Below, one piece after another: positions 1-64,000 of a stretch of DNA of 64,000 nucleotides (position 1 is the first letter of the stretch; each line of letters begins with the position of its first letter). The position numbers and the translations under genes are program-made. Below the pieces are notes generated by a model. That model ran no database searches. It was given only the letters and a program-made list of their open reading frames with translations, and had not been told where the DNA came from. The stretch is from the NCBI GenBank assembly GCA_965224435.1, contig OZ245048.1:2850182-2914181 (forward strand), read 5' to 3'. This DNA comes from Acidimicrobiales bacterium (GTDB lineage: Bacteria; Actinomycetota; Acidimicrobiia; Acidimicrobiales; SZUA-35).

Positions 1-371
1 TGGTCACCCAAGCCAACGACAAACGACACATGACCGTCGGCCCTGATCGCAGCCAGCGCCGACTGCAAACTATGGGCCTGGCCGAGCTCCCAATCGGGAG
101 ACTCGACCCAGGTAATTGGGCCCGCATCATCACCAGACTCAAAGCCAGCGTCACACTCAGAATCAGGCTCCGGGTCAAACCAACGTTGCAATTCTTGCTC
201 CAGCTCTACGGCACCAGTGACGACGTAGAGCTGATTGAAGCCAGCACCCAGCGCAGCCTTGATGGCGTGAACCACCACTGGCTGGCCGCGAAAGTCTGCC
301 AACAACTTGTGGTTCGGTCCCTCAAATCGGGACCCAGCTCCGGCGGCAAGCACAACTCCAGCAATAGTCAC
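1..371 (-). CDS. MobA/MocA-like molybdenum-cofactor nucleotidyltransferase, 3' end cut by the window edge
   Basis: Not in the ORF track because it has a GTG start at 369-371. Reverse-complement translation gives MTIAGVVLAAGAGSRFEGPNHKLLADFRGQPVVVHAIKAALGAGFNQLYVVTGAVE..., with the LAAGxGxRF nucleotide-binding N-terminus typical of MobA/MocA. An in-frame stop lies immediately upstream. Confidence 0.55.
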   Translation of the reverse strand, partial: MTIAGVVLAAGAGSRFEGPNHKLLADFRGQPVVVHAIKAALGAGFNQLYVVTGAVELEQELQRWFDPEPDSECDAGFESGDDAGPITWVESPDWELGQAHSLQSALAAIRADGHVSFVVGLGD

Positions 372-399
372 CGGGCCAAGCTAGCGCTCAGCCACAAGC

Positions 400-2886
400 T
401 CAGTCGATCTCAACGAAATCGCGGGCCCGCAACAATTCGGCAAATTGATCAGCATCAACCGCACCCGATATCCAGAGGCCCTGACCGGTTTGGCAACCAA
501 GTTCCACCAATTGCTCACGAAGCGGCTCATTGTCAACACCAGCGGCATACACCCGCGAGCCCGCGGTAAAGGCCAGGGTGATCAGTGAGCCAACCAGAGC
601 ACGGCTGGACAAGCGGTTTCCGAGATCAGAAATCAGAGCCAAGTCGATCTTGACGGCATCGATGGCGAACCGAGTCAGGCGATCAAGGTTGGAGTAATCC
701 GACCCGAATCGATCAAGGGTTACTGCCATCCCGACGGCTCGGTAGGTCGCGAAGGTCTCCTTCAACATCTCACCGTCTCCCCGCAGTACCGATTCGGGCA
801 CCTCAATGCGAAGGTTCGACGCTCGCAGACGATGCCGTCCTAGCTCGGAGGAGATGAGCTGGCGGGAGCGAGGATCTAGGAACATCTCTGGGGTCAGGTT
901 GACGGCCATCTCCAGGTCCTCAATCTCAATCCCGTCGTCACGCCACGAAGCGAGGTATTGCACACTCTTGGAGATGACCCAGTCATCAATTTTGGTAGCA
1001 AGCCCAGCCTCACTGGCGAGCGGCAAGAACTCGGCGGGAAGTACTAGCCCGCGGGTCGGACTGGCCCAACGAACCGTGGTCTCGACGCCGGTGATTCGGC
1101 CGGTTTCCAAGTCGGCCATTGGCCACATCAACAACTCAAGCTCGTCATTATCAATGGCGTCGCGCATCTCATTCACAACAGAAATCTTGGCGTCGGCTTC
1201 GGCCAGGCTGTCGCGGGTTACTCGCACGGCTTGACCGCGACCCATGGCCTTGGCTCGGTACATGGCGACATCAGCTTGACGAATCAGTCGTTCCGACGAG
1301 CTGTCATTGCTTCCTGACGCCACACCGATCGACGCGCTGATCTGCACCTCAACGCCACCCGCGATAAAGGGCATTTCCAGAACTGACACCACTCGGGTGG
1401 CCAGTCGTTCCGCATCAGCAGGGCCCAGTCCTCGCAGAACAATCACGAACTCATCCCCACCGAGCCTGGCCAAGAAGTCAACGGGACGGAGCACATCTCG
1501 CAGCCGTTCAGCCACCCGAACCAGAAGATCATCGCCGGCCCCATGGCCATAGCGATCATTGACCGATTTGAACCCATCGAGGTCGACAAACAGGACACTG
1601 AGCTGCTCATCTGTCTCCAGCAACAACTCATCAAGCTCAGTGACCAGCTGATGCCGGTTGGGCAGGCCAGTCAGACTGTCATGGGTGGCCTGGTAAGCCA
1701 GCTGAGCCTCCATGCGTTCTCTGCGGGCGATGTCTTCTGCCAATGCCCGAGTCATCTCATCAAATGCCAATGACAAGCGACCCAGTTCATCCAAGCGGTG
1801 ATCGTCGGTGCGAACCGTCAAATCACCGCTGGCGACAGCCTCGGCCAGGACCGTCATGCGGCCAAGCCTGCGAGCAAATCCGCGGAAAGCTATGGCAACC
1901 ACGACCAAGATGACTGCGCCAGCGGCCACAAAGACACCAATGATCGACATTCGTACACTGTTCAACCTTTGGTACAAGCCAGCCTGGTCAACCTCAATGA
2001 CCACGATCCAGCCTGGGTCTCCCTCGATTCGGGCCGCTGCTTGCACAACCTCAACTCCGAACTGGTCCGTTGTCTCCAGAACTGGCGAAGGCTCGAACGG
2101 GTTGGGGTTGGTTTGCAAATTGAAGGAACTGCCAACAATTGGGCTATCACTGCGCAAGATCACTTCGTACTCACCAGCCGAAACTGGCTGAAGCACCACG
2201 GTCCGAGTGTCCGTCTCCAGCGTCTCGGACAAGTCAACCGAACCCTCAAGCAGGACGTTGAGGTCCCACTCAGTGACCAACCACATCGAGACCCCAGATG
2301 GTCCGGAACGGACTCGACGAACAATGCCCACATGAGGTTCGCCGTGGTGCAGGAAAACATCGCCTACCAGTACATCGCCGGTTCCAATTTCTAGGCGCAC
2401 GGCGTCAGCTTCTGGTTGAAGATCGCCACCAACAAATCCGCTTGCGGATTCACCACTGACCCGAAGTTGCACACCAAGAAGGCCGTCGCCTTGGAGCCGT
2501 GTGAACGACGCGTCCATGAATTCGTCAAGGCGCACGGTGGTTACACCCGCACCGGTCTCCAGCGAACTCAGATTCGAGATCCACTGGATAAAGACGGGGT
2601 CATCTTCAATGGTTCGAATCCGATCAATCGCCCCATCAACAGAACTTTCGATTCGATCAGCTTCGACTTGTCCGGCGAGGGCGACGTTGCCCAGCATCTG
2701 TCGTTGCACCATCCCGGACGCGACATTGGCCACCTGGACGCCGAGTAGCACCAGGGGCAGGCAGGAAGCCATCACCGCCAGGCTCACTTTCTGGCCAAGA
2801 CGGAGGCGACGCCATACAAGAACAGGCCGCACCCGGCCAGACTCCGATGTCACCCCAACCCATCGGCCTCTGAGCCGTGGATTCAA
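400..2886 (-). CDS. Membrane sensor diguanylate cyclase/phosphodiesterase (TM - periplasmic sensor - TM - HAMP - GGDEF - EAL)
   Basis: 828 aa. Two hydrophobic segments flank a roughly 250-aa extracytoplasmic region, followed by a HAMP-like helix. Intact GGDEF motif RLGGDEFVIVL. EAL-domain signatures are present (ELGCQTGQG near the C-terminus). Confidence 0.85.
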   Translation of the reverse strand: MNPRLRGRWVGVTSESGRVRPVLVWRRLRLGQKVSLAVMASCLPLVLLGVQVANVASGMVQRQMLGNVALAGQVEADRIESSVDGAIDRIRTIEDDPVFIQWISNLSSLETGAGVTTVRLDEFMDASFTRLQGDGLLGVQLRVSGESASGFVGGDLQPEADAVRLEIGTGDVLVGDVFLHHGEPHVGIVRRVRSGPSGVSMWLVTEWDLNVLLEGSVDLSETLETDTRTVVLQPVSAGEYEVILRSDSPIVGSSFNLQTNPNPFEPSPVLETTDQFGVEVVQAAARIEGDPGWIVVIEVDQAGLYQRLNSVRMSIIGVFVAAGAVILVVVAIAFRGFARRLGRMTVLAEAVASGDLTVRTDDHRLDELGRLSLAFDEMTRALAEDIARRERMEAQLAYQATHDSLTGLPNRHQLVTELDELLLETDEQLSVLFVDLDGFKSVNDRYGHGAGDDLLVRVAERLRDVLRPVDFLARLGGDEFVIVLRGLGPADAERLATRVVSVLEMPFIAGGVEVQISASIGVASGSNDSSSERLIRQADVAMYRAKAMGRGQAVRVTRDSLAEADAKISVVNEMRDAIDNDELELLMWPMADLETGRITGVETTVRWASPTRGLVLPAEFLPLASEAGLATKIDDWVISKSVQYLASWRDDGIEIEDLEMAVNLTPEMFLDPRSRQLISSELGRHRLRASNLRIEVPESVLRGDGEMLKETFATYRAVGMAVTLDRFGSDYSNLDRLTRFAIDAVKIDLALISDLGNRLSSRALVGSLITLAFTAGSRVYAAGVDNEPLREQLVELGCQTGQGLWISGAVDADQFAELLRARDFVEID

Positions 2887-2968
2887 GCCCCGAATCTGCT
2901 TCTAGGGCCTAGGACCTATACCCACATTTCAGATCAGCCTGCTTGTAGACCGATCCAGCTGCGATGGC

Positions 2969-3760
2969 TCAGGATGGCCGGTGGATGTCGCCTCTCGCAT
3001 CACGCAATGAAGGAGCCAGTCGCCCCGACCGCAGGGCAATGATCTCTGCGCAGATGGAGATGGCAGTTTCTTCCGGTGTTCGGGCCCCAAGATCGAGGCC
3101 AATTGGCCCCATCATGCGATCCAATTGCTCCTGGGAAACACCTTCGTCCAGCAACCGGCGATTTCGATCATCAGTCGTGCGGCGAGAGCCCATTGCACCC
3201 AGGTAGCCAACATCGGTCGCTAGGGCAGCGATCACCGCCGGCACATCGAACTTAGGGTCATGGGTGAGCACACAAACTGCGTCTCGTGGGCCAAGATCTG
3301 GCCCGACCTTAGCCAAGAGCCGGTGCGGCCAGTCAACAACAACTTCATCAGCCGCAGGAAATCTCTGGTGGGTGGCAAAGACTGGGCGGGCGTCACACAC
3401 CGTCACCCGATAGCCAAGAACCTTGGCCACACGACAAAGCGATGCGGTGAAGTCGACGGCACCAAAGATGAGCATGACTGGAGGTCGGGCGTAGCTCTCA
3501 ATGAAGATGTCGAGAACATCTTGGCGGGCTTCTCCGTGCTCCCCATAGTGGCGAATGCCTGAAGTCCCCGCCGCCAGCTCACCAATGGTGTCCCGCACAA
3601 CGACACGGTCAAGGTCTGTGTTGCCCAACGATCCCAACACGGTGCCATCTGCTTTGACCAGGAGTTTTGCTCCCGAGTCTTGGCCACGAACAATGGTTGC
3701 TAACGCAACGGGTTCTTCCGCCTTGATCGCAGCTGCCAGCTCATTAAAGAGTTCGGCCAT
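2969..3760 (-). CDS. XdhC/CoxI-family maturation factor, C-terminal Rossmann-like half
   Basis: 263 aa. Contains VMLIFGAVDFTASLCRVAKVLGYRVTVCD, the NAD-binding-like fold of XdhC_C. It lies directly downstream of a separate XdhC N-domain ORF. Confidence 0.7.
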   Translation of the reverse strand: MAELFNELAAAIKAEEPVALATIVRGQDSGAKLLVKADGTVLGSLGNTDLDRVVVRDTIGELAAGTSGIRHYGEHGEARQDVLDIFIESYARPPVMLIFGAVDFTASLCRVAKVLGYRVTVCDARPVFATHQRFPAADEVVVDWPHRLLAKVGPDLGPRDAVCVLTHDPKFDVPAVIAALATDVGYLGAMGSRRTTDDRNRRLLDEGVSQEQLDRMMGPIGLDLGARTPEETAISICAEIIALRSGRLAPSLRDARGDIHRPS

Positions 3761-3763
3761 GGC

Positions 3764-4078
3764 CTACCAGTCCAGCGGTTCAAGAAAGAGGTGGATTGTT
3801 CCGCCACAGGTCAGACCAACAGCGAAGGCTTCATCATCGCTGTAGCCGAAGGTCACCATCTTGCGTGTGTGATCCTTGATGCACTGCAGGGCTTCGACAA
3901 CAACGGCTCCCTCGACACAGCCGCCACTCACCGAACCCGCTACATCACCGTCTTCATTAACGGCCATGGCGGCGCCAGGTAGACGCGGCCCGGATCCTTC
4001 AACGTCGACAACACGGGCGACGGCAATCTCTTTGCCCTGACGGCGCCAACGTTGCAGATCACTCATGATCTCTCGCAT
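3764..4078 (-). CDS. XdhC/CoxI-family N-terminal domain protein (split xdhC)
   Basis: 104 aa: ARVVDVEGSGPRLPGAAMAVNEDGDVAGSVSGGCVEGAVV, the canonical XdhC_CoxI N-domain. The stop lies 3 nt before the start of the C-domain ORF. Confidence 0.65.
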   Translation of the reverse strand: MREIMSDLQRWRRQGKEIAVARVVDVEGSGPRLPGAAMAVNEDGDVAGSVSGGCVEGAVVVEALQCIKDHTRKMVTFGYSDDEAFAVGLTCGGTIHLFLEPLDW

Positions 4079-4083
4079 GGCGG

Positions 4084-4911
4084 CTAGCTAACTCCGGCCT
4101 CGGCTAACCCACGACCAACCAGGACGCGAGCAAGGTGTTGACGGAACTCGACGCTGGCGTTGAGATCACTGGATGGCTCCATCCCCTCGGCCGCAAGCTC
4201 GGCTGAGTCAGAAGCCGATGCGCCGCCAGCAAGTGCTTCTTCAACTGCGGTGGCTCGAATGGGAGTTTGATGCATATTGATGAGCGACACCTGCACACCT
4301 GCATCACCTTGTTGAACTGATGCTCCGACGATGGCCCAGTCTTGGGCTCTTCGGTTCATCTTCTGGAAGCTCCACCCCTTGCCGGTGAACTTGGGTATCC
4401 GGATCTCGGTGATCAGCTCGGTTTCTTCAATACTGGATTCTAAGAAGCCAGTAAAGAGATCAACAGCAGCGATCTCTCGCTCACCGCCTGGTCCCTTCAC
4501 CATGACCGAACCATTCAATGCGAGCAGAGCCGACGGATGGTCCGCTGCAGCATCGGCGTGAGCCAGCGAACCACCGATAGTGCCACGATGGCGGACCTGG
4601 GGGTCACCAACCTGCCCAGTGGTGTGAGCCAGCAAGGGCGCGTGTTCTTGGACAAGATCACTGATCTCGATAGCGCGATGCCGGGTGAGGGCACCGATGG
4701 CGACATGATCGCCCTGATCGCGAATGTAGGACAGATCATGCAACCGCCCGATGTCGACAACCACAGACGGATACGCCAACCGGAACTTCATCATTGGCAA
4801 CAGTGAATGGCCGCCGGCCATCAGCTTGGCTTCATCACCGTGCTCGACCAGTTGGGCCAACGCCTCATCAGCCGACTCGACACGGACATAGTCAAAGGCA
4901 ACCGGGATCAT
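4084..4911 (-). CDS. Molybdo-flavoprotein FAD-binding medium subunit (CoxM/CutM/XdhB-like)
   Basis: [21 protein letters not shown]...[17 protein letters not shown], an FAD-binding-5 signature. The start was taken at the internal MIPV, which overlaps the coxS stop by 4 nt. The track ORF extends to 4974. Confidence 0.8.
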
Positions 4912-5420
4912 TTGGAACCACCAGCCACCGATAGAACAGCAGAAACAATGTTCTGGTAGCCCGTACAACGGCACAGATTGCCTTCGAGCCCTTCGCGAAC
5001 TTCGGCCTCAGTCGGGTCGGGATTCTCGTCCAAGAAGGAGATGGATGCCATCACCATTCCCGGCGTGCAGTAGCCACATTGCAGAGCATGACACTCCATG
5101 AAGGCAGTCTGCATGGGCGCCATCGTTTCGCCATCAGCCACACCCTCAATGGTTGTGAGCTTTTCACCATCGGCCTGCACCGCAAGCATGGTGCAACTCT
5201 TCACCGATTCACCATTGACGTGAATCGTGCAGGCGCCACACGATGACGTGTCGCAACCAATATTGGTGCCGGTTAGCCCAACGGTTTCTCGAAGGTAGTG
5301 CACCAGCAGGGTTCTTGGCTCAACGTCGTGACTGAAAGTCGTTCCGTTGACCTCGACGGTTATCTCCACAATTGCCTCCAAAGTAAACGGTTCGAAGCAG
5401 CGATCCATCGAGTCTGGCAC
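4908..5420 (-). CDS. (2Fe-2S)-binding small subunit of a CODH/xanthine dehydrogenase-family enzyme (CoxS-like)
   Basis: 170 aa with both [2Fe-2S] cysteine clusters ([15 protein letters not shown]; [12 protein letters not shown]). Confidence 0.85.
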
Positions 5421-5450
5421 GGATCACACCGAATGCTCACATCCATAGAC

Positions 5451-5545
5451 AAAAGGCTGGCTATTCGTCCGTGCCGCTGGCTGCTAATCCGTGCCGCTGG
5501 CTGCTAATCCGTGCCGCTGGCTGCTAATCCGTGCCGCTGACTATC
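5451..5545. repeat. Tandem repeat of a 20-bp unit gtgccgctggctgctaatcc, x3 perfect plus flanking degenerate copies
   Basis: Direct reading: 5471-5530 holds three perfect copies. The last partial copy supplies the ftsB-like stop codon (cta at 5524-5526). Confidence 0.9.
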
Positions 5546-5913
5546 GGCGCCGGGAGGATTCGATAGCTCTCTTCTCCGGGATACACGTAGTCGAAGTTCT
5601 CCCGAGCCACTCGCTCGACTTCGGCGTCGGTTTCCAACAGCTGGAGCTGAACCTCCAACTTGGCGACCTCGGTGTCGAGCTCATCGAGTTGGGACTGTGT
5701 ATCGGCAATCGATTCGCGTTGTGCCATCCAAGTTCGTGCAGGCAGGAGGCCAATGCCGATCACAATCATGACCGACACTCCAACGGTTAGCAGAGACGGT
5801 AGAACGCGGCGAACTAGGCGAGGCGACTTGGCCTTGCTCGTCGCCGACTTAGCTGATGAAGATCGCTTCTTTGGCTTGGTGTTCTTCGCCATGAATGAGG
5901 GGATTTGGATCAC
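5524..5913 (-). CDS. Septum formation initiator (FtsB/DivIC-like) protein
   Basis: 129 aa. Basic N-terminus, a single TM segment (LLTVGVSVMIVIGIGLL) and a coiled coil (QSQLDELDTEVAKLEVQLQLLETDAEVERVARE). It sits downstream of eno, as in mycobacteria. Confidence 0.7.
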   Translation of the reverse strand: MIQIPSFMAKNTKPKKRSSSAKSATSKAKSPRLVRRVLPSLLTVGVSVMIVIGIGLLPARTWMAQRESIADTQSQLDELDTEVAKLEVQLQLLETDAEVERVARENFDYVYPGEESYRILPAPIVSGTD

Positions 5914-5967
5914 AGAGTTTCGTTTTCGCCCGGTTCTGTTCTTGGTCGTTCGGTATAGTGAATTGGT

Positions 5968-7269
<1,302 letters not shown>

Positions 7270-7340
7270 TTAGCTCGTCTCGGCGGCGTGGCAGGGACGA
7301 CGCACCACGTCTCGGACGAACTTTTTGTGTTCTTTGCTCA

Positions 7341-7361
7341 CTTAGAATCACGAATTCTAAG
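7341..7361. promoter_or_regulatory. Perfect 8-bp inverted repeat cttagaat-N5-attctaag about 85 nt upstream of the eno start
   Basis: Seen in the sequence. It lies in an AT-richer stretch of the eno 5' region, making it a candidate operator. Confidence 0.35.
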
Positions 7362-7487
7362 AAATCTCACTCTACGTGTCTTCGCAGACGCCAGATGTGA
7401 GAACACTAGCAGGCCTCGACCTGAATGTGGGCCAATCAGGCTAGGACCAAGGACTCGAATTGGCCCAGCTTAGAAACGCGGTATCAG

Positions 7488-10094
7488 CTACGGGGTGACC
7501 CGGTTGCCGTACTCGGCGCTCACATAGAAGCCACCGACCAGACTGAAGATCGCATCGGGGTTGCCAGCAATCTGTGCCGTCCAGTAGGCCTGTCCACTCT
7601 CATCCGGAGGTCGATTGAGCATCCCCCGGTAGGTGACAATGACGTCTACTAAGGCGGAGGTGGTATTGAGGTTCTCCGCAGACTCGGAGAATAGGGTCAT
7701 CATGGAGCCCCGGTTCAAGCCGCCGTCCAATTGACTGTTCCAATATGCGACACCGTCAGCTTCGCCGTCTCGGCCTAAGACATTCTGATAGACAAGGCTC
7801 ACGAAGTCAGCATTGCTGAGAGCCCCATAGGTATTGACAAATTCCTGACTCTTGGAAAACTCTTGGGAAATGCTCTCCAAGTTGGTTTGACCGCTGGCTA
7901 GCAAGCCGGTCCAGTAGTCGAAACCTCCTGGTTCCGGGTTTCGCTCGAAGTAGGCCAGATAGAGACGAGCAACCGGACGCCTCGGGGCGAACTCGGGTGA
8001 GCGCATGAACTGGACAATGGTCTCGGTGACGTTGCCCTTGTCCGAAGCAGTCTGATTGGTCCAAAAGGCCAGGCCTCCGGCATCGGGGGCACGGCCGAGG
8101 AAGTCCAGATACTGCTGAGTAACGAATGCTTCCTTAGAATTGAACGGTGCGAAGCTCCGGACTTCAATCTGGTTCGAGAAGAGGGTTGGTCCCTCACCGG
8201 CCACCGTGTTGGCATTGATTTCTGCGGAATGGAACCCGCTTGGAAGTGGACCAATCAACACCGACGAAACGTTGGCGTCGACTGTTGCTTCAACGCCTGC
8301 CATCCTCACGGTGTAGGAAAGAACAACCGAACCGCCATCTTCGGTCGGAGGATTCCAGCTGATCTGAACAACATTGCCGAACAGCTCATTGGGGACAGCC
8401 TGGATGTTGGTGACCTGACCAGGTACATCGGGAACCACAACGCTGCCCGATGCATCGCTGAAGGCTCCGTTGCCGAAGGAGTTGATCGCTCGAACCTTGG
8501 CCGTGTAGGTGCCAGGGCTAAGGGGACTGACCTGGACGGTTGTGGCTCCTGGGGCGGCCATCACGGTCACATCGCCTGGATTCACGACGATCTCGTACTC
8601 GGTGACATCTGACCCGTTGGAACCAGGCGCCGTCCAATCGACCTTGATCGAATTCAGGCCAACTGCCGGATCAAACGAAACCGTTGGGACTGCAGGCTTG
8701 TTGGGAACTCCCGCTGGTGTGGCCTCCGCCGAGTTAGCCGATGTTGGGCCACTACCGATGGCGTTAAATGGCCGGACCCTGAAGGTATAGGGCGTGCCAG
8801 TCGTGAGGCCGGTGAAGGTGGCGGAGAGGTTAGACGTGTTCTGGCTAGCGATCTGCGTCGCTCCGTCAAAGGCGGTGACCTGGTAAGTCACGGAAGCACC
8901 GTTCGACTGCGCCACCGTCCATGACGGCGTCAGGGAAGTAGAGCTTGCAACGACCACCGTTGGCACACCTGACGGGCCCGGGGCGTCGGCCGGCGTGATC
9001 GAGTCCGAAGCAGGACTCGCAGGACCATCACCATTGCCATTCGTCGCCACCACCGTGAAGGTGACCGACGTACCAGTCGTCAAGCCGGTGAAGGTCAAAG
9101 ACGTGCCCGCCGTCGTCTGAGCAGAACCACCAGTCGAAGCAAAGACCTTGTATTCGGATACAGCCGAGCCATTGGCCGCAGCCGCCGACCAATCAAGAGC
9201 GATCGAGGTCGGACTGGCAATACTCACATTTGGCTTGCCCGGAGCCCCCGGTCCAGATGATGGAGTTACCGAAGGCGAAGCGGCCGAAGCAACACTGTCA
9301 CCAATGGCGTTGGTAGCAACAACGGTGAAGGTCACCGGAGTCCCAGGAGCAAGACCGGTGTACGTCAAGGAAGTAGCCGCCGTGGTTTGCGAGCCACCAG
9401 TCGATGCCGTCACCGTGTACCCGGTTATTCCAGAACCATTGCCTGCGGGAGCCGACCACGACACATCAACCGAAGATGAAGAGACGCCCGAGGCGCTCGG
9501 AGCAGCAGGAGCATCCGGCACTGCTGCGGGCGTCACCGCACTCGATGCGCCGCTTGATGCCGTGCCGCTTCCATTGGTGGCAACAACCGTAAACGTATAG
9601 GAAGTGCCAGTAGTCAATCCAGTGAACGTCAACGACAAACCAGTACCCGACGATGCTGTCGCTCCACCCGGGCTCGCAGTGACCGTGTAGTCAGAAATCG
9701 CTGACCCATTCGCCGCAGCAGCGGTCCAGTCCAAATCAACCGAAGTCGGACTGGCAACCGAGGCATTGGGAGTACCCGGTGAACCCGGACCAGCCGAAGG
9801 GGTTACCGAAGGCGAAGCGGCCGAAGCAGCACTGTCACCAATGGCGTTGGTAGCAACAACGGTGAAGGTCACCGGAGTCCCAGGAGCAAGACCCGTGTAC
9901 GTCAAGGAAGTAGCCGCCGTGGTCTGCGAGCCACCAGTCGAAGCCGTCACCGTGTACCCGGTTATTCCAGAACCATTGTCTGCGGGAGCCGACCACGACA
10001 CATCAACCGAAGTCGAAGACACAACCGAAGCGGTCGGAGCAGCAGGAGCATCTGGTACACCAGACGGTGTCACCCCGCTGCGGGAGCCGACCAC
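7488..10094 (-). CDS. Secreted FN3-repeat protein with C-terminal DUF4214 repeats: distal fragment of a gene split by a frameshift
   Basis: 868-aa ORF. Multiple fibronectin type III modules (repeated SAPx(N)GSGITGYTVTA ... TFTVVATN motifs). The C-terminus has three DUF4214-like repeats (FVTQQYLDFLGRAPDAGGLAFW; LYLAYFERNPEPGGFDYW; FVSLVYQNVLGRDGEADGVAYW). The annotated M is probably not a true start. Confidence 0.7.
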   Translation of the reverse strand: MVGSRSGVTPSGVPDAPAAPTASVVSSTSVDVSWSAPADNGSGITGYTVTASTGGSQTTAATSLTYTGLAPGTPVTFTVVATNAIGDSAASAASPSVTPSAGPGSPGTPNASVASPTSVDLDWTAAAANGSAISDYTVTASPGGATASSGTGLSLTFTGLTTGTSYTFTVVATNGSGTASSGASSAVTPAAVPDAPAAPSASGVSSSSVDVSWSAPAGNGSGITGYTVTASTGGSQTTAATSLTYTGLAPGTPVTFTVVATNAIGDSVASAASPSVTPSSGPGAPGKPNVSIASPTSIALDWSAAAANGSAVSEYKVFASTGGSAQTTAGTSLTFTGLTTGTSVTFTVVATNGNGDGPASPASDSITPADAPGPSGVPTVVVASSTSLTPSWTVAQSNGASVTYQVTAFDGATQIASQNTSNLSATFTGLTTGTPYTFRVRPFNAIGSGPTSANSAEATPAGVPNKPAVPTVSFDPAVGLNSIKVDWTAPGSNGSDVTEYEIVVNPGDVTVMAAPGATTVQVSPLSPGTYTAKVRAINSFGNGAFSDASGSVVVPDVPGQVTNIQAVPNELFGNVVQISWNPPTEDGGSVVLSYTVRMAGVEATVDANVSSVLIGPLPSGFHSAEINANTVAGEGPTLFSNQIEVRSFAPFNSKEAFVTQQYLDFLGRAPDAGGLAFWTNQTASDKGNVTETIVQFMRSPEFAPRRPVARLYLAYFERNPEPGGFDYWTGLLASGQTNLESISQEFSKSQEFVNTYGALSNADFVSLVYQNVLGRDGEADGVAYWNSQLDGGLNRGSMMTLFSESAENLNTTSALVDVIVTYRGMLNRPPDESGQAYWTAQIAGNPDAIFSLVGGFYVSAEYGNRVTP

Positions 10095-11044
10095 GACACA
10101 TCAACCGAAGTCGAAGACACAACCGAAGCGGTCGAAGACGGTGTCACCCCGCTCGAAGGCCCCGAAGCAGAACCGGCACCATTTCCATTGGTGGCGACAA
10201 CCGTAAACGTATAGGCGGTCCCAGTAGTCAATCCAGTGAACGTCAACGACAAGCCAGTACCCGACGACGCTGTCGCTCCACCCGGGCTCGCAGTGACCGT
10301 GTAGTCAGAAATCGCTGACCCATTCGCCGCAGCAGCGGTCCAGTCCAAATCAACCGAAGTCGGACTGGCAACCGAGGCGTTCGGAGTACCCGGTGAACCC
10401 GGACCAGCCGAAGGAGTGACGGAGTTCGAGGCGGCCGAAGCCGGGCTATCACCGGCACCGTTGCTCGCAACCACGGAGAACGTATAGGCAGTGCCCGGAG
10501 TCAACCCGGTCACCGCGACGCTGGTCGGTCCAGCTGTAGACCCGGTCAATCCGTCGGGCGAAGACGTCACGACATAGCCCGAAATCGCTGAGCCAGTATT
10601 CGTTGGCGCAGACCAGTTGACTGTGGCCGAAGTAGACGAGGCAACAACCGCAGTTGGTGGCCCAGGCGCATCCGGAACCGCGTCCGGTGTGATGGCAGCC
10701 GAAGCAGAACTCGCCGTTGAACCATCGGCGTTGATTGCCGTGACTATGAACGTGTAAGAAACGCCAGCGGTAAGACCCGTAACTTCTGCCGTGGTGGCAG
10801 CAGGATCAATGCCAGTGACTGGCCCACCGGCGACTGGAGTCGAATCGATGGTGAAGCTCGTAAGAGATGATCCCCCGTCTCCGGGAATCGCCCAGGTGAC
10901 GTCAACGGTCGTAGCTGAGGAGCTCGCTACGGTCGGGGCAGATGCGAAAGGATCTGGCACAGCGGCGAAGACCGGGGTCGTACTGAGCATGACCATGGCC
11001 ATTGCACTCACAACGATGGCAAGAATTTTTCGCATTCGACTCAT
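10070..11044 (-). CDS. N-terminal fragment of the same FN3 surface protein (signal peptide plus FN3 modules)
   Basis: 324 aa with a signal peptide MSRMRKILAIVVSAMAMVMLSTTPVFAAVP. It ends in ...TASVVSSTSVDVSWSAPAAG, and the same peptide reappears at the start of the 7488..10094 ORF. The two ORFs overlap by 25 nt in different frames. Confidence 0.7.
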   Translation of the reverse strand: MSRMRKILAIVVSAMAMVMLSTTPVFAAVPDPFASAPTVASSSATTVDVTWAIPGDGGSSLTSFTIDSTPVAGGPVTGIDPAATTAEVTGLTAGVSYTFIVTAINADGSTASSASAAITPDAVPDAPGPPTAVVASSTSATVNWSAPTNTGSAISGYVVTSSPDGLTGSTAGPTSVAVTGLTPGTAYTFSVVASNGAGDSPASAASNSVTPSAGPGSPGTPNASVASPTSVDLDWTAAAANGSAISDYTVTASPGGATASSGTGLSLTFTGLTTGTAYTFTVVATNGNGAGSASGPSSGVTPSSTASVVSSTSVDVSWSAPAAG

Positions 11045-11325
11045 TACCTAGCTCCGTAGTCCGCAATACCCACAATCGCCCATTCTGCCTCATCGACAGG
11101 ATCAACGACTGGCTGTAGTGAGAAATCACCTAACCGAAATCTGCTGACCACAAACCGGAGCCAGCCAACCACCCTCCGACCGCAAATCACGCCGTTTCTG
11201 GGTGAGGTTTCTGGCTGAGCCAGACTCCTCATACTTCCGCGTCAAGATGAAGTGGCAGCCATCACCCATTCGACCCCCACGCGTGACACAATCAGGGCAT
11301 AGAGGGAAACGAAAGGTCGCGAGCA

Positions 11326-13035
11326 ATGACAGCTAGCCGTGGAGTTCAGATCATTTCAGGGGACGGGTCGGTGGCGCGTTCAGGTCCACTTACTGTCGTC
11401 ACATCCGGCTCAGAAGCGACAGGGATCGCTGCCTTGGCCATGATCGATGTGCTGGCTACAACCAATAGTTGGACCTTTGAGGCGGTGGCCGCCGCCCTCC
11501 ACGAACTGGTCGTGGCCCAGAATCCATCGGGCGTCAGCGCCCTGCTCGATGATCCAGATGAACCAATCGTCTTCGTTTTCGACCGAGCAGAAGCTGTCAT
11601 CGGCAAGATCCGACACAAGGGTGATGGCCGAGCAGGATGGACAACCGAAGTTGTCCCCGGCCCACTCGTCGAGCTTCGCCTCGCCAGCGTGCCGTTCTCC
11701 TCCATCGACGAGGAAACCGAACTTCGTGCCGGTCTTGTTCGAGGAGCTGGGGCAGCGATACCCGTTGATGCTCCAGCCCCAGCTGAAGAGCCAACGGTCA
11801 CCGCAACGGAGGTCCCCGAAAGCGACATTGAGGCTGAGCCCGCAATGGTTGCTCCCACGTCCCAAGCAGTCGCTGAACCTGCACCCGCCTATGACGCTCC
11901 TCCAACGACCGTCGACCCCGGTGAAGCACTCGACGTCCCGACCGGTGAGATCAAGGACTTGCCCGCCCCCGAGCCCGTCGAAGTCTCGGTCCCGGCAACG
12001 GAAGCACCGGACTCATCCATCACCCCACCGCCACCCATGGAATTGCCAGACACCGATCCCGTGATTGACCCATTGCCAGCAGCTAGTGCCGATCATGCCA
12101 TGGAAGCGGGTGCTGCAGCAGTCGCTCCCGAAGCAGCCGAGGCTCCGCCGACTCCGCCCGTGCCAGAACCAATTCTTCATCAAGAAGCCACTAACTCACC
12201 GCCACCGCCACCTGCACCCGCCGATGATGCTTCTTCGGCCGGTCAGGCCCCGCCCATACCCAACCTCCCGCCAGCGCCAGACCTCGCAGCACCACCCGAC
12301 CTTCCGCCTGTACCAGACCTTGCAGCAGCTCCCGATCTGCCTCCCGCTCCGAGCTTCACTCCACCGGCGGAGGTTCTTTCCACCCCCGATCTTGCATCAG
12401 CTCCTTCGATCCTGACAGATTCACCTCCGATGCCACCCCCCGGCATGAGCCCACCGCCACCCGCAGATATTTCATCCAGTCCCGGTGCGTCGGACCTGCC
12501 TCTCATCCCAGACTTGCCGATGCCAAAGCAACCGTCGGCGCTTTCGGATCTAGCAGATCTGCCAAGTCCTGCACACCTGCCACCGCTCGAGGAACTTCCA
12601 CCCCTGTCCGAGCTTCCGCCACCCACGCCATTGGCAACACCGCCACCGGCTCCTACACCGGCAGCTCCACCACCGGCCCCCTCGACTGCACCCGCCCCGA
12701 TGACTCCGCCACCTGCCAATCCGCCACCTGCCAGTCCGCTGCCTGGAGCCCCGAGCGCACCACCGGCTCCTTTCATTGCAGAGCCCCCGGTTGCTGCACC
12801 GCCTCCTACTCCAGAGTGGGGACCGCCGACCCAGCCCGTGAGCAACCCACCAGTCGCGGACATGCCGCCGCCCGTACCTTCGAATCCTTTTCCGTCGGGT
12901 CCATCGCCAATCGATCCCGGAACTGAGCTTCCGCCAATGCCTCCACTCAGTGACGCCCCGGCGCCGCCGCCTCGCCCCAGCGGAGCAAACCCTGGTGACT
13001 CAGTGACGCCCCCGCCCCCTCCACCACCGGTCTAG
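11326..13035 (+). CDS. Proline-rich protein with a roughly 150-aa N-terminal globular domain and a roughly 400-aa low-complexity P/A/L/D tail
   Basis: 569 aa. No signal peptide or TM segment is evident. DLPPAPDLAAPPDLPPVPDLAAAPDLPPAP repeats. Ends in PPPPPPPV. Confidence 0.6.
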   Translation: MTASRGVQIISGDGSVARSGPLTVVTSGSEATGIAALAMIDVLATTNSWTFEAVAAALHELVVAQNPSGVSALLDDPDEPIVFVFDRAEAVIGKIRHKGDGRAGWTTEVVPGPLVELRLASVPFSSIDEETELRAGLVRGAGAAIPVDAPAPAEEPTVTATEVPESDIEAEPAMVAPTSQAVAEPAPAYDAPPTTVDPGEALDVPTGEIKDLPAPEPVEVSVPATEAPDSSITPPPPMELPDTDPVIDPLPAASADHAMEAGAAAVAPEAAEAPPTPPVPEPILHQEATNSPPPPPAPADDASSAGQAPPIPNLPPAPDLAAPPDLPPVPDLAAAPDLPPAPSFTPPAEVLSTPDLASAPSILTDSPPMPPPGMSPPPPADISSSPGASDLPLIPDLPMPKQPSALSDLADLPSPAHLPPLEELPPLSELPPPTPLATPPPAPTPAAPPPAPSTAPAPMTPPPANPPPASPLPGAPSAPPAPFIAEPPVAAPPPTPEWGPPTQPVSNPPVADMPPPVPSNPFPSGPSPIDPGTELPPMPPLSDAPAPPPRPSGANPGDSVTPPPPPPPV

Positions 13036-13086
13036 CAATCTCGTTGCCTTCGCAACGCCATCACTGACCTACCCGATTCTCCAGTT

Positions 13087-14448
13087 CTAACCGAGTAGCC
13101 AGTTCACGGGAACAAGTCCCGCTGCTTCGCCCTGGCGATAGCGATCCCGGGCCTGGATTGCTGCTTGACGCAGCGCGTGCTCCGGATCAAGGCCTAGCTG
13201 GCAGGCTTGATCAACCACAGCAAGGAGTAGCTGGCCAAGTTCGTACTCGCCAGCATCAGCCAGCAAGCCACGATCAAGAACTGCCGAGGCCAGAGCAGCA
13301 CCACTGGCATTCTGAGAGCGAGCTGCCTTTTCTTGAATCTTGTGAGCCAGACTGAGGGCAGGGAGGGCTGACGGGATTCCATCCATGATGGATGCACGTC
13401 CCTTCTCCACCTTCTTGATCGCCTCCCAGTTGGCCACAACATCATCGGCATCCTTGACCTCGGTCTCGGCGAAAACATGAGGATGACGAGCCACCAGCTT
13501 GTCATGAACCGTTCGGGCCACATCGCCAATGGAGAAGACGCCAGCCTCTGCTGCTAGCTCAGCATGAAAGAGGATCTGGAACCAGAGATCACCAAGTTCT
13601 TCTTCCAGATCAGCATACCCAGCGGCTCGTTCTCCCTCCTGACTAACAAGATCGTCCAAGGCTTCCAGCACCTCGTAGGTCTCTTCCAACAGGTAGCGCC
13701 GTAACGACTCATGGGTCTGCTTCTGATCCCACGGGCATTCCTGACGCAGCCGGTGCATCAGATCAACCGTCCGCTTGAGTTCGCCACCAACAGGAGCAAG
13801 AACCTCGGGCAGGAACAGTGAGGTCAGATGGTCTGGCTCAAATGACCGGTCGAGCTCAGGCCACGGGACCTCAAAGACTTCTTCATCTGGAGTACCAAGC
13901 CCCTTCAGAACAATCACTGTCTGCTCTGGGCCAGCATCCATGGCGAGTTTGATCTCGGACAATACCCAGGGCGCATGAGTATGGGCAATGAGGAGGGGCC
14001 CGGCCTGACCTTCAATCTCTTGAGAGAAGACATGACCATCCACCAACCGAACTCCGGCTTCAACCGGATCGATGGCCAGCCGGGCCCAGGCCACGTCCAA
14101 AAAAGACAAGGACGGAAGAATGTCGACCTCAACCCGAGTGTCAGCAAGCAGATGCATGACCGAGCGTTCAAGCACCAGGGGCGAACCCGGAACCACATAG
14201 AGAACTTCGCCAGAGTCTGTTGCGGCTTCGACCAGGCGGTCCGCAATCGTCCGGTAGACCTCGACTAGAGAGTTGCCAGCGTCGTAGACGTCGTCAAAGG
14301 TGATCGTCGCCTGGACCCGATGGGCCGTTGGGTGTCGCGAGGTGCGCAGAAAGCTCGGTACATCCGAGTCCAACGCCGAGGCTGTTGCCTCGGTGAGATC
14401 ACCCTCCCCGCCCGGACCAAGGCCACAGACGGTTACCCGTGGTGTCAT
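13087..14448 (-). CDS. mazG: Nucleoside triphosphate pyrophosphohydrolase MazG with an N-terminal tetrapyrrole-methylase-like domain (YabN-type fusion)
   Basis: 453 aa. The C-terminal half carries tandem MazG EExxE modules (EETYEVLEALDD; ELGDLWFQILFHAELAAEAG; ELGQLLLAVVDQACQLGLDPE). The N-terminal roughly 220 aa is TP-methylase-like (VTVCGLGPGGEGDLT). Confidence 0.8.
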   Translation of the reverse strand: MTPRVTVCGLGPGGEGDLTEATASALDSDVPSFLRTSRHPTAHRVQATITFDDVYDAGNSLVEVYRTIADRLVEAATDSGEVLYVVPGSPLVLERSVMHLLADTRVEVDILPSLSFLDVAWARLAIDPVEAGVRLVDGHVFSQEIEGQAGPLLIAHTHAPWVLSEIKLAMDAGPEQTVIVLKGLGTPDEEVFEVPWPELDRSFEPDHLTSLFLPEVLAPVGGELKRTVDLMHRLRQECPWDQKQTHESLRRYLLEETYEVLEALDDLVSQEGERAAGYADLEEELGDLWFQILFHAELAAEAGVFSIGDVARTVHDKLVARHPHVFAETEVKDADDVVANWEAIKKVEKGRASIMDGIPSALPALSLAHKIQEKAARSQNASGAALASAVLDRGLLADAGEYELGQLLLAVVDQACQLGLDPEHALRQAAIQARDRYRQGEAAGLVPVNWLLG

Positions 14449-15377
14449 TGACCTGGTTGCTGTACCGCCGGCGAGACAATCAATCGACCAGGGTCCCAGA
14501 ACCCGATCGTTGGATCGACGTCAACATCAGGCATCACCGACAGAACAGCCGAGATTCGCTGGCTAGCCAATTCAGCTGCATCGACTTCATCAAGGACAGT
14601 CTCTTCGTATTCATCAATGATGATGAGGTGGAAGCCGAACTGGGTCTCAACCGGACCAAGAATCTCGCCTTGCTCCCCAGCCAAGATTGCATCCCGGAAA
14701 GGCTCTACGAAACGGTCGGGGGCACTACAGCCAAGCGAACCGCCCTGGGCGCCGCTGCCAGGATCTTGCGAGAACTCAGACGCGAGGTCACCAAAGTCAG
14801 CACCTTGCTGGATCTGCCCCGCGAGGTCATCGGCCTCGTCTAAGGTTTCGACCAGAATGTGGCGGGTGCAGGGAATCAGAACCGTCTCAGCCTCAGGCTG
14901 GTTAGCAGCCAGCTCATCAGCCAGCGCACCTTGCTTGGCACGAATTCGACTCAGCGAGTCCAGATACGGAGCCAACTCTGCCACGATCTCACTCGTGACC
15001 GCTTGATCATTGAAGAGTCGGTCTACTTCAAGTAAAAATGCATCGCTGGACTCGACAAAAGCTGACTCTGGGACCGTGATTCCCTCGTCAACAAGCACAC
15101 TGTCAATGACTTTCTCGATGATCAAGGTCGTGAGCAGTTGGGCTTGAAACCCTTCGGGCATCTGACCAGAAAAGGCAGCGTCCAAGAAGCGTTGGCTTGA
15201 CTCGATTGAAGTAACGATGTCGGTGAGTTCGCTCGAAGCAATCTCAACCGAGTCGCCGTCGGGAATGTGGACCGTTGCAGCTGGGCCCCCGCGGGTTACA
15301 CCGCAGGCTGAAGCCAGCAACGTGAGCACGCCAAGGACGGCGAGCAGGATACGAGTATTCGTCGAGGAAGTCTTCAC
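14445..15377 (-). CDS. Parvulin-type peptidyl-prolyl isomerase lipoprotein (PrsA/SurA-like)
   Basis: Signal peptide with LLASAC-G (probable lipobox). C-terminal rotamase domain GGSLGCSAPDRFVEPFRDAILAGEQGEILGPVETQFGFHLIIIDE. Confidence 0.75.
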   Translation of the reverse strand: MKTSSTNTRILLAVLGVLTLLASACGVTRGGPAATVHIPDGDSVEIASSELTDIVTSIESSQRFLDAAFSGQMPEGFQAQLLTTLIIEKVIDSVLVDEGITVPESAFVESSDAFLLEVDRLFNDQAVTSEIVAELAPYLDSLSRIRAKQGALADELAANQPEAETVLIPCTRHILVETLDEADDLAGQIQQGADFGDLASEFSQDPGSGAQGGSLGCSAPDRFVEPFRDAILAGEQGEILGPVETQFGFHLIIIDEYEETVLDEVDAAELASQRISAVLSVMPDVDVDPTIGFWDPGRLIVSPAVQQPGQ

Positions 15378-15395
15378 AATGGAAAGGCTAGAGGC

Positions 15396-16427
15396 CTACG
15401 CGACGTCCCAGGTGGCACCCGAGTGGAGAAGATCATGAAGCTTTCCGACACCCTGGTTCTTTTTGGCTGTCTTCAGCTGATCTTCGACCGCTTCGGAATA
15501 CTCCTGCTGCTCAACCGCACGGAACACACCAAAGGGTGTCGGGGATTGACGATTGTCAGCCATCTGCCCAAGAGCAAAGGCCACCGAGGGGTCGGGGTTG
15601 GTCTCATCGTGGATAGCAATGGCATCCAGCCCAACGTCGGCAACTTCGGCAATGGTCGCTCCGCCGCCGTGCATCACGATGCCACGCTGCTTCTCGGCAC
15701 CAAAGAGGATGCGCTCACCGTGAACAAGGTCAATCATCATCTCGTCCCGGTTGGCGCGCTTCACGATGGCATCAAAGGCACCGTCGTTGAACACATTGCA
15801 GTTCTGGTAGATCTCAACCAGAGCCGCACCCTTGTGCTCATGAGCACGCTTGAACGTGGCCATCATGTGCTTGCGGTCAAGATCATGAGTGCGAGCAATG
15901 AACGTTGCGCCCGCCCCTGCTACCAAACTCAGCGGCTTGAATGGTGCGTCAATTGATCCCATCGGGGTCGACTTCGTTACCTTGCCAACCTCACTGGTCG
16001 GCGAGAACTGGCCCTTGGTGAGACCGTAAATTTGGTTGTTGAACAACAAGATCTTGATGTTGACGTTCCGGCGCAGTGCGTGGATCAGGTGGTTTCCACC
16101 AATGGACAGCATGTCGCCGTCGCCGCCAATGACCCAAACGTCAAGGTCGGGGCGAGCCAGGGCTAGTCCAGTGGCAATTGCTGGCGCACGTCCGTGAATG
16201 GTGTGCATGCCGTAGCTGTTCATGTAGTACGGGAATCGGGCAGCGCAACCAATGCCAGAGATGAAGACCGAGTTCTCTCGCTTCACCCCAAGTTCGGTAT
16301 GGAGGAACTGCATGGCGGCCAAGATGCCGTAGTCGCCACAACCCGGGCACCAGCGAACCTCCTGACTCGAGGTCCAATAGCCACGCTTTGTTGGGTCAGT
16401 CTGAATTTCAACGACGCTGTTGCTCAT
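15396..16427 (-). CDS. korB: 2-oxoacid:ferredoxin oxidoreductase beta subunit (KorB-like, TPP-binding)
   Basis: 343 aa: WCPGCGDYGIL...GGDGDMLSIGGNHLIH, a thiamine-diphosphate motif. Coupled to the alpha subunit by a 4-nt overlap. Confidence 0.85.
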   Translation of the reverse strand: MSNSVVEIQTDPTKRGYWTSSQEVRWCPGCGDYGILAAMQFLHTELGVKRENSVFISGIGCAARFPYYMNSYGMHTIHGRAPAIATGLALARPDLDVWVIGGDGDMLSIGGNHLIHALRRNVNIKILLFNNQIYGLTKGQFSPTSEVGKVTKSTPMGSIDAPFKPLSLVAGAGATFIARTHDLDRKHMMATFKRAHEHKGAALVEIYQNCNVFNDGAFDAIVKRANRDEMMIDLVHGERILFGAEKQRGIVMHGGGATIAEVADVGLDAIAIHDETNPDPSVAFALGQMADNRQSPTPFGVFRAVEQQEYSEAVEDQLKTAKKNQGVGKLHDLLHSGATWDVA

Positions 16428-18304
16428 GCCTTTACTCCATCGATGTGTTGATTCATTCCGGCCATAATCTCTCGTGCGGTGAAGGGAAGGCCCTTCATCT
16501 TGGTGATGGACATTGCATCCACTAGGAATTCTGAGCGGAGAATCTTGACCAACTGACCCATATTCAGTTCCGGTACATAGATGTGCTTGTATCGCTTGAG
16601 TACCTCACCCAAATTGGAGTGGAAGGGTGAGATATGGGTGAGGTGGATTCGGTCAACAGGAGTGCCCTCTTGCGCGAGCAAGTTCTGGGCGTAGGTGATG
16701 GAGCCAGCGGTTGAACCCCAGCCAACAAGCACGGTGTCACAGTCGCCCGACCCATGTACCTCAACCAACGGAATGTCCGAAGCAATACCGTCGACCTTGG
16801 CCTTGCGAAGTCGAGACATCAGCTCATGGTTCTCGGGTGAGTACTCGACGTCACCGGAGCCATCGGCCTTCTCTAGGCCGCCGAGCCGATGCTCAAGGCC
16901 TGGTGTTCCCGGCAGCGCCCACGGTCGAGCGAGCGTCTCGGGATCACGCAAGAACGGGTAGAAGGCAGGGTTTCCGTTGGCATCCTCGGCGTTGAACTCG
17001 GTGGCGAACTCGACAGAGATGTCAGGTAGTGAGTCAACGTCTGGCAGGTTCCAGGGCTCCGCTCCGTTGGCCAGATAGCCGTCGGTGAGAAGAATCACTG
17101 GGGTGCGATACTTCAGCGCAATTCGACAAGCCTCTATTGCCATGTCAAAGCAGTTGGATGGGCTATAGGCGGCAACGACTGGCAAGGGTGACTCGCCGTG
17201 GCGGCCGTACACCGCCTGCAACAAGTCGCTGGCTTCGGTCTTGGTTGGAAGTCCCGTTGATGGACCACCACGTTGCACATTGATGATGACCATTGGCAGC
17301 TCGGCCATATTGGCCAGGCTGATGGTTTCCCCCTTGAGGGCAACACCAGGACCTGACGTTGTTGTGAACGCAAGGTGGCCACCAAAGGCCGCACCGACGG
17401 CAGCGCCTGCAGCGGCGATCTCGTCTTCGGCTTGGAAGGTCCGGATGCCGAAGTTCTTGTGCTTGGACAATTCGTGCAGGATGTCAGAAGCCGGTGTGAT
17501 GGGGTAGCTGCCAAGAAAGATCGGCAGCTTGGCCAACTCACCGGCCGCGATCATGCCCCAAGCTGTGGCGGCATTGCCGGTGATATTGGTGTAGGTGCCC
17601 GGCGCATGAGGAGCAGCAACCACCTCGAACTGATCAGCGAACATCTCGGTGGTTTCGCCGTATGCATGGCCCGCCTTGAGTGCGGCGATGTTGGCGGCAA
17701 CAACTTCGGGCTTCTTGGCGAACTTCTTCTCGACCCAATCAATGGTCGGCTCGAGCGATCGGGTGTACATCCAGCTGATTAGGCCGAGCGCAAAGAGGTT
17801 CTTAGACCGCTCAGCATCGCGTTTTTTCACGTCGATGTCAGCAGTGGCACCGACGGTCAGGGACGTCATCGGCACCTCGTGCACGATGTAGTCATCCAGG
17901 CTGCCATCTTCACGAGGGTCAACTTCATAGCCACACTTGGTCAGGTTGCGCTCATCGAAGGCGTCGATGTTCAGAATCACAGTTCCACCGGACTTGATCC
18001 GGTCGATCTGACTCTTGAGCGCCGCCGGGTTCATGGCCACCAACACATCGGGCTCATCCCCGGGTGTATAGATCTCGTGATCGGAAATGTGGATTTGGAA
18101 CGCTGATACCCCAGCCACGGTTCCTTGGGGTGCTCGGATCTCGGCCGGATATTCCGGCAAGGTCAGAACATCGTTTCCAGCCAACGCGCTAGCGGAGGTG
18201 AAACGGTCTCCCGTGAGTTGCATTCCATCGCCGGAGTCCCCGGCGAAGCGGATTACGACCTGGTCAAGATTCGTCTTATCGACCCGGTCAGCAGTATTGG
18301 TCAT
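16424..18304 (-). CDS. korA: 2-oxoacid:ferredoxin oxidoreductase alpha subunit (KorA-like)
   Basis: 626 aa with POR/KOR alpha signatures (FAGDSGDGMQLTG, GSYPITPASDILHELS). Confidence 0.85.
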   Translation of the reverse strand: MTNTADRVDKTNLDQVVIRFAGDSGDGMQLTGDRFTSASALAGNDVLTLPEYPAEIRAPQGTVAGVSAFQIHISDHEIYTPGDEPDVLVAMNPAALKSQIDRIKSGGTVILNIDAFDERNLTKCGYEVDPREDGSLDDYIVHEVPMTSLTVGATADIDVKKRDAERSKNLFALGLISWMYTRSLEPTIDWVEKKFAKKPEVVAANIAALKAGHAYGETTEMFADQFEVVAAPHAPGTYTNITGNAATAWGMIAAGELAKLPIFLGSYPITPASDILHELSKHKNFGIRTFQAEDEIAAAGAAVGAAFGGHLAFTTTSGPGVALKGETISLANMAELPMVIINVQRGGPSTGLPTKTEASDLLQAVYGRHGESPLPVVAAYSPSNCFDMAIEACRIALKYRTPVILLTDGYLANGAEPWNLPDVDSLPDISVEFATEFNAEDANGNPAFYPFLRDPETLARPWALPGTPGLEHRLGGLEKADGSGDVEYSPENHELMSRLRKAKVDGIASDIPLVEVHGSGDCDTVLVGWGSTAGSITYAQNLLAQEGTPVDRIHLTHISPFHSNLGEVLKRYKHIYVPELNMGQLVKILRSEFLVDAMSITKMKGLPFTAREIMAGMNQHIDGVKA

Positions 18305-18561
18305 GTTGTGTACTCCAAGTGAGCGAAATCCATCACGGGAGCGTCACTCTGACCAGGAGGTGCCAGTCCAAGACCAGCCCCGTTGCTGGTAACGACGAGA
18401 GGTACGTTACACCCGAAATCACGCCTAGAAGCAAGAGTCAGCCGAATCAATTTCGAATCGTTTCAGTTTCGTTTCTGAATACATCTGGAAGTAGTTCATC
18501 CGGCAGTCGTAACAGAACATTTGGGCGGGAGAATCTGCTGGATCGCGACGGCTGATGTAAC

Positions 18562-19791
18562 TTGGGCCCGGTGAATCGTCTGACTCCTCTTTCCATGAAA
18601 CTTCAGGGCTTCGGAACGACAATCTTTGCCCAAATGTCGGCGCTCGCAGCCGAAACCGGGGCTCTCAACCTCGGCCAAGGATTCCCCGATAGTGACGGCC
18701 CGCGCGTAGTGTCCGATGCGGCGATCCAGGCCATCCAAGATGGTGTCAACCAGTACTCCCCCGGTCCTGGCCATCCCGATCTACGCAACGCCATCGCCGA
18801 ACACCAACAACGGTTCTGGAATCAGGCGCTGGATCCAGATTCGGAAATCCTGGTGACAGCCGGCGCGACAGAAGCCATTGCCGCCACCCTGTTGGCCTTG
18901 TGCGAGCCCGGTGACGAAGTCATTGTCTTTGATCCGACCTATGACTCTTACGCTGCCGGGATCTCCATGGCCCACGCCATTATCCGGCCCGTAACGTTGC
19001 GGCCCGTCGCCGACGCCAGCGACAGCCGAAGTCAGGACAGTGAAACTACCGCCTACGGATTCGACGAATCCGAGTTGCGGTCAGCGTTCGGACCAAAGAC
19101 CCGACTGCTTCTACTGAACACGCCCCACAACCCGACGGGCAAGGTCTTCACGTCACACGAGCTGGATCTCATCGCCGAACTCTGCATCGAACACGACGTG
19201 ATTGCGGTTACCGACGAGGTCTATGAACACCTCGTCTTCGAAGGCAGCCACCAGCTCTTAGCCAATCTGCCAGAGATGGCTGAGCGAACTCTCACCATCT
19301 CCTCCGGAGGTAAGACATTCTCGTTCACCGGCTGGAAGATTGGCTGGGTAAGCGGACCGGCTGAACTGGTTGCCGCTGTCCGCACAGCAAAGCAGTATCT
19401 GACATTCGTCAACGGAGCACCCTTCCAGCCAGCAATCGCCGTTGGCCTGCGGTTGGGAGACGACTACTACCGTGACTTCGTCACTGGACTTCGCGCCAAG
19501 CGTGATCTGCTCTGCGAGGCCTTGCAAGATGCTGGTTTCCTCGTCCATCGTCCGCAGGGCACCTATTTCGCCACGGCTGATATCACTCCACTTGGCTATG
19601 AAGACGGGATTGAATTCTGTCTTGAACTTCCCCGTCGCGCCGGGGTGGTTGCTGTTCCTAGCCGAGTGTTCTATCAGCAGGCGGCTGCAGGCAAGACCCA
19701 GCCCGGCAACAGTTTCGTTCGCTTCTGCTTCGCCAAGAGTGATGAAACCCTGATCGAATCCGGTGACCGACTGAAGGCAGCTTTCCAGTGA
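18562..19791 (+). CDS. PLP-dependent class I aminotransferase (YbdL/DapC-like methionine or glutamine transaminase)
   Basis: 409 aa: NLGQGFPDSDGP...YSPGPGHPDLRNAIA...TISSGGKTFSFTGWKIGW (PLP lysine context). Confidence 0.8.
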   Translation: MGPVNRLTPLSMKLQGFGTTIFAQMSALAAETGALNLGQGFPDSDGPRVVSDAAIQAIQDGVNQYSPGPGHPDLRNAIAEHQQRFWNQALDPDSEILVTAGATEAIAATLLALCEPGDEVIVFDPTYDSYAAGISMAHAIIRPVTLRPVADASDSRSQDSETTAYGFDESELRSAFGPKTRLLLLNTPHNPTGKVFTSHELDLIAELCIEHDVIAVTDEVYEHLVFEGSHQLLANLPEMAERTLTISSGGKTFSFTGWKIGWVSGPAELVAAVRTAKQYLTFVNGAPFQPAIAVGLRLGDDYYRDFVTGLRAKRDLLCEALQDAGFLVHRPQGTYFATADITPLGYEDGIEFCLELPRRAGVVAVPSRVFYQQAAAGKTQPGNSFVRFCFAKSDETLIESGDRLKAAFQ

Positions 19792-20621
19792 GTACTTCCG
19801 CAAATCTGACCCGTTCGACAAATCTGAGCAGTCCGGCAGAGCCAGCGCTTGGCCAATCCAGCCTCAAGGTTGCTGCCATCCAACACAGCATTGTCTGGGA
19901 GGATCCGCCTGCGACCTTTCTGCGGGTCGCACCCCTGATCGAAGAGGCTGCCGGCGGCGGAGCCAAACTCGTCTGCCTGACCGAGATGTTCTCCGCCGGC
20001 TTTTCCATGGCCAGCGACAAGATTGCTGAGCAAGAGGACGGTCCGAGCGCATCCTTCCTGATCGAGCAGGCATCCAAGTACGACGTGTGGACCTGCGCAT
20101 CGGTCCCAACTCGTTCGCCTGACTATGAACGCCCAGTCAATCGTCTGATTGTCTGCGACGGCAACGGAATCGTTGCCCACTACGACAAGATCCACCCCTT
20201 CAGATATGCCGGAGAGGACCAGCACTACGACCCCGGCACTGGACTGTTGACGTTGGACCTTGACGGAGTGCAATGCACGTTCTTCATCTGCTACGACCTG
20301 CGCTTCGTCACCGATTTCTGGGACACCGCAGCTGTCACGGACCTCTACGTCGTCGTCGCCAACTGGCCAGCTGCTCGTCGCCAGCATTGGCAGACCCTGC
20401 TCCGGGCCCGCGCTATCGAGAACCAGGCTTATGTCTTGGCCGTCAATCGAGTGGGCGAAGACAACAACGGTTTGGCCTATGGCGGTGACTCAGCCCTGAT
20501 CGATCCGCTTGGCAAGACCCTGCTGCACGCGGCGGAGATCGAAACGGCACTAGTCGGCGACGTCAGCGCCGCTCATGTCGCCGAGGTTCGGGCCAAGTTC
20601 CCCTTCCACCTCGACCGATAG
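19788..20621 (+). CDS. Carbon-nitrogen hydrolase family protein (omega-amidase/YafV-like)
   Basis: 277 aa: LKVAAIQHSIVWEDP...CLTEMFSAGFS...FFICYDLRFV (catalytic Cys in the CYDLRF context). Its start overlaps the aminotransferase stop by 4 nt. Confidence 0.8.
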   Translation: MSTSANLTRSTNLSSPAEPALGQSSLKVAAIQHSIVWEDPPATFLRVAPLIEEAAGGGAKLVCLTEMFSAGFSMASDKIAEQEDGPSASFLIEQASKYDVWTCASVPTRSPDYERPVNRLIVCDGNGIVAHYDKIHPFRYAGEDQHYDPGTGLLTLDLDGVQCTFFICYDLRFVTDFWDTAAVTDLYVVVANWPAARRQHWQTLLRARAIENQAYVLAVNRVGEDNNGLAYGGDSALIDPLGKTLLHAAEIETALVGDVSAAHVAEVRAKFPFHLDR

Positions 20622-20661
20622 CCCGCAACCTCGGGACTGCTCGGGGTTTCCTCGAACTGGG

Positions 20662-21078
20662 TTAGCTCACCGCTAGCCGTAGGTCGGTTTGGGCGAAGTC
20701 ATTGCCTACACATAACAATGGCAAGTCGGCGTGAGACGCCAACGCATAGGTGAAGCAGTCCCCATAGTTCAGTGCTGCCGGGTGCCTGCCCTTGCCGTAT
20801 TTTTGCCACGCGTCAAAGGCCAGATCAGCCAGCTGCTCAGTGACAGGAATACGGTCTATGCCTGCTTGCTGGACGAGATCATCGGCGATTCTGCCTCCTT
20901 GTTCTCCAAGTCGAGACGTCGCCACCATCCGCAACTCCAACAGTGACGCATCACTGATGATTGCGGAATGCGCCTCGCTCAGAACTAGCTCACAGGCATT
21001 CGCCTTGTCTTCATCCAGAAGCATGGCCATGAGAGCGGATGTGTCCACCACCAGATCGTCGTTGATTGGGCGTTTCAT
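20662..21078 (-). CDS. vapC: PIN-domain ribonuclease toxin VapC
   Basis: 138 aa: LVVDTSALMAMLLDE ... GDCFTYALAS, the PIN acidic residues. Directly downstream of, and overlapping, a small antitoxin gene. Confidence 0.8.
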   Translation of the reverse strand: MKRPINDDLVVDTSALMAMLLDEDKANACELVLSEAHSAIISDASLLELRMVATSRLGEQGGRIADDLVQQAGIDRIPVTEQLADLAFDAWQKYGKGRHPAALNYGDCFTYALASHADLPLLCVGNDFAQTDLRLAVS

Positions 21079-21323
21079 CAGATCGGCAGGCCCACATCAT
21101 CGAATTGGGGTATGGATGCAGGGTTTTCTACCCGCTCTAGGCTTTGGGCTCGCTCGAGAACCTCCCGGATGCACTCTGCTTTTGTTGGGCCGTGCAGCAG
21201 TCGTTCTCGTCTCAGCCTCTGGCGCAGGGATTCGGTGACCGCCGCGGTGAGGCTCTCTCCGGTTAAAGCAGTGAGCTCTCGGACCAGAACATCTGCGTCG
21301 GGATTCTTAATACAGAAGGCCAT
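21078..21323 (-). CDS. vapB: Type II antitoxin VapB
   Basis: 81 aa. The small upstream partner overlaps vapC by 1 nt, with a typical antitoxin N-terminus [24 protein letters not shown]. Confidence 0.7.
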
Positions 21324-21480
21324 TTCTAGACTCTAGGTGCTTTTCTAGACTTCGTAAAGAAGATGGCACCAGTTCGCATCCCTAGGCCGAATCCAGTAGG
21401 TTCGTTTGTTGAACCAACTAGGCATCGATCAATTCAACAACACCTCCCCCGGCTACCAACTGACCTGACACGAGACTGCT

Positions 21481-23814
21481 ATGACTGAAACTCCAACCTG
21501 GCACAAGAGTGCCTGCATCCTCTGCTCCATCAATTGTGCGGTTGAGTTGCGCACCAACGGCCGAGAAATCATCCGAGTCCGCGGCGACAAGGCAAGCCCC
21601 TCATCGGAGGGTTACACCTGCGAAAAGGCCCTTCGTCTCAATCACTACCAAAACGACCCGCATCGATTGGCGAGTCCCCTACGGAGACGCAGCGACGGAA
21701 CCTTCGAGGAGATCGATTGGGACACCGCTATCGCCGAAATAGCTGATCGCTATCGCGACATCATCGACACCCACGGGGGTGACAAGATCCTGTTCTATGG
21801 GGGCGGAGGCCAAGGAAACCATCTTGGCGGAGCCGCCTATGGATCGGCTACCCGTTCAGCCCTTGGAATCCGTTACAACTCCAACGCACTAGCTCAGGAG
21901 AAAACCGGTGAGTTCTGGGTTGATGGTCAGCTGTTCGGCCGATCCAACTGCCACACCACCGGCGACTACGAAGAAGCCGAGGTCTCAGTCTTTTGGGGCA
22001 AGAACCCCTGGCAGTCCCACGGCTTCCCCCAAGCCCGCCGCATCCTCAAAGCCATCGCAAAGGACCCGTACCGGACCATGATCGTGGTCGACCCGCGAAT
22101 CAGCGAATCAGCCAAGATGGCCGATATCCACCTCCGTCCAAACCCGGGCGGGGACGCTCACCTTCTGGCCGCCATGCTCGGTGTCCTGGTCGAAGAAGCG
22201 TTGCTCAACGACGAGTGGTTGGCCAACAATGCCAATGGCTTGGAGGAGTTACTCGGCCATGTACGCAGCGTCGATATTGCCGCATCGTGTGTCAAGGCTG
22301 GTGTACCCGAGGCCCAGGTACGAGAGGTCGCTCGCATACTGGCCCAGGCCAAAGGCGGCGTCTCGATCTTCGAGGACCTTGGCATCCAGCAAGCCCCTCA
22401 CTCCACCCTCAATAGCTATTTGGAGAAGCTTCTTGTTCTGCTGACCGGAAACTTCGGAGTCAAGGGAGGCATGAATATCCACTCTCGATTCGCCTCGCTG
22501 AGTTCGGCTGGCGCATCTGGCCGCTCCCGCAACGGCCCGAGAGTCGAGCCGGCAACTCCCGTTACCGGACACAGGCTGGTTACCGGACTTGTGCCGTGCA
22601 ATGTCATGCCCGACGAGATCTTGACTGATCACCCCGACCGTTTTCGGGCCATGCTGATCGAGTCGGGTAACCCCGTTCACTCAGTGGCCGATAGCACCCG
22701 CATGCGTGAAGCCTTGGATGCTTTGGACTTCCTGGTCGTCATCGATGTTGCGCTCACCGAAACAGCGCGCCACGCTGACTACGTGCTGCCAGGCTCCTCC
22801 CAATTTGAGAAATGGGAAGCCACCTTCTTCAACCTGGAGTTCCCGTCGAACTTCTTCCAACTTCGTCCACCAGTCTTTGAGCCGCTCGAGGGAACCCTGC
22901 CCGAAGTCGAGATCCACGCCAGGCTTTGTCGAGAACTCGGCGCCTACGGCGATGATGACCTTGCCCCACTTCATGCAGCAGCTAGCAATGGTCGATCCGC
23001 CTATCTGGAAGCCTTCTTCCAGTTCAGCATTGACCGTCCCGAGCTGAGCCGCCTCGCTCCAGTCATCTTGTATGAGACTCTCGGCCCAATCCTGCACACA
23101 CCAGACGGCGCCCCAGCGGCGGGAGCAGCAACGGTCTGGGGACTTGCCCAACTCTGCGCTAGCTCGTTCGGCCCCTCAGTTCTGCGAGCAGGCATCGGTG
23201 GCAATCTGGCCGAAGGCGAATCCCTTGGCGACGCTCTCTTTGACCATATTCTCGCCAACCCATCGGGCGTCACCTTCACGATTGACAACTACTCCGAGAC
23301 CATGGCTCGGGTACAAACCGATGACGGCAAGGTCCGCCTGGCCATCGACTCGTTGCTGAAAGAATTCGACGGGCTCGCTACTGAACCTGCCCCCTTCGAA
23401 GCCGACCCCGAATTCCCCATGGTGCTTTCCGCCGGAGAACGTCGCTCATCAACCGCCAACACCATCTACCGCGACCCATCATGGCGAAAAACTGACCAGC
23501 ATGGAGCCCTGCGCATCTCCACCACCGATGCCGAGGGTCTTGGTCTCAGCAATGGCGATAAAGCTCGCATCACTACCAGGGCCGGAAGCGCTGTCACCGA
23601 AGTCGAGATCACCGACACCCTGCTGGCCGGCCATATTTCCCTTCCCAATGGTTTCGGACTGGGGCCAGCTGGTTCCAGCGACGCCGTCGGAATCGCACCC
23701 AACGAGCTGACCTCTGGCAGTGACCGGGACTGGTTCGCTGGCACCCCTCATCACAAGCATGTCCGAGCCAAGGTTGAGCCGGCCGAAACACCAGCTGCAG
23801 CAACCGCATCTTGA
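21481..23814 (+). CDS. Molybdopterin (bis-MGD) oxidoreductase, MopB superfamily (formate-dehydrogenase-like catalytic subunit)
   Basis: 777 aa. N-terminal 4Fe-4S motif CILCSINCAVE...C, then a molybdopterin oxidoreductase core and a C-terminal MopB barrel (ISTTDAEGLGLSNGDKARITTRAGS). Confidence 0.8.
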   Translation: MTETPTWHKSACILCSINCAVELRTNGREIIRVRGDKASPSSEGYTCEKALRLNHYQNDPHRLASPLRRRSDGTFEEIDWDTAIAEIADRYRDIIDTHGGDKILFYGGGGQGNHLGGAAYGSATRSALGIRYNSNALAQEKTGEFWVDGQLFGRSNCHTTGDYEEAEVSVFWGKNPWQSHGFPQARRILKAIAKDPYRTMIVVDPRISESAKMADIHLRPNPGGDAHLLAAMLGVLVEEALLNDEWLANNANGLEELLGHVRSVDIAASCVKAGVPEAQVREVARILAQAKGGVSIFEDLGIQQAPHSTLNSYLEKLLVLLTGNFGVKGGMNIHSRFASLSSAGASGRSRNGPRVEPATPVTGHRLVTGLVPCNVMPDEILTDHPDRFRAMLIESGNPVHSVADSTRMREALDALDFLVVIDVALTETARHADYVLPGSSQFEKWEATFFNLEFPSNFFQLRPPVFEPLEGTLPEVEIHARLCRELGAYGDDDLAPLHAAASNGRSAYLEAFFQFSIDRPELSRLAPVILYETLGPILHTPDGAPAAGAATVWGLAQLCASSFGPSVLRAGIGGNLAEGESLGDALFDHILANPSGVTFTIDNYSETMARVQTDDGKVRLAIDSLLKEFDGLATEPAPFEADPEFPMVLSAGERRSSTANTIYRDPSWRKTDQHGALRISTTDAEGLGLSNGDKARITTRAGSAVTEVEITDTLLAGHISLPNGFGLGPAGSSDAVGIAPNELTSGSDRDWFAGTPHHKHVRAKVEPAETPAAATAS

Positions 23815-24266
23815 TGCGTCGTACTCGATTTGACGATGCCCACTGCCCGGTGGCAAGAGCAACCGATCTGATGGGCGATTGGTGGACACCCCTCGTCTTG
23901 CGAGACGCCTTCTTCGGACAACGCCGCTTCTCCGGCTTCCAAGAAAGCCTCGATATTCCCAAAGCCGTTCTTGCTGCACGGTTAGCAAGGTTGTGCGACG
24001 AAGGAATGATGGAGAAGGTCTCCTATCAGGAGCACCCTCCTCGCTATGAGTACCACCTAACCGACAAGGGCCAGGCGTTCTGGGATGTGCTGGCGGCCAT
24101 GTGGCGATGGGGAACCGACTGGTGTTGGCCCGATGACGAGCAGCCATTTCTCGCCCTCAAGTCCAAAGCCACCGGCAAGATCGTGCAACCAGTCGTGGTT
24201 GATGAACTCACCGGTGAACGCTTGGATCTCGACGCCGTCCGATTCGGCCGAAACTCACCCTCATAG
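23811..24266 (+). CDS. HxlR-family winged-helix transcriptional regulator
   Basis: 151 aa: CPVARATDLMGDWWTPLVLRDAFFGQRRFSGFQESLDIPKAVLAARLARL, an HxlR signature. Its start overlaps the oxidoreductase stop (ATGA). Confidence 0.8.
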   Translation: MMRRTRFDDAHCPVARATDLMGDWWTPLVLRDAFFGQRRFSGFQESLDIPKAVLAARLARLCDEGMMEKVSYQEHPPRYEYHLTDKGQAFWDVLAAMWRWGTDWCWPDDEQPFLALKSKATGKIVQPVVVDELTGERLDLDAVRFGRNSPS

Positions 24267-24352
24267 TCCCTTCTGGCACCGAGCCGATGTCGTATATGGA
24301 TCGCTACCGGTGCCGGAAGGGAGGGCGCTATGACAGGGGAAGGTGTGGCAGA

Positions 24353-25291
24353 ATGCGGGCCATGAATTCTCGGGTGGTGTTTGCGACGGTGATCTTGGTC
24401 GCCGTCTTGGTCGGCGGCAACTTCACCTCCCTCAAATTCGCCTTGGATCACACCACTCCGTTTCTCTTGACCTCCATGCGCACGGTGGTCGGTGGAATTG
24501 TCTTGACTTCGTTTGCTCTTCTGCGGGGTGAAGCCCTGCCCCGACGACGAGACGACCTGGTCCGGATTTTCGTCGTCTCCTTCAGCATCACCACCATCTC
24601 CAGCGCGCTCCTGGTCTTCGGAGTCAGCCGGGTGCCCGCCGGGGTGGCGTCCCTCTTGGCTTCAACCATGCCCCTGTTCACTGCCGTGCTTTCTTTTCTC
24701 CTGCTGAAAACGACACTGTCACGGCTTGCCGTTCTTGGCCTCTCGATCGGCTTCATGGGCACCATCATCTTGGCCATGCCCTCACTGGGTGGCCAAACCG
24801 CGGGCATCGGCATTGTGTCCATGGTTGTGTCGGCCTTGGCTTGGGCTTTCGGCACCGTGTACATGAAATGGAAGGACCTGAGCCGGGTCAGTCCAGTCAT
24901 GCTGGTCGGATGCCAACTCCTGATGTCCGCCGTTGTGCTGGTGCCCTTCGCCCTAGTGGTCGAAGGCACAGCAGACACTGATTGGAGCCTCGGCCTTGCT
25001 CTTCCTGTGGCCTACTCCGCCGTTCCCGGCATGGCCGTCACCTTCGCCCTCATCGCCACCGTGGTCCGCAAAGCCTCTCCGACCTTGGCCGCCTCAACCG
25101 CCTACGTCATTCCCGTCTTCGGTGTGCTATTCAGCTTCTTGATCCGCGGCGAAGTTCTGGGACTCGCCGAACTGGTCGGCGGCGTCTTCGTCCTGATCGG
25201 CGTCTACATCTTGATTCGGGCAACCGCCCCTCAAGCCCCGACTGAGCCGCCTCCGACTAGGCCACGCTCGGCCAGCGCGGCCCGAACCTGA
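24353..25291 (+). CDS. DMT-superfamily (EamA) transporter
   Basis: About 10 TM segments. Duplicated EamA halves. The start was chosen at the internal MRAMNSR; the track ORF starts at 24287. Confidence 0.75.
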   Translation: MRAMNSRVVFATVILVAVLVGGNFTSLKFALDHTTPFLLTSMRTVVGGIVLTSFALLRGEALPRRRDDLVRIFVVSFSITTISSALLVFGVSRVPAGVASLLASTMPLFTAVLSFLLLKTTLSRLAVLGLSIGFMGTIILAMPSLGGQTAGIGIVSMVVSALAWAFGTVYMKWKDLSRVSPVMLVGCQLLMSAVVLVPFALVVEGTADTDWSLGLALPVAYSAVPGMAVTFALIATVVRKASPTLAASTAYVIPVFGVLFSFLIRGEVLGLAELVGGVFVLIGVYILIRATAPQAPTEPPPTRPRSASAART

Positions 25292-25872
25292 TCAACCCCC
25301 TTGGTCAAAACCGCATCGATGCCCAGAGCAAGGGCGGCATCAATGTTCGGCTGGTTGTCGTCGACAAAGAGAATCTGTTCCGGTTCGACGTCCAGTTCGT
25401 TGCGAAGCTCGGCGATCACATGCTCGAAGATGATGGCATCAGGCTTGACCATGTCCAAGCTATAGGACGTGAACATACGATCGAACAGTTCGGCGATGAC
25501 CTCATGGTCGGTCTGGGTTTCCCAGTGCATCACATTGGTATTGCTCAAGACCGAGAAGGGCACGCCGTTTGACTTGAGTTCAACCAGAAGGTCTCGGGCG
25601 CCGGGGAAGAGACCCTTTGGCCAGCGAGCAAATCGCTCGATCAGTTCTTCACCAGACATGGCCAAACCAAGTTCTTTGACCAGCTCGGCCCCGAAGTACT
25701 CCGGGGTGCAGCGACCTCGCTCAAAGTGACGAACCGTTGGGCTGCGCAACCAACCCCGCCAGAAGTCGTCAACCGAGATCTCCTCTTCACCCAAGATGTC
25801 GCTGATGGGGCCCAGTTCGACCAGGACTCCCCCCATGTCAAACACAACAGTCTTGATTTTGGACTCACTCAT
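25231..25872 (-). CDS. HAD-IA family hydrolase
   Basis: 213 aa: VVFDMGGVLVEL (motif I DxG) ... SNTN ... FVDDNQPNIDAA (motif IV). It begins 66 nt downstream of the giant ATPase stop. Confidence 0.75.
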   Translation of the reverse strand: MSESKIKTVVFDMGGVLVELGPISDILGEEEISVDDFWRGWLRSPTVRHFERGRCTPEYFGAELVKELGLAMSGEELIERFARWPKGLFPGARDLLVELKSNGVPFSVLSNTNVMHWETQTDHEVIAELFDRMFTSYSLDMVKPDAIIFEHVIAELRNELDVEPEQILFVDDNQPNIDAALALGIDAVLTKGVDQVRAALAERGLVGGGSVGA

Positions 25873-25938
25873 GGGGCAATCACTTTCTGCTATCGAAAAC
25901 CGAATACGAGCAATAGCTGCATCACGGTGTTCGAGGGG

Positions 25939-28900
25939 TCAGTCAGGTTCTTCGGGCGGAGCTGGTTCGGACACCCAGTCTGGCGGTTTCTGACGGACTT
26001 TTGGCTTACTCGCGCCAACATGGATATCGGGAGTGAAATGGATGTCGGGCTGGTTGTTGAAGGCATCGGCCACTGACTCAATAGCGGCAACCAGCCGAGT
26101 TGCCGGATCGCGATCGTCGCCGCCGAGGCGTTGTTGACGACGAAAGGTCGCCAGAATGTCACTCCAACGCTGCCGCTGCACATCAGTCATTGAGTCTCGA
26201 AGCTCAGCCAGGCGCAGCAGATTCCATTCTGCCGCACCAGTCAAGGCCTGAGACTCTGCCGCATAGTGTTCATCGATCAAACGATCGACCTCATCCGAAG
26301 TCATGATTGGCAACAACTTCGAGGCCATCCTGGCCATATTTCGATACGAGCCCTGCAACAGGAATGGCGGCTCTGTTCGATACTGATCATCGGTCGCAGC
26401 CGACGCGATGTATTGACGATTAACCGAAAGCACGACCTCTTGCACCTGACGAAGGTGGCGCAGGGTCATCACCATCTCATTCACTTCAACCGAGGAGTAG
26501 GAACCATCAAGCATTGACTCTTCAATTGCAGCCGATCCTGCGGCCCCATCCGACGCACGGAATAACCGATTGAGATCTTCGGGGCTGCTTCCTGCCAGTG
26601 GAGCGAGGGCGGGATTCGAGGTTAGAGCGTTCTCCAGATAGCTCCGAGCAAACACTTCTTCGTTGCCGGACAGCACATCACCAAGGTTGTAGGTGTCGGC
26701 ACGGTTAGCCAACATGTCCGGAATTCGGAAGCGCTCCCCCGATTCGGTATAGGGGTTGCCGGCCATGACGACGGCAAACCGCTTTCCGCGAAGATCAAAG
26801 GATCGGGCTGACCCATCCCAGACGCCCTCGATTCGACGCTGCGCATCACACAAGGAGATGAATCGTTGCAGGAATTCCGGATTGGTGTGCTGGATGTCAT
26901 CCAGATACAAGATCACGTTGGCGCCAACAGCAAAGGCCAGGTTGATGCGTTCGATCTCCCGGGCAGCGGTTGCGCTTGGGGCCTGAGCCGGGTCCAACGA
27001 GGTGACCTCATGACCCAATCCGGGCCCGGACACCTTAACCAGGGCCATGCCCAGGCGATCAGCGATGTACTCAACCAGCGTGGTCTTGCCGTAGCCAGGA
27101 GGCGACAACAGCATCAACAATCCTGACCTGGCTCCCACCTGGTCATCAATGGTTCCGATCTGGCGTGCCAGATTGTCGCCAATCAGCGGCAGGTAGACCT
27201 GGTCAATGAGCTGATTGCGAACAAAACCTTCGGGAACTTGCGGCTCCAGACCATCAAGGCGCAGCGAATCTCGCAGCTCGGTCAGGGCAATATCGCGGGC
27301 CGCGGTAAAGGCACTATGGCGAGGAACACCTTCCGCATTGTGCAGTCGGACTTGCTGGATCACCTGATCGATTCGCCCGCTGAGAGTTCCCGCCTCCACT
27401 GTCTGGTGGCGGCCGGTCAGGCCTTCAACGGCGAAAGCCAGGTCAACATCGACGAGGCGCCTCGGCAGTTCGGGTAGCACAAGGCAGACAACAAGCTCGG
27501 CCACCAGATGAGAATTCGGCGCACCAACCTTACCTTCGACATAGTCGCTGACCAGGACCAATGCGCCGTCCCGGTCACCGTCGAGGTCCTGAACCATGGC
27601 CGCAACGACCTCGTCCTTCGCCAGCTTCTTCATCCAATCAACAACCGCCGGCGATTGGGCAAAGGCGAATCTCGCTGATCGAAATAGTTCGCCAATCAAG
27701 TACCGGGCTATGGGCCAGACGGTGTTGCTGGGCTTGTCCTGGTCGTCATTGTTGGTGAGATCCAGCACCAGCTGCTGAGCTAGTTCATCCAATGTCGACG
27801 GCTCCACCCGAATCTCTGAGGCGGCATCACCCCGCTCAACCCAACGCTCGCGTCCCTTGTCATCCAATCGCTCGGCCCAGGCCAGCTGAGCCGCGGCTCG
27901 AACCGGGCCAGGAGTCAAAAGAGACTCAGCGCTCAAGGCCAACTGTCCAAGTTCGCGAAGGATCAAGGCGGCATCCATGTCGTGAACACCACGGTCATAA
28001 CCTTCAGAGAGTCGCTGATCGACCTGGTCCTGCACCAGTCGCAGGATCCCATCAGATTCCGTGTCAGAGCCTGCTCCGGATCCTATGTCGAAGGCCTTCT
28101 GCGGGCTCTCGCCGGTCGCATCTCGCCCAGCCAACATGTCCAGAATCATGTCGACGGCCAGGTAGGTCGCCCGGTAGAGATCGGCGGTCTCTGACCGCAG
28201 GGGCCGCTCCCACATATCGCGATCAGCCAAACCATCAGAGCCAGCCGAATCATTGGAAGACGTCGTCTGCAGGGCAATCCGCAAGTCGGTCCCTGTCAGG
28301 ACCGCCTCCAGATGATCCTTGCCGGGAACAATGGTCAGCTCCCGTCGGCGATCATCCACACTGAACCGGTGCCGTCCAAGTTTGACGGCATCACCATCGA
28401 AAAGGTCTGCCCGGTCCCGCAAGGCACGGACAGCGCCATCGCGAGCACTTCCGATTCGAGCCTGCAATTCATCGGCCCGGACCGGTTCGCCAAGCTCACG
28501 GAGGTCATCAAGCAGACCACGAACACGCGCCACCATCGGGTCTGCAGCAAAGAAGCCATTGACATCATCGGTTGAGGGCAGGTTGGCTGCTCGGTCCGCC
28601 ACCCGGTCCAGAGTGCGAACAGCTGCTCCCACCAATCGCTCGGCCCGCTGTTGACGATCATCCACCAATTGCTGACGGCGTGAGGACAAGGCTTCGGTGA
28701 CCTGGTCACGACGTTGCCCAAGCTCATCCAACTGATCTTCGGTCCGAGGCCCAGCTGTCTCCAGTTGTTCCAGCTGCAGCATGAGCCGAGCTAGCGCCTC
28801 GTCACAAGCCTCCGGGGTTGAGGCACGGCCAACTGCGGTGGCAATGGATTGGCCAAGTAAGCCAATTTCGGTAGCGAAGGCCGCACCCGTCTCCAATTGG

Positions 28901-31056
28901 ATGAGCAGGTCGTTGCGAGACTCGACAACGGCTCGAGCCCGATTGACCTCGGCCAAGACACCAGAGACTTGTGACAGCACCGAGGTCCGAACACGAGGAT
29001 CGTCAACGACCAGATCGCCGACAGTGCTGGCAACCAGATCCATCGAGTCGGAGAGCTGATCAACTTCAACCAGAAGCTCACCAGCCTCCACCGACGATTC
29101 AGTTAGAGGCGCCTGCTCGGAAATGACTGACAATCGTTGATGGTAACTACTGAATGCCCCATCAGTTGACAGGTGACGGGCCGCCTCTTGGGCCAATCCA
29201 TCATGGGCAGCCTCAGCCTGACCGATGAGCTCTTCCACTCTGACAACGTCAATCTCTCGACGCTCCTTGATGGTGTGGAGATGACCGATCTCCCGCCGAA
29301 CAACGGCCAGTCCGGCGATGAAACCCTCGGTGTCTTGGGGTGGGGAGAGTCGGAACTCTTCTAAGGCTTTGGAAAGAGAGACCTCAGCTTCGGCCAGGGC
29401 TTCGGCCGCGCCGGCCTCGACCTCCTTCATCCGTTCGAACTCGTCCAGGACCTGCTCGGCTACCAATCGAATGTCGCGGGCAGGGCTGGCCAGATCACCA
29501 GTTTCGTCGTCACCGGCCCAGTGATGAACATCGACGAACCGTCCGGCGGAGCTAAGAAGGTCGCCATAGACCGCAGCGCTCGCCTCGACTTCGCCGACCA
29601 GTCGAGCGAGGGCTAATGCGTCGGCGATCCCACTAACCAACGAAGCGTTGCCAATCCGATCGAATTCAGAGTTCTGATGGGGCTGCTTGGCCGCGAACTC
29701 ATCGGAGAAGAAGGGAGTGATCCACGTCTGGATCGGATGGATGCGGGTTGGTGTCGGCTCTTCTCGAAAGACGACCATGGTGCCGTCGTCAAAGATCGTG
29801 TGACCGTGGCACCAGATTGGAGCCGCTACTTCCTGGCGCACGACGTTGTAGGTCAACAGAATCGAGCGGCCGCCTGCCTGCTCATAGAAGATGTACATGA
29901 CATCTTCACCGTTTGGCGAGCGAACGACTTCGAGCAACTCCATGTCGGTAACGTCGAGATCAAAGGTCCGAACTTCACCGGTTTTGAGGTAGACACCCTC
30001 AGGAAAGATCAGACCCTGATCGTCGGGAAGTTGGCGAAAAGCATCACCCAAGCTATCCAAGCGAACAGCAGAGTGAGCTAGCCGGTTGACCACGTAGTAG
30101 CGGTGGTCATTCTCGCCGTAGGGCAACAGATCGACAAGAACAAGATCACCGGCGACGGCCCAACTGATCTCGCAATCTTGTAGCGACTGATCGGCATGCT
30201 CTAGACGATCCTCCAACAGGAGACTGCCCGCTCCACCGTCATCGAGAAGAATCTGCAGCGACCCACCAAGAGGATTGATCAGGACACGCTCAGACAACTT
30301 GATAAGTGACCGATCCAGGTGATCGGCCCGTGTGCTTTTGGTCCACTCAACATCTTGAGACGCAGGAAAGGAATGATCTCGCTCGCCCCGAGCATCAAGG
30401 TAGCGAAGTTCGTTGTCGGGCGAAATCTCCCAACGCAGAACACGAATGTCGCCTACGCCTGAGCCAGTCCGGAAGACCGCGAGTAGGCGATTTCCGGTTC
30501 GGTACAGCTGTTGAAGCGAAGTCTGCTTGAAGTAGGTGTGCAGCTCTTCGAAGTCACGGCGGAACTGGTCGTCATCCAAGACCGATCCGGTCAGACCTTC
30601 GGGGTTCGGGCTGAAACTCACCTGACCTGGGGCATCTGACGCAACGTCGTCGCCAAGTTCGAGGTGATGGACCGCAAAGATGTCTTCGGGCCGAACGTTG
30701 TCGGACACTCCGCTGACTGCGTTGTACGCCAGGACCAGTTGATCGCCAATATTGGCGACATCACGAGGAACGGCGTTGGCCTCGGTCCGAACTCGCTCCG
30801 TACCAAGCAGTTCGAACGGCGACGAGCCAAACGCTTCGAGCCGCATCGCGTTGAGCGAATTTGCTCGTGTGGTCAGCTCGCCGGCCGCTGCTTCCAGTCG
30901 ACCCCGCAAGAGAGCGTAAGCACTCTGGGAAACCCGCGAGGTCTCGTTGCCTGGTTCGCCAGACTCTGATCCGATCTGATCAGATCCGATCTGCTCGGGG
31001 CCCTCTTGGGCAGACGAAATACTGTCCGTCGTCTGGTTCTGTGGTTCGTCGCTCAC
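25939..31056 (-). CDS. Giant (1705 aa) MoxR-like AAA+ ATPase with a long coiled-coil and helical N-terminal and central region (DUF3686-like, 'DNA repair ATPase'-type)
   Basis: Walker A LLSPPGYGKTTLVEY and Walker B ILYLDDIQ. AAA_5/MoxR-type sensor region VVMAGNPYTESGERFRIPDMLANRADTYNLG in the C-terminal third. Extensive predicted coiled coil between roughly residues 500-1000. Acidic N-terminus. Its start overlaps the flotillin stop by 4 nt. Confidence 0.75.
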   Translation of the reverse strand: MSDEPQNQTTDSISSAQEGPEQIGSDQIGSESGEPGNETSRVSQSAYALLRGRLEAAAGELTTRANSLNAMRLEAFGSSPFELLGTERVRTEANAVPRDVANIGDQLVLAYNAVSGVSDNVRPEDIFAVHHLELGDDVASDAPGQVSFSPNPEGLTGSVLDDDQFRRDFEELHTYFKQTSLQQLYRTGNRLLAVFRTGSGVGDIRVLRWEISPDNELRYLDARGERDHSFPASQDVEWTKSTRADHLDRSLIKLSERVLINPLGGSLQILLDDGGAGSLLLEDRLEHADQSLQDCEISWAVAGDLVLVDLLPYGENDHRYYVVNRLAHSAVRLDSLGDAFRQLPDDQGLIFPEGVYLKTGEVRTFDLDVTDMELLEVVRSPNGEDVMYIFYEQAGGRSILLTYNVVRQEVAAPIWCHGHTIFDDGTMVVFREEPTPTRIHPIQTWITPFFSDEFAAKQPHQNSEFDRIGNASLVSGIADALALARLVGEVEASAAVYGDLLSSAGRFVDVHHWAGDDETGDLASPARDIRLVAEQVLDEFERMKEVEAGAAEALAEAEVSLSKALEEFRLSPPQDTEGFIAGLAVVRREIGHLHTIKERREIDVVRVEELIGQAEAAHDGLAQEAARHLSTDGAFSSYHQRLSVISEQAPLTESSVEAGELLVEVDQLSDSMDLVASTVGDLVVDDPRVRTSVLSQVSGVLAEVNRARAVVESRNDLLIQLETGAAFATEIGLLGQSIATAVGRASTPEACDEALARLMLQLEQLETAGPRTEDQLDELGQRRDQVTEALSSRRQQLVDDRQQRAERLVGAAVRTLDRVADRAANLPSTDDVNGFFAADPMVARVRGLLDDLRELGEPVRADELQARIGSARDGAVRALRDRADLFDGDAVKLGRHRFSVDDRRRELTIVPGKDHLEAVLTGTDLRIALQTTSSNDSAGSDGLADRDMWERPLRSETADLYRATYLAVDMILDMLAGRDATGESPQKAFDIGSGAGSDTESDGILRLVQDQVDQRLSEGYDRGVHDMDAALILRELGQLALSAESLLTPGPVRAAAQLAWAERLDDKGRERWVERGDAASEIRVEPSTLDELAQQLVLDLTNNDDQDKPSNTVWPIARYLIGELFRSARFAFAQSPAVVDWMKKLAKDEVVAAMVQDLDGDRDGALVLVSDYVEGKVGAPNSHLVAELVVCLVLPELPRRLVDVDLAFAVEGLTGRHQTVEAGTLSGRIDQVIQQVRLHNAEGVPRHSAFTAARDIALTELRDSLRLDGLEPQVPEGFVRNQLIDQVYLPLIGDNLARQIGTIDDQVGARSGLLMLLSPPGYGKTTLVEYIADRLGMALVKVSGPGLGHEVTSLDPAQAPSATAAREIERINLAFAVGANVILYLDDIQHTNPEFLQRFISLCDAQRRIEGVWDGSARSFDLRGKRFAVVMAGNPYTESGERFRIPDMLANRADTYNLGDVLSGNEEVFARSYLENALTSNPALAPLAGSSPEDLNRLFRASDGAAGSAAIEESMLDGSYSSVEVNEMVMTLRHLRQVQEVVLSVNRQYIASAATDDQYRTEPPFLLQGSYRNMARMASKLLPIMTSDEVDRLIDEHYAAESQALTGAAEWNLLRLAELRDSMTDVQRQRWSDILATFRRQQRLGGDDRDPATRLVAAIESVADAFNNQPDIHFTPDIHVGASKPKVRQKPPDWVSEPAPPEEPD

Positions 31057-32948
31057 TTGCCGATGCGGCGTAGCAGGTCAGCTACCGACAGGTCGCGAAG
31101 ACCTTCCGGACCAAGGCCACCAATGGCTTCGGCCAGCTTGGCTACCAGATCCTCATCACCGTCAAGGTAAGGATCAAGGGCGGTTTCGGCCACATCGGAC
31201 TTCTCGACAAAGGCATCCAGGGCCTTGCCCGAACCAATGGCACCAATCACTCGGTCGACAAAGATGTCCGAGCCACCAACGATGTCAATATCGGCACTTT
31301 CGAGTCCGGCCTTCATGGCGTCAGCTTGGGCCTCGGCAATATCAACCTGGGCACCGACTGCAGCCAGACGGACCTTGGTATCGGCTTCAAGTTCACGAAC
31401 AAATTCTTCGTGCTCTTGACCAACACCCTCAAGCTCGCGCATCGCCGCCGCCTTCTCGGTCAGACCAGCGGCCTCACCCTTCAGCTTCGCTTCGGCGATC
31501 TCGGCTTCGGCTAGTCCAGCGACTCGCAACTTGTCGGCTTCGGCCTGACCCATCTCACGAACCACAATGGCCCGGGCCCGGTCAACGTCAACCACGGCCA
31601 AGCCGCTGGCGGCTTCTTCGGCCTTGACGCCTTCAGCCAAACGAATCTTGGCCTGAGCGCTCAGTTCCGCTGCTTCCATTTCAGCCTGAGCCAGCGTCAG
31701 CTGACGCTTGGCTTCATGACCAGACGCAGTCTCAGCTGCTTCTGCTTCCTTGATGTCTTTGACCAACGCACCCTGCGCCTCGGCTTCGGCGGCAATAACG
31801 ACGGCGTCACGCTCACGATTGGCTTGCTCGACTACCCGCAAGGTCGCGATCTGCTCCTCTTGCTCAGCCACCGTCTTCTCGACGGCGACACGGCCGCGCT
31901 TGATGTCCGCAATGACGCTCATTTCTTCTTCGAGCGCCTTTTCTGCGGCCAAGGTTTCGACCTGGCGGCTCATGTTCTCCAGCTCGGCTGCCTTGCGAAC
32001 ACGCTCGGCCTCGACCCCAAGCACTCGCTCGCGGTTCTTGGCTGCAACCTCAATTTCGCGCTGCAGATTCTCTTGCTCGACCCCAAGCTTCTGGTCAACC
32101 TCGAGGGTGGCCATCTCGGCCCGCAAGCGCTCCTCAGCCTTAACCTTGTCAATGGTCGCCTGCTCGCGGTGGCGTACCGCTTGGATCTCGCGATGCTGAC
32201 GAGCTTCGGCATCGGCTTGCTGACGCTCGAGTTCCAGCACGGCTTCGCGAGTCTCAACATTCTTGGCCGTGATCTGCTTGGCTTCGTTGTTGGCAATGTT
32301 ATTGGTGGCTACGTGCTCGATAGCAGTCAGCTCGGTAATCTTGCGGATGCCTTGGGCATCGAGAATATTGTCCGTATCCAAACTGGCCAGCGGAGTTTGC
32401 TCCAGGTAGTCAATGGCGACGTCTTCCAGCGAATAGCCGTTCAGATCGGTACCAATGACCTCGATGATCCGGTCACGGAAGGTGGCTCGCTCGGTGTAGA
32501 GCGAGACGAACTGCATCTGCTTACCGACAGTCTTCAACGCCTCGGAGAACTTCGCAGTGAACAGCTCTTCAAGCGTCTCGCGCTCTGATGCTCGCTCACA
32601 ACCAATGGCCTGAGCCACCTTGATCACGTCTTCTTCAGCCTTGTTGACTCGGACGAAGAAGTTGACCTTGATGTCGGCCCGGATGTTGTCCTCACAAATG
32701 AGTCCCTCCGTGCCACGACGATCAATCTCGATGGTCTTGACCGAGATGTCCATCATCTCCGCCTTGTGCAAGACGGGAACCACGATCTGGCCGGTGAAGG
32801 TCACCACAACCTTCTTCATGGTGCTGACAACCAGTGCCTTACCCTGAGGCACCTTTCGATAGAGCCGGGAGAAGACCAGGCCGATGACGGCCGCCAACAT
32901 CAAGAAGACGAAGACGACAACAAGAACTATTCCAATTGCTGTGGACAC
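31053..32948 (-). CDS. floT: Flotillin-like SPFH/Band-7 protein (FloT/YuaG-type)
   Basis: 631 aa. N-terminal membrane hairpin (IGIVLVVVFVFLMLAAVIGLVF). SPFH domain. Long E/A/R/K-rich coiled-coil flotillin region (EAEARQHREIQAVRHREQATIDKVKAEERLRAEM...). Confidence 0.85.
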   Translation of the reverse strand: MSTAIGIVLVVVFVFLMLAAVIGLVFSRLYRKVPQGKALVVSTMKKVVVTFTGQIVVPVLHKAEMMDISVKTIEIDRRGTEGLICEDNIRADIKVNFFVRVNKAEEDVIKVAQAIGCERASERETLEELFTAKFSEALKTVGKQMQFVSLYTERATFRDRIIEVIGTDLNGYSLEDVAIDYLEQTPLASLDTDNILDAQGIRKITELTAIEHVATNNIANNEAKQITAKNVETREAVLELERQQADAEARQHREIQAVRHREQATIDKVKAEERLRAEMATLEVDQKLGVEQENLQREIEVAAKNRERVLGVEAERVRKAAELENMSRQVETLAAEKALEEEMSVIADIKRGRVAVEKTVAEQEEQIATLRVVEQANRERDAVVIAAEAEAQGALVKDIKEAEAAETASGHEAKRQLTLAQAEMEAAELSAQAKIRLAEGVKAEEAASGLAVVDVDRARAIVVREMGQAEADKLRVAGLAEAEIAEAKLKGEAAGLTEKAAAMRELEGVGQEHEEFVRELEADTKVRLAAVGAQVDIAEAQADAMKAGLESADIDIVGGSDIFVDRVIGAIGSGKALDAFVEKSDVAETALDPYLDGDEDLVAKLAEAIGGLGPEGLRDLSVADLLRRIGK

Positions 32949-32984
32949 TATTTCCCTCTACTTTTCTCTAGAACAACCATCAAA

Positions 32985-33674
32985 CTAAACCAGGCCTTCG
33001 ACGTCTGGGGAGACGAGGTAGTCGCCACCCTCATCAACCGAGACAATCAAGGCTTGTGACCCCGCTCCGAGACGGTTAGGGGTCTGACAACGCACCTGAA
33101 TGATGTGACTTCCCGACACTGAGTCAACCGCTTCAGCCTGTCCAAACAGGGTGCTCACGCTTCCGGTTCGAATGGTGCAAATCCGGCCAATGAGATCGGC
33201 TCGGCGGATATGAGGCTCGGGCACAAAGACCGGAGCTAGAACGATTGCGATCTTGCCAGCAATGAACATTCCTGCAAGCAGGCTGGCCAAGGTCAATGCC
33301 AGGCCAACCAGGGTTGCGGTACTACCTCCAGCCGAGGTGAGAGCCAATGTTCCCAAAGCTGACACCAAGAAACCAACCAGTGAGATGACCGTAAGCACCA
33401 GGGCCACTGGCATCAGGTGCAGGTCGAAAGCCTGCAAGATCCCAACCAAGAACCCGTTGGAGCTTCCGGCTCCGTCGCCACCAGCGTCACTACCAATGTC
33501 ACCAGCATCAGCACCGACGTCACCGGCAACATCACCGCCAAGGTCGAGATCAAGGTCACCGCCACCGCTCTCAAAACCAAGCAACACCGACAAGATCCAG
33601 TAACCAGCGGACACCAAAAGGACCGTGGTGAAGATGACCGTTGGATATCCAAACGCAATTTCAATGACTCGCAT
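32985..33674 (-). CDS. NfeD-like membrane protein (YuaF-type) with a C-terminal OB-fold
   Basis: TM-rich N-terminus and a C-terminal beta-barrel segment (GRICTIRTGSVSTLFGQAEAVDSVSGSHIIQVRC...ALIVSVDEGGDYLVSP). A 36-nt gap separates it from the flotillin gene. The start was taken at the internal MRVIEIAF; the track ORF extends to 33761. Confidence 0.75.
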   Translation of the reverse strand: MRVIEIAFGYPTVIFTTVLLVSAGYWILSVLLGFESGGGDLDLDLGGDVAGDVGADAGDIGSDAGGDGAGSSNGFLVGILQAFDLHLMPVALVLTVISLVGFLVSALGTLALTSAGGSTATLVGLALTLASLLAGMFIAGKIAIVLAPVFVPEPHIRRADLIGRICTIRTGSVSTLFGQAEAVDSVSGSHIIQVRCQTPNRLGAGSQALIVSVDEGGDYLVSPDVEGLV

Positions 33675-33788
33675 GCCGCTGCTCAGTCCTCCCTGTTCCG
33701 CATCATAGGTTCTCGGATGTAACGAAGGGGGCATGAAAGAAGTTCCCATAACTTCCGCCATTCCTCAGCGTGCCTCTAGCATCGCTGG

Positions 33789-35213
33789 ATGCACTACATC
33801 GACGGCTCGTGGATTGAATCAGCTCACACATTTGAGGTCACCAACCCAGCAACAGGTGAGGCGATTGCTCAGGTTGCTGACGGTGGCGCATGCGAAGCAG
33901 CCGAAGCCGTCACAGCCGCGGACAAGGCGTTTGCTTCCTTCGCTGCCCTCACCGCTTACGAGCGAAGTGCTCTTCTGTATAGGGCATGGCAGCTGATGAC
34001 TGACCGCAGCGAAGATCTGGCCATGCTCATGACTACCGAGCAAGGCAAACCACTCAAAGCAGCGCGCAATGAGGTGAAGTACGCAGCAGACTTCCTGCTG
34101 TGGTACGCCGAGGAGGCCAAGCGCGTCTACGGCGAGACCATTCCCTCGGCTAGGTCCAACCAGCGATTCATGGTCATGCATCAGCCAGTCGGGGTCTGTG
34201 CCGCCATCACCCCTTGGAACTATCCAATCTCGATGATCACCCGCAAGGTCGGCCCAGCCCTGGCTGCTGGCTGCACCATGGTGCTCAAGCCGGCCGAGCA
34301 AACCCCGCTTTGTGCCATTGCCATGTTTGAGATTTTCGAGGAGGCCGGCATCCCGGCCGGTGTCGTCAATATGGTCAATACGTCGACCCCAGAGAAAGTC
34401 GGGGACGTCTGGCTACAAGATGACCGGGTCGCCAAGTTGACCTTTACTGGCTCAACAGAAGTCGGCAAACTGCTGGGAAGCCAGGCCGTGGCCAACGTCA
34501 AGCGGGTCTCGATGGAGCTCGGCGGCCATGCTCCGTTCATTGTCTTTGACGATGCCGACCCGGTGCACGCAGCCAAGGGCCTTTCCCTCCTCAAGTTTCT
34601 CAACACTGGTCAGGCCTGCATCTCCCCCAATCGGATCTATGTGCAGCGGTCCATTGCCGAGGAGTTCTTGCAAACCCTCACCACCAGGGTGGCGGCCATG
34701 CGGGCCGGCGAGGGCACCAAGGACGGCATCACCATCGGCCCACTGGTCGACTCGGCCAGCGTGGACAAGGTGGAACGACAAGTGCAAGATGCCGTGGCCA
34801 AGGGAGCCAAGCTGCTCACAGGCGGGAAACGCCTGCAAGAAGATGGACTGGACAAGGGGCACTTCTTTGCCCCGACGGTGCTCACCAATGTCACTTCGGA
34901 CATGGACATCCACAACGAGGAGACGTTCGGGCCCGTGGCTCCGATCATCATCTTCGACGACGAGAGTGACATCTTGGACAAGGCCAATGACACGTCCTAT
35001 GGCTTAGCTGCCTATCTCTACACCAATGACATTTCGCGAGCCTGGCGGATCGCTGAAGGTCTGCGATTCGGCATTATCGGGATCAATGACATCAACCCAA
35101 CTTCAGCTGCCGCACCCTTTGGCGGAATGAAGGAATCTGGCCTGGGGCGAGAAGGCGGACACGTCGGCCTGGAGGAGTACCTGGATACCAAACTCGTCGG
35201 CTGGAGTGTCTAG
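33789..35213 (+). CDS. gabD: NAD(P)-dependent succinate-semialdehyde dehydrogenase (GabD-like aldehyde dehydrogenase)
   Basis: 474 aa. ALDH family with the catalytic Cys context (NTGQACISPNRIYVQ) and the Glu motif MELGGHAP. Confidence 0.85.
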   Translation: MHYIDGSWIESAHTFEVTNPATGEAIAQVADGGACEAAEAVTAADKAFASFAALTAYERSALLYRAWQLMTDRSEDLAMLMTTEQGKPLKAARNEVKYAADFLLWYAEEAKRVYGETIPSARSNQRFMVMHQPVGVCAAITPWNYPISMITRKVGPALAAGCTMVLKPAEQTPLCAIAMFEIFEEAGIPAGVVNMVNTSTPEKVGDVWLQDDRVAKLTFTGSTEVGKLLGSQAVANVKRVSMELGGHAPFIVFDDADPVHAAKGLSLLKFLNTGQACISPNRIYVQRSIAEEFLQTLTTRVAAMRAGEGTKDGITIGPLVDSASVDKVERQVQDAVAKGAKLLTGGKRLQEDGLDKGHFFAPTVLTNVTSDMDIHNEETFGPVAPIIIFDDESDILDKANDTSYGLAAYLYTNDISRAWRIAEGLRFGIIGINDINPTSAAAPFGGMKESGLGREGGHVGLEEYLDTKLVGWSV

Positions 35214-35268
35214 ACGCTGGACCGTCTGGATGCTGGACTGTCTAGATGCTGGACTGTCTAGATGCTGG
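35205..35268. repeat. Tandem repeat of a 16-bp unit gatgctggactgtcta, x3 plus a degenerate leading copy
   Basis: Direct reading. It starts inside the last codons of gabD, and the gabD TAG stop lies in the first degenerate copy. Confidence 0.9.
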
Positions 35269-35847
35269 ACTGTCTAAACGTCAACCTGTTTGGCGTCGTC
35301 CCAAGCCTGTTGGGTCTTGGGGCTCATACGTCTTGGGTACAGACCCCCAAATGTTCAAGGACCGACAACGAACGGCCGTAGTGGTGGGTGCGGAACTCTC
35401 CGCGTAGCGAGACGTTGACTCTGGGGCCAGTAGTGGTCGCCTTATCCCCAGAGGAGTCAGTGGCGAAACCGACGTTGATCTATTCAACTGTCGGGTCACC
35501 CGACACATCACCTGATCGGTGGTTATCGCAAAAGACTGTGCCATGGAAATCATGTCACGAACAATCATTCCCCCAGAATCCTCACAACCTATTCGCGTCG
35601 TCTGCTCTACCCAACCGATAGCAGATGACCACCTTCAGCTTCAAGGCATGCATATATGCCTTGAAGGGGACTGGTTAGCGGCCTCGTGTCGCGCCATTTC
35701 CCATCGCTGGCCACTCGTCTGGCTCCGGTGGTGGATGAAAGTTTCGCCCACTTTCACACGCGTGAGACATGATGGTTGGTTCGGCTCCCGCTGGAACCAA
35801 GCATTCATGCCCTTCGCACCACCCCCGGACGCCGGCCGCTGGCCAAG

Positions 35848-36672
35848 CTAGCTGTACGAGACGCCGAGGCCGGCCCGAGCGTCCTGTTGCACCCCATAAG
35901 GCGGAATTGGATAGCGCAGGCCATTGCCAGAGAGCGCCTTCAGACCGGCAATAGCTTTGGGTAGGAAGCCGGGAGGAGTTGCCATCAAAAGCTCATCATC
36001 TTGCACTCCCCCATAGCGTCGCTCGGCGAAACAAGGAATGGACACGCTTGGTTCACGGGTGGCAAGCGCTCTCCCCCAAGAGTCCGCGCACGAGGACTCA
36101 CCAACACATCCCCAGGAGAAGTTCCTGTACCCGCTCCACTGCAAACCGTTGATCAGCAAGATCATCTGAGCCGGATTGGCGTAAATCAGGCAGATATCGG
36201 GAGGCGTGAGACGCCCAGAAACCAGGGGCGAAACCGCCATGGCCACGTAGCGATCATCAGGAACGGTGTGCATGGCTTCTTGATGAATGGCTGAGTCTTC
36301 AAGGGTCTTGAACCACACCCCCGCCATGTGCTTGCCTGACAACCACTCTTCATCACGCGGCCGCAGGCCAAGAACGGCTCCACATTGGTCTCCGACCAGG
36401 TCATCGTTGGTGATTCCAACAGTGAAGTTCAGACGGCTGGCCATGCCAACAATTTGGTCGGCAGTGTGAATGTCCTTTGGTCGACGGATCCTCGGTATGG
36501 CCTCCATCTCCTCAACGGTTGCGAACATCGACATCCCTATCGGGGTAGTCCTCAACCGGAGCAAATGATTCAACTCAGCAACCAGATGTTTCCAATCAAA
36601 CCCATCCCAGTCTTCCTGACTCCAATCCAGCGGGTCAGTTGTTTCGCCTAGGCTCACTGGTTGCTCGTTCAT
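35848..36672 (-). CDS. Conserved hypothetical protein (possibly DUF169-like)
   Basis: 274-aa ORF with good coding character. The family assignment is from memory only and is weak. Confidence 0.35.
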   Translation of the reverse strand: MNEQPVSLGETTDPLDWSQEDWDGFDWKHLVAELNHLLRLRTTPIGMSMFATVEEMEAIPRIRRPKDIHTADQIVGMASRLNFTVGITNDDLVGDQCGAVLGLRPRDEEWLSGKHMAGVWFKTLEDSAIHQEAMHTVPDDRYVAMAVSPLVSGRLTPPDICLIYANPAQMILLINGLQWSGYRNFSWGCVGESSCADSWGRALATREPSVSIPCFAERRYGGVQDDELLMATPPGFLPKAIAGLKALSGNGLRYPIPPYGVQQDARAGLGVSYS

Positions 36673-36818
36673 GGCTTGAAGCTAGCTCACAAACAAATTC
36701 GGCACAGCATCGCTTCCGGAACCTGCGTTACACCACCTGTGCCCGGACAAAGCACGGGTCTCATGGGCCAAATGGCCTCCTTTCTCAAGATGGCCCCGGA
36801 CAGACCGATACTCAGATC

Positions 36819-37223
36819 GTGAGAAATCGTTTCATACTTCTGCTTGCTGGCACCGGATTCGTCGTGGCCACCGCGTCATGTGGTGGTGTCGAGGAAACTA
36901 CTGAGCCTGGTCCTGATCTCGCCTTTGTTCAGGAATCCGTCGAAGATGCAACGACGACGCCGACCCTCGTTCCACAAGATCTGATCTTCGAGTTGGACGC
37001 CGAAGAGGAGGTCCTCGTAGCCTTTGAAGCTGCTTGGGTTTGTGACGTGCAGAGCCAAACCTTCGACTCAAACGGGGCTATCTCCAATGCGTTGGAAGAC
37101 CGTTTGGCCGAGGCTGGCATCGACGAGCAAACTTACGGAGAGTTTCGAGAGTCCATCAACCAGGACGAGAACTTGCGGACCGCCATCATGGCCAGCTACC
37201 AGGTGAACTGTTCGAACACCTAG
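36819..37223 (+). CDS. Small putative lipoprotein
   Basis: Start chosen at an in-frame GTG, giving MRNRFILLLAGTGFVVATASCGG (signal peptide plus lipobox-like TASC). The track ORF starts at 36639. It overlaps the mfd stop convergently by 4 nt. Confidence 0.45.
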   Translation: MRNRFILLLAGTGFVVATASCGGVEETTEPGPDLAFVQESVEDATTTPTLVPQDLIFELDAEEEVLVAFEAAWVCDVQSQTFDSNGAISNALEDRLAEAGIDEQTYGEFRESINQDENLRTAIMASYQVNCSNT

Positions 37224-40200
37224 CTTGCTTCCGGCCAGATCGTGTCAAGGAAGGTCAGGAGATCGGGGGCAATCGACGACTTCTTTCGCAGACCAACCTG
37301 GACCTGCCCGCCCTCGTCTCCATATTCTTCAGACTTCCAAAGCCCCTTGGGGAACAAGCGCTCAAACCGGATCTCTTGGCTCGCCTTCATACTCACCGGC
37401 CCGAGCTTGGCAATCCATTCGGGTCCACCAAAACCTGGACCCTTGACTACCACTGCATCGCGAATGCCAAGGCGGGAGCACGCCGCCCGAAGCAGGGCAA
37501 CTTCCAGAAGCCGTTCCGCCACTTCAGGAATTTTGCCGTAGCGATCCTTCCACTCAAGTCGGATGTCTTCGACCTCAGAAACTGAACTTACGGTTGCTAG
37601 TCGGCGATACGCCTCCAGCCTCTGCGCCTCCGAGCTGACATAGTCAGCGGGGATATTGGCATCGATCGGTAAGTCGATCTTGATCTCGGCTACCTCTTCG
37701 GCCACCGTGCCATTGAGCTCGGCCACCGCTTCGGTCACAAGCTGACAATACAAGTCGTAGCCAACAGCCGCGATATGGCCAGTCTGGCCGACCCCCAACA
37801 GATTGCCAGCCCCTCGGATCTCTAGGTCTCGCATAGCGATCTTGAAGCCTGACCCAAGGGCGGTGGCCTCGCCAATGGTCTTCAACCGCTCATACGCCTC
37901 TTCGGACAGGGAGGCGTCCGGACGAGTGAACAGATAGGCGTAGGCCCGCTGACCAGAACGGCCGACCCGTCCACGCAACTGGTGAAGCTGTCCGAGTCCA
38001 AGCAGCTCGGCTCGGTCGACAACCAGGGTGTTCACCGTTGGCATGTCGATGCCGGACTCGATGATGGTGGTGCATACCAGGACGTCGTACTCACCCTCCC
38101 AGAAGTCCAGTACAACCTTTTCTAGTGTGCCCTCGTCCATCTGGCCGTGAGCAATGGCAATGCGGGCCTCAGGCACGAGGTCACGAAGCTCATTGGCCAC
38201 CTTCTCAATGCTCTGCACCCGGTTATGGACATAGAAGACCTGACCTTCTCGGAGGAGTTCGCGTCGGATGGCCTCGGCCACCGCCCGATCGTCATACTCG
38301 CCGACATAGGTCAGGATCGGCTGACGATCAGCTGGTGGCGTGTTCAGCAACGACAGATCCCGAATTCCGGTCAGGCTCATCTCCAGAGTTCTCGGAATTG
38401 GCGTCGCCGTCAGAGTCAAGACGTCAACATTGGCTTTGAACTGCTTGATTGCTTCCTTGTGCGAAACCCCGAAACGTTGCTCTTCATCAACAACGAGTAG
38501 CCCGAGCTTCGGCAATTTCACGTCTTGGGAAAGCAAGCGATGGGTGCCAATGAGCACGTCAACTTCGCCGGCTTCGGTGGCGGCAACGACGGCCCGCTGT
38601 TGTTTCGCTGTGAGGAAGCGGCTGAGAACCTCAACCCGAACGGGGTAGGGAGCGTAGCGATCACTGAAGGTCTGGAAGTGTTGTTGAGCCAGCAAGGTTG
38701 TCGGCACCAAGATGGCAACCTGTTTGCCTGCTTGGACCGCCTTGAACGCGGCCTGAACCGCAATTTCCGTCTTGCCAAATCCGACGTCGCCGACCACCAG
38801 CCGATCCATCGGTACTGGCCGTTCCATGTCTTCGCCAATACTGGCAATGGAGGAGGCTTGGTCAGGCGTCAACTCAAATGGGAAGGCTCCAGCGAGCTCT
38901 CGTTGCCAGGGAGTGTCTGACGGGAATGCGTATCCCTCAGCCGCCATCCGCTGCTGATACAAAACGACGAGTTCTTGGGCAATCTCCTCGACCGCGCTGC
39001 GAACCTTGGCCTTGGACTTCGCAAAGTCGCTGCCGCCCAGGCGATGGAGGGAAGGAGAGTCGCCACCGGTGTAGGGCCGGATCAGGTCAATCTGGTCTGA
39101 TGGAACGTAGAGCTTGTCGTTACCGCGGTATTCCAGCATGAGGTAGTCACGCTCATGACCACCAATAGCGCGGGTGACCATGCCGGCAAACTTGCCAACC
39201 CCGTGCTGGTGGTGAACAACCAGGCTGCCAACTCGAAGGTCATCAAAGAACCCTTCGCTCTGGCGCTTGCGTGGCCGGACCTTGCGGTGAGCCCGACGAC
39301 GCCCGGTCAGCTCGGCCTCGGTCAAGATGGCAATGCCGACCGACGGAAGCACAACTCCTCGCTCGACCGAGGTGACGACCAGATGGGCTCCTGGCCCAAA
39401 CTCTTCAGGAACCAGATGACCGTGATCTTCTGGATGGAGCCCCCACTCGGACAAGAGCTCCATCACTCGACTGGCTGAGCCTTCACCATCGGCGGTCACA
39501 ATCAGCCGGGCACCATCAGACAGCAGCTGGTGCAGGCGGTTGGACAATGCCTCGCCGGGGGCATCCCACCCCGAAGCATCAAGTACGGCGACGTCAGGAT
39601 TCTCCGGAGTGGCCGACACCGAGATGATTGGTGCTCCTGTCTTGGCCAGCAGGCGATCGAATGGGAGATGGAGTCGAGGGAATTCGGCGTGCTCTTCTCC
39701 TTCGACGGCTGCTCCCCACGTCTTGGCCAATGTCTCGGCCAGGTCCGCTTCTTCTGCCATCAGATCCGCGCCCCGGGCGCGCATACGTCGTGGCTCAATC
39801 AAAACAACCAGAGCATCATCTTGAAGGAGGTCAGGCATGACACGTTCTTCGGGGCTCAGCCAAGGCAGCCACGACTCCATGCCATCGAACTGCTCACCTC
39901 GGGCCAACCGCTCCCATTGCTCACGGCCCCAGGGCTCCTCCGCGACAAGAGCGGCCGCACGTTCTTGAATCTCTTGGGTTGGCAGGAGCTCACGGCAAGG
40001 AAAGATTTCGGTGTCAGCAATATCGATGGTCGAGCGCTGATCAGAGGCACTGAACTCAGTCAATCGGTCGACTTCATCACCCCACAGGTCGATGCGGATC
40101 GGACCATCGGCGGTGGAGGGGAAAACATCAACGATCGAACCTCGGATGGCGACCTCGCCGCGATGTTCGACCTGAGCCTCGCGTCGATAGCCGCTATTGA

Positions 40201-40666
40201 CCAGATCGGCGATCAAAGACTGGGGATCGATCTGATCACCAACCCCAACGATGATTGGGTCAACTTCTTCAACATGGGGGCCAAGTCGTTGAACCAGCGC
40301 ACGGGCCGGGGCAACCACCACTCGGGGGCACTTCTCGGCGTCTTGCAGATGCCAGAGGGTTCGAAGTCGCTGACCCATCGCTTCGGTCGACGGGCTCACT
40401 CGTTCGAAGGGCAGGGTCTCCCAGGCCGGAAAGGACAAGACTTCGTCTTCCCCCAGGTACAAGGAAAGGTCATTGACCAGCCGATTGGCCTCGGCCGTGG
40501 TTGGCACCGCAACCAGCACTGGCCGACGTTCTGACCCTTCAGCCAGCGCAGCAATAGCGAGTGCCCGAGCCGGCTCTGGCATGGCAAGGACGGTCACGGC
40601 ACGACCGATCACCCGCTCAAGAGCAGGATCACTTGCCAACAGTTGCGGGAGACGACGAAAACTCAC
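37220..40666 (-). CDS. mfd: Transcription-repair coupling factor
   Basis: 1148 aa. UvrB-like N-terminus, RecG-like SF2 helicase core (DEEQRFGV, TATPIPRTL) and a C-terminal TRCF domain. Confidence 0.95.
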   Translation of the reverse strand: MSFRRLPQLLASDPALERVIGRAVTVLAMPEPARALAIAALAEGSERRPVLVAVPTTAEANRLVNDLSLYLGEDEVLSFPAWETLPFERVSPSTEAMGQRLRTLWHLQDAEKCPRVVVAPARALVQRLGPHVEEVDPIIVGVGDQIDPQSLIADLVNSGYRREAQVEHRGEVAIRGSIVDVFPSTADGPIRIDLWGDEVDRLTEFSASDQRSTIDIADTEIFPCRELLPTQEIQERAAALVAEEPWGREQWERLARGEQFDGMESWLPWLSPEERVMPDLLQDDALVVLIEPRRMRARGADLMAEEADLAETLAKTWGAAVEGEEHAEFPRLHLPFDRLLAKTGAPIISVSATPENPDVAVLDASGWDAPGEALSNRLHQLLSDGARLIVTADGEGSASRVMELLSEWGLHPEDHGHLVPEEFGPGAHLVVTSVERGVVLPSVGIAILTEAELTGRRRAHRKVRPRKRQSEGFFDDLRVGSLVVHHQHGVGKFAGMVTRAIGGHERDYLMLEYRGNDKLYVPSDQIDLIRPYTGGDSPSLHRLGGSDFAKSKAKVRSAVEEIAQELVVLYQQRMAAEGYAFPSDTPWQRELAGAFPFELTPDQASSIASIGEDMERPVPMDRLVVGDVGFGKTEIAVQAAFKAVQAGKQVAILVPTTLLAQQHFQTFSDRYAPYPVRVEVLSRFLTAKQQRAVVAATEAGEVDVLIGTHRLLSQDVKLPKLGLLVVDEEQRFGVSHKEAIKQFKANVDVLTLTATPIPRTLEMSLTGIRDLSLLNTPPADRQPILTYVGEYDDRAVAEAIRRELLREGQVFYVHNRVQSIEKVANELRDLVPEARIAIAHGQMDEGTLEKVVLDFWEGEYDVLVCTTIIESGIDMPTVNTLVVDRAELLGLGQLHQLRGRVGRSGQRAYAYLFTRPDASLSEEAYERLKTIGEATALGSGFKIAMRDLEIRGAGNLLGVGQTGHIAAVGYDLYCQLVTEAVAELNGTVAEEVAEIKIDLPIDANIPADYVSSEAQRLEAYRRLATVSSVSEVEDIRLEWKDRYGKIPEVAERLLEVALLRAACSRLGIRDAVVVKGPGFGGPEWIAKLGPVSMKASQEIRFERLFPKGLWKSEEYGDEGGQVQVGLRKKSSIAPDLLTFLDTIWPEAS

Positions 40667-40724
40667 TGGCTCAGGCTAAAGGGAACTACCGCCGGATTGT
40701 CGGCCTCCCCTAGGGGGACGCAGT

Positions 40725-41345
40725 TCAGTGCGAGAGAGTCCCTCGGACCCAACGAAATCCCTCGAAGCTCATGCTCAGCATCCAACCCCCGACGACACCA
40801 AGAGTGATGCCCAAGACATTGGCAATCAGGTCCTGATAGCTGGAGGCCCGGCTGCTCGAGAGTATGGGTTGTACAAACTCGACCCCGGCGGAAATCGCAG
40901 ACAGACTGGCGATGAGAAAGAGGCCACTGTCGCGGCGCCCAATGGCAAACCAGCCGAGAAGCCCTGCCAACGACCACATCAAGAAGTGACCAACAGCATC
41001 GAATCGCCAAGGAATGTCACCCCGACTAATCAAGTCCATACCAGCCTGGGCCTCGACCGCTCGAGCGAACCACAGGCCACGAGCGGAGGTGAAACCTGGG
41101 GCCCGGTCACTGAATGACAGGCCGGCAACAACAAGAGCAAAACCCAGGAACCCCAAACGGAACGTCCACCGAAAGGCGAATTGCAGGGTTCGACTGAACC
41201 CATCAGCGACACGAGTGAATAATCGCGGTCGGGAACGGTTTGAGTTGCGCCTTGATCGACGTCGCTTGCTACTGGCAGTCACGAGTCCCAGCTTAGGTAC
41301 AATGCGGACCGCGTTGGGCGCGCCCCGTTGAGTGCTTGTACCCAC
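40725..41345 (-). CDS. VanZ-family membrane protein
   Basis: 206 aa. Basic N-terminus followed by 4-5 TM segments (GHFLMWSLAGLLGWFAIG). Confidence 0.55.
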   Translation of the reverse strand: MGTSTQRGAPNAVRIVPKLGLVTASSKRRRSRRNSNRSRPRLFTRVADGFSRTLQFAFRWTFRLGFLGFALVVAGLSFSDRAPGFTSARGLWFARAVEAQAGMDLISRGDIPWRFDAVGHFLMWSLAGLLGWFAIGRRDSGLFLIASLSAISAGVEFVQPILSSSRASSYQDLIANVLGITLGVVGGWMLSMSFEGFRWVRGTLSH

Positions 41346-41404
41346 ACCCGGCTCGTGATCTAGTTCGCAAGCCTCAGCTAACAGTGTGAGCGGGCCTGTT
41401 TTGA

Positions 41405-41441
41405 GCTAGACGGTTTTAGCTAGACGGTTTTAGCTAGACAG
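41405..41441. repeat. Tandem repeat of a 14-bp unit gctagacggtttta, x2.6
   Basis: Direct reading. The last copy carries the pth stop codon (cta at 41434-41436). Confidence 0.85.
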
Positions 41442-42065
41442 CATCCGGGCGACGATTGACCACATTCATGGTTGCGTCAAGACCTTGGGCCAACAAGAGT
41501 TCAACTGCGTCAGCAGCTTCTTCAACGGCGTGGTCAAGGACCTGTCGGTCAGCCTTGGACGGGCGCCGAAGCACCCAATCGCGCCCGGCCTGGGAAGCCG
41601 GAGGCTTGCCAACACCGATACGTAGACGGATGTAGTCAGTGGTGCCTAGGTGCTGGGTGATGGAGCGCAAGCGTTGTGGCCAGCGAGTCCACCGCCACCC
41701 TTCATCTTCAGACGCCCAGGTTCCAGATCCAACTCGTCATGAACAACGATCAGTTGCTCGCCATCTTCGATGCCGTAGCGACGAGTAAGAATCCGGACAG
41801 ACTCACCCGAGTTGTTCATGAACGTCAAGGGAAAAGCAACGGCGAGACGCTTGCCATCTACTCGCAGTTCGGCTGCCAGGGCGCGTTCCTTGCCCTTGCT
41901 GAGCTTCTGGCCGTGGCGCTTGGCCAGGCAAGAAACAACGTCGGCACCAATATTGTGACGCGTATTTTCGAACTCAGGACCGGGATTACCTAGACCAACA
42001 AGAAGGAGGTCGGCTGGAGTGCCGCGACGCTTTGGTTCACCCGGTGGGCGAGGCAACCGCGACAC
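41434..42065 (-). pseudogene. pth: Peptidyl-tRNA hydrolase interrupted by a 1-nt frameshift (two ORF fragments, 41646..42065 and 41434..41670)
   Basis: Fragment 1 ends ...GGGGLAGHNACAPSPST*. Fragment 2 (RSITQHLGTTDYIRLRIGVGKPP) continues in the -1 frame. Inserting one C/G at about 41672 restores the canonical Pth motif GHNGLRSI. Confidence 0.8.
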
Positions 42066-42074
42066 GTCCTGTAC

Positions 42075-42746
<672 letters not shown>

Positions 42747-42812
42747 GATGATCCTTGAGAAACGAATTCTGCCCTAGACGCGGGCAGACGCAGACGGGAC
42801 AGACTATCGGGA

Positions 42813-43796
42813 TTAGTTCTGGTTGTGGCCGTCGAAGATCTGACTTACTGAGGATTCTTCGAATACAGCCTTGATGGTCTCAGCGATGATGGGAGCGACC
42901 GACAGAACCTCAAGCTTGTCAAACTGCTTGGCAGGTGGCAAGGGCAGGGTGTCGGTGACGATGACCTGCTCCATGACCGACTGATCGAGACGCTCAACCG
43001 CTGGTCCACTGAACACGGCGTGGGTCGCAGCACAGACAACAGACTTGGCGCCTCGCTCCATGAGTAGCTCGGCGGCTGAGCAGATGGTGCCAGCGGTATC
43101 GATCATGTCGTCGATCAGCACACAGTCTCGACCTTCTACCTCACCAACAACGTCCTTGGCTTCAACCGCGTTCTTCATGCCCTTGACTCGGCGCTTGTGC
43201 ACGATGGCGAGGTCGGCGTTGAGTTTCTGGGTATAGCGCTCGGCCACCTTGACTCGGCCAGCGTCAGGCGAGACAACGACGAGGTTCTCGCCTTTGGTTT
43301 CCCTCAGGTACTTGACCAGAACCGGCATGGCCGTCAGGTGGTCGACCGGGCCGCTGAAGAACCCCTGGATTTGTCCGGAGTGCAGATCGACCGAAAGCAG
43401 ACGGGATGCTCCGGCCGCCTTGAACAGATCGGCCATGAGGCGAGCGGTGATTGGCTCACGTCCTTCGGACTTTCGATCCTGCCTGGCGTAGCCATAGAAA
43501 GGCATGACCGCGGTGATGCGCTTGGCCGATGCTCGACGAGCGGCATCGACCATGATGAGGTGCTCCATGATGGAGTCGTTCAGCGTTGCTCCATCGATGG
43601 TCGAGTGACTCTGGATGATGAAGACGTCCGAACCACGAATCGACTCGGAGAACCGGCAATGGGTTTCGCCGTTTGCGAATTGGGCCAGGTGTGATTCGGT
43701 GATCTCTACGCCCAACTCAGTAGCAACATCTTGCGCCAGCTTGAAGTTGTGCCGACCCGCGAAGAGGTGCAGCTTCTTGGTTGTGACAGCTTCCAT
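42813..43796 (-). CDS. prs: Ribose-phosphate pyrophosphokinase (PRPP synthetase)
   Basis: 327 aa with a PRPP-binding loop (VLIDDMIDTAGTI). Confidence 0.95.
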   Translation of the reverse strand: MEAVTTKKLHLFAGRHNFKLAQDVATELGVEITESHLAQFANGETHCRFSESIRGSDVFIIQSHSTIDGATLNDSIMEHLIMVDAARRASAKRITAVMPFYGYARQDRKSEGREPITARLMADLFKAAGASRLLSVDLHSGQIQGFFSGPVDHLTAMPVLVKYLRETKGENLVVVSPDAGRVKVAERYTQKLNADLAIVHKRRVKGMKNAVEAKDVVGEVEGRDCVLIDDMIDTAGTICSAAELLMERGAKSVVCAATHAVFSGPAVERLDQSVMEQVIVTDTLPLPPAKQFDKLEVLSVAPIIAETIKAVFEESSVSQIFDGHNQN

Positions 43797-43922
43797 GTGA
43801 TTCCCCTGAAGTGTGCACGAGTTCTCGCCGACTCTGGCCTGACACCAACGCCGTTCGTGGCGCCGGGAGCAGCATAGGGGGACGAGTGGATGACGCCACT
43901 AAGGATTTGTTAGCTCCCGGGG

Positions 43923-43995
43923 TTGGATTCGAACCAACGACGACCGGATTCAAAGTCCGGCGTTCTGCCAGCTGAACTACCCGGGAAGGATGAGC
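43923..43995 (-). tRNA. glnU: tRNA-Gln (anticodon TTG)
   Basis: Folded by hand from the minus strand: 7-bp acceptor TCCCGGG/CCCGGGA with U1:A72 and G73 discriminator, D arm GTTC-AGCTGGCA-GAAC, anticodon stem CCGGA/TCCGG with loop CTTTGAA (anticodon TTG), T arm GTTGG-TTCGAAT-CCAAC. 73 nt, no encoded CCA. Confidence 0.8.
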
Positions 43996-44148
43996 CACAA
44001 CACTATCGGAGACGTGGAACCAATTTGGCGAATAAATGGGTGAATAATCGGGAACGAATATTCTGGAACATCCGGCCGGAACAAACTTCTCAGAGGTAAT
44101 TGCCCGGCGCGTTGGAGCCACTCAGTCAGCCGCTAACCTTTCGCCTCT

Positions 44149-44247
44149 ATGGGATCGCTGATTAAGAAGCGCCGCAAGCGCATGCGTAAGAAGAAGCACC
44201 GCAAACTCCTGAAGAGGACTCGTGTGCAACGTCGCAACAAGAAGTAG
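44149..44247 (+). CDS. Ribosomal micro-protein bS22 (actinobacterial 32-33 aa basic peptide)
   Basis: Below the ORF-track cutoff. MGSLIKKRRKRMRKKKHRKLLKRTRVQRRNKK closely resembles mycobacterial bS22. It is followed by a hairpin terminator. Confidence 0.7.
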   Translation: MGSLIKKRRKRMRKKKHRKLLKRTRVQRRNKK

Positions 44248-44267
44248 GCATCAAAAAGAGGACTGAA

Positions 44268-44287
44268 GACTGGAGCACGCTCCAGTC
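44268..44287 (+). terminator. Intrinsic terminator-like hairpin after the bS22 gene
   Basis: gactggag-cacg-ctccagtc (8-bp stem) followed by the T-rich ctcatcttctgatgttc. Confidence 0.5.
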
Positions 44288-44301
44288 TCATCTTCTGATG
44301 T

Positions 44302-45087
44302 TCAATCTGCCGGAGACCACCCCGCTGGGGTGGTCTTTGTCGTTACCCGACCTGGGCCCGGAAAGTGTCCTCGCACGAACCAGGTCGAGCCGCTGCCAGC
44401 CAGCACCGGTTCTTGGCCTGTCGCTTCGGCCAATCCCTCCCGCCACTGTTTCAGCTCGGGGGCGACCATGATGGCGGCAGCTTCAAGGTCATTGCTCCCG
44501 TCTGGGTTAGAAGGGCCTCCAAGTTCGTCCCAAGCCTGGTAGACCAAGGGAGTCGAGCAGGCTATTGGTGGAGTAACCAGGGTGAAGTCAAGCGGGAGAA
44601 ACTCCAGCGGGGTGACAAATTCACCAATGCCAGCGACGTTGGCTCTACCGCCAGCAAGACAGAAGGCAACATCAGCACCAAGACTGGCGGCCTGATCAAG
44701 GTCATTCTGTTTCTGAGGATCGAACCCAGCCCAACGCAGGATTGCGCCCGCATCCGAGGACCCTCCGCCGAGCCCGGCCTGGGAAGGAATACGTTTCGTC
44801 AACCTGACCGCTCCGGTCCTTCCTGCCAGTGCCATCGCTCGGTTAACCAGGTTCGTTGGGCCCGTTGGGATGTCGGCCTCTCCCCCATCTACATTCAGGC
44901 CAGACCCACCCACGTCAATCTCCAGTGAGTCGTAGAGGTCGAGGGTCACCATTTCTGCCTCGATGAGATGAAGACCGTCTGGGCGGACGCCAACGACTCG
45001 AAGTCGGAGGGTGAGTTTGGCTGGTGCTACCAGTTTGATGATTGAGGCCACGATTAAGCAGGCTAGACGTTCGCCAGTTTGCCCCAC
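44302..45087 (-). CDS. ispE: 4-diphosphocytidyl-2-C-methyl-D-erythritol kinase
   Basis: IKLVAPAKLTLRLRVVGVRPDGLHLIEAEMVTLDLYD at the N-terminus, GHMP kinase motifs (GLGGGSSDAGAIL). The true start is probably near 45060, downstream of the ORF-track start. Confidence 0.85.
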   Translation of the reverse strand: MGQTGERLACLIVASIIKLVAPAKLTLRLRVVGVRPDGLHLIEAEMVTLDLYDSLEIDVGGSGLNVDGGEADIPTGPTNLVNRAMALAGRTGAVRLTKRIPSQAGLGGGSSDAGAILRWAGFDPQKQNDLDQAASLGADVAFCLAGGRANVAGIGEFVTPLEFLPLDFTLVTPPIACSTPLVYQAWDELGGPSNPDGSNDLEAAAIMVAPELKQWREGLAEATGQEPVLAGSGSTWFVRGHFPGPGRVTTKTTPAGWSPAD

Positions 45088-45908
45088 TCGGCTAGCCCCA
45101 GTGCTTCTGCCCGCTTTGTCGGGTCGATACCAGCTCCATCTATCTGATCGCTGGTCAGGAAGGCCGACAGGCTGCGCCGGATCATCTTGCGTCGCTGCCC
45201 AAACCCGGCGCGAACCAAGGCCATCAAACGATCGAAGTTGGCCTCCACCATTGGCTGGCGTCGCCGTTCAATACGGACCAGCACGGACTCAACCTTGGGC
45301 TTGGGAAAGAAAACCTGTGAAGAAACAGATCCAACAACTGTGGCCGATCCCCAGTATGAGGTGATAACCGATGGGATGCCGCAACCCTTTTCGCCAGGTT
45401 CGGCCGCCAGCCGTTCTCCAACTTCGGCCTGGACCATGACTAGGTATCGCTCCAGCTGGGGCACGCTGGGCAGCATTTCCAGGATCAAGGGTGTGCCAAC
45501 GTTGTAGGGCAGGTTGGCCACAACGCTCCATCTGTCTGACTGTTCTGCTTCGGGCTGGTCCGATTCGGCATGGTCTGCTTCCAGCTCAGCTTGCCAGTCG
45601 ACGGTCATGGCGTCGGCATGAAGAATGCGAACATCTCTCCCAGCCACGACTTCCTCCAGTGCTGGAATCAAGTAGCGGTCGATTTCAATGGCCAGAACCG
45701 ACGCACCAGCATCAGTCAAGCCGAGCGTGAGCGAGCCAAGTCCTGGCCCGATCTCGACCACCCGATCGCCAGGTTTCACCCCAGACAGGCGAACGATCTT
45801 GTCGATCGTTCCGGGATCACAAAGAAAGTTCTGTCCGAGGGCACGACTCGGAGAAAGGCCGTGCCTGTCCATCAGCTCACGCACGGCCGTTCGCGTTAAC
45901 AAGCTCAT
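45063..45908 (-). CDS. rsmA: 16S rRNA (adenine1518/1519-N6)-dimethyltransferase RsmA/KsgA
   Basis: 281 aa with a SAM-binding motif (VVEIGPGLGSLT) and NLPYNV. Confidence 0.9.
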   Translation of the reverse strand: MSLLTRTAVRELMDRHGLSPSRALGQNFLCDPGTIDKIVRLSGVKPGDRVVEIGPGLGSLTLGLTDAGASVLAIEIDRYLIPALEEVVAGRDVRILHADAMTVDWQAELEADHAESDQPEAEQSDRWSVVANLPYNVGTPLILEMLPSVPQLERYLVMVQAEVGERLAAEPGEKGCGIPSVITSYWGSATVVGSVSSQVFFPKPKVESVLVRIERRRQPMVEANFDRLMALVRAGFGQRRKMIRRSLSAFLTSDQIDGAGIDPTKRAEALGLAEWGKLANV

Positions 45909-45953
45909 GCCAGCATTGATGGCAAGTTCAAGGTCAGGGCCACCCAGCGAAAC

Positions 45954-46868
45954 CTAGCCTGCTGGCAGGTAGCGGCCGCAGTGCGGCCATGGGCTCGAAC
46001 CTCGACGATTCCACAGTTCCAAGGCCATCGCATCTTGATCGGCGGGGCTGGCCTGGCTTGGCAGCACCCCAATAAGGTCCGTGCGCCCCATAGAAGCGGC
46101 CAGACCATCCCAGGTGGCAACACCGAATTGATATGCACCGTGATACTTGCCCGACGGATTCACAATGGTGTAGCTGCCGCTAGCTTCGCACATTCGGAGT
46201 TGGGCCCACTGGTCTGGTGTCGGAGCGCCGGAGACTTCCGTCGGCGGCGGCGTCGTTGGCGTTGGAGCGCTCGTCGTTGTCGGCTCGGTTACTGGCGGTT
46301 CGGTGACCGGAGCGGGTTCCGTCGGTGGGACTGCGGTGGTGGCTGGCGAAGTTGGGGCCGGAGCCGCTGCTGGCGATGTCGTGGCTGGAGCGCTGGTTGC
46401 CGGTCGTGCCGTCGTCGTCGGCTCGGAGTCATCTGACTCGAAAGTCGTTGGAGCAGCGATCAGTGTTGTTGACGGAGACAGAGGCATTGCTTCACGTCGG
46501 TCCAGGTCGCTACCCGCAGAGCCTTCAGGAGCAACACTTTGCCCATAGGGCACCGCCACGCTCGCACCCGCTTGAAACAGGTCAGAGGATTGGGCCTCGT
46601 CGAACAGTGAACTACTGGTTGATTCATCAACCGAGGTTGATGCGGTCGAAGTCTCCGGCACGGCGACGGAAGCGGCCAGAATTTCGCCACTTCCCTCGGC
46701 TCCGCCAGTCATGAGAATGGGGATCGCCAAGAACGTCGACAGGATCGCTAAAACGATTCCTGTCGGACGAATGGATCGCGACCGCTCCAGAGGGAATGAC
46801 TGTGTGGTCGACACAGCTGAATTACGCACACCGAGACCGTAACGGGGCCCGTAACACAACCGCAACAT
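45954..46868 (-). CDS. Rpf-like transglycosylase-domain protein with a Pro/Thr/Ala-rich linker (resuscitation-promoting-factor-like)
   Basis: N-terminal TM segment, a PT-rich linker, and a C-terminal domain CEASGSYTIVNPSGKYHGAYQFGVATWDGLA...SPWPHCG resembling the Rpf transglycosylase-like fold. Position matches the mycobacterial rpfB-ksgA synteny. Confidence 0.6.
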   Translation of the reverse strand: MLRLCYGPRYGLGVRNSAVSTTQSFPLERSRSIRPTGIVLAILSTFLAIPILMTGGAEGSGEILAASVAVPETSTASTSVDESTSSSLFDEAQSSDLFQAGASVAVPYGQSVAPEGSAGSDLDRREAMPLSPSTTLIAAPTTFESDDSEPTTTARPATSAPATTSPAAAPAPTSPATTAVPPTEPAPVTEPPVTEPTTTSAPTPTTPPPTEVSGAPTPDQWAQLRMCEASGSYTIVNPSGKYHGAYQFGVATWDGLAASMGRTDLIGVLPSQASPADQDAMALELWNRRGSSPWPHCGRYLPAG

Positions 46869-46886
46869 CAGGCTGTGGCCGCTCGG

Positions 46887-47834
46887 TCACAGTCCGTAAA
46901 GCTGTTGTCCGTTTACCCAACTGGCAGTAGCCATCTCAGTTGCCACAATTTGTTGCAAATTTGCCACTTCTTTTCCAACAAAGGACACCAGAGCTGGTCG
47001 ATTGGGCTGACCGCGGTGGGGAACAGGAGTCAAGAAGGGCGAATCTGTCTCGATCAGGGTGCGGGCGGTTGGGGTCAGACGGGCTGCTTCTCTCAGCTCT
47101 TTGGCGCTGGGAAACGTCACGATGCCACTGAAGGAGAGAAACGCTCCACGCTCCAAACAAGCTTCTGCCTCGGCCGGGCCACCGGTGAAACAGTGGAAAA
47201 CCGTTCGCTCTGGCATGCCGACCTCGTCCAGTATCTCGAACGTCTCGGTCCAAGCTTCACGCGTGTGAATGACTAGGGCCATGTCCAGCCGTAGCGCCAT
47301 GTCGATTTGCAGACGGAAGACTTCGGCCTGTTCACGGCGTGGTGAGTTGTCATAGTGGAAGTCGAGTCCACATTCGCCAACAGCGACGACCTGGTCATCA
47401 GACAAGAGTTCTTCAAGACCGGCGACTCCGTCCTTGGCCTCGTGCGGATGTACCCCAGCAGTGGCCCAAACATTGTCAAAGCCACTGGCGATCTCGATCG
47501 CCCTCTTGCTATCAGCCACATCGCAGCCAACCGTGAGCATCCTGCTCACTCCCCCGTCAACCGCCTCGGCAACGACCTCAGCCGGGTCACGTTTCACCGT
47601 GGTCAGGTGGCAGTGATTGTCGAACCAGCCGCCTATCTGGGATTCCTCTGCCTCATCTTGCGTCTGGTTCGCGGCCTGCATCTCTTGAGGCTGCCCGGTC
47701 TCAGGCAGGACGGTTTCAGGCAGGACGGTCTCAGGCATCGGCATCCAGCTCGACCTTGGCGAAGAGCGGAGTCGGCTTGGCGATCGGAGTGCCGACGACC
47801 AGTGGTGCTCGTTGCCAGCCCTCGATGGGACCAA
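46887..47834 (-). CDS. tatD: TatD-family metal-dependent hydrolase
   Basis: WFDNHCHL ... VAVGECGLDFHY ... signatures. The N-terminal extension contains a PETVL x3 direct repeat. The 5' end overlaps the metG 3' end in the ORF-track model, and the true start is likely further downstream. Confidence 0.8.
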   Translation of the reverse strand: MVPSRAGNEHHWSSALRSPSRLRSSPRSSWMPMPETVLPETVLPETGQPQEMQAANQTQDEAEESQIGGWFDNHCHLTTVKRDPAEVVAEAVDGGVSRMLTVGCDVADSKRAIEIASGFDNVWATAGVHPHEAKDGVAGLEELLSDDQVVAVGECGLDFHYDNSPRREQAEVFRLQIDMALRLDMALVIHTREAWTETFEILDEVGMPERTVFHCFTGGPAEAEACLERGAFLSFSGIVTFPSAKELREAARLTPTARTLIETDSPFLTPVPHRGQPNRPALVSFVGKEVANLQQIVATEMATASWVNGQQLYGL

Positions 47835-49359
47835 GGATGTCGGAGATCTTGGCCGAGGTGAAGGGCAGGAACGGATCGAACATCACCCGCACGCCATTGA
47901 TCGCGCTCAAAGCAACGTGGAGCATGGTTCTACCACGCTCCTGATCGACCTTGATTACCTTCCACGGCTCGGTGGCATTGAGATAGGCGTTTACTGCCTG
48001 GGCGCTCGACATCGCACTGCGCAGAGCCGCCCGCAACTCGACCGCACTGATTTGGGCCGCGGCATCGATTATGGCGGCATCGACCAGATCCAGAAGGGCT
48101 TGGTCTTCATCGCTGTAGGAGCCAGGCTCAAGAATCTGTGCGTCACAACTCTTGTTGGTCATGGACAGGACCCGGTTAACCAGGTTCCCCCAGGTGGCGA
48201 CTAACTCTTCGTTTACTCGGCGCGCAATCTCCGGAACCGAAATTTCGGTGTCGGCTTGCTCGGGGAAGGCAGCAGCCAGGGCGTAACGAATGGCGTCGGG
48301 CTCGAACTGATCAAGAGCGTCTTGGATGGTGAGGCCAATTCCCCGACTGGATGAGGCCTTGCCACCCTTGAAGGTGACGTATTGATTTGCTGGCACATTC
48401 GTGGGCAGGTTGAGGCCGCCATAAGCCATCAATTGTGCGGGCCAGAAGATGGCGTGGAAGGGAATATTGTCCTTGCCAACGAAGTAGTAGGACTCGGCTT
48501 CTGGGTTCTCCCACCAGTGCTTCCAACGTTCGGGATCATCGGTCCCAGCTGCCCACTCTTTGGAGGCAGACAAATAGCCGATGACTGCGTCGTACCAGAC
48601 ATAGATCCGCTTGCCCTCACCCAGGTCATCAACCGGAAGATCAATGCCCCACTCGATGTCACGGGTGATAGCGCGATCGTGCAGGCCCTCTTCGATCCAA
48701 CCAAGAGCAAAGTTCAGTACGTGGTTGCGCCAGCCCTTCCGGGACTTCAGCCAGGTCCCCAACTCCGTTTGGAAATCCGACAGCTTGAAGTAGAAGTGCT
48801 CGGTTTCCCGAGGTTCGGGGGTTGCACCAGAGAGCTTGGAGCGGGGATTGATCAGGTCGATTGGATCGAGGGTGCGGCCACAATTGTCGCATTGATCGCC
48901 CCGAGCATCGGCGTAGTCACAGTTGGGACAGGTTCCTTCGACATATCGATCGGGAAGGAACCGCTGGGCTTCCGGATCATAGAATTGTTCGGAGATCCGC
49001 CTGTCGATGTGGCCGTTCTCCAGTTGCTTCATGAACATGTCTTGGGTGACGGCCGCATGGTTGGCGGTGCCGGTGCTGGTGTAGAGGTCCCACGAGATGC
49101 CAAGTTCCTCCCACTGGCGAACGAACTCATTGTGGTAGCGATCAACGATGTCCTGGGGCGTCACTCCTTCTTCATCGGCTCGAACGGTGATTGGGGTGCC
49201 GTGCACGTCAGAGCCGCTCACCATGAGCACCTCGTTGCCAATCCTTCGCTGGAAGCGGGCAAAGACATCGGCAGGCAGGTAGGCGCCACCGAGGTGGCCA
49301 ACGTGGCGTGAGCCAGAGGCATAGGGCCAAGCAACGGCTACCAGAATCGGTTTACTCAT
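47731..49359 (-). CDS. metG: Methionine--tRNA ligase
   Basis: 542 aa. HIGH-type motif AWPYASGSRHVGHLGG, zinc knuckle CPNCDYADARGDQCDNC, KMSKS-like region. Confidence 0.93.
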   Translation of the reverse strand: MSKPILVAVAWPYASGSRHVGHLGGAYLPADVFARFQRRIGNEVLMVSGSDVHGTPITVRADEEGVTPQDIVDRYHNEFVRQWEELGISWDLYTSTGTANHAAVTQDMFMKQLENGHIDRRISEQFYDPEAQRFLPDRYVEGTCPNCDYADARGDQCDNCGRTLDPIDLINPRSKLSGATPEPRETEHFYFKLSDFQTELGTWLKSRKGWRNHVLNFALGWIEEGLHDRAITRDIEWGIDLPVDDLGEGKRIYVWYDAVIGYLSASKEWAAGTDDPERWKHWWENPEAESYYFVGKDNIPFHAIFWPAQLMAYGGLNLPTNVPANQYVTFKGGKASSSRGIGLTIQDALDQFEPDAIRYALAAAFPEQADTEISVPEIARRVNEELVATWGNLVNRVLSMTNKSCDAQILEPGSYSDEDQALLDLVDAAIIDAAAQISAVELRAALRSAMSSAQAVNAYLNATEPWKVIKVDQERGRTMLHVALSAINGVRVMFDPFLPFTSAKISDILGPIEGWQRAPLVVGTPIAKPTPLFAKVELDADA

Positions 49360-49374
49360 AGGGGTGAAGCGTAG

Positions 49375-50646
49375 CTACACCGCTTGCCAGAGAGCTGGGG
49401 TTTTCTGGTCTTGGCTGCTTCGCGTCAAATACTCGTCGGGTAGGGGCGCTGGATTGCCTTCTTCCGCGGGCTCGGCAAGCTCGGCCAGGCGTCCATCACG
49501 GACCGATTCCAGCTTGTGTAGCTGCTTCTCAAACTGGCGGGTCCGGGGGCCAGTCAGATCGTCGAACCCCTTCTGGGCTGAAGTGAGCCCACGACCGATC
49601 TTCTCAACTGAGTCGCCAAATTTCTGCCATTGCTCACGCAAACCCCCGATAGAGGACAAGATCTCGTCGCTCCGCTTCTCGACCAGGAAGTTGTCGGCCG
49701 CCTGTCGGATCACGGCCAGTACCGCAAACAGGCTGGTGGGCGAGCAGAGAACGACCTTCTGGGCCAGAGCCAGATCGACGAGTTTGGGGTCATGCTCATG
49801 CAGGAACCCGTACACACTCTCGTTCGGGATGAACAGCAAGAGATAGTCAACCGTGGTCTCCGGGTCGATGTAGGCACGATCCCCCAACTCCTTCACTCGC
49901 TGGCGAACATCACGTCGAAACAGCTTCAGGTGCTGAGCCTTCGCCTCTCTGGTTTCCACCTCAAGCCAGCGAAGGTAGTTGTCAATCGGGAACTTCACGT
50001 CCATGTGGACCACCCGGTCCTGGGGGAGATTGAACGTGTAGTCGGGGATTCCACCGCCAGCCACCTGGGCCTGCTTGGAGTAGTTGATGCCATCGACGAA
50101 TCCAGCGAGCCGAAGCACGTCCTCGGCCATCCGCTCGCCCCATTGGCCACGAGCCTTGGGCGAAGCCAATGCTTGGCGAAGTGATTGGGTTGTCTCGGCC
50201 AGGGTGGTTGTTACGGCGAGAGCTTGCTCCATGCCAGCGACAAGCCTTCCGTCCTGCTCAGCCCGTTCTTGTTGCAGGCTGGTCACCAGGTCACCGACTC
50301 GCTTCAGCTCGTTTTGCAGCCCTTCGACCTGGTCAGCCACCATGCTGTGCTCACGATCGATGACCTGCTTACCGACGGTCATCTGATCCCCAAGCTTGGA
50401 CGAGGCGACAGTCAAGACGGTGTCCAGTGCTTGCTGCATCATCTCGGCCCGCTCACGTTGAGCGGCACCAAAGGCAGCACTAATGGCCTCAGACCGTTCT
50501 TCCTCGAGAAGTGCCGGGTCCAATGCCTGCGCCCCTTTGGGAGCACCTCGCTGAGCAACAACAAGGAACATAAGCAGAAGAACAGCGATCGCGACCAGGA
50601 GAAGCAGTGCGGGAAGAATCATGATGATGACCATAAAGACCGCCAC
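49375..50646 (-). CDS. rmuC: DNA recombination protein RmuC
   Basis: 423 aa. N-terminal TM, long coiled coil, and a C-terminal RmuC nuclease-like domain (VVHMDVKFPIDNY). Confidence 0.8.
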   Translation of the reverse strand: MAVFMVIIMILPALLLLVAIAVLLLMFLVVAQRGAPKGAQALDPALLEEERSEAISAAFGAAQRERAEMMQQALDTVLTVASSKLGDQMTVGKQVIDREHSMVADQVEGLQNELKRVGDLVTSLQQERAEQDGRLVAGMEQALAVTTTLAETTQSLRQALASPKARGQWGERMAEDVLRLAGFVDGINYSKQAQVAGGGIPDYTFNLPQDRVVHMDVKFPIDNYLRWLEVETREAKAQHLKLFRRDVRQRVKELGDRAYIDPETTVDYLLLFIPNESVYGFLHEHDPKLVDLALAQKVVLCSPTSLFAVLAVIRQAADNFLVEKRSDEILSSIGGLREQWQKFGDSVEKIGRGLTSAQKGFDDLTGPRTRQFEKQLHKLESVRDGRLAELAEPAEEGNPAPLPDEYLTRSSQDQKTPALWQAV

Positions 50647-50722
50647 TGACAGCGGCCTGGTCTCAGTCGCTTAGCAAGGTGCTTCTCCTAGCCAAAGGCA
50701 GTACGTCAGAGGCCAGTCATTG

Positions 50723-51124
50723 TTAGTCACGCCCGCGGAATCGTTGCATCTCTCGACGGTCCTTCTTGGTTGGTCGTCCAGCCCCAGGATCGCGAACCCC
50801 TGGATCGAATCCGGCAGCATCGTCGCCTCCAGGACCAGAGGAACGAGACGAGGTGACCACCGGCGGCGAATGATCGTCGTAGGCCTCAACCGCCAATGCC
50901 GCGCCTACTCGTTTCTCCAAAAGCGCAACCACCACATAGATCGTGGTTCGTTCCTTCAACCTGGCCTCGACCCGGTCACCAATCACCAGCTTGGTCGACG
51001 GCTTAGCGATCTCATCATTGACCCGAACCCTTCCCGATTTACAGCCTTCACTTGCCTGAGATCGGGTCTTGTACACCCGCACCGACCACAACCACTTGTC
51101 GACACGAACCGTTTGGGGCGCCAT
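50723..51124 (-). CDS. S4-domain RNA-binding protein (Hsp15/YlmH-like)
   Basis: 133 aa: VRVDKWLWSVRVYKTRSQASEGCKSGRVRVNDEIAKPSTKLVIGDRVE, an S4 fold. Confidence 0.7.
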   Translation of the reverse strand: MAPQTVRVDKWLWSVRVYKTRSQASEGCKSGRVRVNDEIAKPSTKLVIGDRVEARLKERTTIYVVVALLEKRVGAALAVEAYDDHSPPVVTSSRSSGPGGDDAAGFDPGVRDPGAGRPTKKDRREMQRFRGRD

Positions 51125-51126
51125 CG

Positions 51127-52149
51127 CTACTCTGCTATTCCCGTTGCACTTGTGCCCTCTGCACTCGCGTTCCCTGTCGCTATGTCGTCTGAGCTAGCCG
51201 AAACAGGACTGCCCGAAACACGATCAGTCAGCAGCCGGTAGACCCGATTCTTCCCAACGCCGGTACTGGCAACAACCGTCATCACCGCGTCCCGGCGAGA
51301 CGACCCCGAATCCAGCTCGGCTTGCAAGAGCACGACCAGCTCATCATCAGTCGCTTCGGCGGCTGGTTCTCGACCAGCAACAACAATGACGAACTCGCCT
51401 CTCGGCTCGGTCTCGGAGAAGTGTTGGATGAGTTCGGCGATAGAGCCTCGAACCACCTGCTCATGCAGCTTTGTGAGCTCACGAGCCAGGGCTACCTGGT
51501 GCTGAGCTCCACAGTGTTGCTCAAGATCTCGAAGAGTCGCCTTGATCCTCTTTGGTGATTCATAGAAGACGACCGTCCGTGACGACTGGGCGATCTCATC
51601 CAGTTGGGTGGCCCGCTCCTTTCCCTTACGAGCAAGGAACCCTTCGAAGCTGAAACGCGAAGAACTCAGACCACTCAGAACCAGCGCGGAGATAACCGCT
51701 GTTGGGCCAGGAACCACTTCAAGCAAACATCCGTTGCTGATTGCCTGCTGGATCAACCGCTGACCGGGATCGGAGACCCCAGGCATGCCAGCATCGGTGA
51801 TCAGGGCAAACCGTTCACCGGCCTGGATTCGCCGTACGACCTCGGCCGCCACTCGGGCTTCGGTGTGCTCATTGGCAACGATGTACGGCTTCTTCGGAAG
51901 ACCTAGCTGTTGAAGGAGTCTTCCCGAACGGCGCGTGTCTTCACAAATGATGACATCGACGCTCGACAAGGCTGCCTTTCCACGTTCGGAAAAGTCAGCA
52001 AGGTTCCCGATCGGGGTTCCGACGACTAGCAATGCCCCGGGCGACCGTGGGACGCCAGCTTGCTCAGCCCCCGTCACGGATCTCCAACTCATCGCCAATC
52101 TTGAGTTCCCACTGGCCAAAGGCACCGGCTTCAGCTTCAAGCACGGCAC
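51127..52149 (-). CDS. rsmI: 16S rRNA (cytidine1402-2'-O)-methyltransferase RsmI
   Basis: LLVVGTPIGNLADFSERGKAALSSVDVIICEDTRRSGRLL, a TP-methylase fold. The start is probably at the internal M near 52092. Confidence 0.85.
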   Translation of the reverse strand: MPCLKLKPVPLASGNSRLAMSWRSVTGAEQAGVPRSPGALLVVGTPIGNLADFSERGKAALSSVDVIICEDTRRSGRLLQQLGLPKKPYIVANEHTEARVAAEVVRRIQAGERFALITDAGMPGVSDPGQRLIQQAISNGCLLEVVPGPTAVISALVLSGLSSSRFSFEGFLARKGKERATQLDEIAQSSRTVVFYESPKRIKATLRDLEQHCGAQHQVALARELTKLHEQVVRGSIAELIQHFSETEPRGEFVIVVAGREPAAEATDDELVVLLQAELDSGSSRRDAVMTVVASTGVGKNRVYRLLTDRVSGSPVSASSDDIATGNASAEGTSATGIAE

Positions 52150-52438
52150 GAGCCCGCCACATTGGTGCGGTAACTCGATGGCGACGAACCCGCAGAGTCT
52201 TGATCACCACGAAGTCCTCGTCCAATAAGGCAACATCGAGATCAAACCTCATGCCAATCGTGTGAATCGAACGAGCAGGTTGGATGAGGATCGCTCCCTC
52301 CAGCCCACGTCGACCAAGCAGGCCCTTGGCTTTTCCTTTGCGACCAACAGGGATTTCGAGCGAGGCAAGCACGCGGCCTTCACGGACAAGCCAGCAGGGT
52401 TCCGGCGCCTCATGTGATGCCACCTCTCCAAAACCCAT
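52064..52438 (-). CDS. DUF192-family protein
   Basis: 124 aa with a DUF192-like core (GLLGRRGLEGAILIQPARSIHTIGMRFDLDVALLDEDFVVIKT). Confidence 0.55.
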   Translation of the reverse strand: MGFGEVASHEAPEPCWLVREGRVLASLEIPVGRKGKAKGLLGRRGLEGAILIQPARSIHTIGMRFDLDVALLDEDFVVIKTLRVRRHRVTAPMWRARAVLEAEAGAFGQWELKIGDELEIRDGG

Positions 52439-52447
52439 GTCGCTCCC

Positions 52448-52495
52448 TGTTGTCTGAGTGCTGTGTTGTCTGAGTGCTGTGCTGTCTACGTGCGG
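52448..52495. repeat. Tandem repeat of a 16-bp unit tgttgtctgagtgctg, x2 plus a degenerate third copy
   Basis: Direct reading. It lies between the DUF192 gene start and the ychF stop (cta at 52502-52504). Confidence 0.8.
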
Positions 52496-52501
52496 CTCGG
52501 C

Positions 52502-53578
52502 CTAGGTGCTGTGCCGGATGTCCAGCACATCACCGTCTTGCACAATGTAGTCCTTGCCTTCTTGGCGAATCTTGCCAACCTCTTTGGCTTTTGCCCATGA
52601 TCCGTGTTCCAAGAGCTCATCCCAACGAATCGTCTCCGCCTTGATGAATCCTCGTTCCAAGTCGGAATGGATTTTGCCGGCACAAACCGGAGCCGTCGAT
52701 CCAACCCGATAGGTCCACGCTCTGGTTTCTTGCTCGCCAGTGGTGAGGAAGGTTCTCAAGCCAAGCACGTGATAGGCCTGCTGGATGAACTGGGGCAACG
52801 CTCCTTCGCCCAGTCCCAAGGCTTCGAGCATTTCGGCGCGGTCTTCTTCATCCAACTGGGCGGCTTCAGCCTCAAGCTGGATGCTGGCACCAAAGACAGA
52901 AGCGATCTCACCAAGCTCGGCCTTCACCGGAGCAATAACAGACTCGATCTCTCCCAACTGTTCTTCGCCGACATTGACAATGGCCAGCACCGGCTTGTTG
53001 GTGAGAAGGAACCACGGCTTGAGTTCTTCACGGTGCTCGTCGCTGAGGTCACTGCGATAGATCGGTATTCCTTCTTCGAGAATCGCCAAGGCAGCCTCAG
53101 CGGCATCAACCTCGGGTTGCAGCGATGCATCAGCTCGCGCTGCCTTTCGCTTCTTGTAAATCTGTTTCTCGACCACATCAAGGTCCGCCAGCGTCAGCTC
53201 GATTTCGAGGATGCGGAGATGCTCCAACGGGTCACTCGGCCCAGGCACGTCATCGTCCTCAAAAGCTCGCAGCACAAAAACAATGGCATCGACTTCGCGT
53301 ATGCCAGCCAAGAACTTGTTGCCAAGTCCCTCACCCTTGCTCGCACCCTCGACCAGGCCCCCAATGTCATTGAACTGGACCGAGGCGTGCACGATCTTCT
53401 TGGTCTTGCTCATGATCGACAGCGCATCCAACCGCTTGTCAAAGACTTTTGCCACTCCGACATTGGGGTCAGTAGTGGCAAAGGCGTAGGGGGCAGCCAA
53501 AGCGCTCCCACCAGTCAGTGCGTTGTAGAGCGACGATTTTCCTGCGTTGGGCAAGCCAACAAATCCAAACTTTTCCAT
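52502..53578 (-). CDS. ychF: Redox-regulated ribosome-binding ATPase YchF (Obg-family GTPase)
   Basis: 358 aa: GFVGLPNAGKSSLYNALT, with a C-terminal TGS domain. Confidence 0.92.
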   Translation of the reverse strand: MEKFGFVGLPNAGKSSLYNALTGGSALAAPYAFATTDPNVGVAKVFDKRLDALSIMSKTKKIVHASVQFNDIGGLVEGASKGEGLGNKFLAGIREVDAIVFVLRAFEDDDVPGPSDPLEHLRILEIELTLADLDVVEKQIYKKRKAARADASLQPEVDAAEAALAILEEGIPIYRSDLSDEHREELKPWFLLTNKPVLAIVNVGEEQLGEIESVIAPVKAELGEIASVFGASIQLEAEAAQLDEEDRAEMLEALGLGEGALPQFIQQAYHVLGLRTFLTTGEQETRAWTYRVGSTAPVCAGKIHSDLERGFIKAETIRWDELLEHGSWAKAKEVGKIRQEGKDYIVQDGDVLDIRHST

Positions 53579-53695
53579 ACGTCGTGCAGGCTAGGTCTGA
53601 AGTGAGCCTCCGCCTCCCCCGACACAACAAGTCCGAAAGCTTCAATCCGCCATCGAAACAGCCAGCCACCCGATGCCTCTCCTAACCTGGTCTGG

Positions 53696-54802
53696 GTGAG
53701 CATCAATCCAACATCGGAAATCACCTCGCATCTGGATGCCATCGATCGAGTCATCTATTGTCTGGATCGCTCGCTGGCACCGGTTCAGAAGACACGCGCC
53801 TTCAGCAAAGGGCGGGCGATTCTCGCCGCAATCGAACCTGCAGAACTTCGCCAGCTTGCCGAATCCAACTCACTCACCAAGCTGGATGGGATCGGCAAGT
53901 CCTTGGCCTCTGTTGCTTCTGCCGCCCTGCTCGGTCAGCCAAACACCTACCTCGAGGAGCTGGAAGCGAGAACGAAGATTGAAATCGAGGGTGGTCTCGA
54001 TCTACGACAGCAGTATCGCGGCGACTGCCACAGCCACTCGACCTGGTCCGACGGCGGTGCTTCAATCCTGACAATGGCATTGGCAGCACGAGATCTCGGA
54101 CACTCCTATCTCGTCCTCACCGACCACTCGGCTCGCCTCACCATTGCTCACGGACTTTCTGAAGAGCGACTGGAGAAGCAATTGGCGGAAATCCAATCGA
54201 TCAATGAGGGACTTGCGGCCCAGGAAACAGAACAGCCATTGGCACAACCAGATGGGCCATTTCGGATTCTGAGTGGGATGGAGGTCGACATTCTGGAAGA
54301 TGGCACCTTGGATTTGTCCGATGAGATGCTCAGCAAGCTCGACATTGTCGTAGCGTCCGCCCACTCCAAACTGGCTCAACCTTCAGACGTCATGACCAAG
54401 CGACTCGTTCGGGCGGTCGCGAACCCCCACGTGGACATCCTGGGACATTGCACCAATCGCAAGGTCATTCCCGATCAGCGGGCTCGACGTGGCGGCGGAA
54501 CCCGCAAGCAAAGCACTTTTGATCCCGACTATGTCTTTGCTGCCTGCGCCAAATACCGCACTGCGGTCGAGATTAATTGCCGGCCCGAACGACAAGATCC
54601 GCCCGACGATCTCCTGGACATCGCTCTGGGCTGGGATTGCGAGATCGCCATCAACTCCGACGCCCACGCGCCAGGCCAGCTGGAGTGGATCAACTATGGC
54701 TGTGAGAAGGCCGAACAGCACCACATCGATCCCGACCGAATTCTGAATCTGCTATCAGCGGATGAACTGATTGCCCGGGGGCAACCGGATTCATCCTCCT
54801 GA
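53696..54802 (+). CDS. PHP-domain phosphoesterase with an N-terminal HhH-like region (PolX-family C-terminal-domain-like)
   Basis: 368 aa. Has the CHSHSTWSDGG and LVLTDHS PHP metal-binding motifs. Confidence 0.65.
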   Translation: MSINPTSEITSHLDAIDRVIYCLDRSLAPVQKTRAFSKGRAILAAIEPAELRQLAESNSLTKLDGIGKSLASVASAALLGQPNTYLEELEARTKIEIEGGLDLRQQYRGDCHSHSTWSDGGASILTMALAARDLGHSYLVLTDHSARLTIAHGLSEERLEKQLAEIQSINEGLAAQETEQPLAQPDGPFRILSGMEVDILEDGTLDLSDEMLSKLDIVVASAHSKLAQPSDVMTKRLVRAVANPHVDILGHCTNRKVIPDQRARRGGGTRKQSTFDPDYVFAACAKYRTAVEINCRPERQDPPDDLLDIALGWDCEIAINSDAHAPGQLEWINYGCEKAEQHHIDPDRILNLLSADELIARGQPDSSS

Positions 54803-54803
54803 G

Positions 54804-57056
54804 CTATCGGACCCCGGCTGTCTCACCGAAACCAACCGCAATCAGCTCCCGCAAATCCTCGGCCGCTACGGCTCCGGCGTACAGGAATCCTTGTGCCAGG
54901 TGACAGCCAACCGCCTGAAGCGCGTTCACTTGATCCAAGCTTTCGACACCAAGGGCAATGGTGGTGATCCCAACAGCGTTGGCGGCCGAAACCAATTCGG
55001 CAACACGATCCTGTCCAGCCGAACTTGCCGCCGTGGTGATGGAGCGATGCAGCTTCACATAGTCGACAGGCAGGGTCTCAAGCAAGGTAGTTGACGACAT
55101 CAAGCTGCCAAAACCGTCGACACCGAGGCTGAACCTTGGTCGCACCAATTCAGCTAGCCGCAAGAAGGCGCCACGGTTATCCTCGACGACGGATTCGGGA
55201 ACCTCGACCGCGATTCGACCAGCAGGAATACCCGGATCCTCAGCCAACCTGATGAGGGTTTGCAGAAGAGCCTCATCTTCAAGTTGGGTCCCCGAGAGGT
55301 TCACCATGACTTGAAAATTCGCTTCGCTGGATCGGAGTAGATCCGAAAGCTGCTCGTTTACACCCTCGACAACGAGTGAACCAAGAGCACCCATCAGACC
55401 ACTGTGCTCGGCGGCAGTAATCACTTCCATGGCGGACAGTCCTACCTCGCCACCAAGGCGCAACAGAGCTTCAGCACCGACCACAGCACCAGTCGGCATG
55501 TCTACGACTGCTTGGTAGGCGAAACGCACATCACGCCGGTCGATTGCTCGCCGAAGTTGGCGCTCGACGACGAGTAATCGCTGAGATCGTGCTCTCAATT
55601 CCTCGTCATGGACAGCGACTCGGTTTCGGCCCCGGCCTTTGGCCAGGTAAACGGCTGTTTCAGCAGCACTCAGTAGCTCATCGCCGCTCTGGCCGCTCTC
55701 AGCCAATGCCACCCCGATGCTGGCGGTGAGGGCAAGGGCATGGCCAAGGTCGGACAGGGTGGCCACCGCTAGCCGCACTCGGTCAGCCAGCTCTTCCGCA
55801 CTACCACTGCGGCCCAATTCTGAGGCAACAATCACGAACTCATCTGAGGGAAGCCGGAAGAACAGATCTGTTTCTCGCATCGTGGACCGAATGGTGTCGC
55901 TTACGACTTCAAGAAGGCGCAGGGCCTCGATGTTTCCAACGAGGTCGTGCACGACCTTGAAGCGATCCAGGTCCACATAGAGGACTGCGACCTTGTGTGC
56001 TTTCGAGTCTCCGGTGCTCGCAGCTGTTGCTTCTGACGCCAGCTGGAGGGCCGCATCGATAACCCCAATGACTTCGACTCGGTCTGTTACCTGGGTACCG
56101 CCAGTTGCCCCTTCAATGGCGACGACAGTGACGAAGCTGACGCCCATCTTGGTTGCTGCCCCGATCAGGAGCAGTTCGACGAGTTCCTTGGTGCCATCCG
56201 AGAGCAACATGCCACGATTCCGCTGCCAGGATTCATCAATCTCAGGTAGGAGGGCTTCGTCGTCACCGGCCTCAGCAGACCAATGGGAGTCGAGCAATTC
56301 TTGGACCCCGAAACGTGACGTCCAGCCCTCACTGCTCCAGAGAATCTGTCCACTTGACCGGTCAACGACGGCCATCGAAAGGCCGACGGCGGCAACCGCA
56401 ACCGATAGCCCTTCAATCACCATCTCCGCCGTTAAGTCGGGTTGGATCGAAGGATCTAGTCCGTCGGACTCCCGATTCATGTAGGACTGAGTGAGCGCTC
56501 CGTCCCCAAGCAAGCGAGAGTCCATCCGCCGGTCACCACCTGCAGAAGTCTCTTCCGACGACTTCCAGTCTGGCAACGAGCCGCTCGCTGATTCGTTCGT
56601 AGCTAATCCCGGCTCAATGTCGGTCAAGTCAGCAGCCGACAGCTCATCCAGGTTCTCGGCTTCCTCAAAAGACTCGAGCACCTCCGGAAGTGGCTCATCC
56701 GATGGCCCCGCAAGCGCCTCAGGAACAGCAAGCGCCTCAGGAACAGCAAGCGCCTCAGGAACAGCAAGCGCCTCAGGAACAGCAAGCGCCTCAGGAACAG
56801 TGCTGCCCGCCACGACTTCCGCGGTCTCAGTGGCTAAGACTTCAGCATCCAAGGCGTCCATCGACGAAGCGAGTGCCTCAAGCTCAGCGGGGTCCAGAGT
56901 CTCTGCTTCCTCACCCTCAGGCACAACCCGATCAGTCGCCCCACGAACTCTCGCATCCCAGCTTCGAACCACAACGGCTCCCTTGTCGTTTCCAAACTGC
57001 ACCTGGCAGCCCGCCTCAGGAATCAATTCCCGAACCGGACCAACAAATTCAGCCAC
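54804..57056 (-). CDS. Cytoplasmic c-di-GMP phosphodiesterase with a degenerate GGDEF domain, an EAL domain and an N-terminal (VPEALA)x5 repeat
   Basis: 750 aa. Degenerate RLPSDEFVIV in place of GGDEF. EAL signatures (EALLRL, EVPESVV). PAS-like region. Perfect 18-bp x5 tandem repeat in the DNA at about 56700-56790. Confidence 0.8.
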   Translation of the reverse strand: MAEFVGPVRELIPEAGCQVQFGNDKGAVVVRSWDARVRGATDRVVPEGEEAETLDPAELEALASSMDALDAEVLATETAEVVAGSTVPEALAVPEALAVPEALAVPEALAVPEALAGPSDEPLPEVLESFEEAENLDELSAADLTDIEPGLATNESASGSLPDWKSSEETSAGGDRRMDSRLLGDGALTQSYMNRESDGLDPSIQPDLTAEMVIEGLSVAVAAVGLSMAVVDRSSGQILWSSEGWTSRFGVQELLDSHWSAEAGDDEALLPEIDESWQRNRGMLLSDGTKELVELLLIGAATKMGVSFVTVVAIEGATGGTQVTDRVEVIGVIDAALQLASEATAASTGDSKAHKVAVLYVDLDRFKVVHDLVGNIEALRLLEVVSDTIRSTMRETDLFFRLPSDEFVIVASELGRSGSAEELADRVRLAVATLSDLGHALALTASIGVALAESGQSGDELLSAAETAVYLAKGRGRNRVAVHDEELRARSQRLLVVERQLRRAIDRRDVRFAYQAVVDMPTGAVVGAEALLRLGGEVGLSAMEVITAAEHSGLMGALGSLVVEGVNEQLSDLLRSSEANFQVMVNLSGTQLEDEALLQTLIRLAEDPGIPAGRIAVEVPESVVEDNRGAFLRLAELVRPRFSLGVDGFGSLMSSTTLLETLPVDYVKLHRSITTAASSAGQDRVAELVSAANAVGITTIALGVESLDQVNALQAVGCHLAQGFLYAGAVAAEDLRELIAVGFGETAGVR

Positions 57057-57178
57057 TACTCGTCAAACTTGTTCTACCTGTCGGCTCCTCCAGCCCAGAA
57101 TCAAGCCCGACTCCCCCAGGAACCCCCCTCGCAAGAAGAGGGGGAGAACGGTTGTTGAGTCGCTAGCCTCACTGACCT

Positions 57179-57262
57179 ATGTCTAAGCGCCGCAAGAAGA
57201 AACGCCTGGCCGCCCGCCGCAAGAAGGCGAACCACGGTCGGAAGCCAAACGCAGGACGCTAG
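57179..57262 (+). CDS. Small basic peptide resembling ribosomal protein bL37 (27 aa)
   Basis: Below the ORF-track cutoff. MSKRRKKKRLAARRKKANHGRKPNAGR shares the KANHG(K/R)(R/K)PNA C-terminus recalled for mycobacterial bL37. Confidence 0.5.
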   Translation: MSKRRKKKRLAARRKKANHGRKPNAGR

Positions 57263-57344
57263 TCAAGCCTCGAACGACCGGATGTGCCGTGCTGTCCAAA
57301 TGCTGGCCACCGGAGTCATCGATTGCGCGTCAGGATTGGGCTAG

Positions 57345-58979
57345 TCAAGCGTTGAAATAGACGGTGAGGTCCCGTTGATAGTCGGCGAGGCGCTGATTTG
57401 CGCGCTCTTGAGCATCTGCGAGGGCGTCACTATCGTCGCCCACTGGCTCGACAATCTCGATGTATGCCTTCAGCTTCGGTTCGGTCCCGCTAGGTCGAAT
57501 GATGACCCTGCTTCCATCGGCATAGTTCAACACCACCCCGTCAGCAGCGGGCAAGGTTTCGCCAAGTGACAGATCAAGGAACGCCTCAAGTTTGGACCCA
57601 CCAAGCGATGTTGGTGGGTCGGTTTGGGCCAGCCCCATTAGCTCTTGGCGCTTCGTTACACCATCGACACCAGGCAACCGAACGGTGACAGGGCCGGTCA
57701 CATAAACACCATGTTCTCGAGACAGCTGATCCAGCCGATCCCACACGGTGCTACCAGACCTCTTCAAACCCGCCAGTAGCTCGGCGGCAACCAGGGCGGC
57801 AGAAATCCCGTCCTTGTCACGAACAGCACCTCCGACGCAGTAGCCAAGCGCTTCTTCATAACCAAGCACAAACCGTAATTCAGGCCTCTCGACGATTGGA
57901 CGAGCCACCCACTTGAATCCCGTCAAGGTTGTTGCACTCTCGATACCAGCCGCAGCAGCAATCTGGCTAACCAGACGACTGGACACCAACGAATTCGAAA
58001 CGATTCGGTCAGAGCCTGACCCCTGTGCGATCAAGTAGTCCGCCAGCAGTATTCCGACCTGGTCGCCAGACAAAGCAATATGGCTTGGACCACCGTCGTC
58101 TGGCTCGCGCCTCTTTACAGCCAGAGCAAGCCGATCAGCATCAGGGTCGTTGGCAACAACAGCATCAGCATCGTGCTGCTGGGCAAGGGCCAGAGCAAGG
58201 TCCAGGGCGCCTGCCTCTTCTGGGTTGGGAAAGGCAACGGTGGGAAAGTCAGGATCAGGGTCGAACTGTTCTGGAACCAGGATCAGCTCGGGGAAGCCAG
58301 CCTGGCCCATTGCCTGCACCATGTGTTCGCCTCCGACCCCATGCATGGCTGTGTAGACCAGGGTGACAGACCGGTCATTGGAAACACAAGCGGCCACGGA
58401 GGCGTCCAGGTGAGCCTGGGCGACCTCGGGGCCGAGGACAGTAATTCGCTCATCATCCGCGGAGGCGAGAACCAGAGGCTCCTCCAAGCATTTTTCGATA
58501 CTGGCCGCCACCTCTGCGTCAGCCGGACTCACAAGCTGGATGCCATCAGCGAGGTACAGTTTGTAACCATTGTCAGCCGGGGGGTTATGGCTGGCCGTGA
58601 TCATGATGCCAGCATCCGCTGACTGACTCAGTACTGCAAATGCCAGCACAGGGGTCGGTAGCGGGCGCGGCAGGAGTTCTGCTTGACCGCCCGCTCCAGC
58701 CACGACTCTGGCAACGTCGCTGGCAAAGTCCGCAGAGTGATGGCGAGCGTCATAGCCAATGACAACCTTGGCTCCGGGCTTGAGCCATCGCATAAGGCCA
58801 GCGGTCGTTTGGCGAACCACAAGCCGATTCATCTGTCTTGGACCAGGGCCCATCTGCGCCCGCAAGCCGGCGGTGCCAAAAGCGATCCGGCCATCGAACA
58901 TGTCAAGAAGCTCGTCGGAGTCAGACTCCAACAAGTCAGAGACCTCGTTGCGCGTCTGCGGATCAGGATCCGCAGCCAT
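57345..58979 (-). CDS. Phosphoglucomutase/phosphomannomutase-family phospho-sugar mutase
   Basis: Start set at MAADPDPQTRNEVSDL. Active-site serine loop ITASHNPPADNGYK. The ORF-track N-terminal extension to 59606 is treated as non-coding. Confidence 0.85.
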   Translation of the reverse strand: MAADPDPQTRNEVSDLLESDSDELLDMFDGRIAFGTAGLRAQMGPGPRQMNRLVVRQTTAGLMRWLKPGAKVVIGYDARHHSADFASDVARVVAGAGGQAELLPRPLPTPVLAFAVLSQSADAGIMITASHNPPADNGYKLYLADGIQLVSPADAEVAASIEKCLEEPLVLASADDERITVLGPEVAQAHLDASVAACVSNDRSVTLVYTAMHGVGGEHMVQAMGQAGFPELILVPEQFDPDPDFPTVAFPNPEEAGALDLALALAQQHDADAVVANDPDADRLALAVKRREPDDGGPSHIALSGDQVGILLADYLIAQGSGSDRIVSNSLVSSRLVSQIAAAAGIESATTLTGFKWVARPIVERPELRFVLGYEEALGYCVGGAVRDKDGISAALVAAELLAGLKRSGSTVWDRLDQLSREHGVYVTGPVTVRLPGVDGVTKRQELMGLAQTDPPTSLGGSKLEAFLDLSLGETLPAADGVVLNYADGSRVIIRPSGTEPKLKAYIEIVEPVGDDSDALADAQERANQRLADYQRDLTVYFNA

Positions 58980-59072
58980 CCAATCCTGGGCCGCCAAACG
59001 AATTGCTTCAGGGATTGAGGTCACGACCAGAGTATGGCCCAGCTTTTGAGAGCTTGCTCCTAGGGTCGCGGG

Positions 59073-60068
59073 ATGAATCCGGTCGCCTCCCTCCCCAATC
59101 TCGTTCGGCAGTCCTGCACGAGAGTCTGTGAGTCTGCTGCCCTGGTTGCCCTCAATCCCGATCGGCTCGCTTCGATCGGATCGGAGCTTCTGACGCTGGC
59201 CAAGCGAGACGGCTCGGAAACGACGACCGATGTCTTTGGCAACCCTTCCAGAAAGGACACTTCCAACCCAGAAGTATCCATGATGAGGGAACGGTCCAGC
59301 CTCCTCATATTCGCTCTTGACGCCATCAATTTCGGGTCGGGCTATCACGACATCGTCGACAAGCGTCCCGAGCTTTCCGGCGCACGATCGATGGAAGCCA
59401 ATCTTCGAGAGTTTGACGAAAGGGAAGGGCCCCTCACTCCGGACGTTCTGCGAACACTGTCGGATACACGATGCGCGACCATCTTTCGACAGGAAATGGA
59501 AGGATCTCGCCACGCCGAAGGCAAGGCAGAGCTTATGGCGCTGTTCTCTTCGGCATTTAGTTCTCTTGCCGCCTGGCTCGACACCTACGACGGAAAGGCA
59601 CTGCACGCCATCGAAGCTGCCAACGGCTCAGCCGTCACATTGGCCACAATGCTATTGGAGATGCCCTTCTACCGTGACAAGGCAGACCATTTTGGTGCGC
59701 CCGTGCATTTCTACAAGCGTGCTCAGATCACCCCGGCAGACCTCCAGCGGGAGTTGGGTGAGCCTCTCTTCAACGACCTGGACAAGCTGACCGCTTTCGC
59801 TGACAATCTGGTGCCTCATGTTTTACGCATCGACGGAGCCATCATTCTTGACCGCAGGCTTGAGAAGCAAATCAACAGCGGCAAGCTCCTGCCCGCAGGC
59901 TCACCGGCAGAGATCGAGATACGAGCCGCTGGAATCGAGGCAGTCAGACTGCTGGCGCAGCTAACGGGGAGAACCGAAACGGACCTGGATCTATTGCTCT
60001 GGACCCAAGGCAGCCAGCCCAAGTACAAGCAAGTCCCACGCCATCGTTGCCGCACAGTCTTCTACTGA
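59073..60068 (+). CDS. Conserved hypothetical protein (weak resemblance to the DUF2419/Qng1 queuosine-salvage family)
   Basis: 331-aa ORF. FALDAINFGSGYH-type motif. Family assignment is from memory only. Confidence 0.3.
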   Translation: MNPVASLPNLVRQSCTRVCESAALVALNPDRLASIGSELLTLAKRDGSETTTDVFGNPSRKDTSNPEVSMMRERSSLLIFALDAINFGSGYHDIVDKRPELSGARSMEANLREFDEREGPLTPDVLRTLSDTRCATIFRQEMEGSRHAEGKAELMALFSSAFSSLAAWLDTYDGKALHAIEAANGSAVTLATMLLEMPFYRDKADHFGAPVHFYKRAQITPADLQRELGEPLFNDLDKLTAFADNLVPHVLRIDGAIILDRRLEKQINSGKLLPAGSPAEIEIRAAGIEAVRLLAQLTGRTETDLDLLLWTQGSQPKYKQVPRHRCRTVFY

Positions 60069-60270
60069 TGACCAAACCCGTCAAAGAGACTCGATTCGAT
60101 GAGGTTTCTCCTGCTCTTGTTGCTAGGTAAGGCTCCCCAACCCTGTGCACAATCACCTAGCAGGACCGCTTCACTGACTTTGAGCGAAACGTTACACTTT
60201 GCACCATGGGGGCAAACCAACCTGATGGAATGACAACCGGAGCGATAGCGGGACCGATGGACGTTCAACC

Positions 60271-61293
60271 ATGAGCCTCACTGAGCGTCATGTGCGACGC
60301 CCACGTTTGCCGACCGGTCAGCCGACTCTCGTCATGCTCGGCTCTGACGATCCAACCTTACTAGCTCCGCTGGATCGACTACTTCACGCAGAAGCCAGTC
60401 GCCTTGATTTACGATCAAATGCCTTGTGGACCGAGGTCCGTGATGGATCAGCGTTCTTGCAAACTGTCATCGAGGCCATGGACGGCGACCTTGCTCAGGT
60501 TCGCTTCGCATTCGCCGCTCCTCACGCCACCGTGCAAGAATTGCTTCGCCATGCCCTGCTCGCTTCGAGTCTGGACCTGCTTGCCAGCCAGCTGGAATTG
60601 AGCCCGGCCGAGGCTCCCCAGTACCAGGTTCGATACCAGCCAATCGTCTCCCTGAGTGATCGCTCAGTTATTGGATTTGAAAGCCTCATCAGGGCCAATA
60701 GCCACGGCGACGCTGTCTCTGCTGATGAGTTGATCAATCGAGCACTCGCTGGTGGCTGGATTGCTGAACTCGACGATCTCGGGCGTTCACTGGCAATCGA
60801 AGGGATAGGCCCATGGCTTGGTGAGGGTCTCCTGTTTCTGAACGTGATGGCTCCGGACGGGGCATTCGATGAAGCGGCTGTGCATCGAACGATAGCGAAG
60901 GCCCAGGACGCCGGACTATCGGCGGATCAGCTGGTACTGGAAGCCGTTGAGCGAAACCGCTACTCGTCGATGACCGAAGCCAGCGGGCAGGTTGAAGGCT
61001 TCCGTCAGCAGGGTGTGCGAATCGCCGTAGATGACGTCGGCGATGGCTATTCGAGTCTTCGTAAAGTGGTTTCGTTCAAACCAGACATTGTGAAGATCGC
61101 CGGCAGCCTGGCGAGAGATCTGGGCAAGCCTGAGGGGCAGGCCGTTGTGCGCGCCATCGTTGACCTGGCTCATGAGACTGGAGCTTGGGTGGTGGCCGAG
61201 AACATAGAAACGGCTACCCAGGCTCAACAGGCCCGTGACCTCGGCGTCGATTGGGGCCAAGGCCACTTCTTCGGTGCCCCCGGTTTGCCTTAA
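60271..61293 (+). CDS. Stand-alone EAL-domain protein with an N-terminal receiver-like region
   Basis: 340 aa: YQPIVSLSDRSVIGFESLIR (EAL motif variant ESLIR), DDVGDGYSSL, KIAGSL. A c-di-GMP phosphodiesterase-like fold. Confidence 0.75.
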   Translation: MSLTERHVRRPRLPTGQPTLVMLGSDDPTLLAPLDRLLHAEASRLDLRSNALWTEVRDGSAFLQTVIEAMDGDLAQVRFAFAAPHATVQELLRHALLASSLDLLASQLELSPAEAPQYQVRYQPIVSLSDRSVIGFESLIRANSHGDAVSADELINRALAGGWIAELDDLGRSLAIEGIGPWLGEGLLFLNVMAPDGAFDEAAVHRTIAKAQDAGLSADQLVLEAVERNRYSSMTEASGQVEGFRQQGVRIAVDDVGDGYSSLRKVVSFKPDIVKIAGSLARDLGKPEGQAVVRAIVDLAHETGAWVVAENIETATQAQQARDLGVDWGQGHFFGAPGLP

Positions 61294-61372
61294 TCCACCA
61301 GGCTGAGCCCTCGCCAGCATGTCTGCCATGCCTGGCGATATTGGACTTGTCGAGCACTCACAACTGAAAGTG

Positions 61373-61406
61373 GCTGGCGGAGAAGGGGCGACTCTTCCCC
61401 GCCAGC
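61373..61406 (+). terminator. GC-rich hairpin (8-bp stem gctggcgg/ccgccagc, 18-nt loop) downstream of the EAL gene
   Basis: Seen in the sequence. The downstream T-tract is weak. Confidence 0.3.
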
Positions 61407-61608
61407 GCATCTAGTTTCTAGCGGGCAATTTTGCAGTCTCCACACCAACAGCTCAAGCTGAACGAGAAAAAATGTTCAAGCTGTGAACAAATCATGAACA
61501 ATGGCTACATTCAGCGGTGTTTGACTCAATCAGAAATTGTTGATATCCGTCTCAAAATTGTTGAACCCGGTCGACTTTTGACGATTTGAACTTGCGAAGC
61601 AGCCAGAA

Positions 61609-62604
61609 CTAGGCCAATTCGGCCAATTCTTTCAATGATTGGATTGGCCGAGCACCAACGTGAGCAATCACTTCGGCCGCGGCAAGTGATCCGAGGTAGC
61701 CACAGCGGGCAAGATCGAAGCCTTTCGCCACCCCATACAGGACCCCGGCGGCGTATTGGTCGCCAGCCCCGGTGGTGTCAACAACCGCAGCTATCTCTTC
61801 GGCTTCGACAGCCAAGACCCCGTCAGGGGTCACCAGCAATGAGCCTTCCTTGCCCAAGGTGATGCAGCCAAGTTCGACTTCGGACCGAACCATGTCAACC
61901 GCAGCCTCAAGGTCATCGGTTTCGTACAGCGAGGCCAACTCTGCTCGATTGGCAAAGAGGATGTCGACGGGTCCGCGAACAAGCTCACGGAACTCCTGAT
62001 GGTGGCGATCAACACAAAACGTGTCCGAGAGAGCCAAGGCCGATTTGCGACCAGCAGCCCGAGCGATATCCATTGCCTTACGAATGGCCTGCTTTGCCGA
62101 CTCAATATCCCAAAGATACCCCTCACAAAACACAACTCGGCCAGAGGCGACGATCTCGGGGGATACGTCGTCGGGGGCTAGTTGAGAGGACACTCCCAGG
62201 TAAGTGTTCATTGTTCGATTGGCGTCGGGCGTCACCAGTATCAGGCACCGGGCTGTTGCTGGACCATCCTCGCTGCCTGCCACTTCATAGCTCACTCCAC
62301 TCGCCCGCATGTCGTGAGCAAATACTCGACCGAGCTGGTCGTCCGCAACCTTGCCGACAAAAGCAGAGCTGCCACCAAAACTGGCAATACCCGCCATGGT
62401 GTTGGCCGCGGAGCCACCAGACGATTCGATACCTGGACCCATATTGGCGTACAGGTCATGCGCCCGCTTCTCATCAATGAGCGTCATCGAATTCTTGGTC
62501 ATCTTCTGCTCAACCAGGAACTCATCCGTTGCCTGTGTGATCACATCAACGATGGCATTTCCTACACCAACTACGTCGACTTCCTGAGGCTTGTTTCCAC
62601 CCAT
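61609..62604 (-). CDS. PfkB-family carbohydrate/nucleoside kinase (adenosine-kinase-like)
   Basis: 331 aa: VGVGNAIVDV ... GGSAANT ... DTTGAGDQYAAGVLYG, the PfkB signature. Confidence 0.8.
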   Translation of the reverse strand: MGGNKPQEVDVVGVGNAIVDVITQATDEFLVEQKMTKNSMTLIDEKRAHDLYANMGPGIESSGGSAANTMAGIASFGGSSAFVGKVADDQLGRVFAHDMRASGVSYEVAGSEDGPATARCLILVTPDANRTMNTYLGVSSQLAPDDVSPEIVASGRVVFCEGYLWDIESAKQAIRKAMDIARAAGRKSALALSDTFCVDRHHQEFRELVRGPVDILFANRAELASLYETDDLEAAVDMVRSEVELGCITLGKEGSLLVTPDGVLAVEAEEIAAVVDTTGAGDQYAAGVLYGVAKGFDLARCGYLGSLAAAEVIAHVGARPIQSLKELAELA

Positions 62605-62705
62605 GTCGCTCTTCCGATCTGGCTTGGTGTTTGATTCGCGATGGGACTCAGTAACTGACAGTGCATCAGCTGACAGTAAGCCCCACCAGCACGTGAACCT
62701 AGCGT

Positions 62706-64000
62706 GTCGATACCCTCATCGGTGTGTCTGCAGATCATTCAACCTCCCAAGAGCCCACCATCAGCAACGAGTCCGACTCGACTGGCCCGAACCGGTACCG
62801 CTTGCCGGACTCCGCGGTGCCAACTAACTACCAGTTGCGAATTGTTCCTGACCTTGAACAAAAGAAGTTCAGCGGCTCGGTCATCATCACCGTCACGGTC
62901 CTCCGCCCGAGTGAGTCTCTCATTCTCAACAGTGATGCGCTAGATATTGGTGCGGCCAAGGTCGATGGCAAGAACGTGACGTTCACGCTGGATCCTGAGC
63001 TAGAGCGCCTCACCCTGCACCATCAGACCATTCCGGGAGAGGTCGTTGTTGAGCTGGAATTCAGTGGCGAGTTCGACCCCCAGCTCGTTGGCTTCTACCT
63101 GAGTGCATTCACCGATTCTGAGGGAACAGACCGGGTACTTGCTTCGACTCAATTCGAGTCCACCTATGCCAGGAAGGCCTTCCCTTGCTGGGATGAACCT
63201 GCACTCAAGGCGACCTTTGATCTGACACTGGTCGCTCCCCCCGGGATGACGGCCATCGCCAACACCGGTGAGATCGCACGCGAACAAGTCGAGGGTGGAA
63301 CAACAATCACCTTCGCCACCACAATGGTGATGAGTACCTACCTTGTTGCCTATGTTGTCGGACCGATCGAGATCACTGAGCCCGCTGACATCGACGGCAC
63401 CCCGTTGCGAGTCGTGCACGTGATCGGAGCTGGATCCACCACCGTTGCCAGACGAAAGGAACTGTTGACCGGCGACGAAGCTGGCAGCGCAGCAAATGCC
63501 AGCACCGTCACCCCACCAGCAGCTTCCCAACAACAAACGGCCGACGCGACCTCCGCCGAAACAACTACTATCGATCTCACCGCTTTTGCTGCGGAATGCG
63601 GTGCCTTCGGCTTGCGCTATTTCAGCGCCTACTTCGGCATTCCTTATCCCGGAGACAAGGTCGATCTTGTTGCCATACCCGACTTCGCCATGGGAGCAAT
63701 GGAAAACCTCGGCTGTATCACCTTCCGAGAATCACTGCTTCTTGTTGACCCCGAGGCCAGTACACAGTCCGAGCTGCAGCGTGTCGCCGATGTCATCTTC
63801 CATGAACTGGCCCACATGTGGTTCGGTGACCTGGTCACCATGAAGTGGTGGAACGGACTCTGGCTGAACGAGGCGTTTGCCACCTTCATGGAGATGCGCT
63901 GCACCGATGCGTTCCGGCCCGAGTGGCAACGGTGGGTCGACTTCGGCTTATCCCGGACTGCAGCCTTTGACGTTGATGCGTTGGCATCGACTCGGCCAAT
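62706..64000 (+). CDS. pepN: Aminopeptidase N (M1 family), 5' portion; non-ATG start; continues beyond the window
   Basis: Missing from the ORF track because the frame has no ATG start (probable GTG at about 62706 or 62730). Translation NRYRLPDSAVPTNYQLRIVPDL ... GAMEN ... HELAHMWFGDLVTMKWWNGLWLNEAFATF, the GAMEN and HEXXH-E zinc motifs. Confidence 0.85.

Follow-up and report, generated by a model that had tools for sequence, protein, structure and literature searches.

The 64-kb window (the whole stretch of DNA that we analysed, from an Acidimicrobiales-like genome) contains four open reading frames tightly packed on the minus strand, with the three junctions that the initial annotation had reported:

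32985..33761, minus strand: ORF of 258 aa, YqiJ/NfeD-like small inner-membrane protein
31053..32948, minus strand: ORF of 631 aa with a GTG start, YqiK-type flotillin (SPFH/band-7)
31053..31056, minus strand: GTGA overlap between the flotillin stop codon and the ATPase GTG start codon, seen in the DNA sequence
25939..31056, minus strand: ORF of 1705 aa with a GTG start, giant ATPase (NCBI name 'DNA repair ATPase')
25231-25872, minus strand: ORF of 213 aa, HAD hydrolase gene

Read from the DNA, 36 nt separate the stop codon of the NfeD-like gene from the flotillin GTG, which has a Shine-Dalgarno-like GAGGG 6 nt on its 5' side, and 66 nt separate the ATPase stop from the HAD ATG. The true start of the NfeD-like gene is probably Met30 of the ORF (about 33674), since the alignment of 20 orthologues begins at that residue. 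The translational coupling of flotillin and ATPase proposed from the GTGA overlap is possible in the window, and about half of the related loci likewise have the two genes closely joined (the same 4-nt overlap in 15/76, a gap of at most 30 nt in 38/76). A promoter and terminator scan of the operon gave no signal exceeding the shuffled expectation.

The names NfeD and flotillin, given to the first two proteins from their appearance, have support at the level of families: neither protein has a Pfam, NCBIfam or PDB sequence match of its own, even at E=10, but their family alignments lead to the YqiJ-YqiK pair of E. coli. The NfeD-like family aligns to YqiJ with a probability of 90% (hhalign, E=1.5e-6) and one of its 20 orthologues matches the Pfam family YqiJ_OB (E=2e-4), and it is because of these two results that we tentatively assign it. 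Its profile matches the YuaF structure 2k14 weakly (E=0.39 only), and the Hymenobacter orthologue is annotated as DUF1449 family. The three hydrophobic segments of the protein (at about residues 35-65, 104-146 and 147-182) are followed by a Gly/Asp linker of acidic character and, C-terminally, by some 70 aa that make up a β-rich domain. This topology, together with the place beside an SPFH gene, fits the NfeD/YqiJ (DUF1449) family, the OB fold being a prediction only.

The flotillin starts with its one TM-like hydrophobic segment, an N-terminal membrane anchor (residues 1-31), continues with a divergent SPFH domain and a long Glu/Ala-rich helical region, and bears an IDIVGG motif within its conserved C-terminal part. 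We identify it through the hhalign match of its family alignment to E. coli YqiK (probability 99.9%, E=5e-33, 28% identity, 420 columns), in which the SPFH region of YqiK is the part aligned, and through the Band_7 (PF01145) matches of three of its 18 orthologues (best E=5e-11). Homologues are named flotillin family or YqiK, some of them with PF01145, and the family profile found nothing in the PDB. An AF2 model built on 35 homologues has continuous long helices at 195-551, of medium to low confidence; with a pLDDT of 58.9, and below 50 in the SPFH part, it was not good enough to search for similar folds. From phylum to phylum, ATPase-linked flotillins share 42-72% identity, as against 28% with E. 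coli YqiK, and by this comparison of sequences they are a distinct and highly conserved subfamily.

The third protein is the unusual member of the group. Ahead of its divergent AAA+ module come an acidic tail, a β-propeller and helical bundles, in that order, and after the module a conserved C-terminal region. Its features map to the window as follows:

29521..30879, minus strand: DUF3686 domain, residues 60-512 (Pfam E=2.2e-147)
27367..29520, minus strand: helical middle region, residues 513-1230, long helices and helical bundles with further helical domains
28912-29157, minus strand: DUF7902, residues 634-715 (Pfam E=1e-18)
28357-28377, minus strand: small β unit around the invariant GRHRFSV motif, inside the helical middle region
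26647..27234, minus strand: AAA+ core, residues about 1275-1470 (Pfam AAA and AAA_5)
27082-27096, minus strand: Walker A GYGKT, residues 1321-1325, read from the sequence
26896-26913, minus strand: Walker B ILYLDD, residues 1382-1387, with Asp-Asp in place of Asp-Glu
26695-26760, minus strand: sensor-1 and Arg segment GNPYTESGERFRIPDMLANRAD, residues 1433-1454, read from the sequence
26077..26646, minus strand: conserved C-terminal region, residues 1471-1660, with invariant columns in a 14-sequence alignment
26335-26358, minus strand: invariant LQGSYRNM motif, within the conserved C-terminal region

Much of what had been noticed in this protein by eye is recovered by profiles. The acidic N-terminus is there (nine acidic residues and one basic among the first 45), the DUF3686-like architecture is now a DUF3686 match, and the three ATPase motifs are accompanied by an AAA+ fold, with Pfam AAA at 29.6 bits (gathering cut-off 21.2) and AAA_5 at 28.9 bits (gathering cut-off 22). 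The protein thus has Walker A, Walker B, sensor-1 and a profile match, and 14 diverse homologues, whose alignment has a mean column identity of 55%, all have K1324, D1386, D1387, N1434 and R1452. GYGKT, LYLDD and the sensor Asn do not vary within the family. The AF2 model of residues 41-1240 (mean pLDDT 85.6) places ~25 β-strands at model residues 42-406, and the top Foldseek matches in the PDB are all β-propellers (IFT-A, Vps18, trilobed protease, Ski8, WD40; E 3e-8 to 1e-3). AlphaFold model and Foldseek search together confirm DUF3686 as a predicted β-propeller with some 6-7 blades and a single long helix in front of them. Residues 1471-1660 presumably comprise the AAA lid and, in addition, a helical domain particular to the family. 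The protein has no TM-like segment and is hence classed as soluble, and no protease domain was found in it. Homologues are full-length proteins of 1600-1900 aa in which DUF3686 is always N-terminal, and 79 of the 80 loci keep the continuous ORF over its whole length; we therefore reject the idea that it is a chimera of two genes.

The class of the AAA+ module deserves closer attention, because the labels under which the protein is known suggest two quite different functions. NCBI and Pfam use 'DNA repair ATPase' and 'ATPase involved in DNA repair', a name carried by many of the homologues that we retrieved, and the initial annotation had added the label MoxR-like. To take such names literally, as a DNA-repair ATPase or as a MoxR-type chaperone ATPase with a VWA/MIDAS partner, seems to us highly improbable. 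A MoxR protein of the RavA-ViaA kind would share with ours a single AAA+ module with an above-threshold AAA_5 match, and also an NP..E..G...P....R motif that we take to be reminiscent of MoxR. However, hhalign aligns the AAA region to E. coli RavA over 22 P-loop columns only, with a probability of 18%, no VWA/MIDAS gene is conserved near the ATPase across the neighbourhoods of 80 loci, and the protein is three times longer than RavA with another N-terminal architecture; we reject MoxR membership on the alignment and the missing partner. As for DNA repair, the gene context lends the name no support: across the 80 neighbourhoods the recurrent partners are all membrane proteins, with no DNA-related gene among them. 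Pfam and NCBIfam searches found no DNA-binding or nuclease domain in the ATPase, its P-loop matches to RuvB being far below cut-offs, and a literature search returned no paper on DUF3686, on PF12458 or on a flotillin together with a "DNA repair ATPase".

By sequence, the resemblance of the P-loop half of the module is rather to classical AAA proteins, among them FtsH, Rix7 and Rpt3. The ATPase profile matched Rix7, Rpt3, RuvB and p97 in the PDB, around the P-loop only, and the AAA region aligns to FtsH over 36 columns with a probability of 91% (hhalign). At the position of pore loop 1, aligned by eye to FtsH, there is an invariant GP.LGH.V.S.DP and not an aromatic-hydrophobic-Gly loop. Because of this non-canonical segment and of the Asp-Asp in Walker B, Vps4-like threading is not implied.

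We compared 80 related loci of the family, which two peptide patterns of the ATPase (LQGSYRNM among them) retrieved and which counts more than 592 species loci. In all 76 loci that were informative, that is, with enough upstream DNA, the gene immediately upstream of the ATPase, in the same orientation, is the flotillin, and about 67 of 72 have a YqiJ-like gene directly upstream of the flotillin. The informative loci span at least six phyla (the source lineages include Actinomycetota, Myxococcota, Gamma- and Betaproteobacteria, Acidobacteriota and a Clostridia MAG), and since the flotillin is found in this place in 76/76, the arrangement is far beyond chance. Moreover, the closer the flotillin of a locus is to the window copy, the closer its ATPase tends to be as well (r=0.80 between the two identities, n=73). 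No further gene is conserved beside the ATPase across lineages. The NfeD-like protein, the flotillin and the giant AAA+ ATPase are thus supported as a real, conserved functional unit, of which window positions 25939-33761 on the minus strand hold a single copy; gene identities, linkage, co-inheritance and accessory genes make up the established part of our analysis. The cassette is widespread and patchy, with plasmid copies in Deinococcus, Hymenobacter, Vibrio and P. fluorescens pQBR103, and has probably been transferred horizontally.

The HAD gene, in turn, does not belong to the system. Pfam confirms that it encodes a HAD domain, as had been said of it, but tblastn found it in none of the 80 related loci and it is syntenic only in a close, 87%-identical relative; we therefore reject it as a fourth component. 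An apparent second NfeD-like paralogue in Streptomyces loci was also discarded, the extra cluster members looking like GC-rich alternative-frame ORFs and an HMM search giving no second copy.

We scanned lineage-specific neighbours as well (PspA, DUF2170, PLD, rhomboid, PucR, TrkA_N). A DUF2170(YjfI)-PspA/IM30 pair lies directly upstream of the cassette in 11 proteobacterial loci and a PLDc_2 gene downstream in eight, and the trio has further genes beside it in Gammaproteobacteria and Bacteroidota, namely YjfI(CesT/Tir)-PspA, rhomboid and phospholipase D. PspA also adjoins the trio, as a CesT/Tir(YjfI)-PspA dyad, in pQBR103 and in Hymenobacter. These associations lead to a published description. 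The comparative genomics of Ravi et al. (2024, mSystems, PMC11237479) includes an operon of band-7/flotillin, YqiJ/YuaF and AAA+ genes in the phage-shock network, with a "novel AAA+ ATPase with β-propeller and coiled coil" linked to PspA and a proposed chaperone-like role in assembling sub-membrane complexes. The three protein architectures are those of our trio, the ATPase having an N-terminal β-propeller and a helical region ahead of its AAA+ domain, and the gene order is that of the supplementary Dokdonia example of PMC11237479 (YqiJ-YuaF, Band-7+coiled-coil+flotillin, β-propeller+coiled-coil+AAA-ATPase). Two associations of that paper, the one with an HKD phospholipase D and the one with the dyad CesT/Tir(YjfI)-PspA, are reproduced by our related loci. 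Unlike the full form of the operon in PMC11237479, the window has no PspA, CesT/Tir or PLD gene in its 64 kb (tblastn with representatives found no PspA, DUF2170, PLD or rhomboid), and from the missing dyad it follows that the window trio is an abbreviated form, such as the paper explicitly describes for operons lacking PspA. The available passages of PMC11237479 do not mention DUF3686, the rhomboid linkage or the near-absolute adjacency of flotillin and ATPase. The statement that no characterised system has this composition must accordingly be split: the literature search found no experimental characterisation of any cassette member, but the trio had been described from genomes, in a paper that reports no experiment on it (PMC11237479). 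As a typical abbreviated copy, the window adds little new by itself.

What could such a cassette do? Its two-gene core is shared, in the same order, with E. coli YqiJ-YqiK and B. subtilis YuaF-FloT (YuaG), but in E. coli K-12 there is no ATPase downstream and sibD/ibsD are found instead. To our knowledge, a partner of a flotillin scaffold that consumes energy has yet to be characterised. The cassette offers an experimental handle on the mechanism of bacterial flotillins, as in each of the informative genomes that we examined a distinct subfamily of flotillins is paired with a giant AAA+ protein. A role in membrane stress, one of the functions suggested at the outset, is the best-supported one. 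On balance, we consider it probable, if only just, that the cassette serves membrane maintenance, its ATPase remodelling assemblies of flotillin, and of PspA. The flotillin would be anchored in the membrane by its N-terminal segment and, like solved SPFH assemblies, would form a ring or dome on the cytoplasmic side by oligomerising via its long helices; given the low-confidence flotillin model, this cage is proposed by analogy. The NfeD-like partner would sit in the membrane patch so enclosed, and the ATPase would dock on the scaffold via its propeller or its helical arm and spend ATP to assemble, remodel or dismantle it, the purpose being the upkeep or repair of damaged membrane. The physical contacts, the direction of ATPase action and the triggering stress are what we infer here; in the window, no stress regulator adjoins the cassette.

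In several lineages the cassette stands directly beside PspA, the bacterial ESCRT-III, so that the ATPase may act on PspA/ESCRT-III-like polymers as well. In this respect the related loci resemble Vps4-ESCRT-III and PspF-PspA, in which an AAA+ ATPase is tied to a membrane-remodelling polymer: the cassette directly follows the PspA/IM30 gene in them, though not in the window, where PspA is absent. Unlike Vps4 and PspF, our ATPase has no MIT, NtrC-type or HTH domain and its AAA+ module is unrelated beyond the fold. A review of the PSP response holds that a Vps4-like ATPase is apparently absent from bacteria (PMC7619361), and, according to another paper, an SPFH protein of B. subtilis is needed to link PspA to the membrane (PMC8581546).

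A different use of the same parts would be the quality control of membrane proteins. SPFH cages are known to partner an AAA+ machine in HflK/C-FtsH. In the manner of this pair, or of prohibitin-m-AAA, the flotillin/NfeD cage would corral clients, the AAA+ protein would extract or unfold them and a rhomboid, where present, would cleave them. The coupling of an SPFH-family scaffold to an AAA+ machine at the membrane is an established precedent, and the resemblance of the P-loop half to the AAA unfoldases FtsH, Rix7 and Rpt3 agrees with it. So does the presence of a rhomboid gene that overlaps or touches the ATPase stop in six gammaproteobacterial loci and lies 311 nt downstream in a seventh, with others in pQBR103 and upstream in one Acidimicrobiales locus (L001). 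However, rhomboid genes are missing from the window and from most related loci, and our by-eye reading gives no canonical aromatic pore loop. FtsH, moreover, is membrane-embedded and has a protease domain, whereas the window ATPase, with its β-propeller and long helical arm, is soluble, has neither TM segment nor protease, and shares no homology with it beyond the AAA+ core. We find this reading unlikely.

Patchy occurrence would also fit a system of conflict, and an anti-phage module had been among the suggestions for this locus. The trio would sense infection at the membrane and protect or sacrifice the cell, in a way comparable to DynA/Eleos-type membrane defence; PMC8844932 reports that a dynamin-like membrane remodeller confers phage resistance in B. 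subtilis. The distribution across at least six phyla and the megaplasmid copies, that is, patchiness and plasmid carriage, would fit a conflict system as well as membrane maintenance, and in one locus an MNT-HepT toxin-antitoxin pair and an NYN gene are inserted between flotillin and ATPase. Against this, PADLOC returned only noise: it made no system-level match, the ATPase had P-loop-length matches to IetA (E 0.002 to 0.009) and the other three proteins matched nothing in PADLOC-DB 2.0. No copy was present in the phage collection searched, the neighbours in the window are metabolic (molybdopterin oxidoreductase, HxlR, EamA, HAD, aldehyde dehydrogenase, DUF169), no defence gene recurs in the 80 flanks, and conservation of the sequences is unusually high for a conflict system. 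We judge an anti-phage function to be quite improbable.

Within membrane maintenance, a more specific proposal can be put forward tentatively, and we hold it to be possible but doubtful: the DUF3686 ATPase would be a dedicated ATP-driven machine for the assembly and disassembly of bacterial flotillin cages, a recycler comparable to Vps4 or NSF, whose β-propeller would grip the C-terminal region of the flotillin while the helical arm would lever the cage open. If this were true, SPFH microdomains of whatever kind would have their first energy-dependent regulator, and bacterial flotillins would gain a biochemical cycle that can be tested.

The cassette formed by a YqiJ/NfeD-like protein, a YqiK-type flotillin and a giant ATPase is real, but not previously unseen. 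The initial annotation knew of no characterised system of such composition; the kind had been defined computationally in 2024 (Ravi et al., mSystems 9:e00847-23, PMC11237479), and it is still experimentally uncharacterised. Four tightly packed ORFs had been proposed as one operon, and all four are present exactly as stated:

32985-33761, minus strand: ORF of the YqiJ/NfeD-like protein, 258 aa (ORF call)
31053-32948, minus strand: flotillin ORF, 631 aa (ORF call)
25939-31056, minus strand: ATPase ORF, 1705 aa (ORF call)
25231-25872, minus strand: HAD ORF, 213 aa (ORF call; HAD domains by Pfam)

The three proposed junctions could likewise be read from the DNA: 36 nt, including a GAGGG ribosome-binding site, separate the YqiJ-like gene from the flotillin GTG, the flotillin stop and the ATPase start share a GTGA overlap, and a 66-nt spacer parts the ATPase from the HAD gene. 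An alignment of orthologues indicates that the true start of the YqiJ-like protein would be Met30 of the ORF (about 33674). The window has a GC content of about 58%, and its base composition is uniform throughout.

A pattern scan in which each GTDB species was represented by one genome yielded at least 592 ATPase loci, 80 of which were kept, from Actinomycetota, Myxococcota, Gamma- and Betaproteobacteria, Acidobacteriota and one Clostridia MAG. Using the window proteins in tblastn, we found the flotillin gene directly upstream of the ATPase gene, on the same strand, in every locus with upstream DNA (76/76). In about 67 of 72 loci the family HMM places a YqiJ-like gene immediately before the flotillin. 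The HAD gene, put forward as a fourth member, was found by tblastn in none of the 80 loci, and this absence excludes it from the cassette; all-against-all clustering of every flank ORF revealed no other family common across lineages. Flotillin identity tracks ATPase identity (r=0.80, n=73), and the junction of the two genes is a 4-nt overlap as in the window in 15 loci, at most 30 nt in 38 and more than 150 nt in 13. The three proteins are inherited together and probably translated together. In a Pseudomonas locus (L031:9577-9816, plus strand) a 79-aa ORF sits between the two genes; its match to TerB (23.8 bits, E=6e-5) falls just below the cut-off of 24.4, and the ORF is perhaps an additional component of that lineage. 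Three further loci (L067, L077 and L080) have similar gaps of 410-460 nt. In Lampropedia hyalina (L079:6664-10054) flotillin and ATPase are parted by a 3.4-kb insertion that carries an α/β-hydrolase, an NYN-domain protein and a nucleotidyltransferase + HepT-like toxin-antitoxin pair.

The ATPase contains DUF3686 (Pfam PF12458; residues 60-512, E=2.2e-147), DUF7902 (residues 634-715), and a module that passes the curated cut-offs of both AAA and AAA_5. Proteins of 1600-1900 aa that are homologous over the full length and share its Pfam architecture are abundant. The suspicion that the ORF might be a chimera is dispelled by 14 diverse homologues that align end to end (mean column identity 55%) and by a single ORF in 79/80 related loci. 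In an Actinoplanes MAG (L011:10013-14812) the gene falls into two ORFs, 10013-10897 and 10985-14812, probably through a frameshift or assembly error. Residues 41-1240 were modelled with AlphaFold from 55 sequences (mean pLDDT 85.6). Along the chain, a long helix is followed by about 25 β-strands; then come some 400 residues of long helices, a small β unit surrounding an invariant GRHRFSV motif and, last, more helical domains. On this model, the N-terminal domain is a β-propeller. HMMER, run in full against 1.84 billion representative proteins, recovered 592 proteins related to the propeller domain, 187 of them at E≤1e-30. Judged by their sequences, propeller-ATPases are a compact family with one architecture, because the propeller is always N-terminal in giant proteins, the exceptions being shorter entries that we took for fragments.

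The motifs claimed for the protein (Walker A, Walker B, sensor) are all there, and 14 homologues show no variation in the Walker A Lys, the Walker B Asp-Asp, the sensor Asn or an Arg that follows it. The 'MoxR-like' description fared less well. The family profile matched Rix7, Rpt3, NVL and p97 (classical AAA) and also RuvB in the PDB, around the P-loop only; by hhalign, the AAA region aligned with E. coli RavA over 22 columns (probability 18%) and with FtsH over 36 columns (probability 91%). We therefore treat the module as divergent AAA+ and assign it to no clade: profile matches tell us that it is real, but not demonstrably MoxR. By our own reading of the sequence, the pore-loop-1 position holds an invariant GP.LGH.V.S.DP and not an aromatic-hydrophobic-Gly loop. 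Taken at face value, the names 'DNA repair' and 'MoxR' supplied by databases are very improbable; we reject the latter on the short and weak RavA alignment, and the former as well. A literature search for DUF3686 or PF12458 found no paper.

The two smaller proteins escape a plain domain scan. Neither the 631-aa nor the 258-aa sequence had any match in Pfam, NCBIfam or PDB sequences, even at E=10, and the flotillin family profile found nothing in the PDB. Homologues of the 631-aa protein carry the names flotillin or YqiK, a few of them with PF01145, and Band_7 is matched individually by 3/18 orthologues; an alignment of these 18 matched E. coli YqiK over 420 columns at 28% identity (hhalign, probability 99.9%, E=5e-33). 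Profile alignment of the 258-aa family with E. coli YqiJ (DUF1449) gave a probability of 90% and E=1.5e-6, against E=0.39 only for the YuaF structure; YqiJ_OB is matched by 1/20 orthologues, and the Hymenobacter orthologue is annotated DUF1449. Hydropathy assigns one N-terminal anchor to the flotillin, three hydrophobic segments to the YqiJ-like protein and none to the ATPase. The trio is a membrane-anchored SPFH scaffold, a small partner with several membrane passes, and a soluble protein built of β-propeller, helical and AAA+ parts.

The accessory genes around the trio also point to the membrane. In several lineages it forms part of operons with PspA, rhomboid and phospholipase genes: 11 proteobacterial loci have DUF2170 (YjfI) and PspA/IM30 genes directly upstream, 8 loci have a PLDc_2 (HKD phospholipase D) gene on the downstream side, and a Hymenobacter plasmid has a CesT/Tir-type chaperone gene and PspA, then the trio. 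On P. fluorescens pQBR103, a yjfI-pspA-rhomboid-DUF2491-DUF350-DUF1190-glutathionylspermidine-synthase-like cluster precedes the trio. The rhomboid genes are:

L031, L053, L067, L068, L072, L073, L077: rhomboid intramembrane protease gene just after the ATPase
L001:5148-5984: rhomboid gene near the cassette, Acidimicrobiales MAG
L082:1370-1924: rhomboid gene near the cassette, pQBR103

Six gammaproteobacterial loci have the rhomboid gene touching or overlapping the stop codon of the ATPase, and in the seventh (L068) it lies 311 nt downstream. Such an arrangement brings to mind an HflKC-FtsH-like quality-control device passing clients to rhomboid, which we find unlikely; PspA, DUF2170, rhomboid, PLD and PucR-type genes are all missing from the window. 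A PucR-type gene (GGDEF_2 + HTH_30) accompanies the cassette in about 20 Streptomyces loci (e.g. L070:1177-2406, minus strand), divergent upstream in 19 and downstream on the same strand in L052, and is a candidate lineage-specific regulator.

In the sections of Ravi et al. (2024) on these operons, a CesT/Tir-PspA dyad is joined with three components, namely a band-7/flotillin protein, an AAA+ ATPase with β-propeller and coiled coil, and a 3TM protein with YqiJ and YuaF as prototypes. An HKD phospholipase D is added in some Proteobacteria, and shortened operons lacking PspA are noted; a Dokdonia example in the supplementary table has the gene order of our cassette. Our survey reproduces every element of the description in those sections, and therefore the window cassette is the abbreviated form, a trio lacking the dyad. 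Their proposal, comparative and without experiment as presented there, is a chaperone-like role in assembling sub-membrane complexes; the rhomboid linkage does not feature in those sections. A 2025 review (PMC7619361) considers the roles of PspA's band-7 partners undetermined and a Vps4-like ATPase apparently absent from bacteria. What we add is the near-absolute flotillin-ATPase adjacency with co-varying identities, the propeller confirmed by structure prediction, the rhomboid linkage, the rejection of the MoxR and DNA-repair labels and the exclusion of the HAD gene.

We lean, with moderate confidence, toward a mechanism of membrane upkeep. HflK/C-FtsH and QmcA-YbbJ are solved SPFH assemblies, and it is by analogy with such structures that flotillin and the YqiJ-like protein could assemble as a ring or dome facing the cytoplasm. 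The ATPase would dock via its propeller or arm and, powered by ATP, assemble, reshape or take apart the scaffold, perhaps acting also on PspA polymers where present, for membrane maintenance or repair. Should the ATPase drive a flotillin assembly cycle, the importance of the cassette would rise sharply. A conflict or anti-phage module seems to us quite improbable. The ATPase occurs in 13 plasmid or replicon records, among them pQBR103 and Deinococcus, Hymenobacter, Vibrio and Streptomyces megaplasmids, and none was found in phage records.

Among the matches listed, the closest named relatives are Acidimicrobiales MAGs. The window's neighbours (molybdopterin oxidoreductase, HxlR, EamA transporter, HAD, aldehyde dehydrogenase and DUF169) recur in synteny in the relative GCA_024280015.1, whose ATPase is 87% identical. 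Past its cassette, at a distance of a few genes, that relative carries a PSK_trans_fac + PIN toxin-antitoxin pair (L086:19674-20335). In the window, the aldehyde dehydrogenase gene and the DUF169 gene, which run in opposite directions, flank an Rfam match to a c-di-GMP-II-GAG riboswitch aptamer (RF03169; 35399-35483, plus strand; 49.5 bits vs a gathering score of 40, E=1e-6), downstream of which the only plus-strand ORFs look non-coding. ARAGORN and Rfam also report a tRNA:

43913-43986, minus strand: single tRNA-Gln, anticodon TTG
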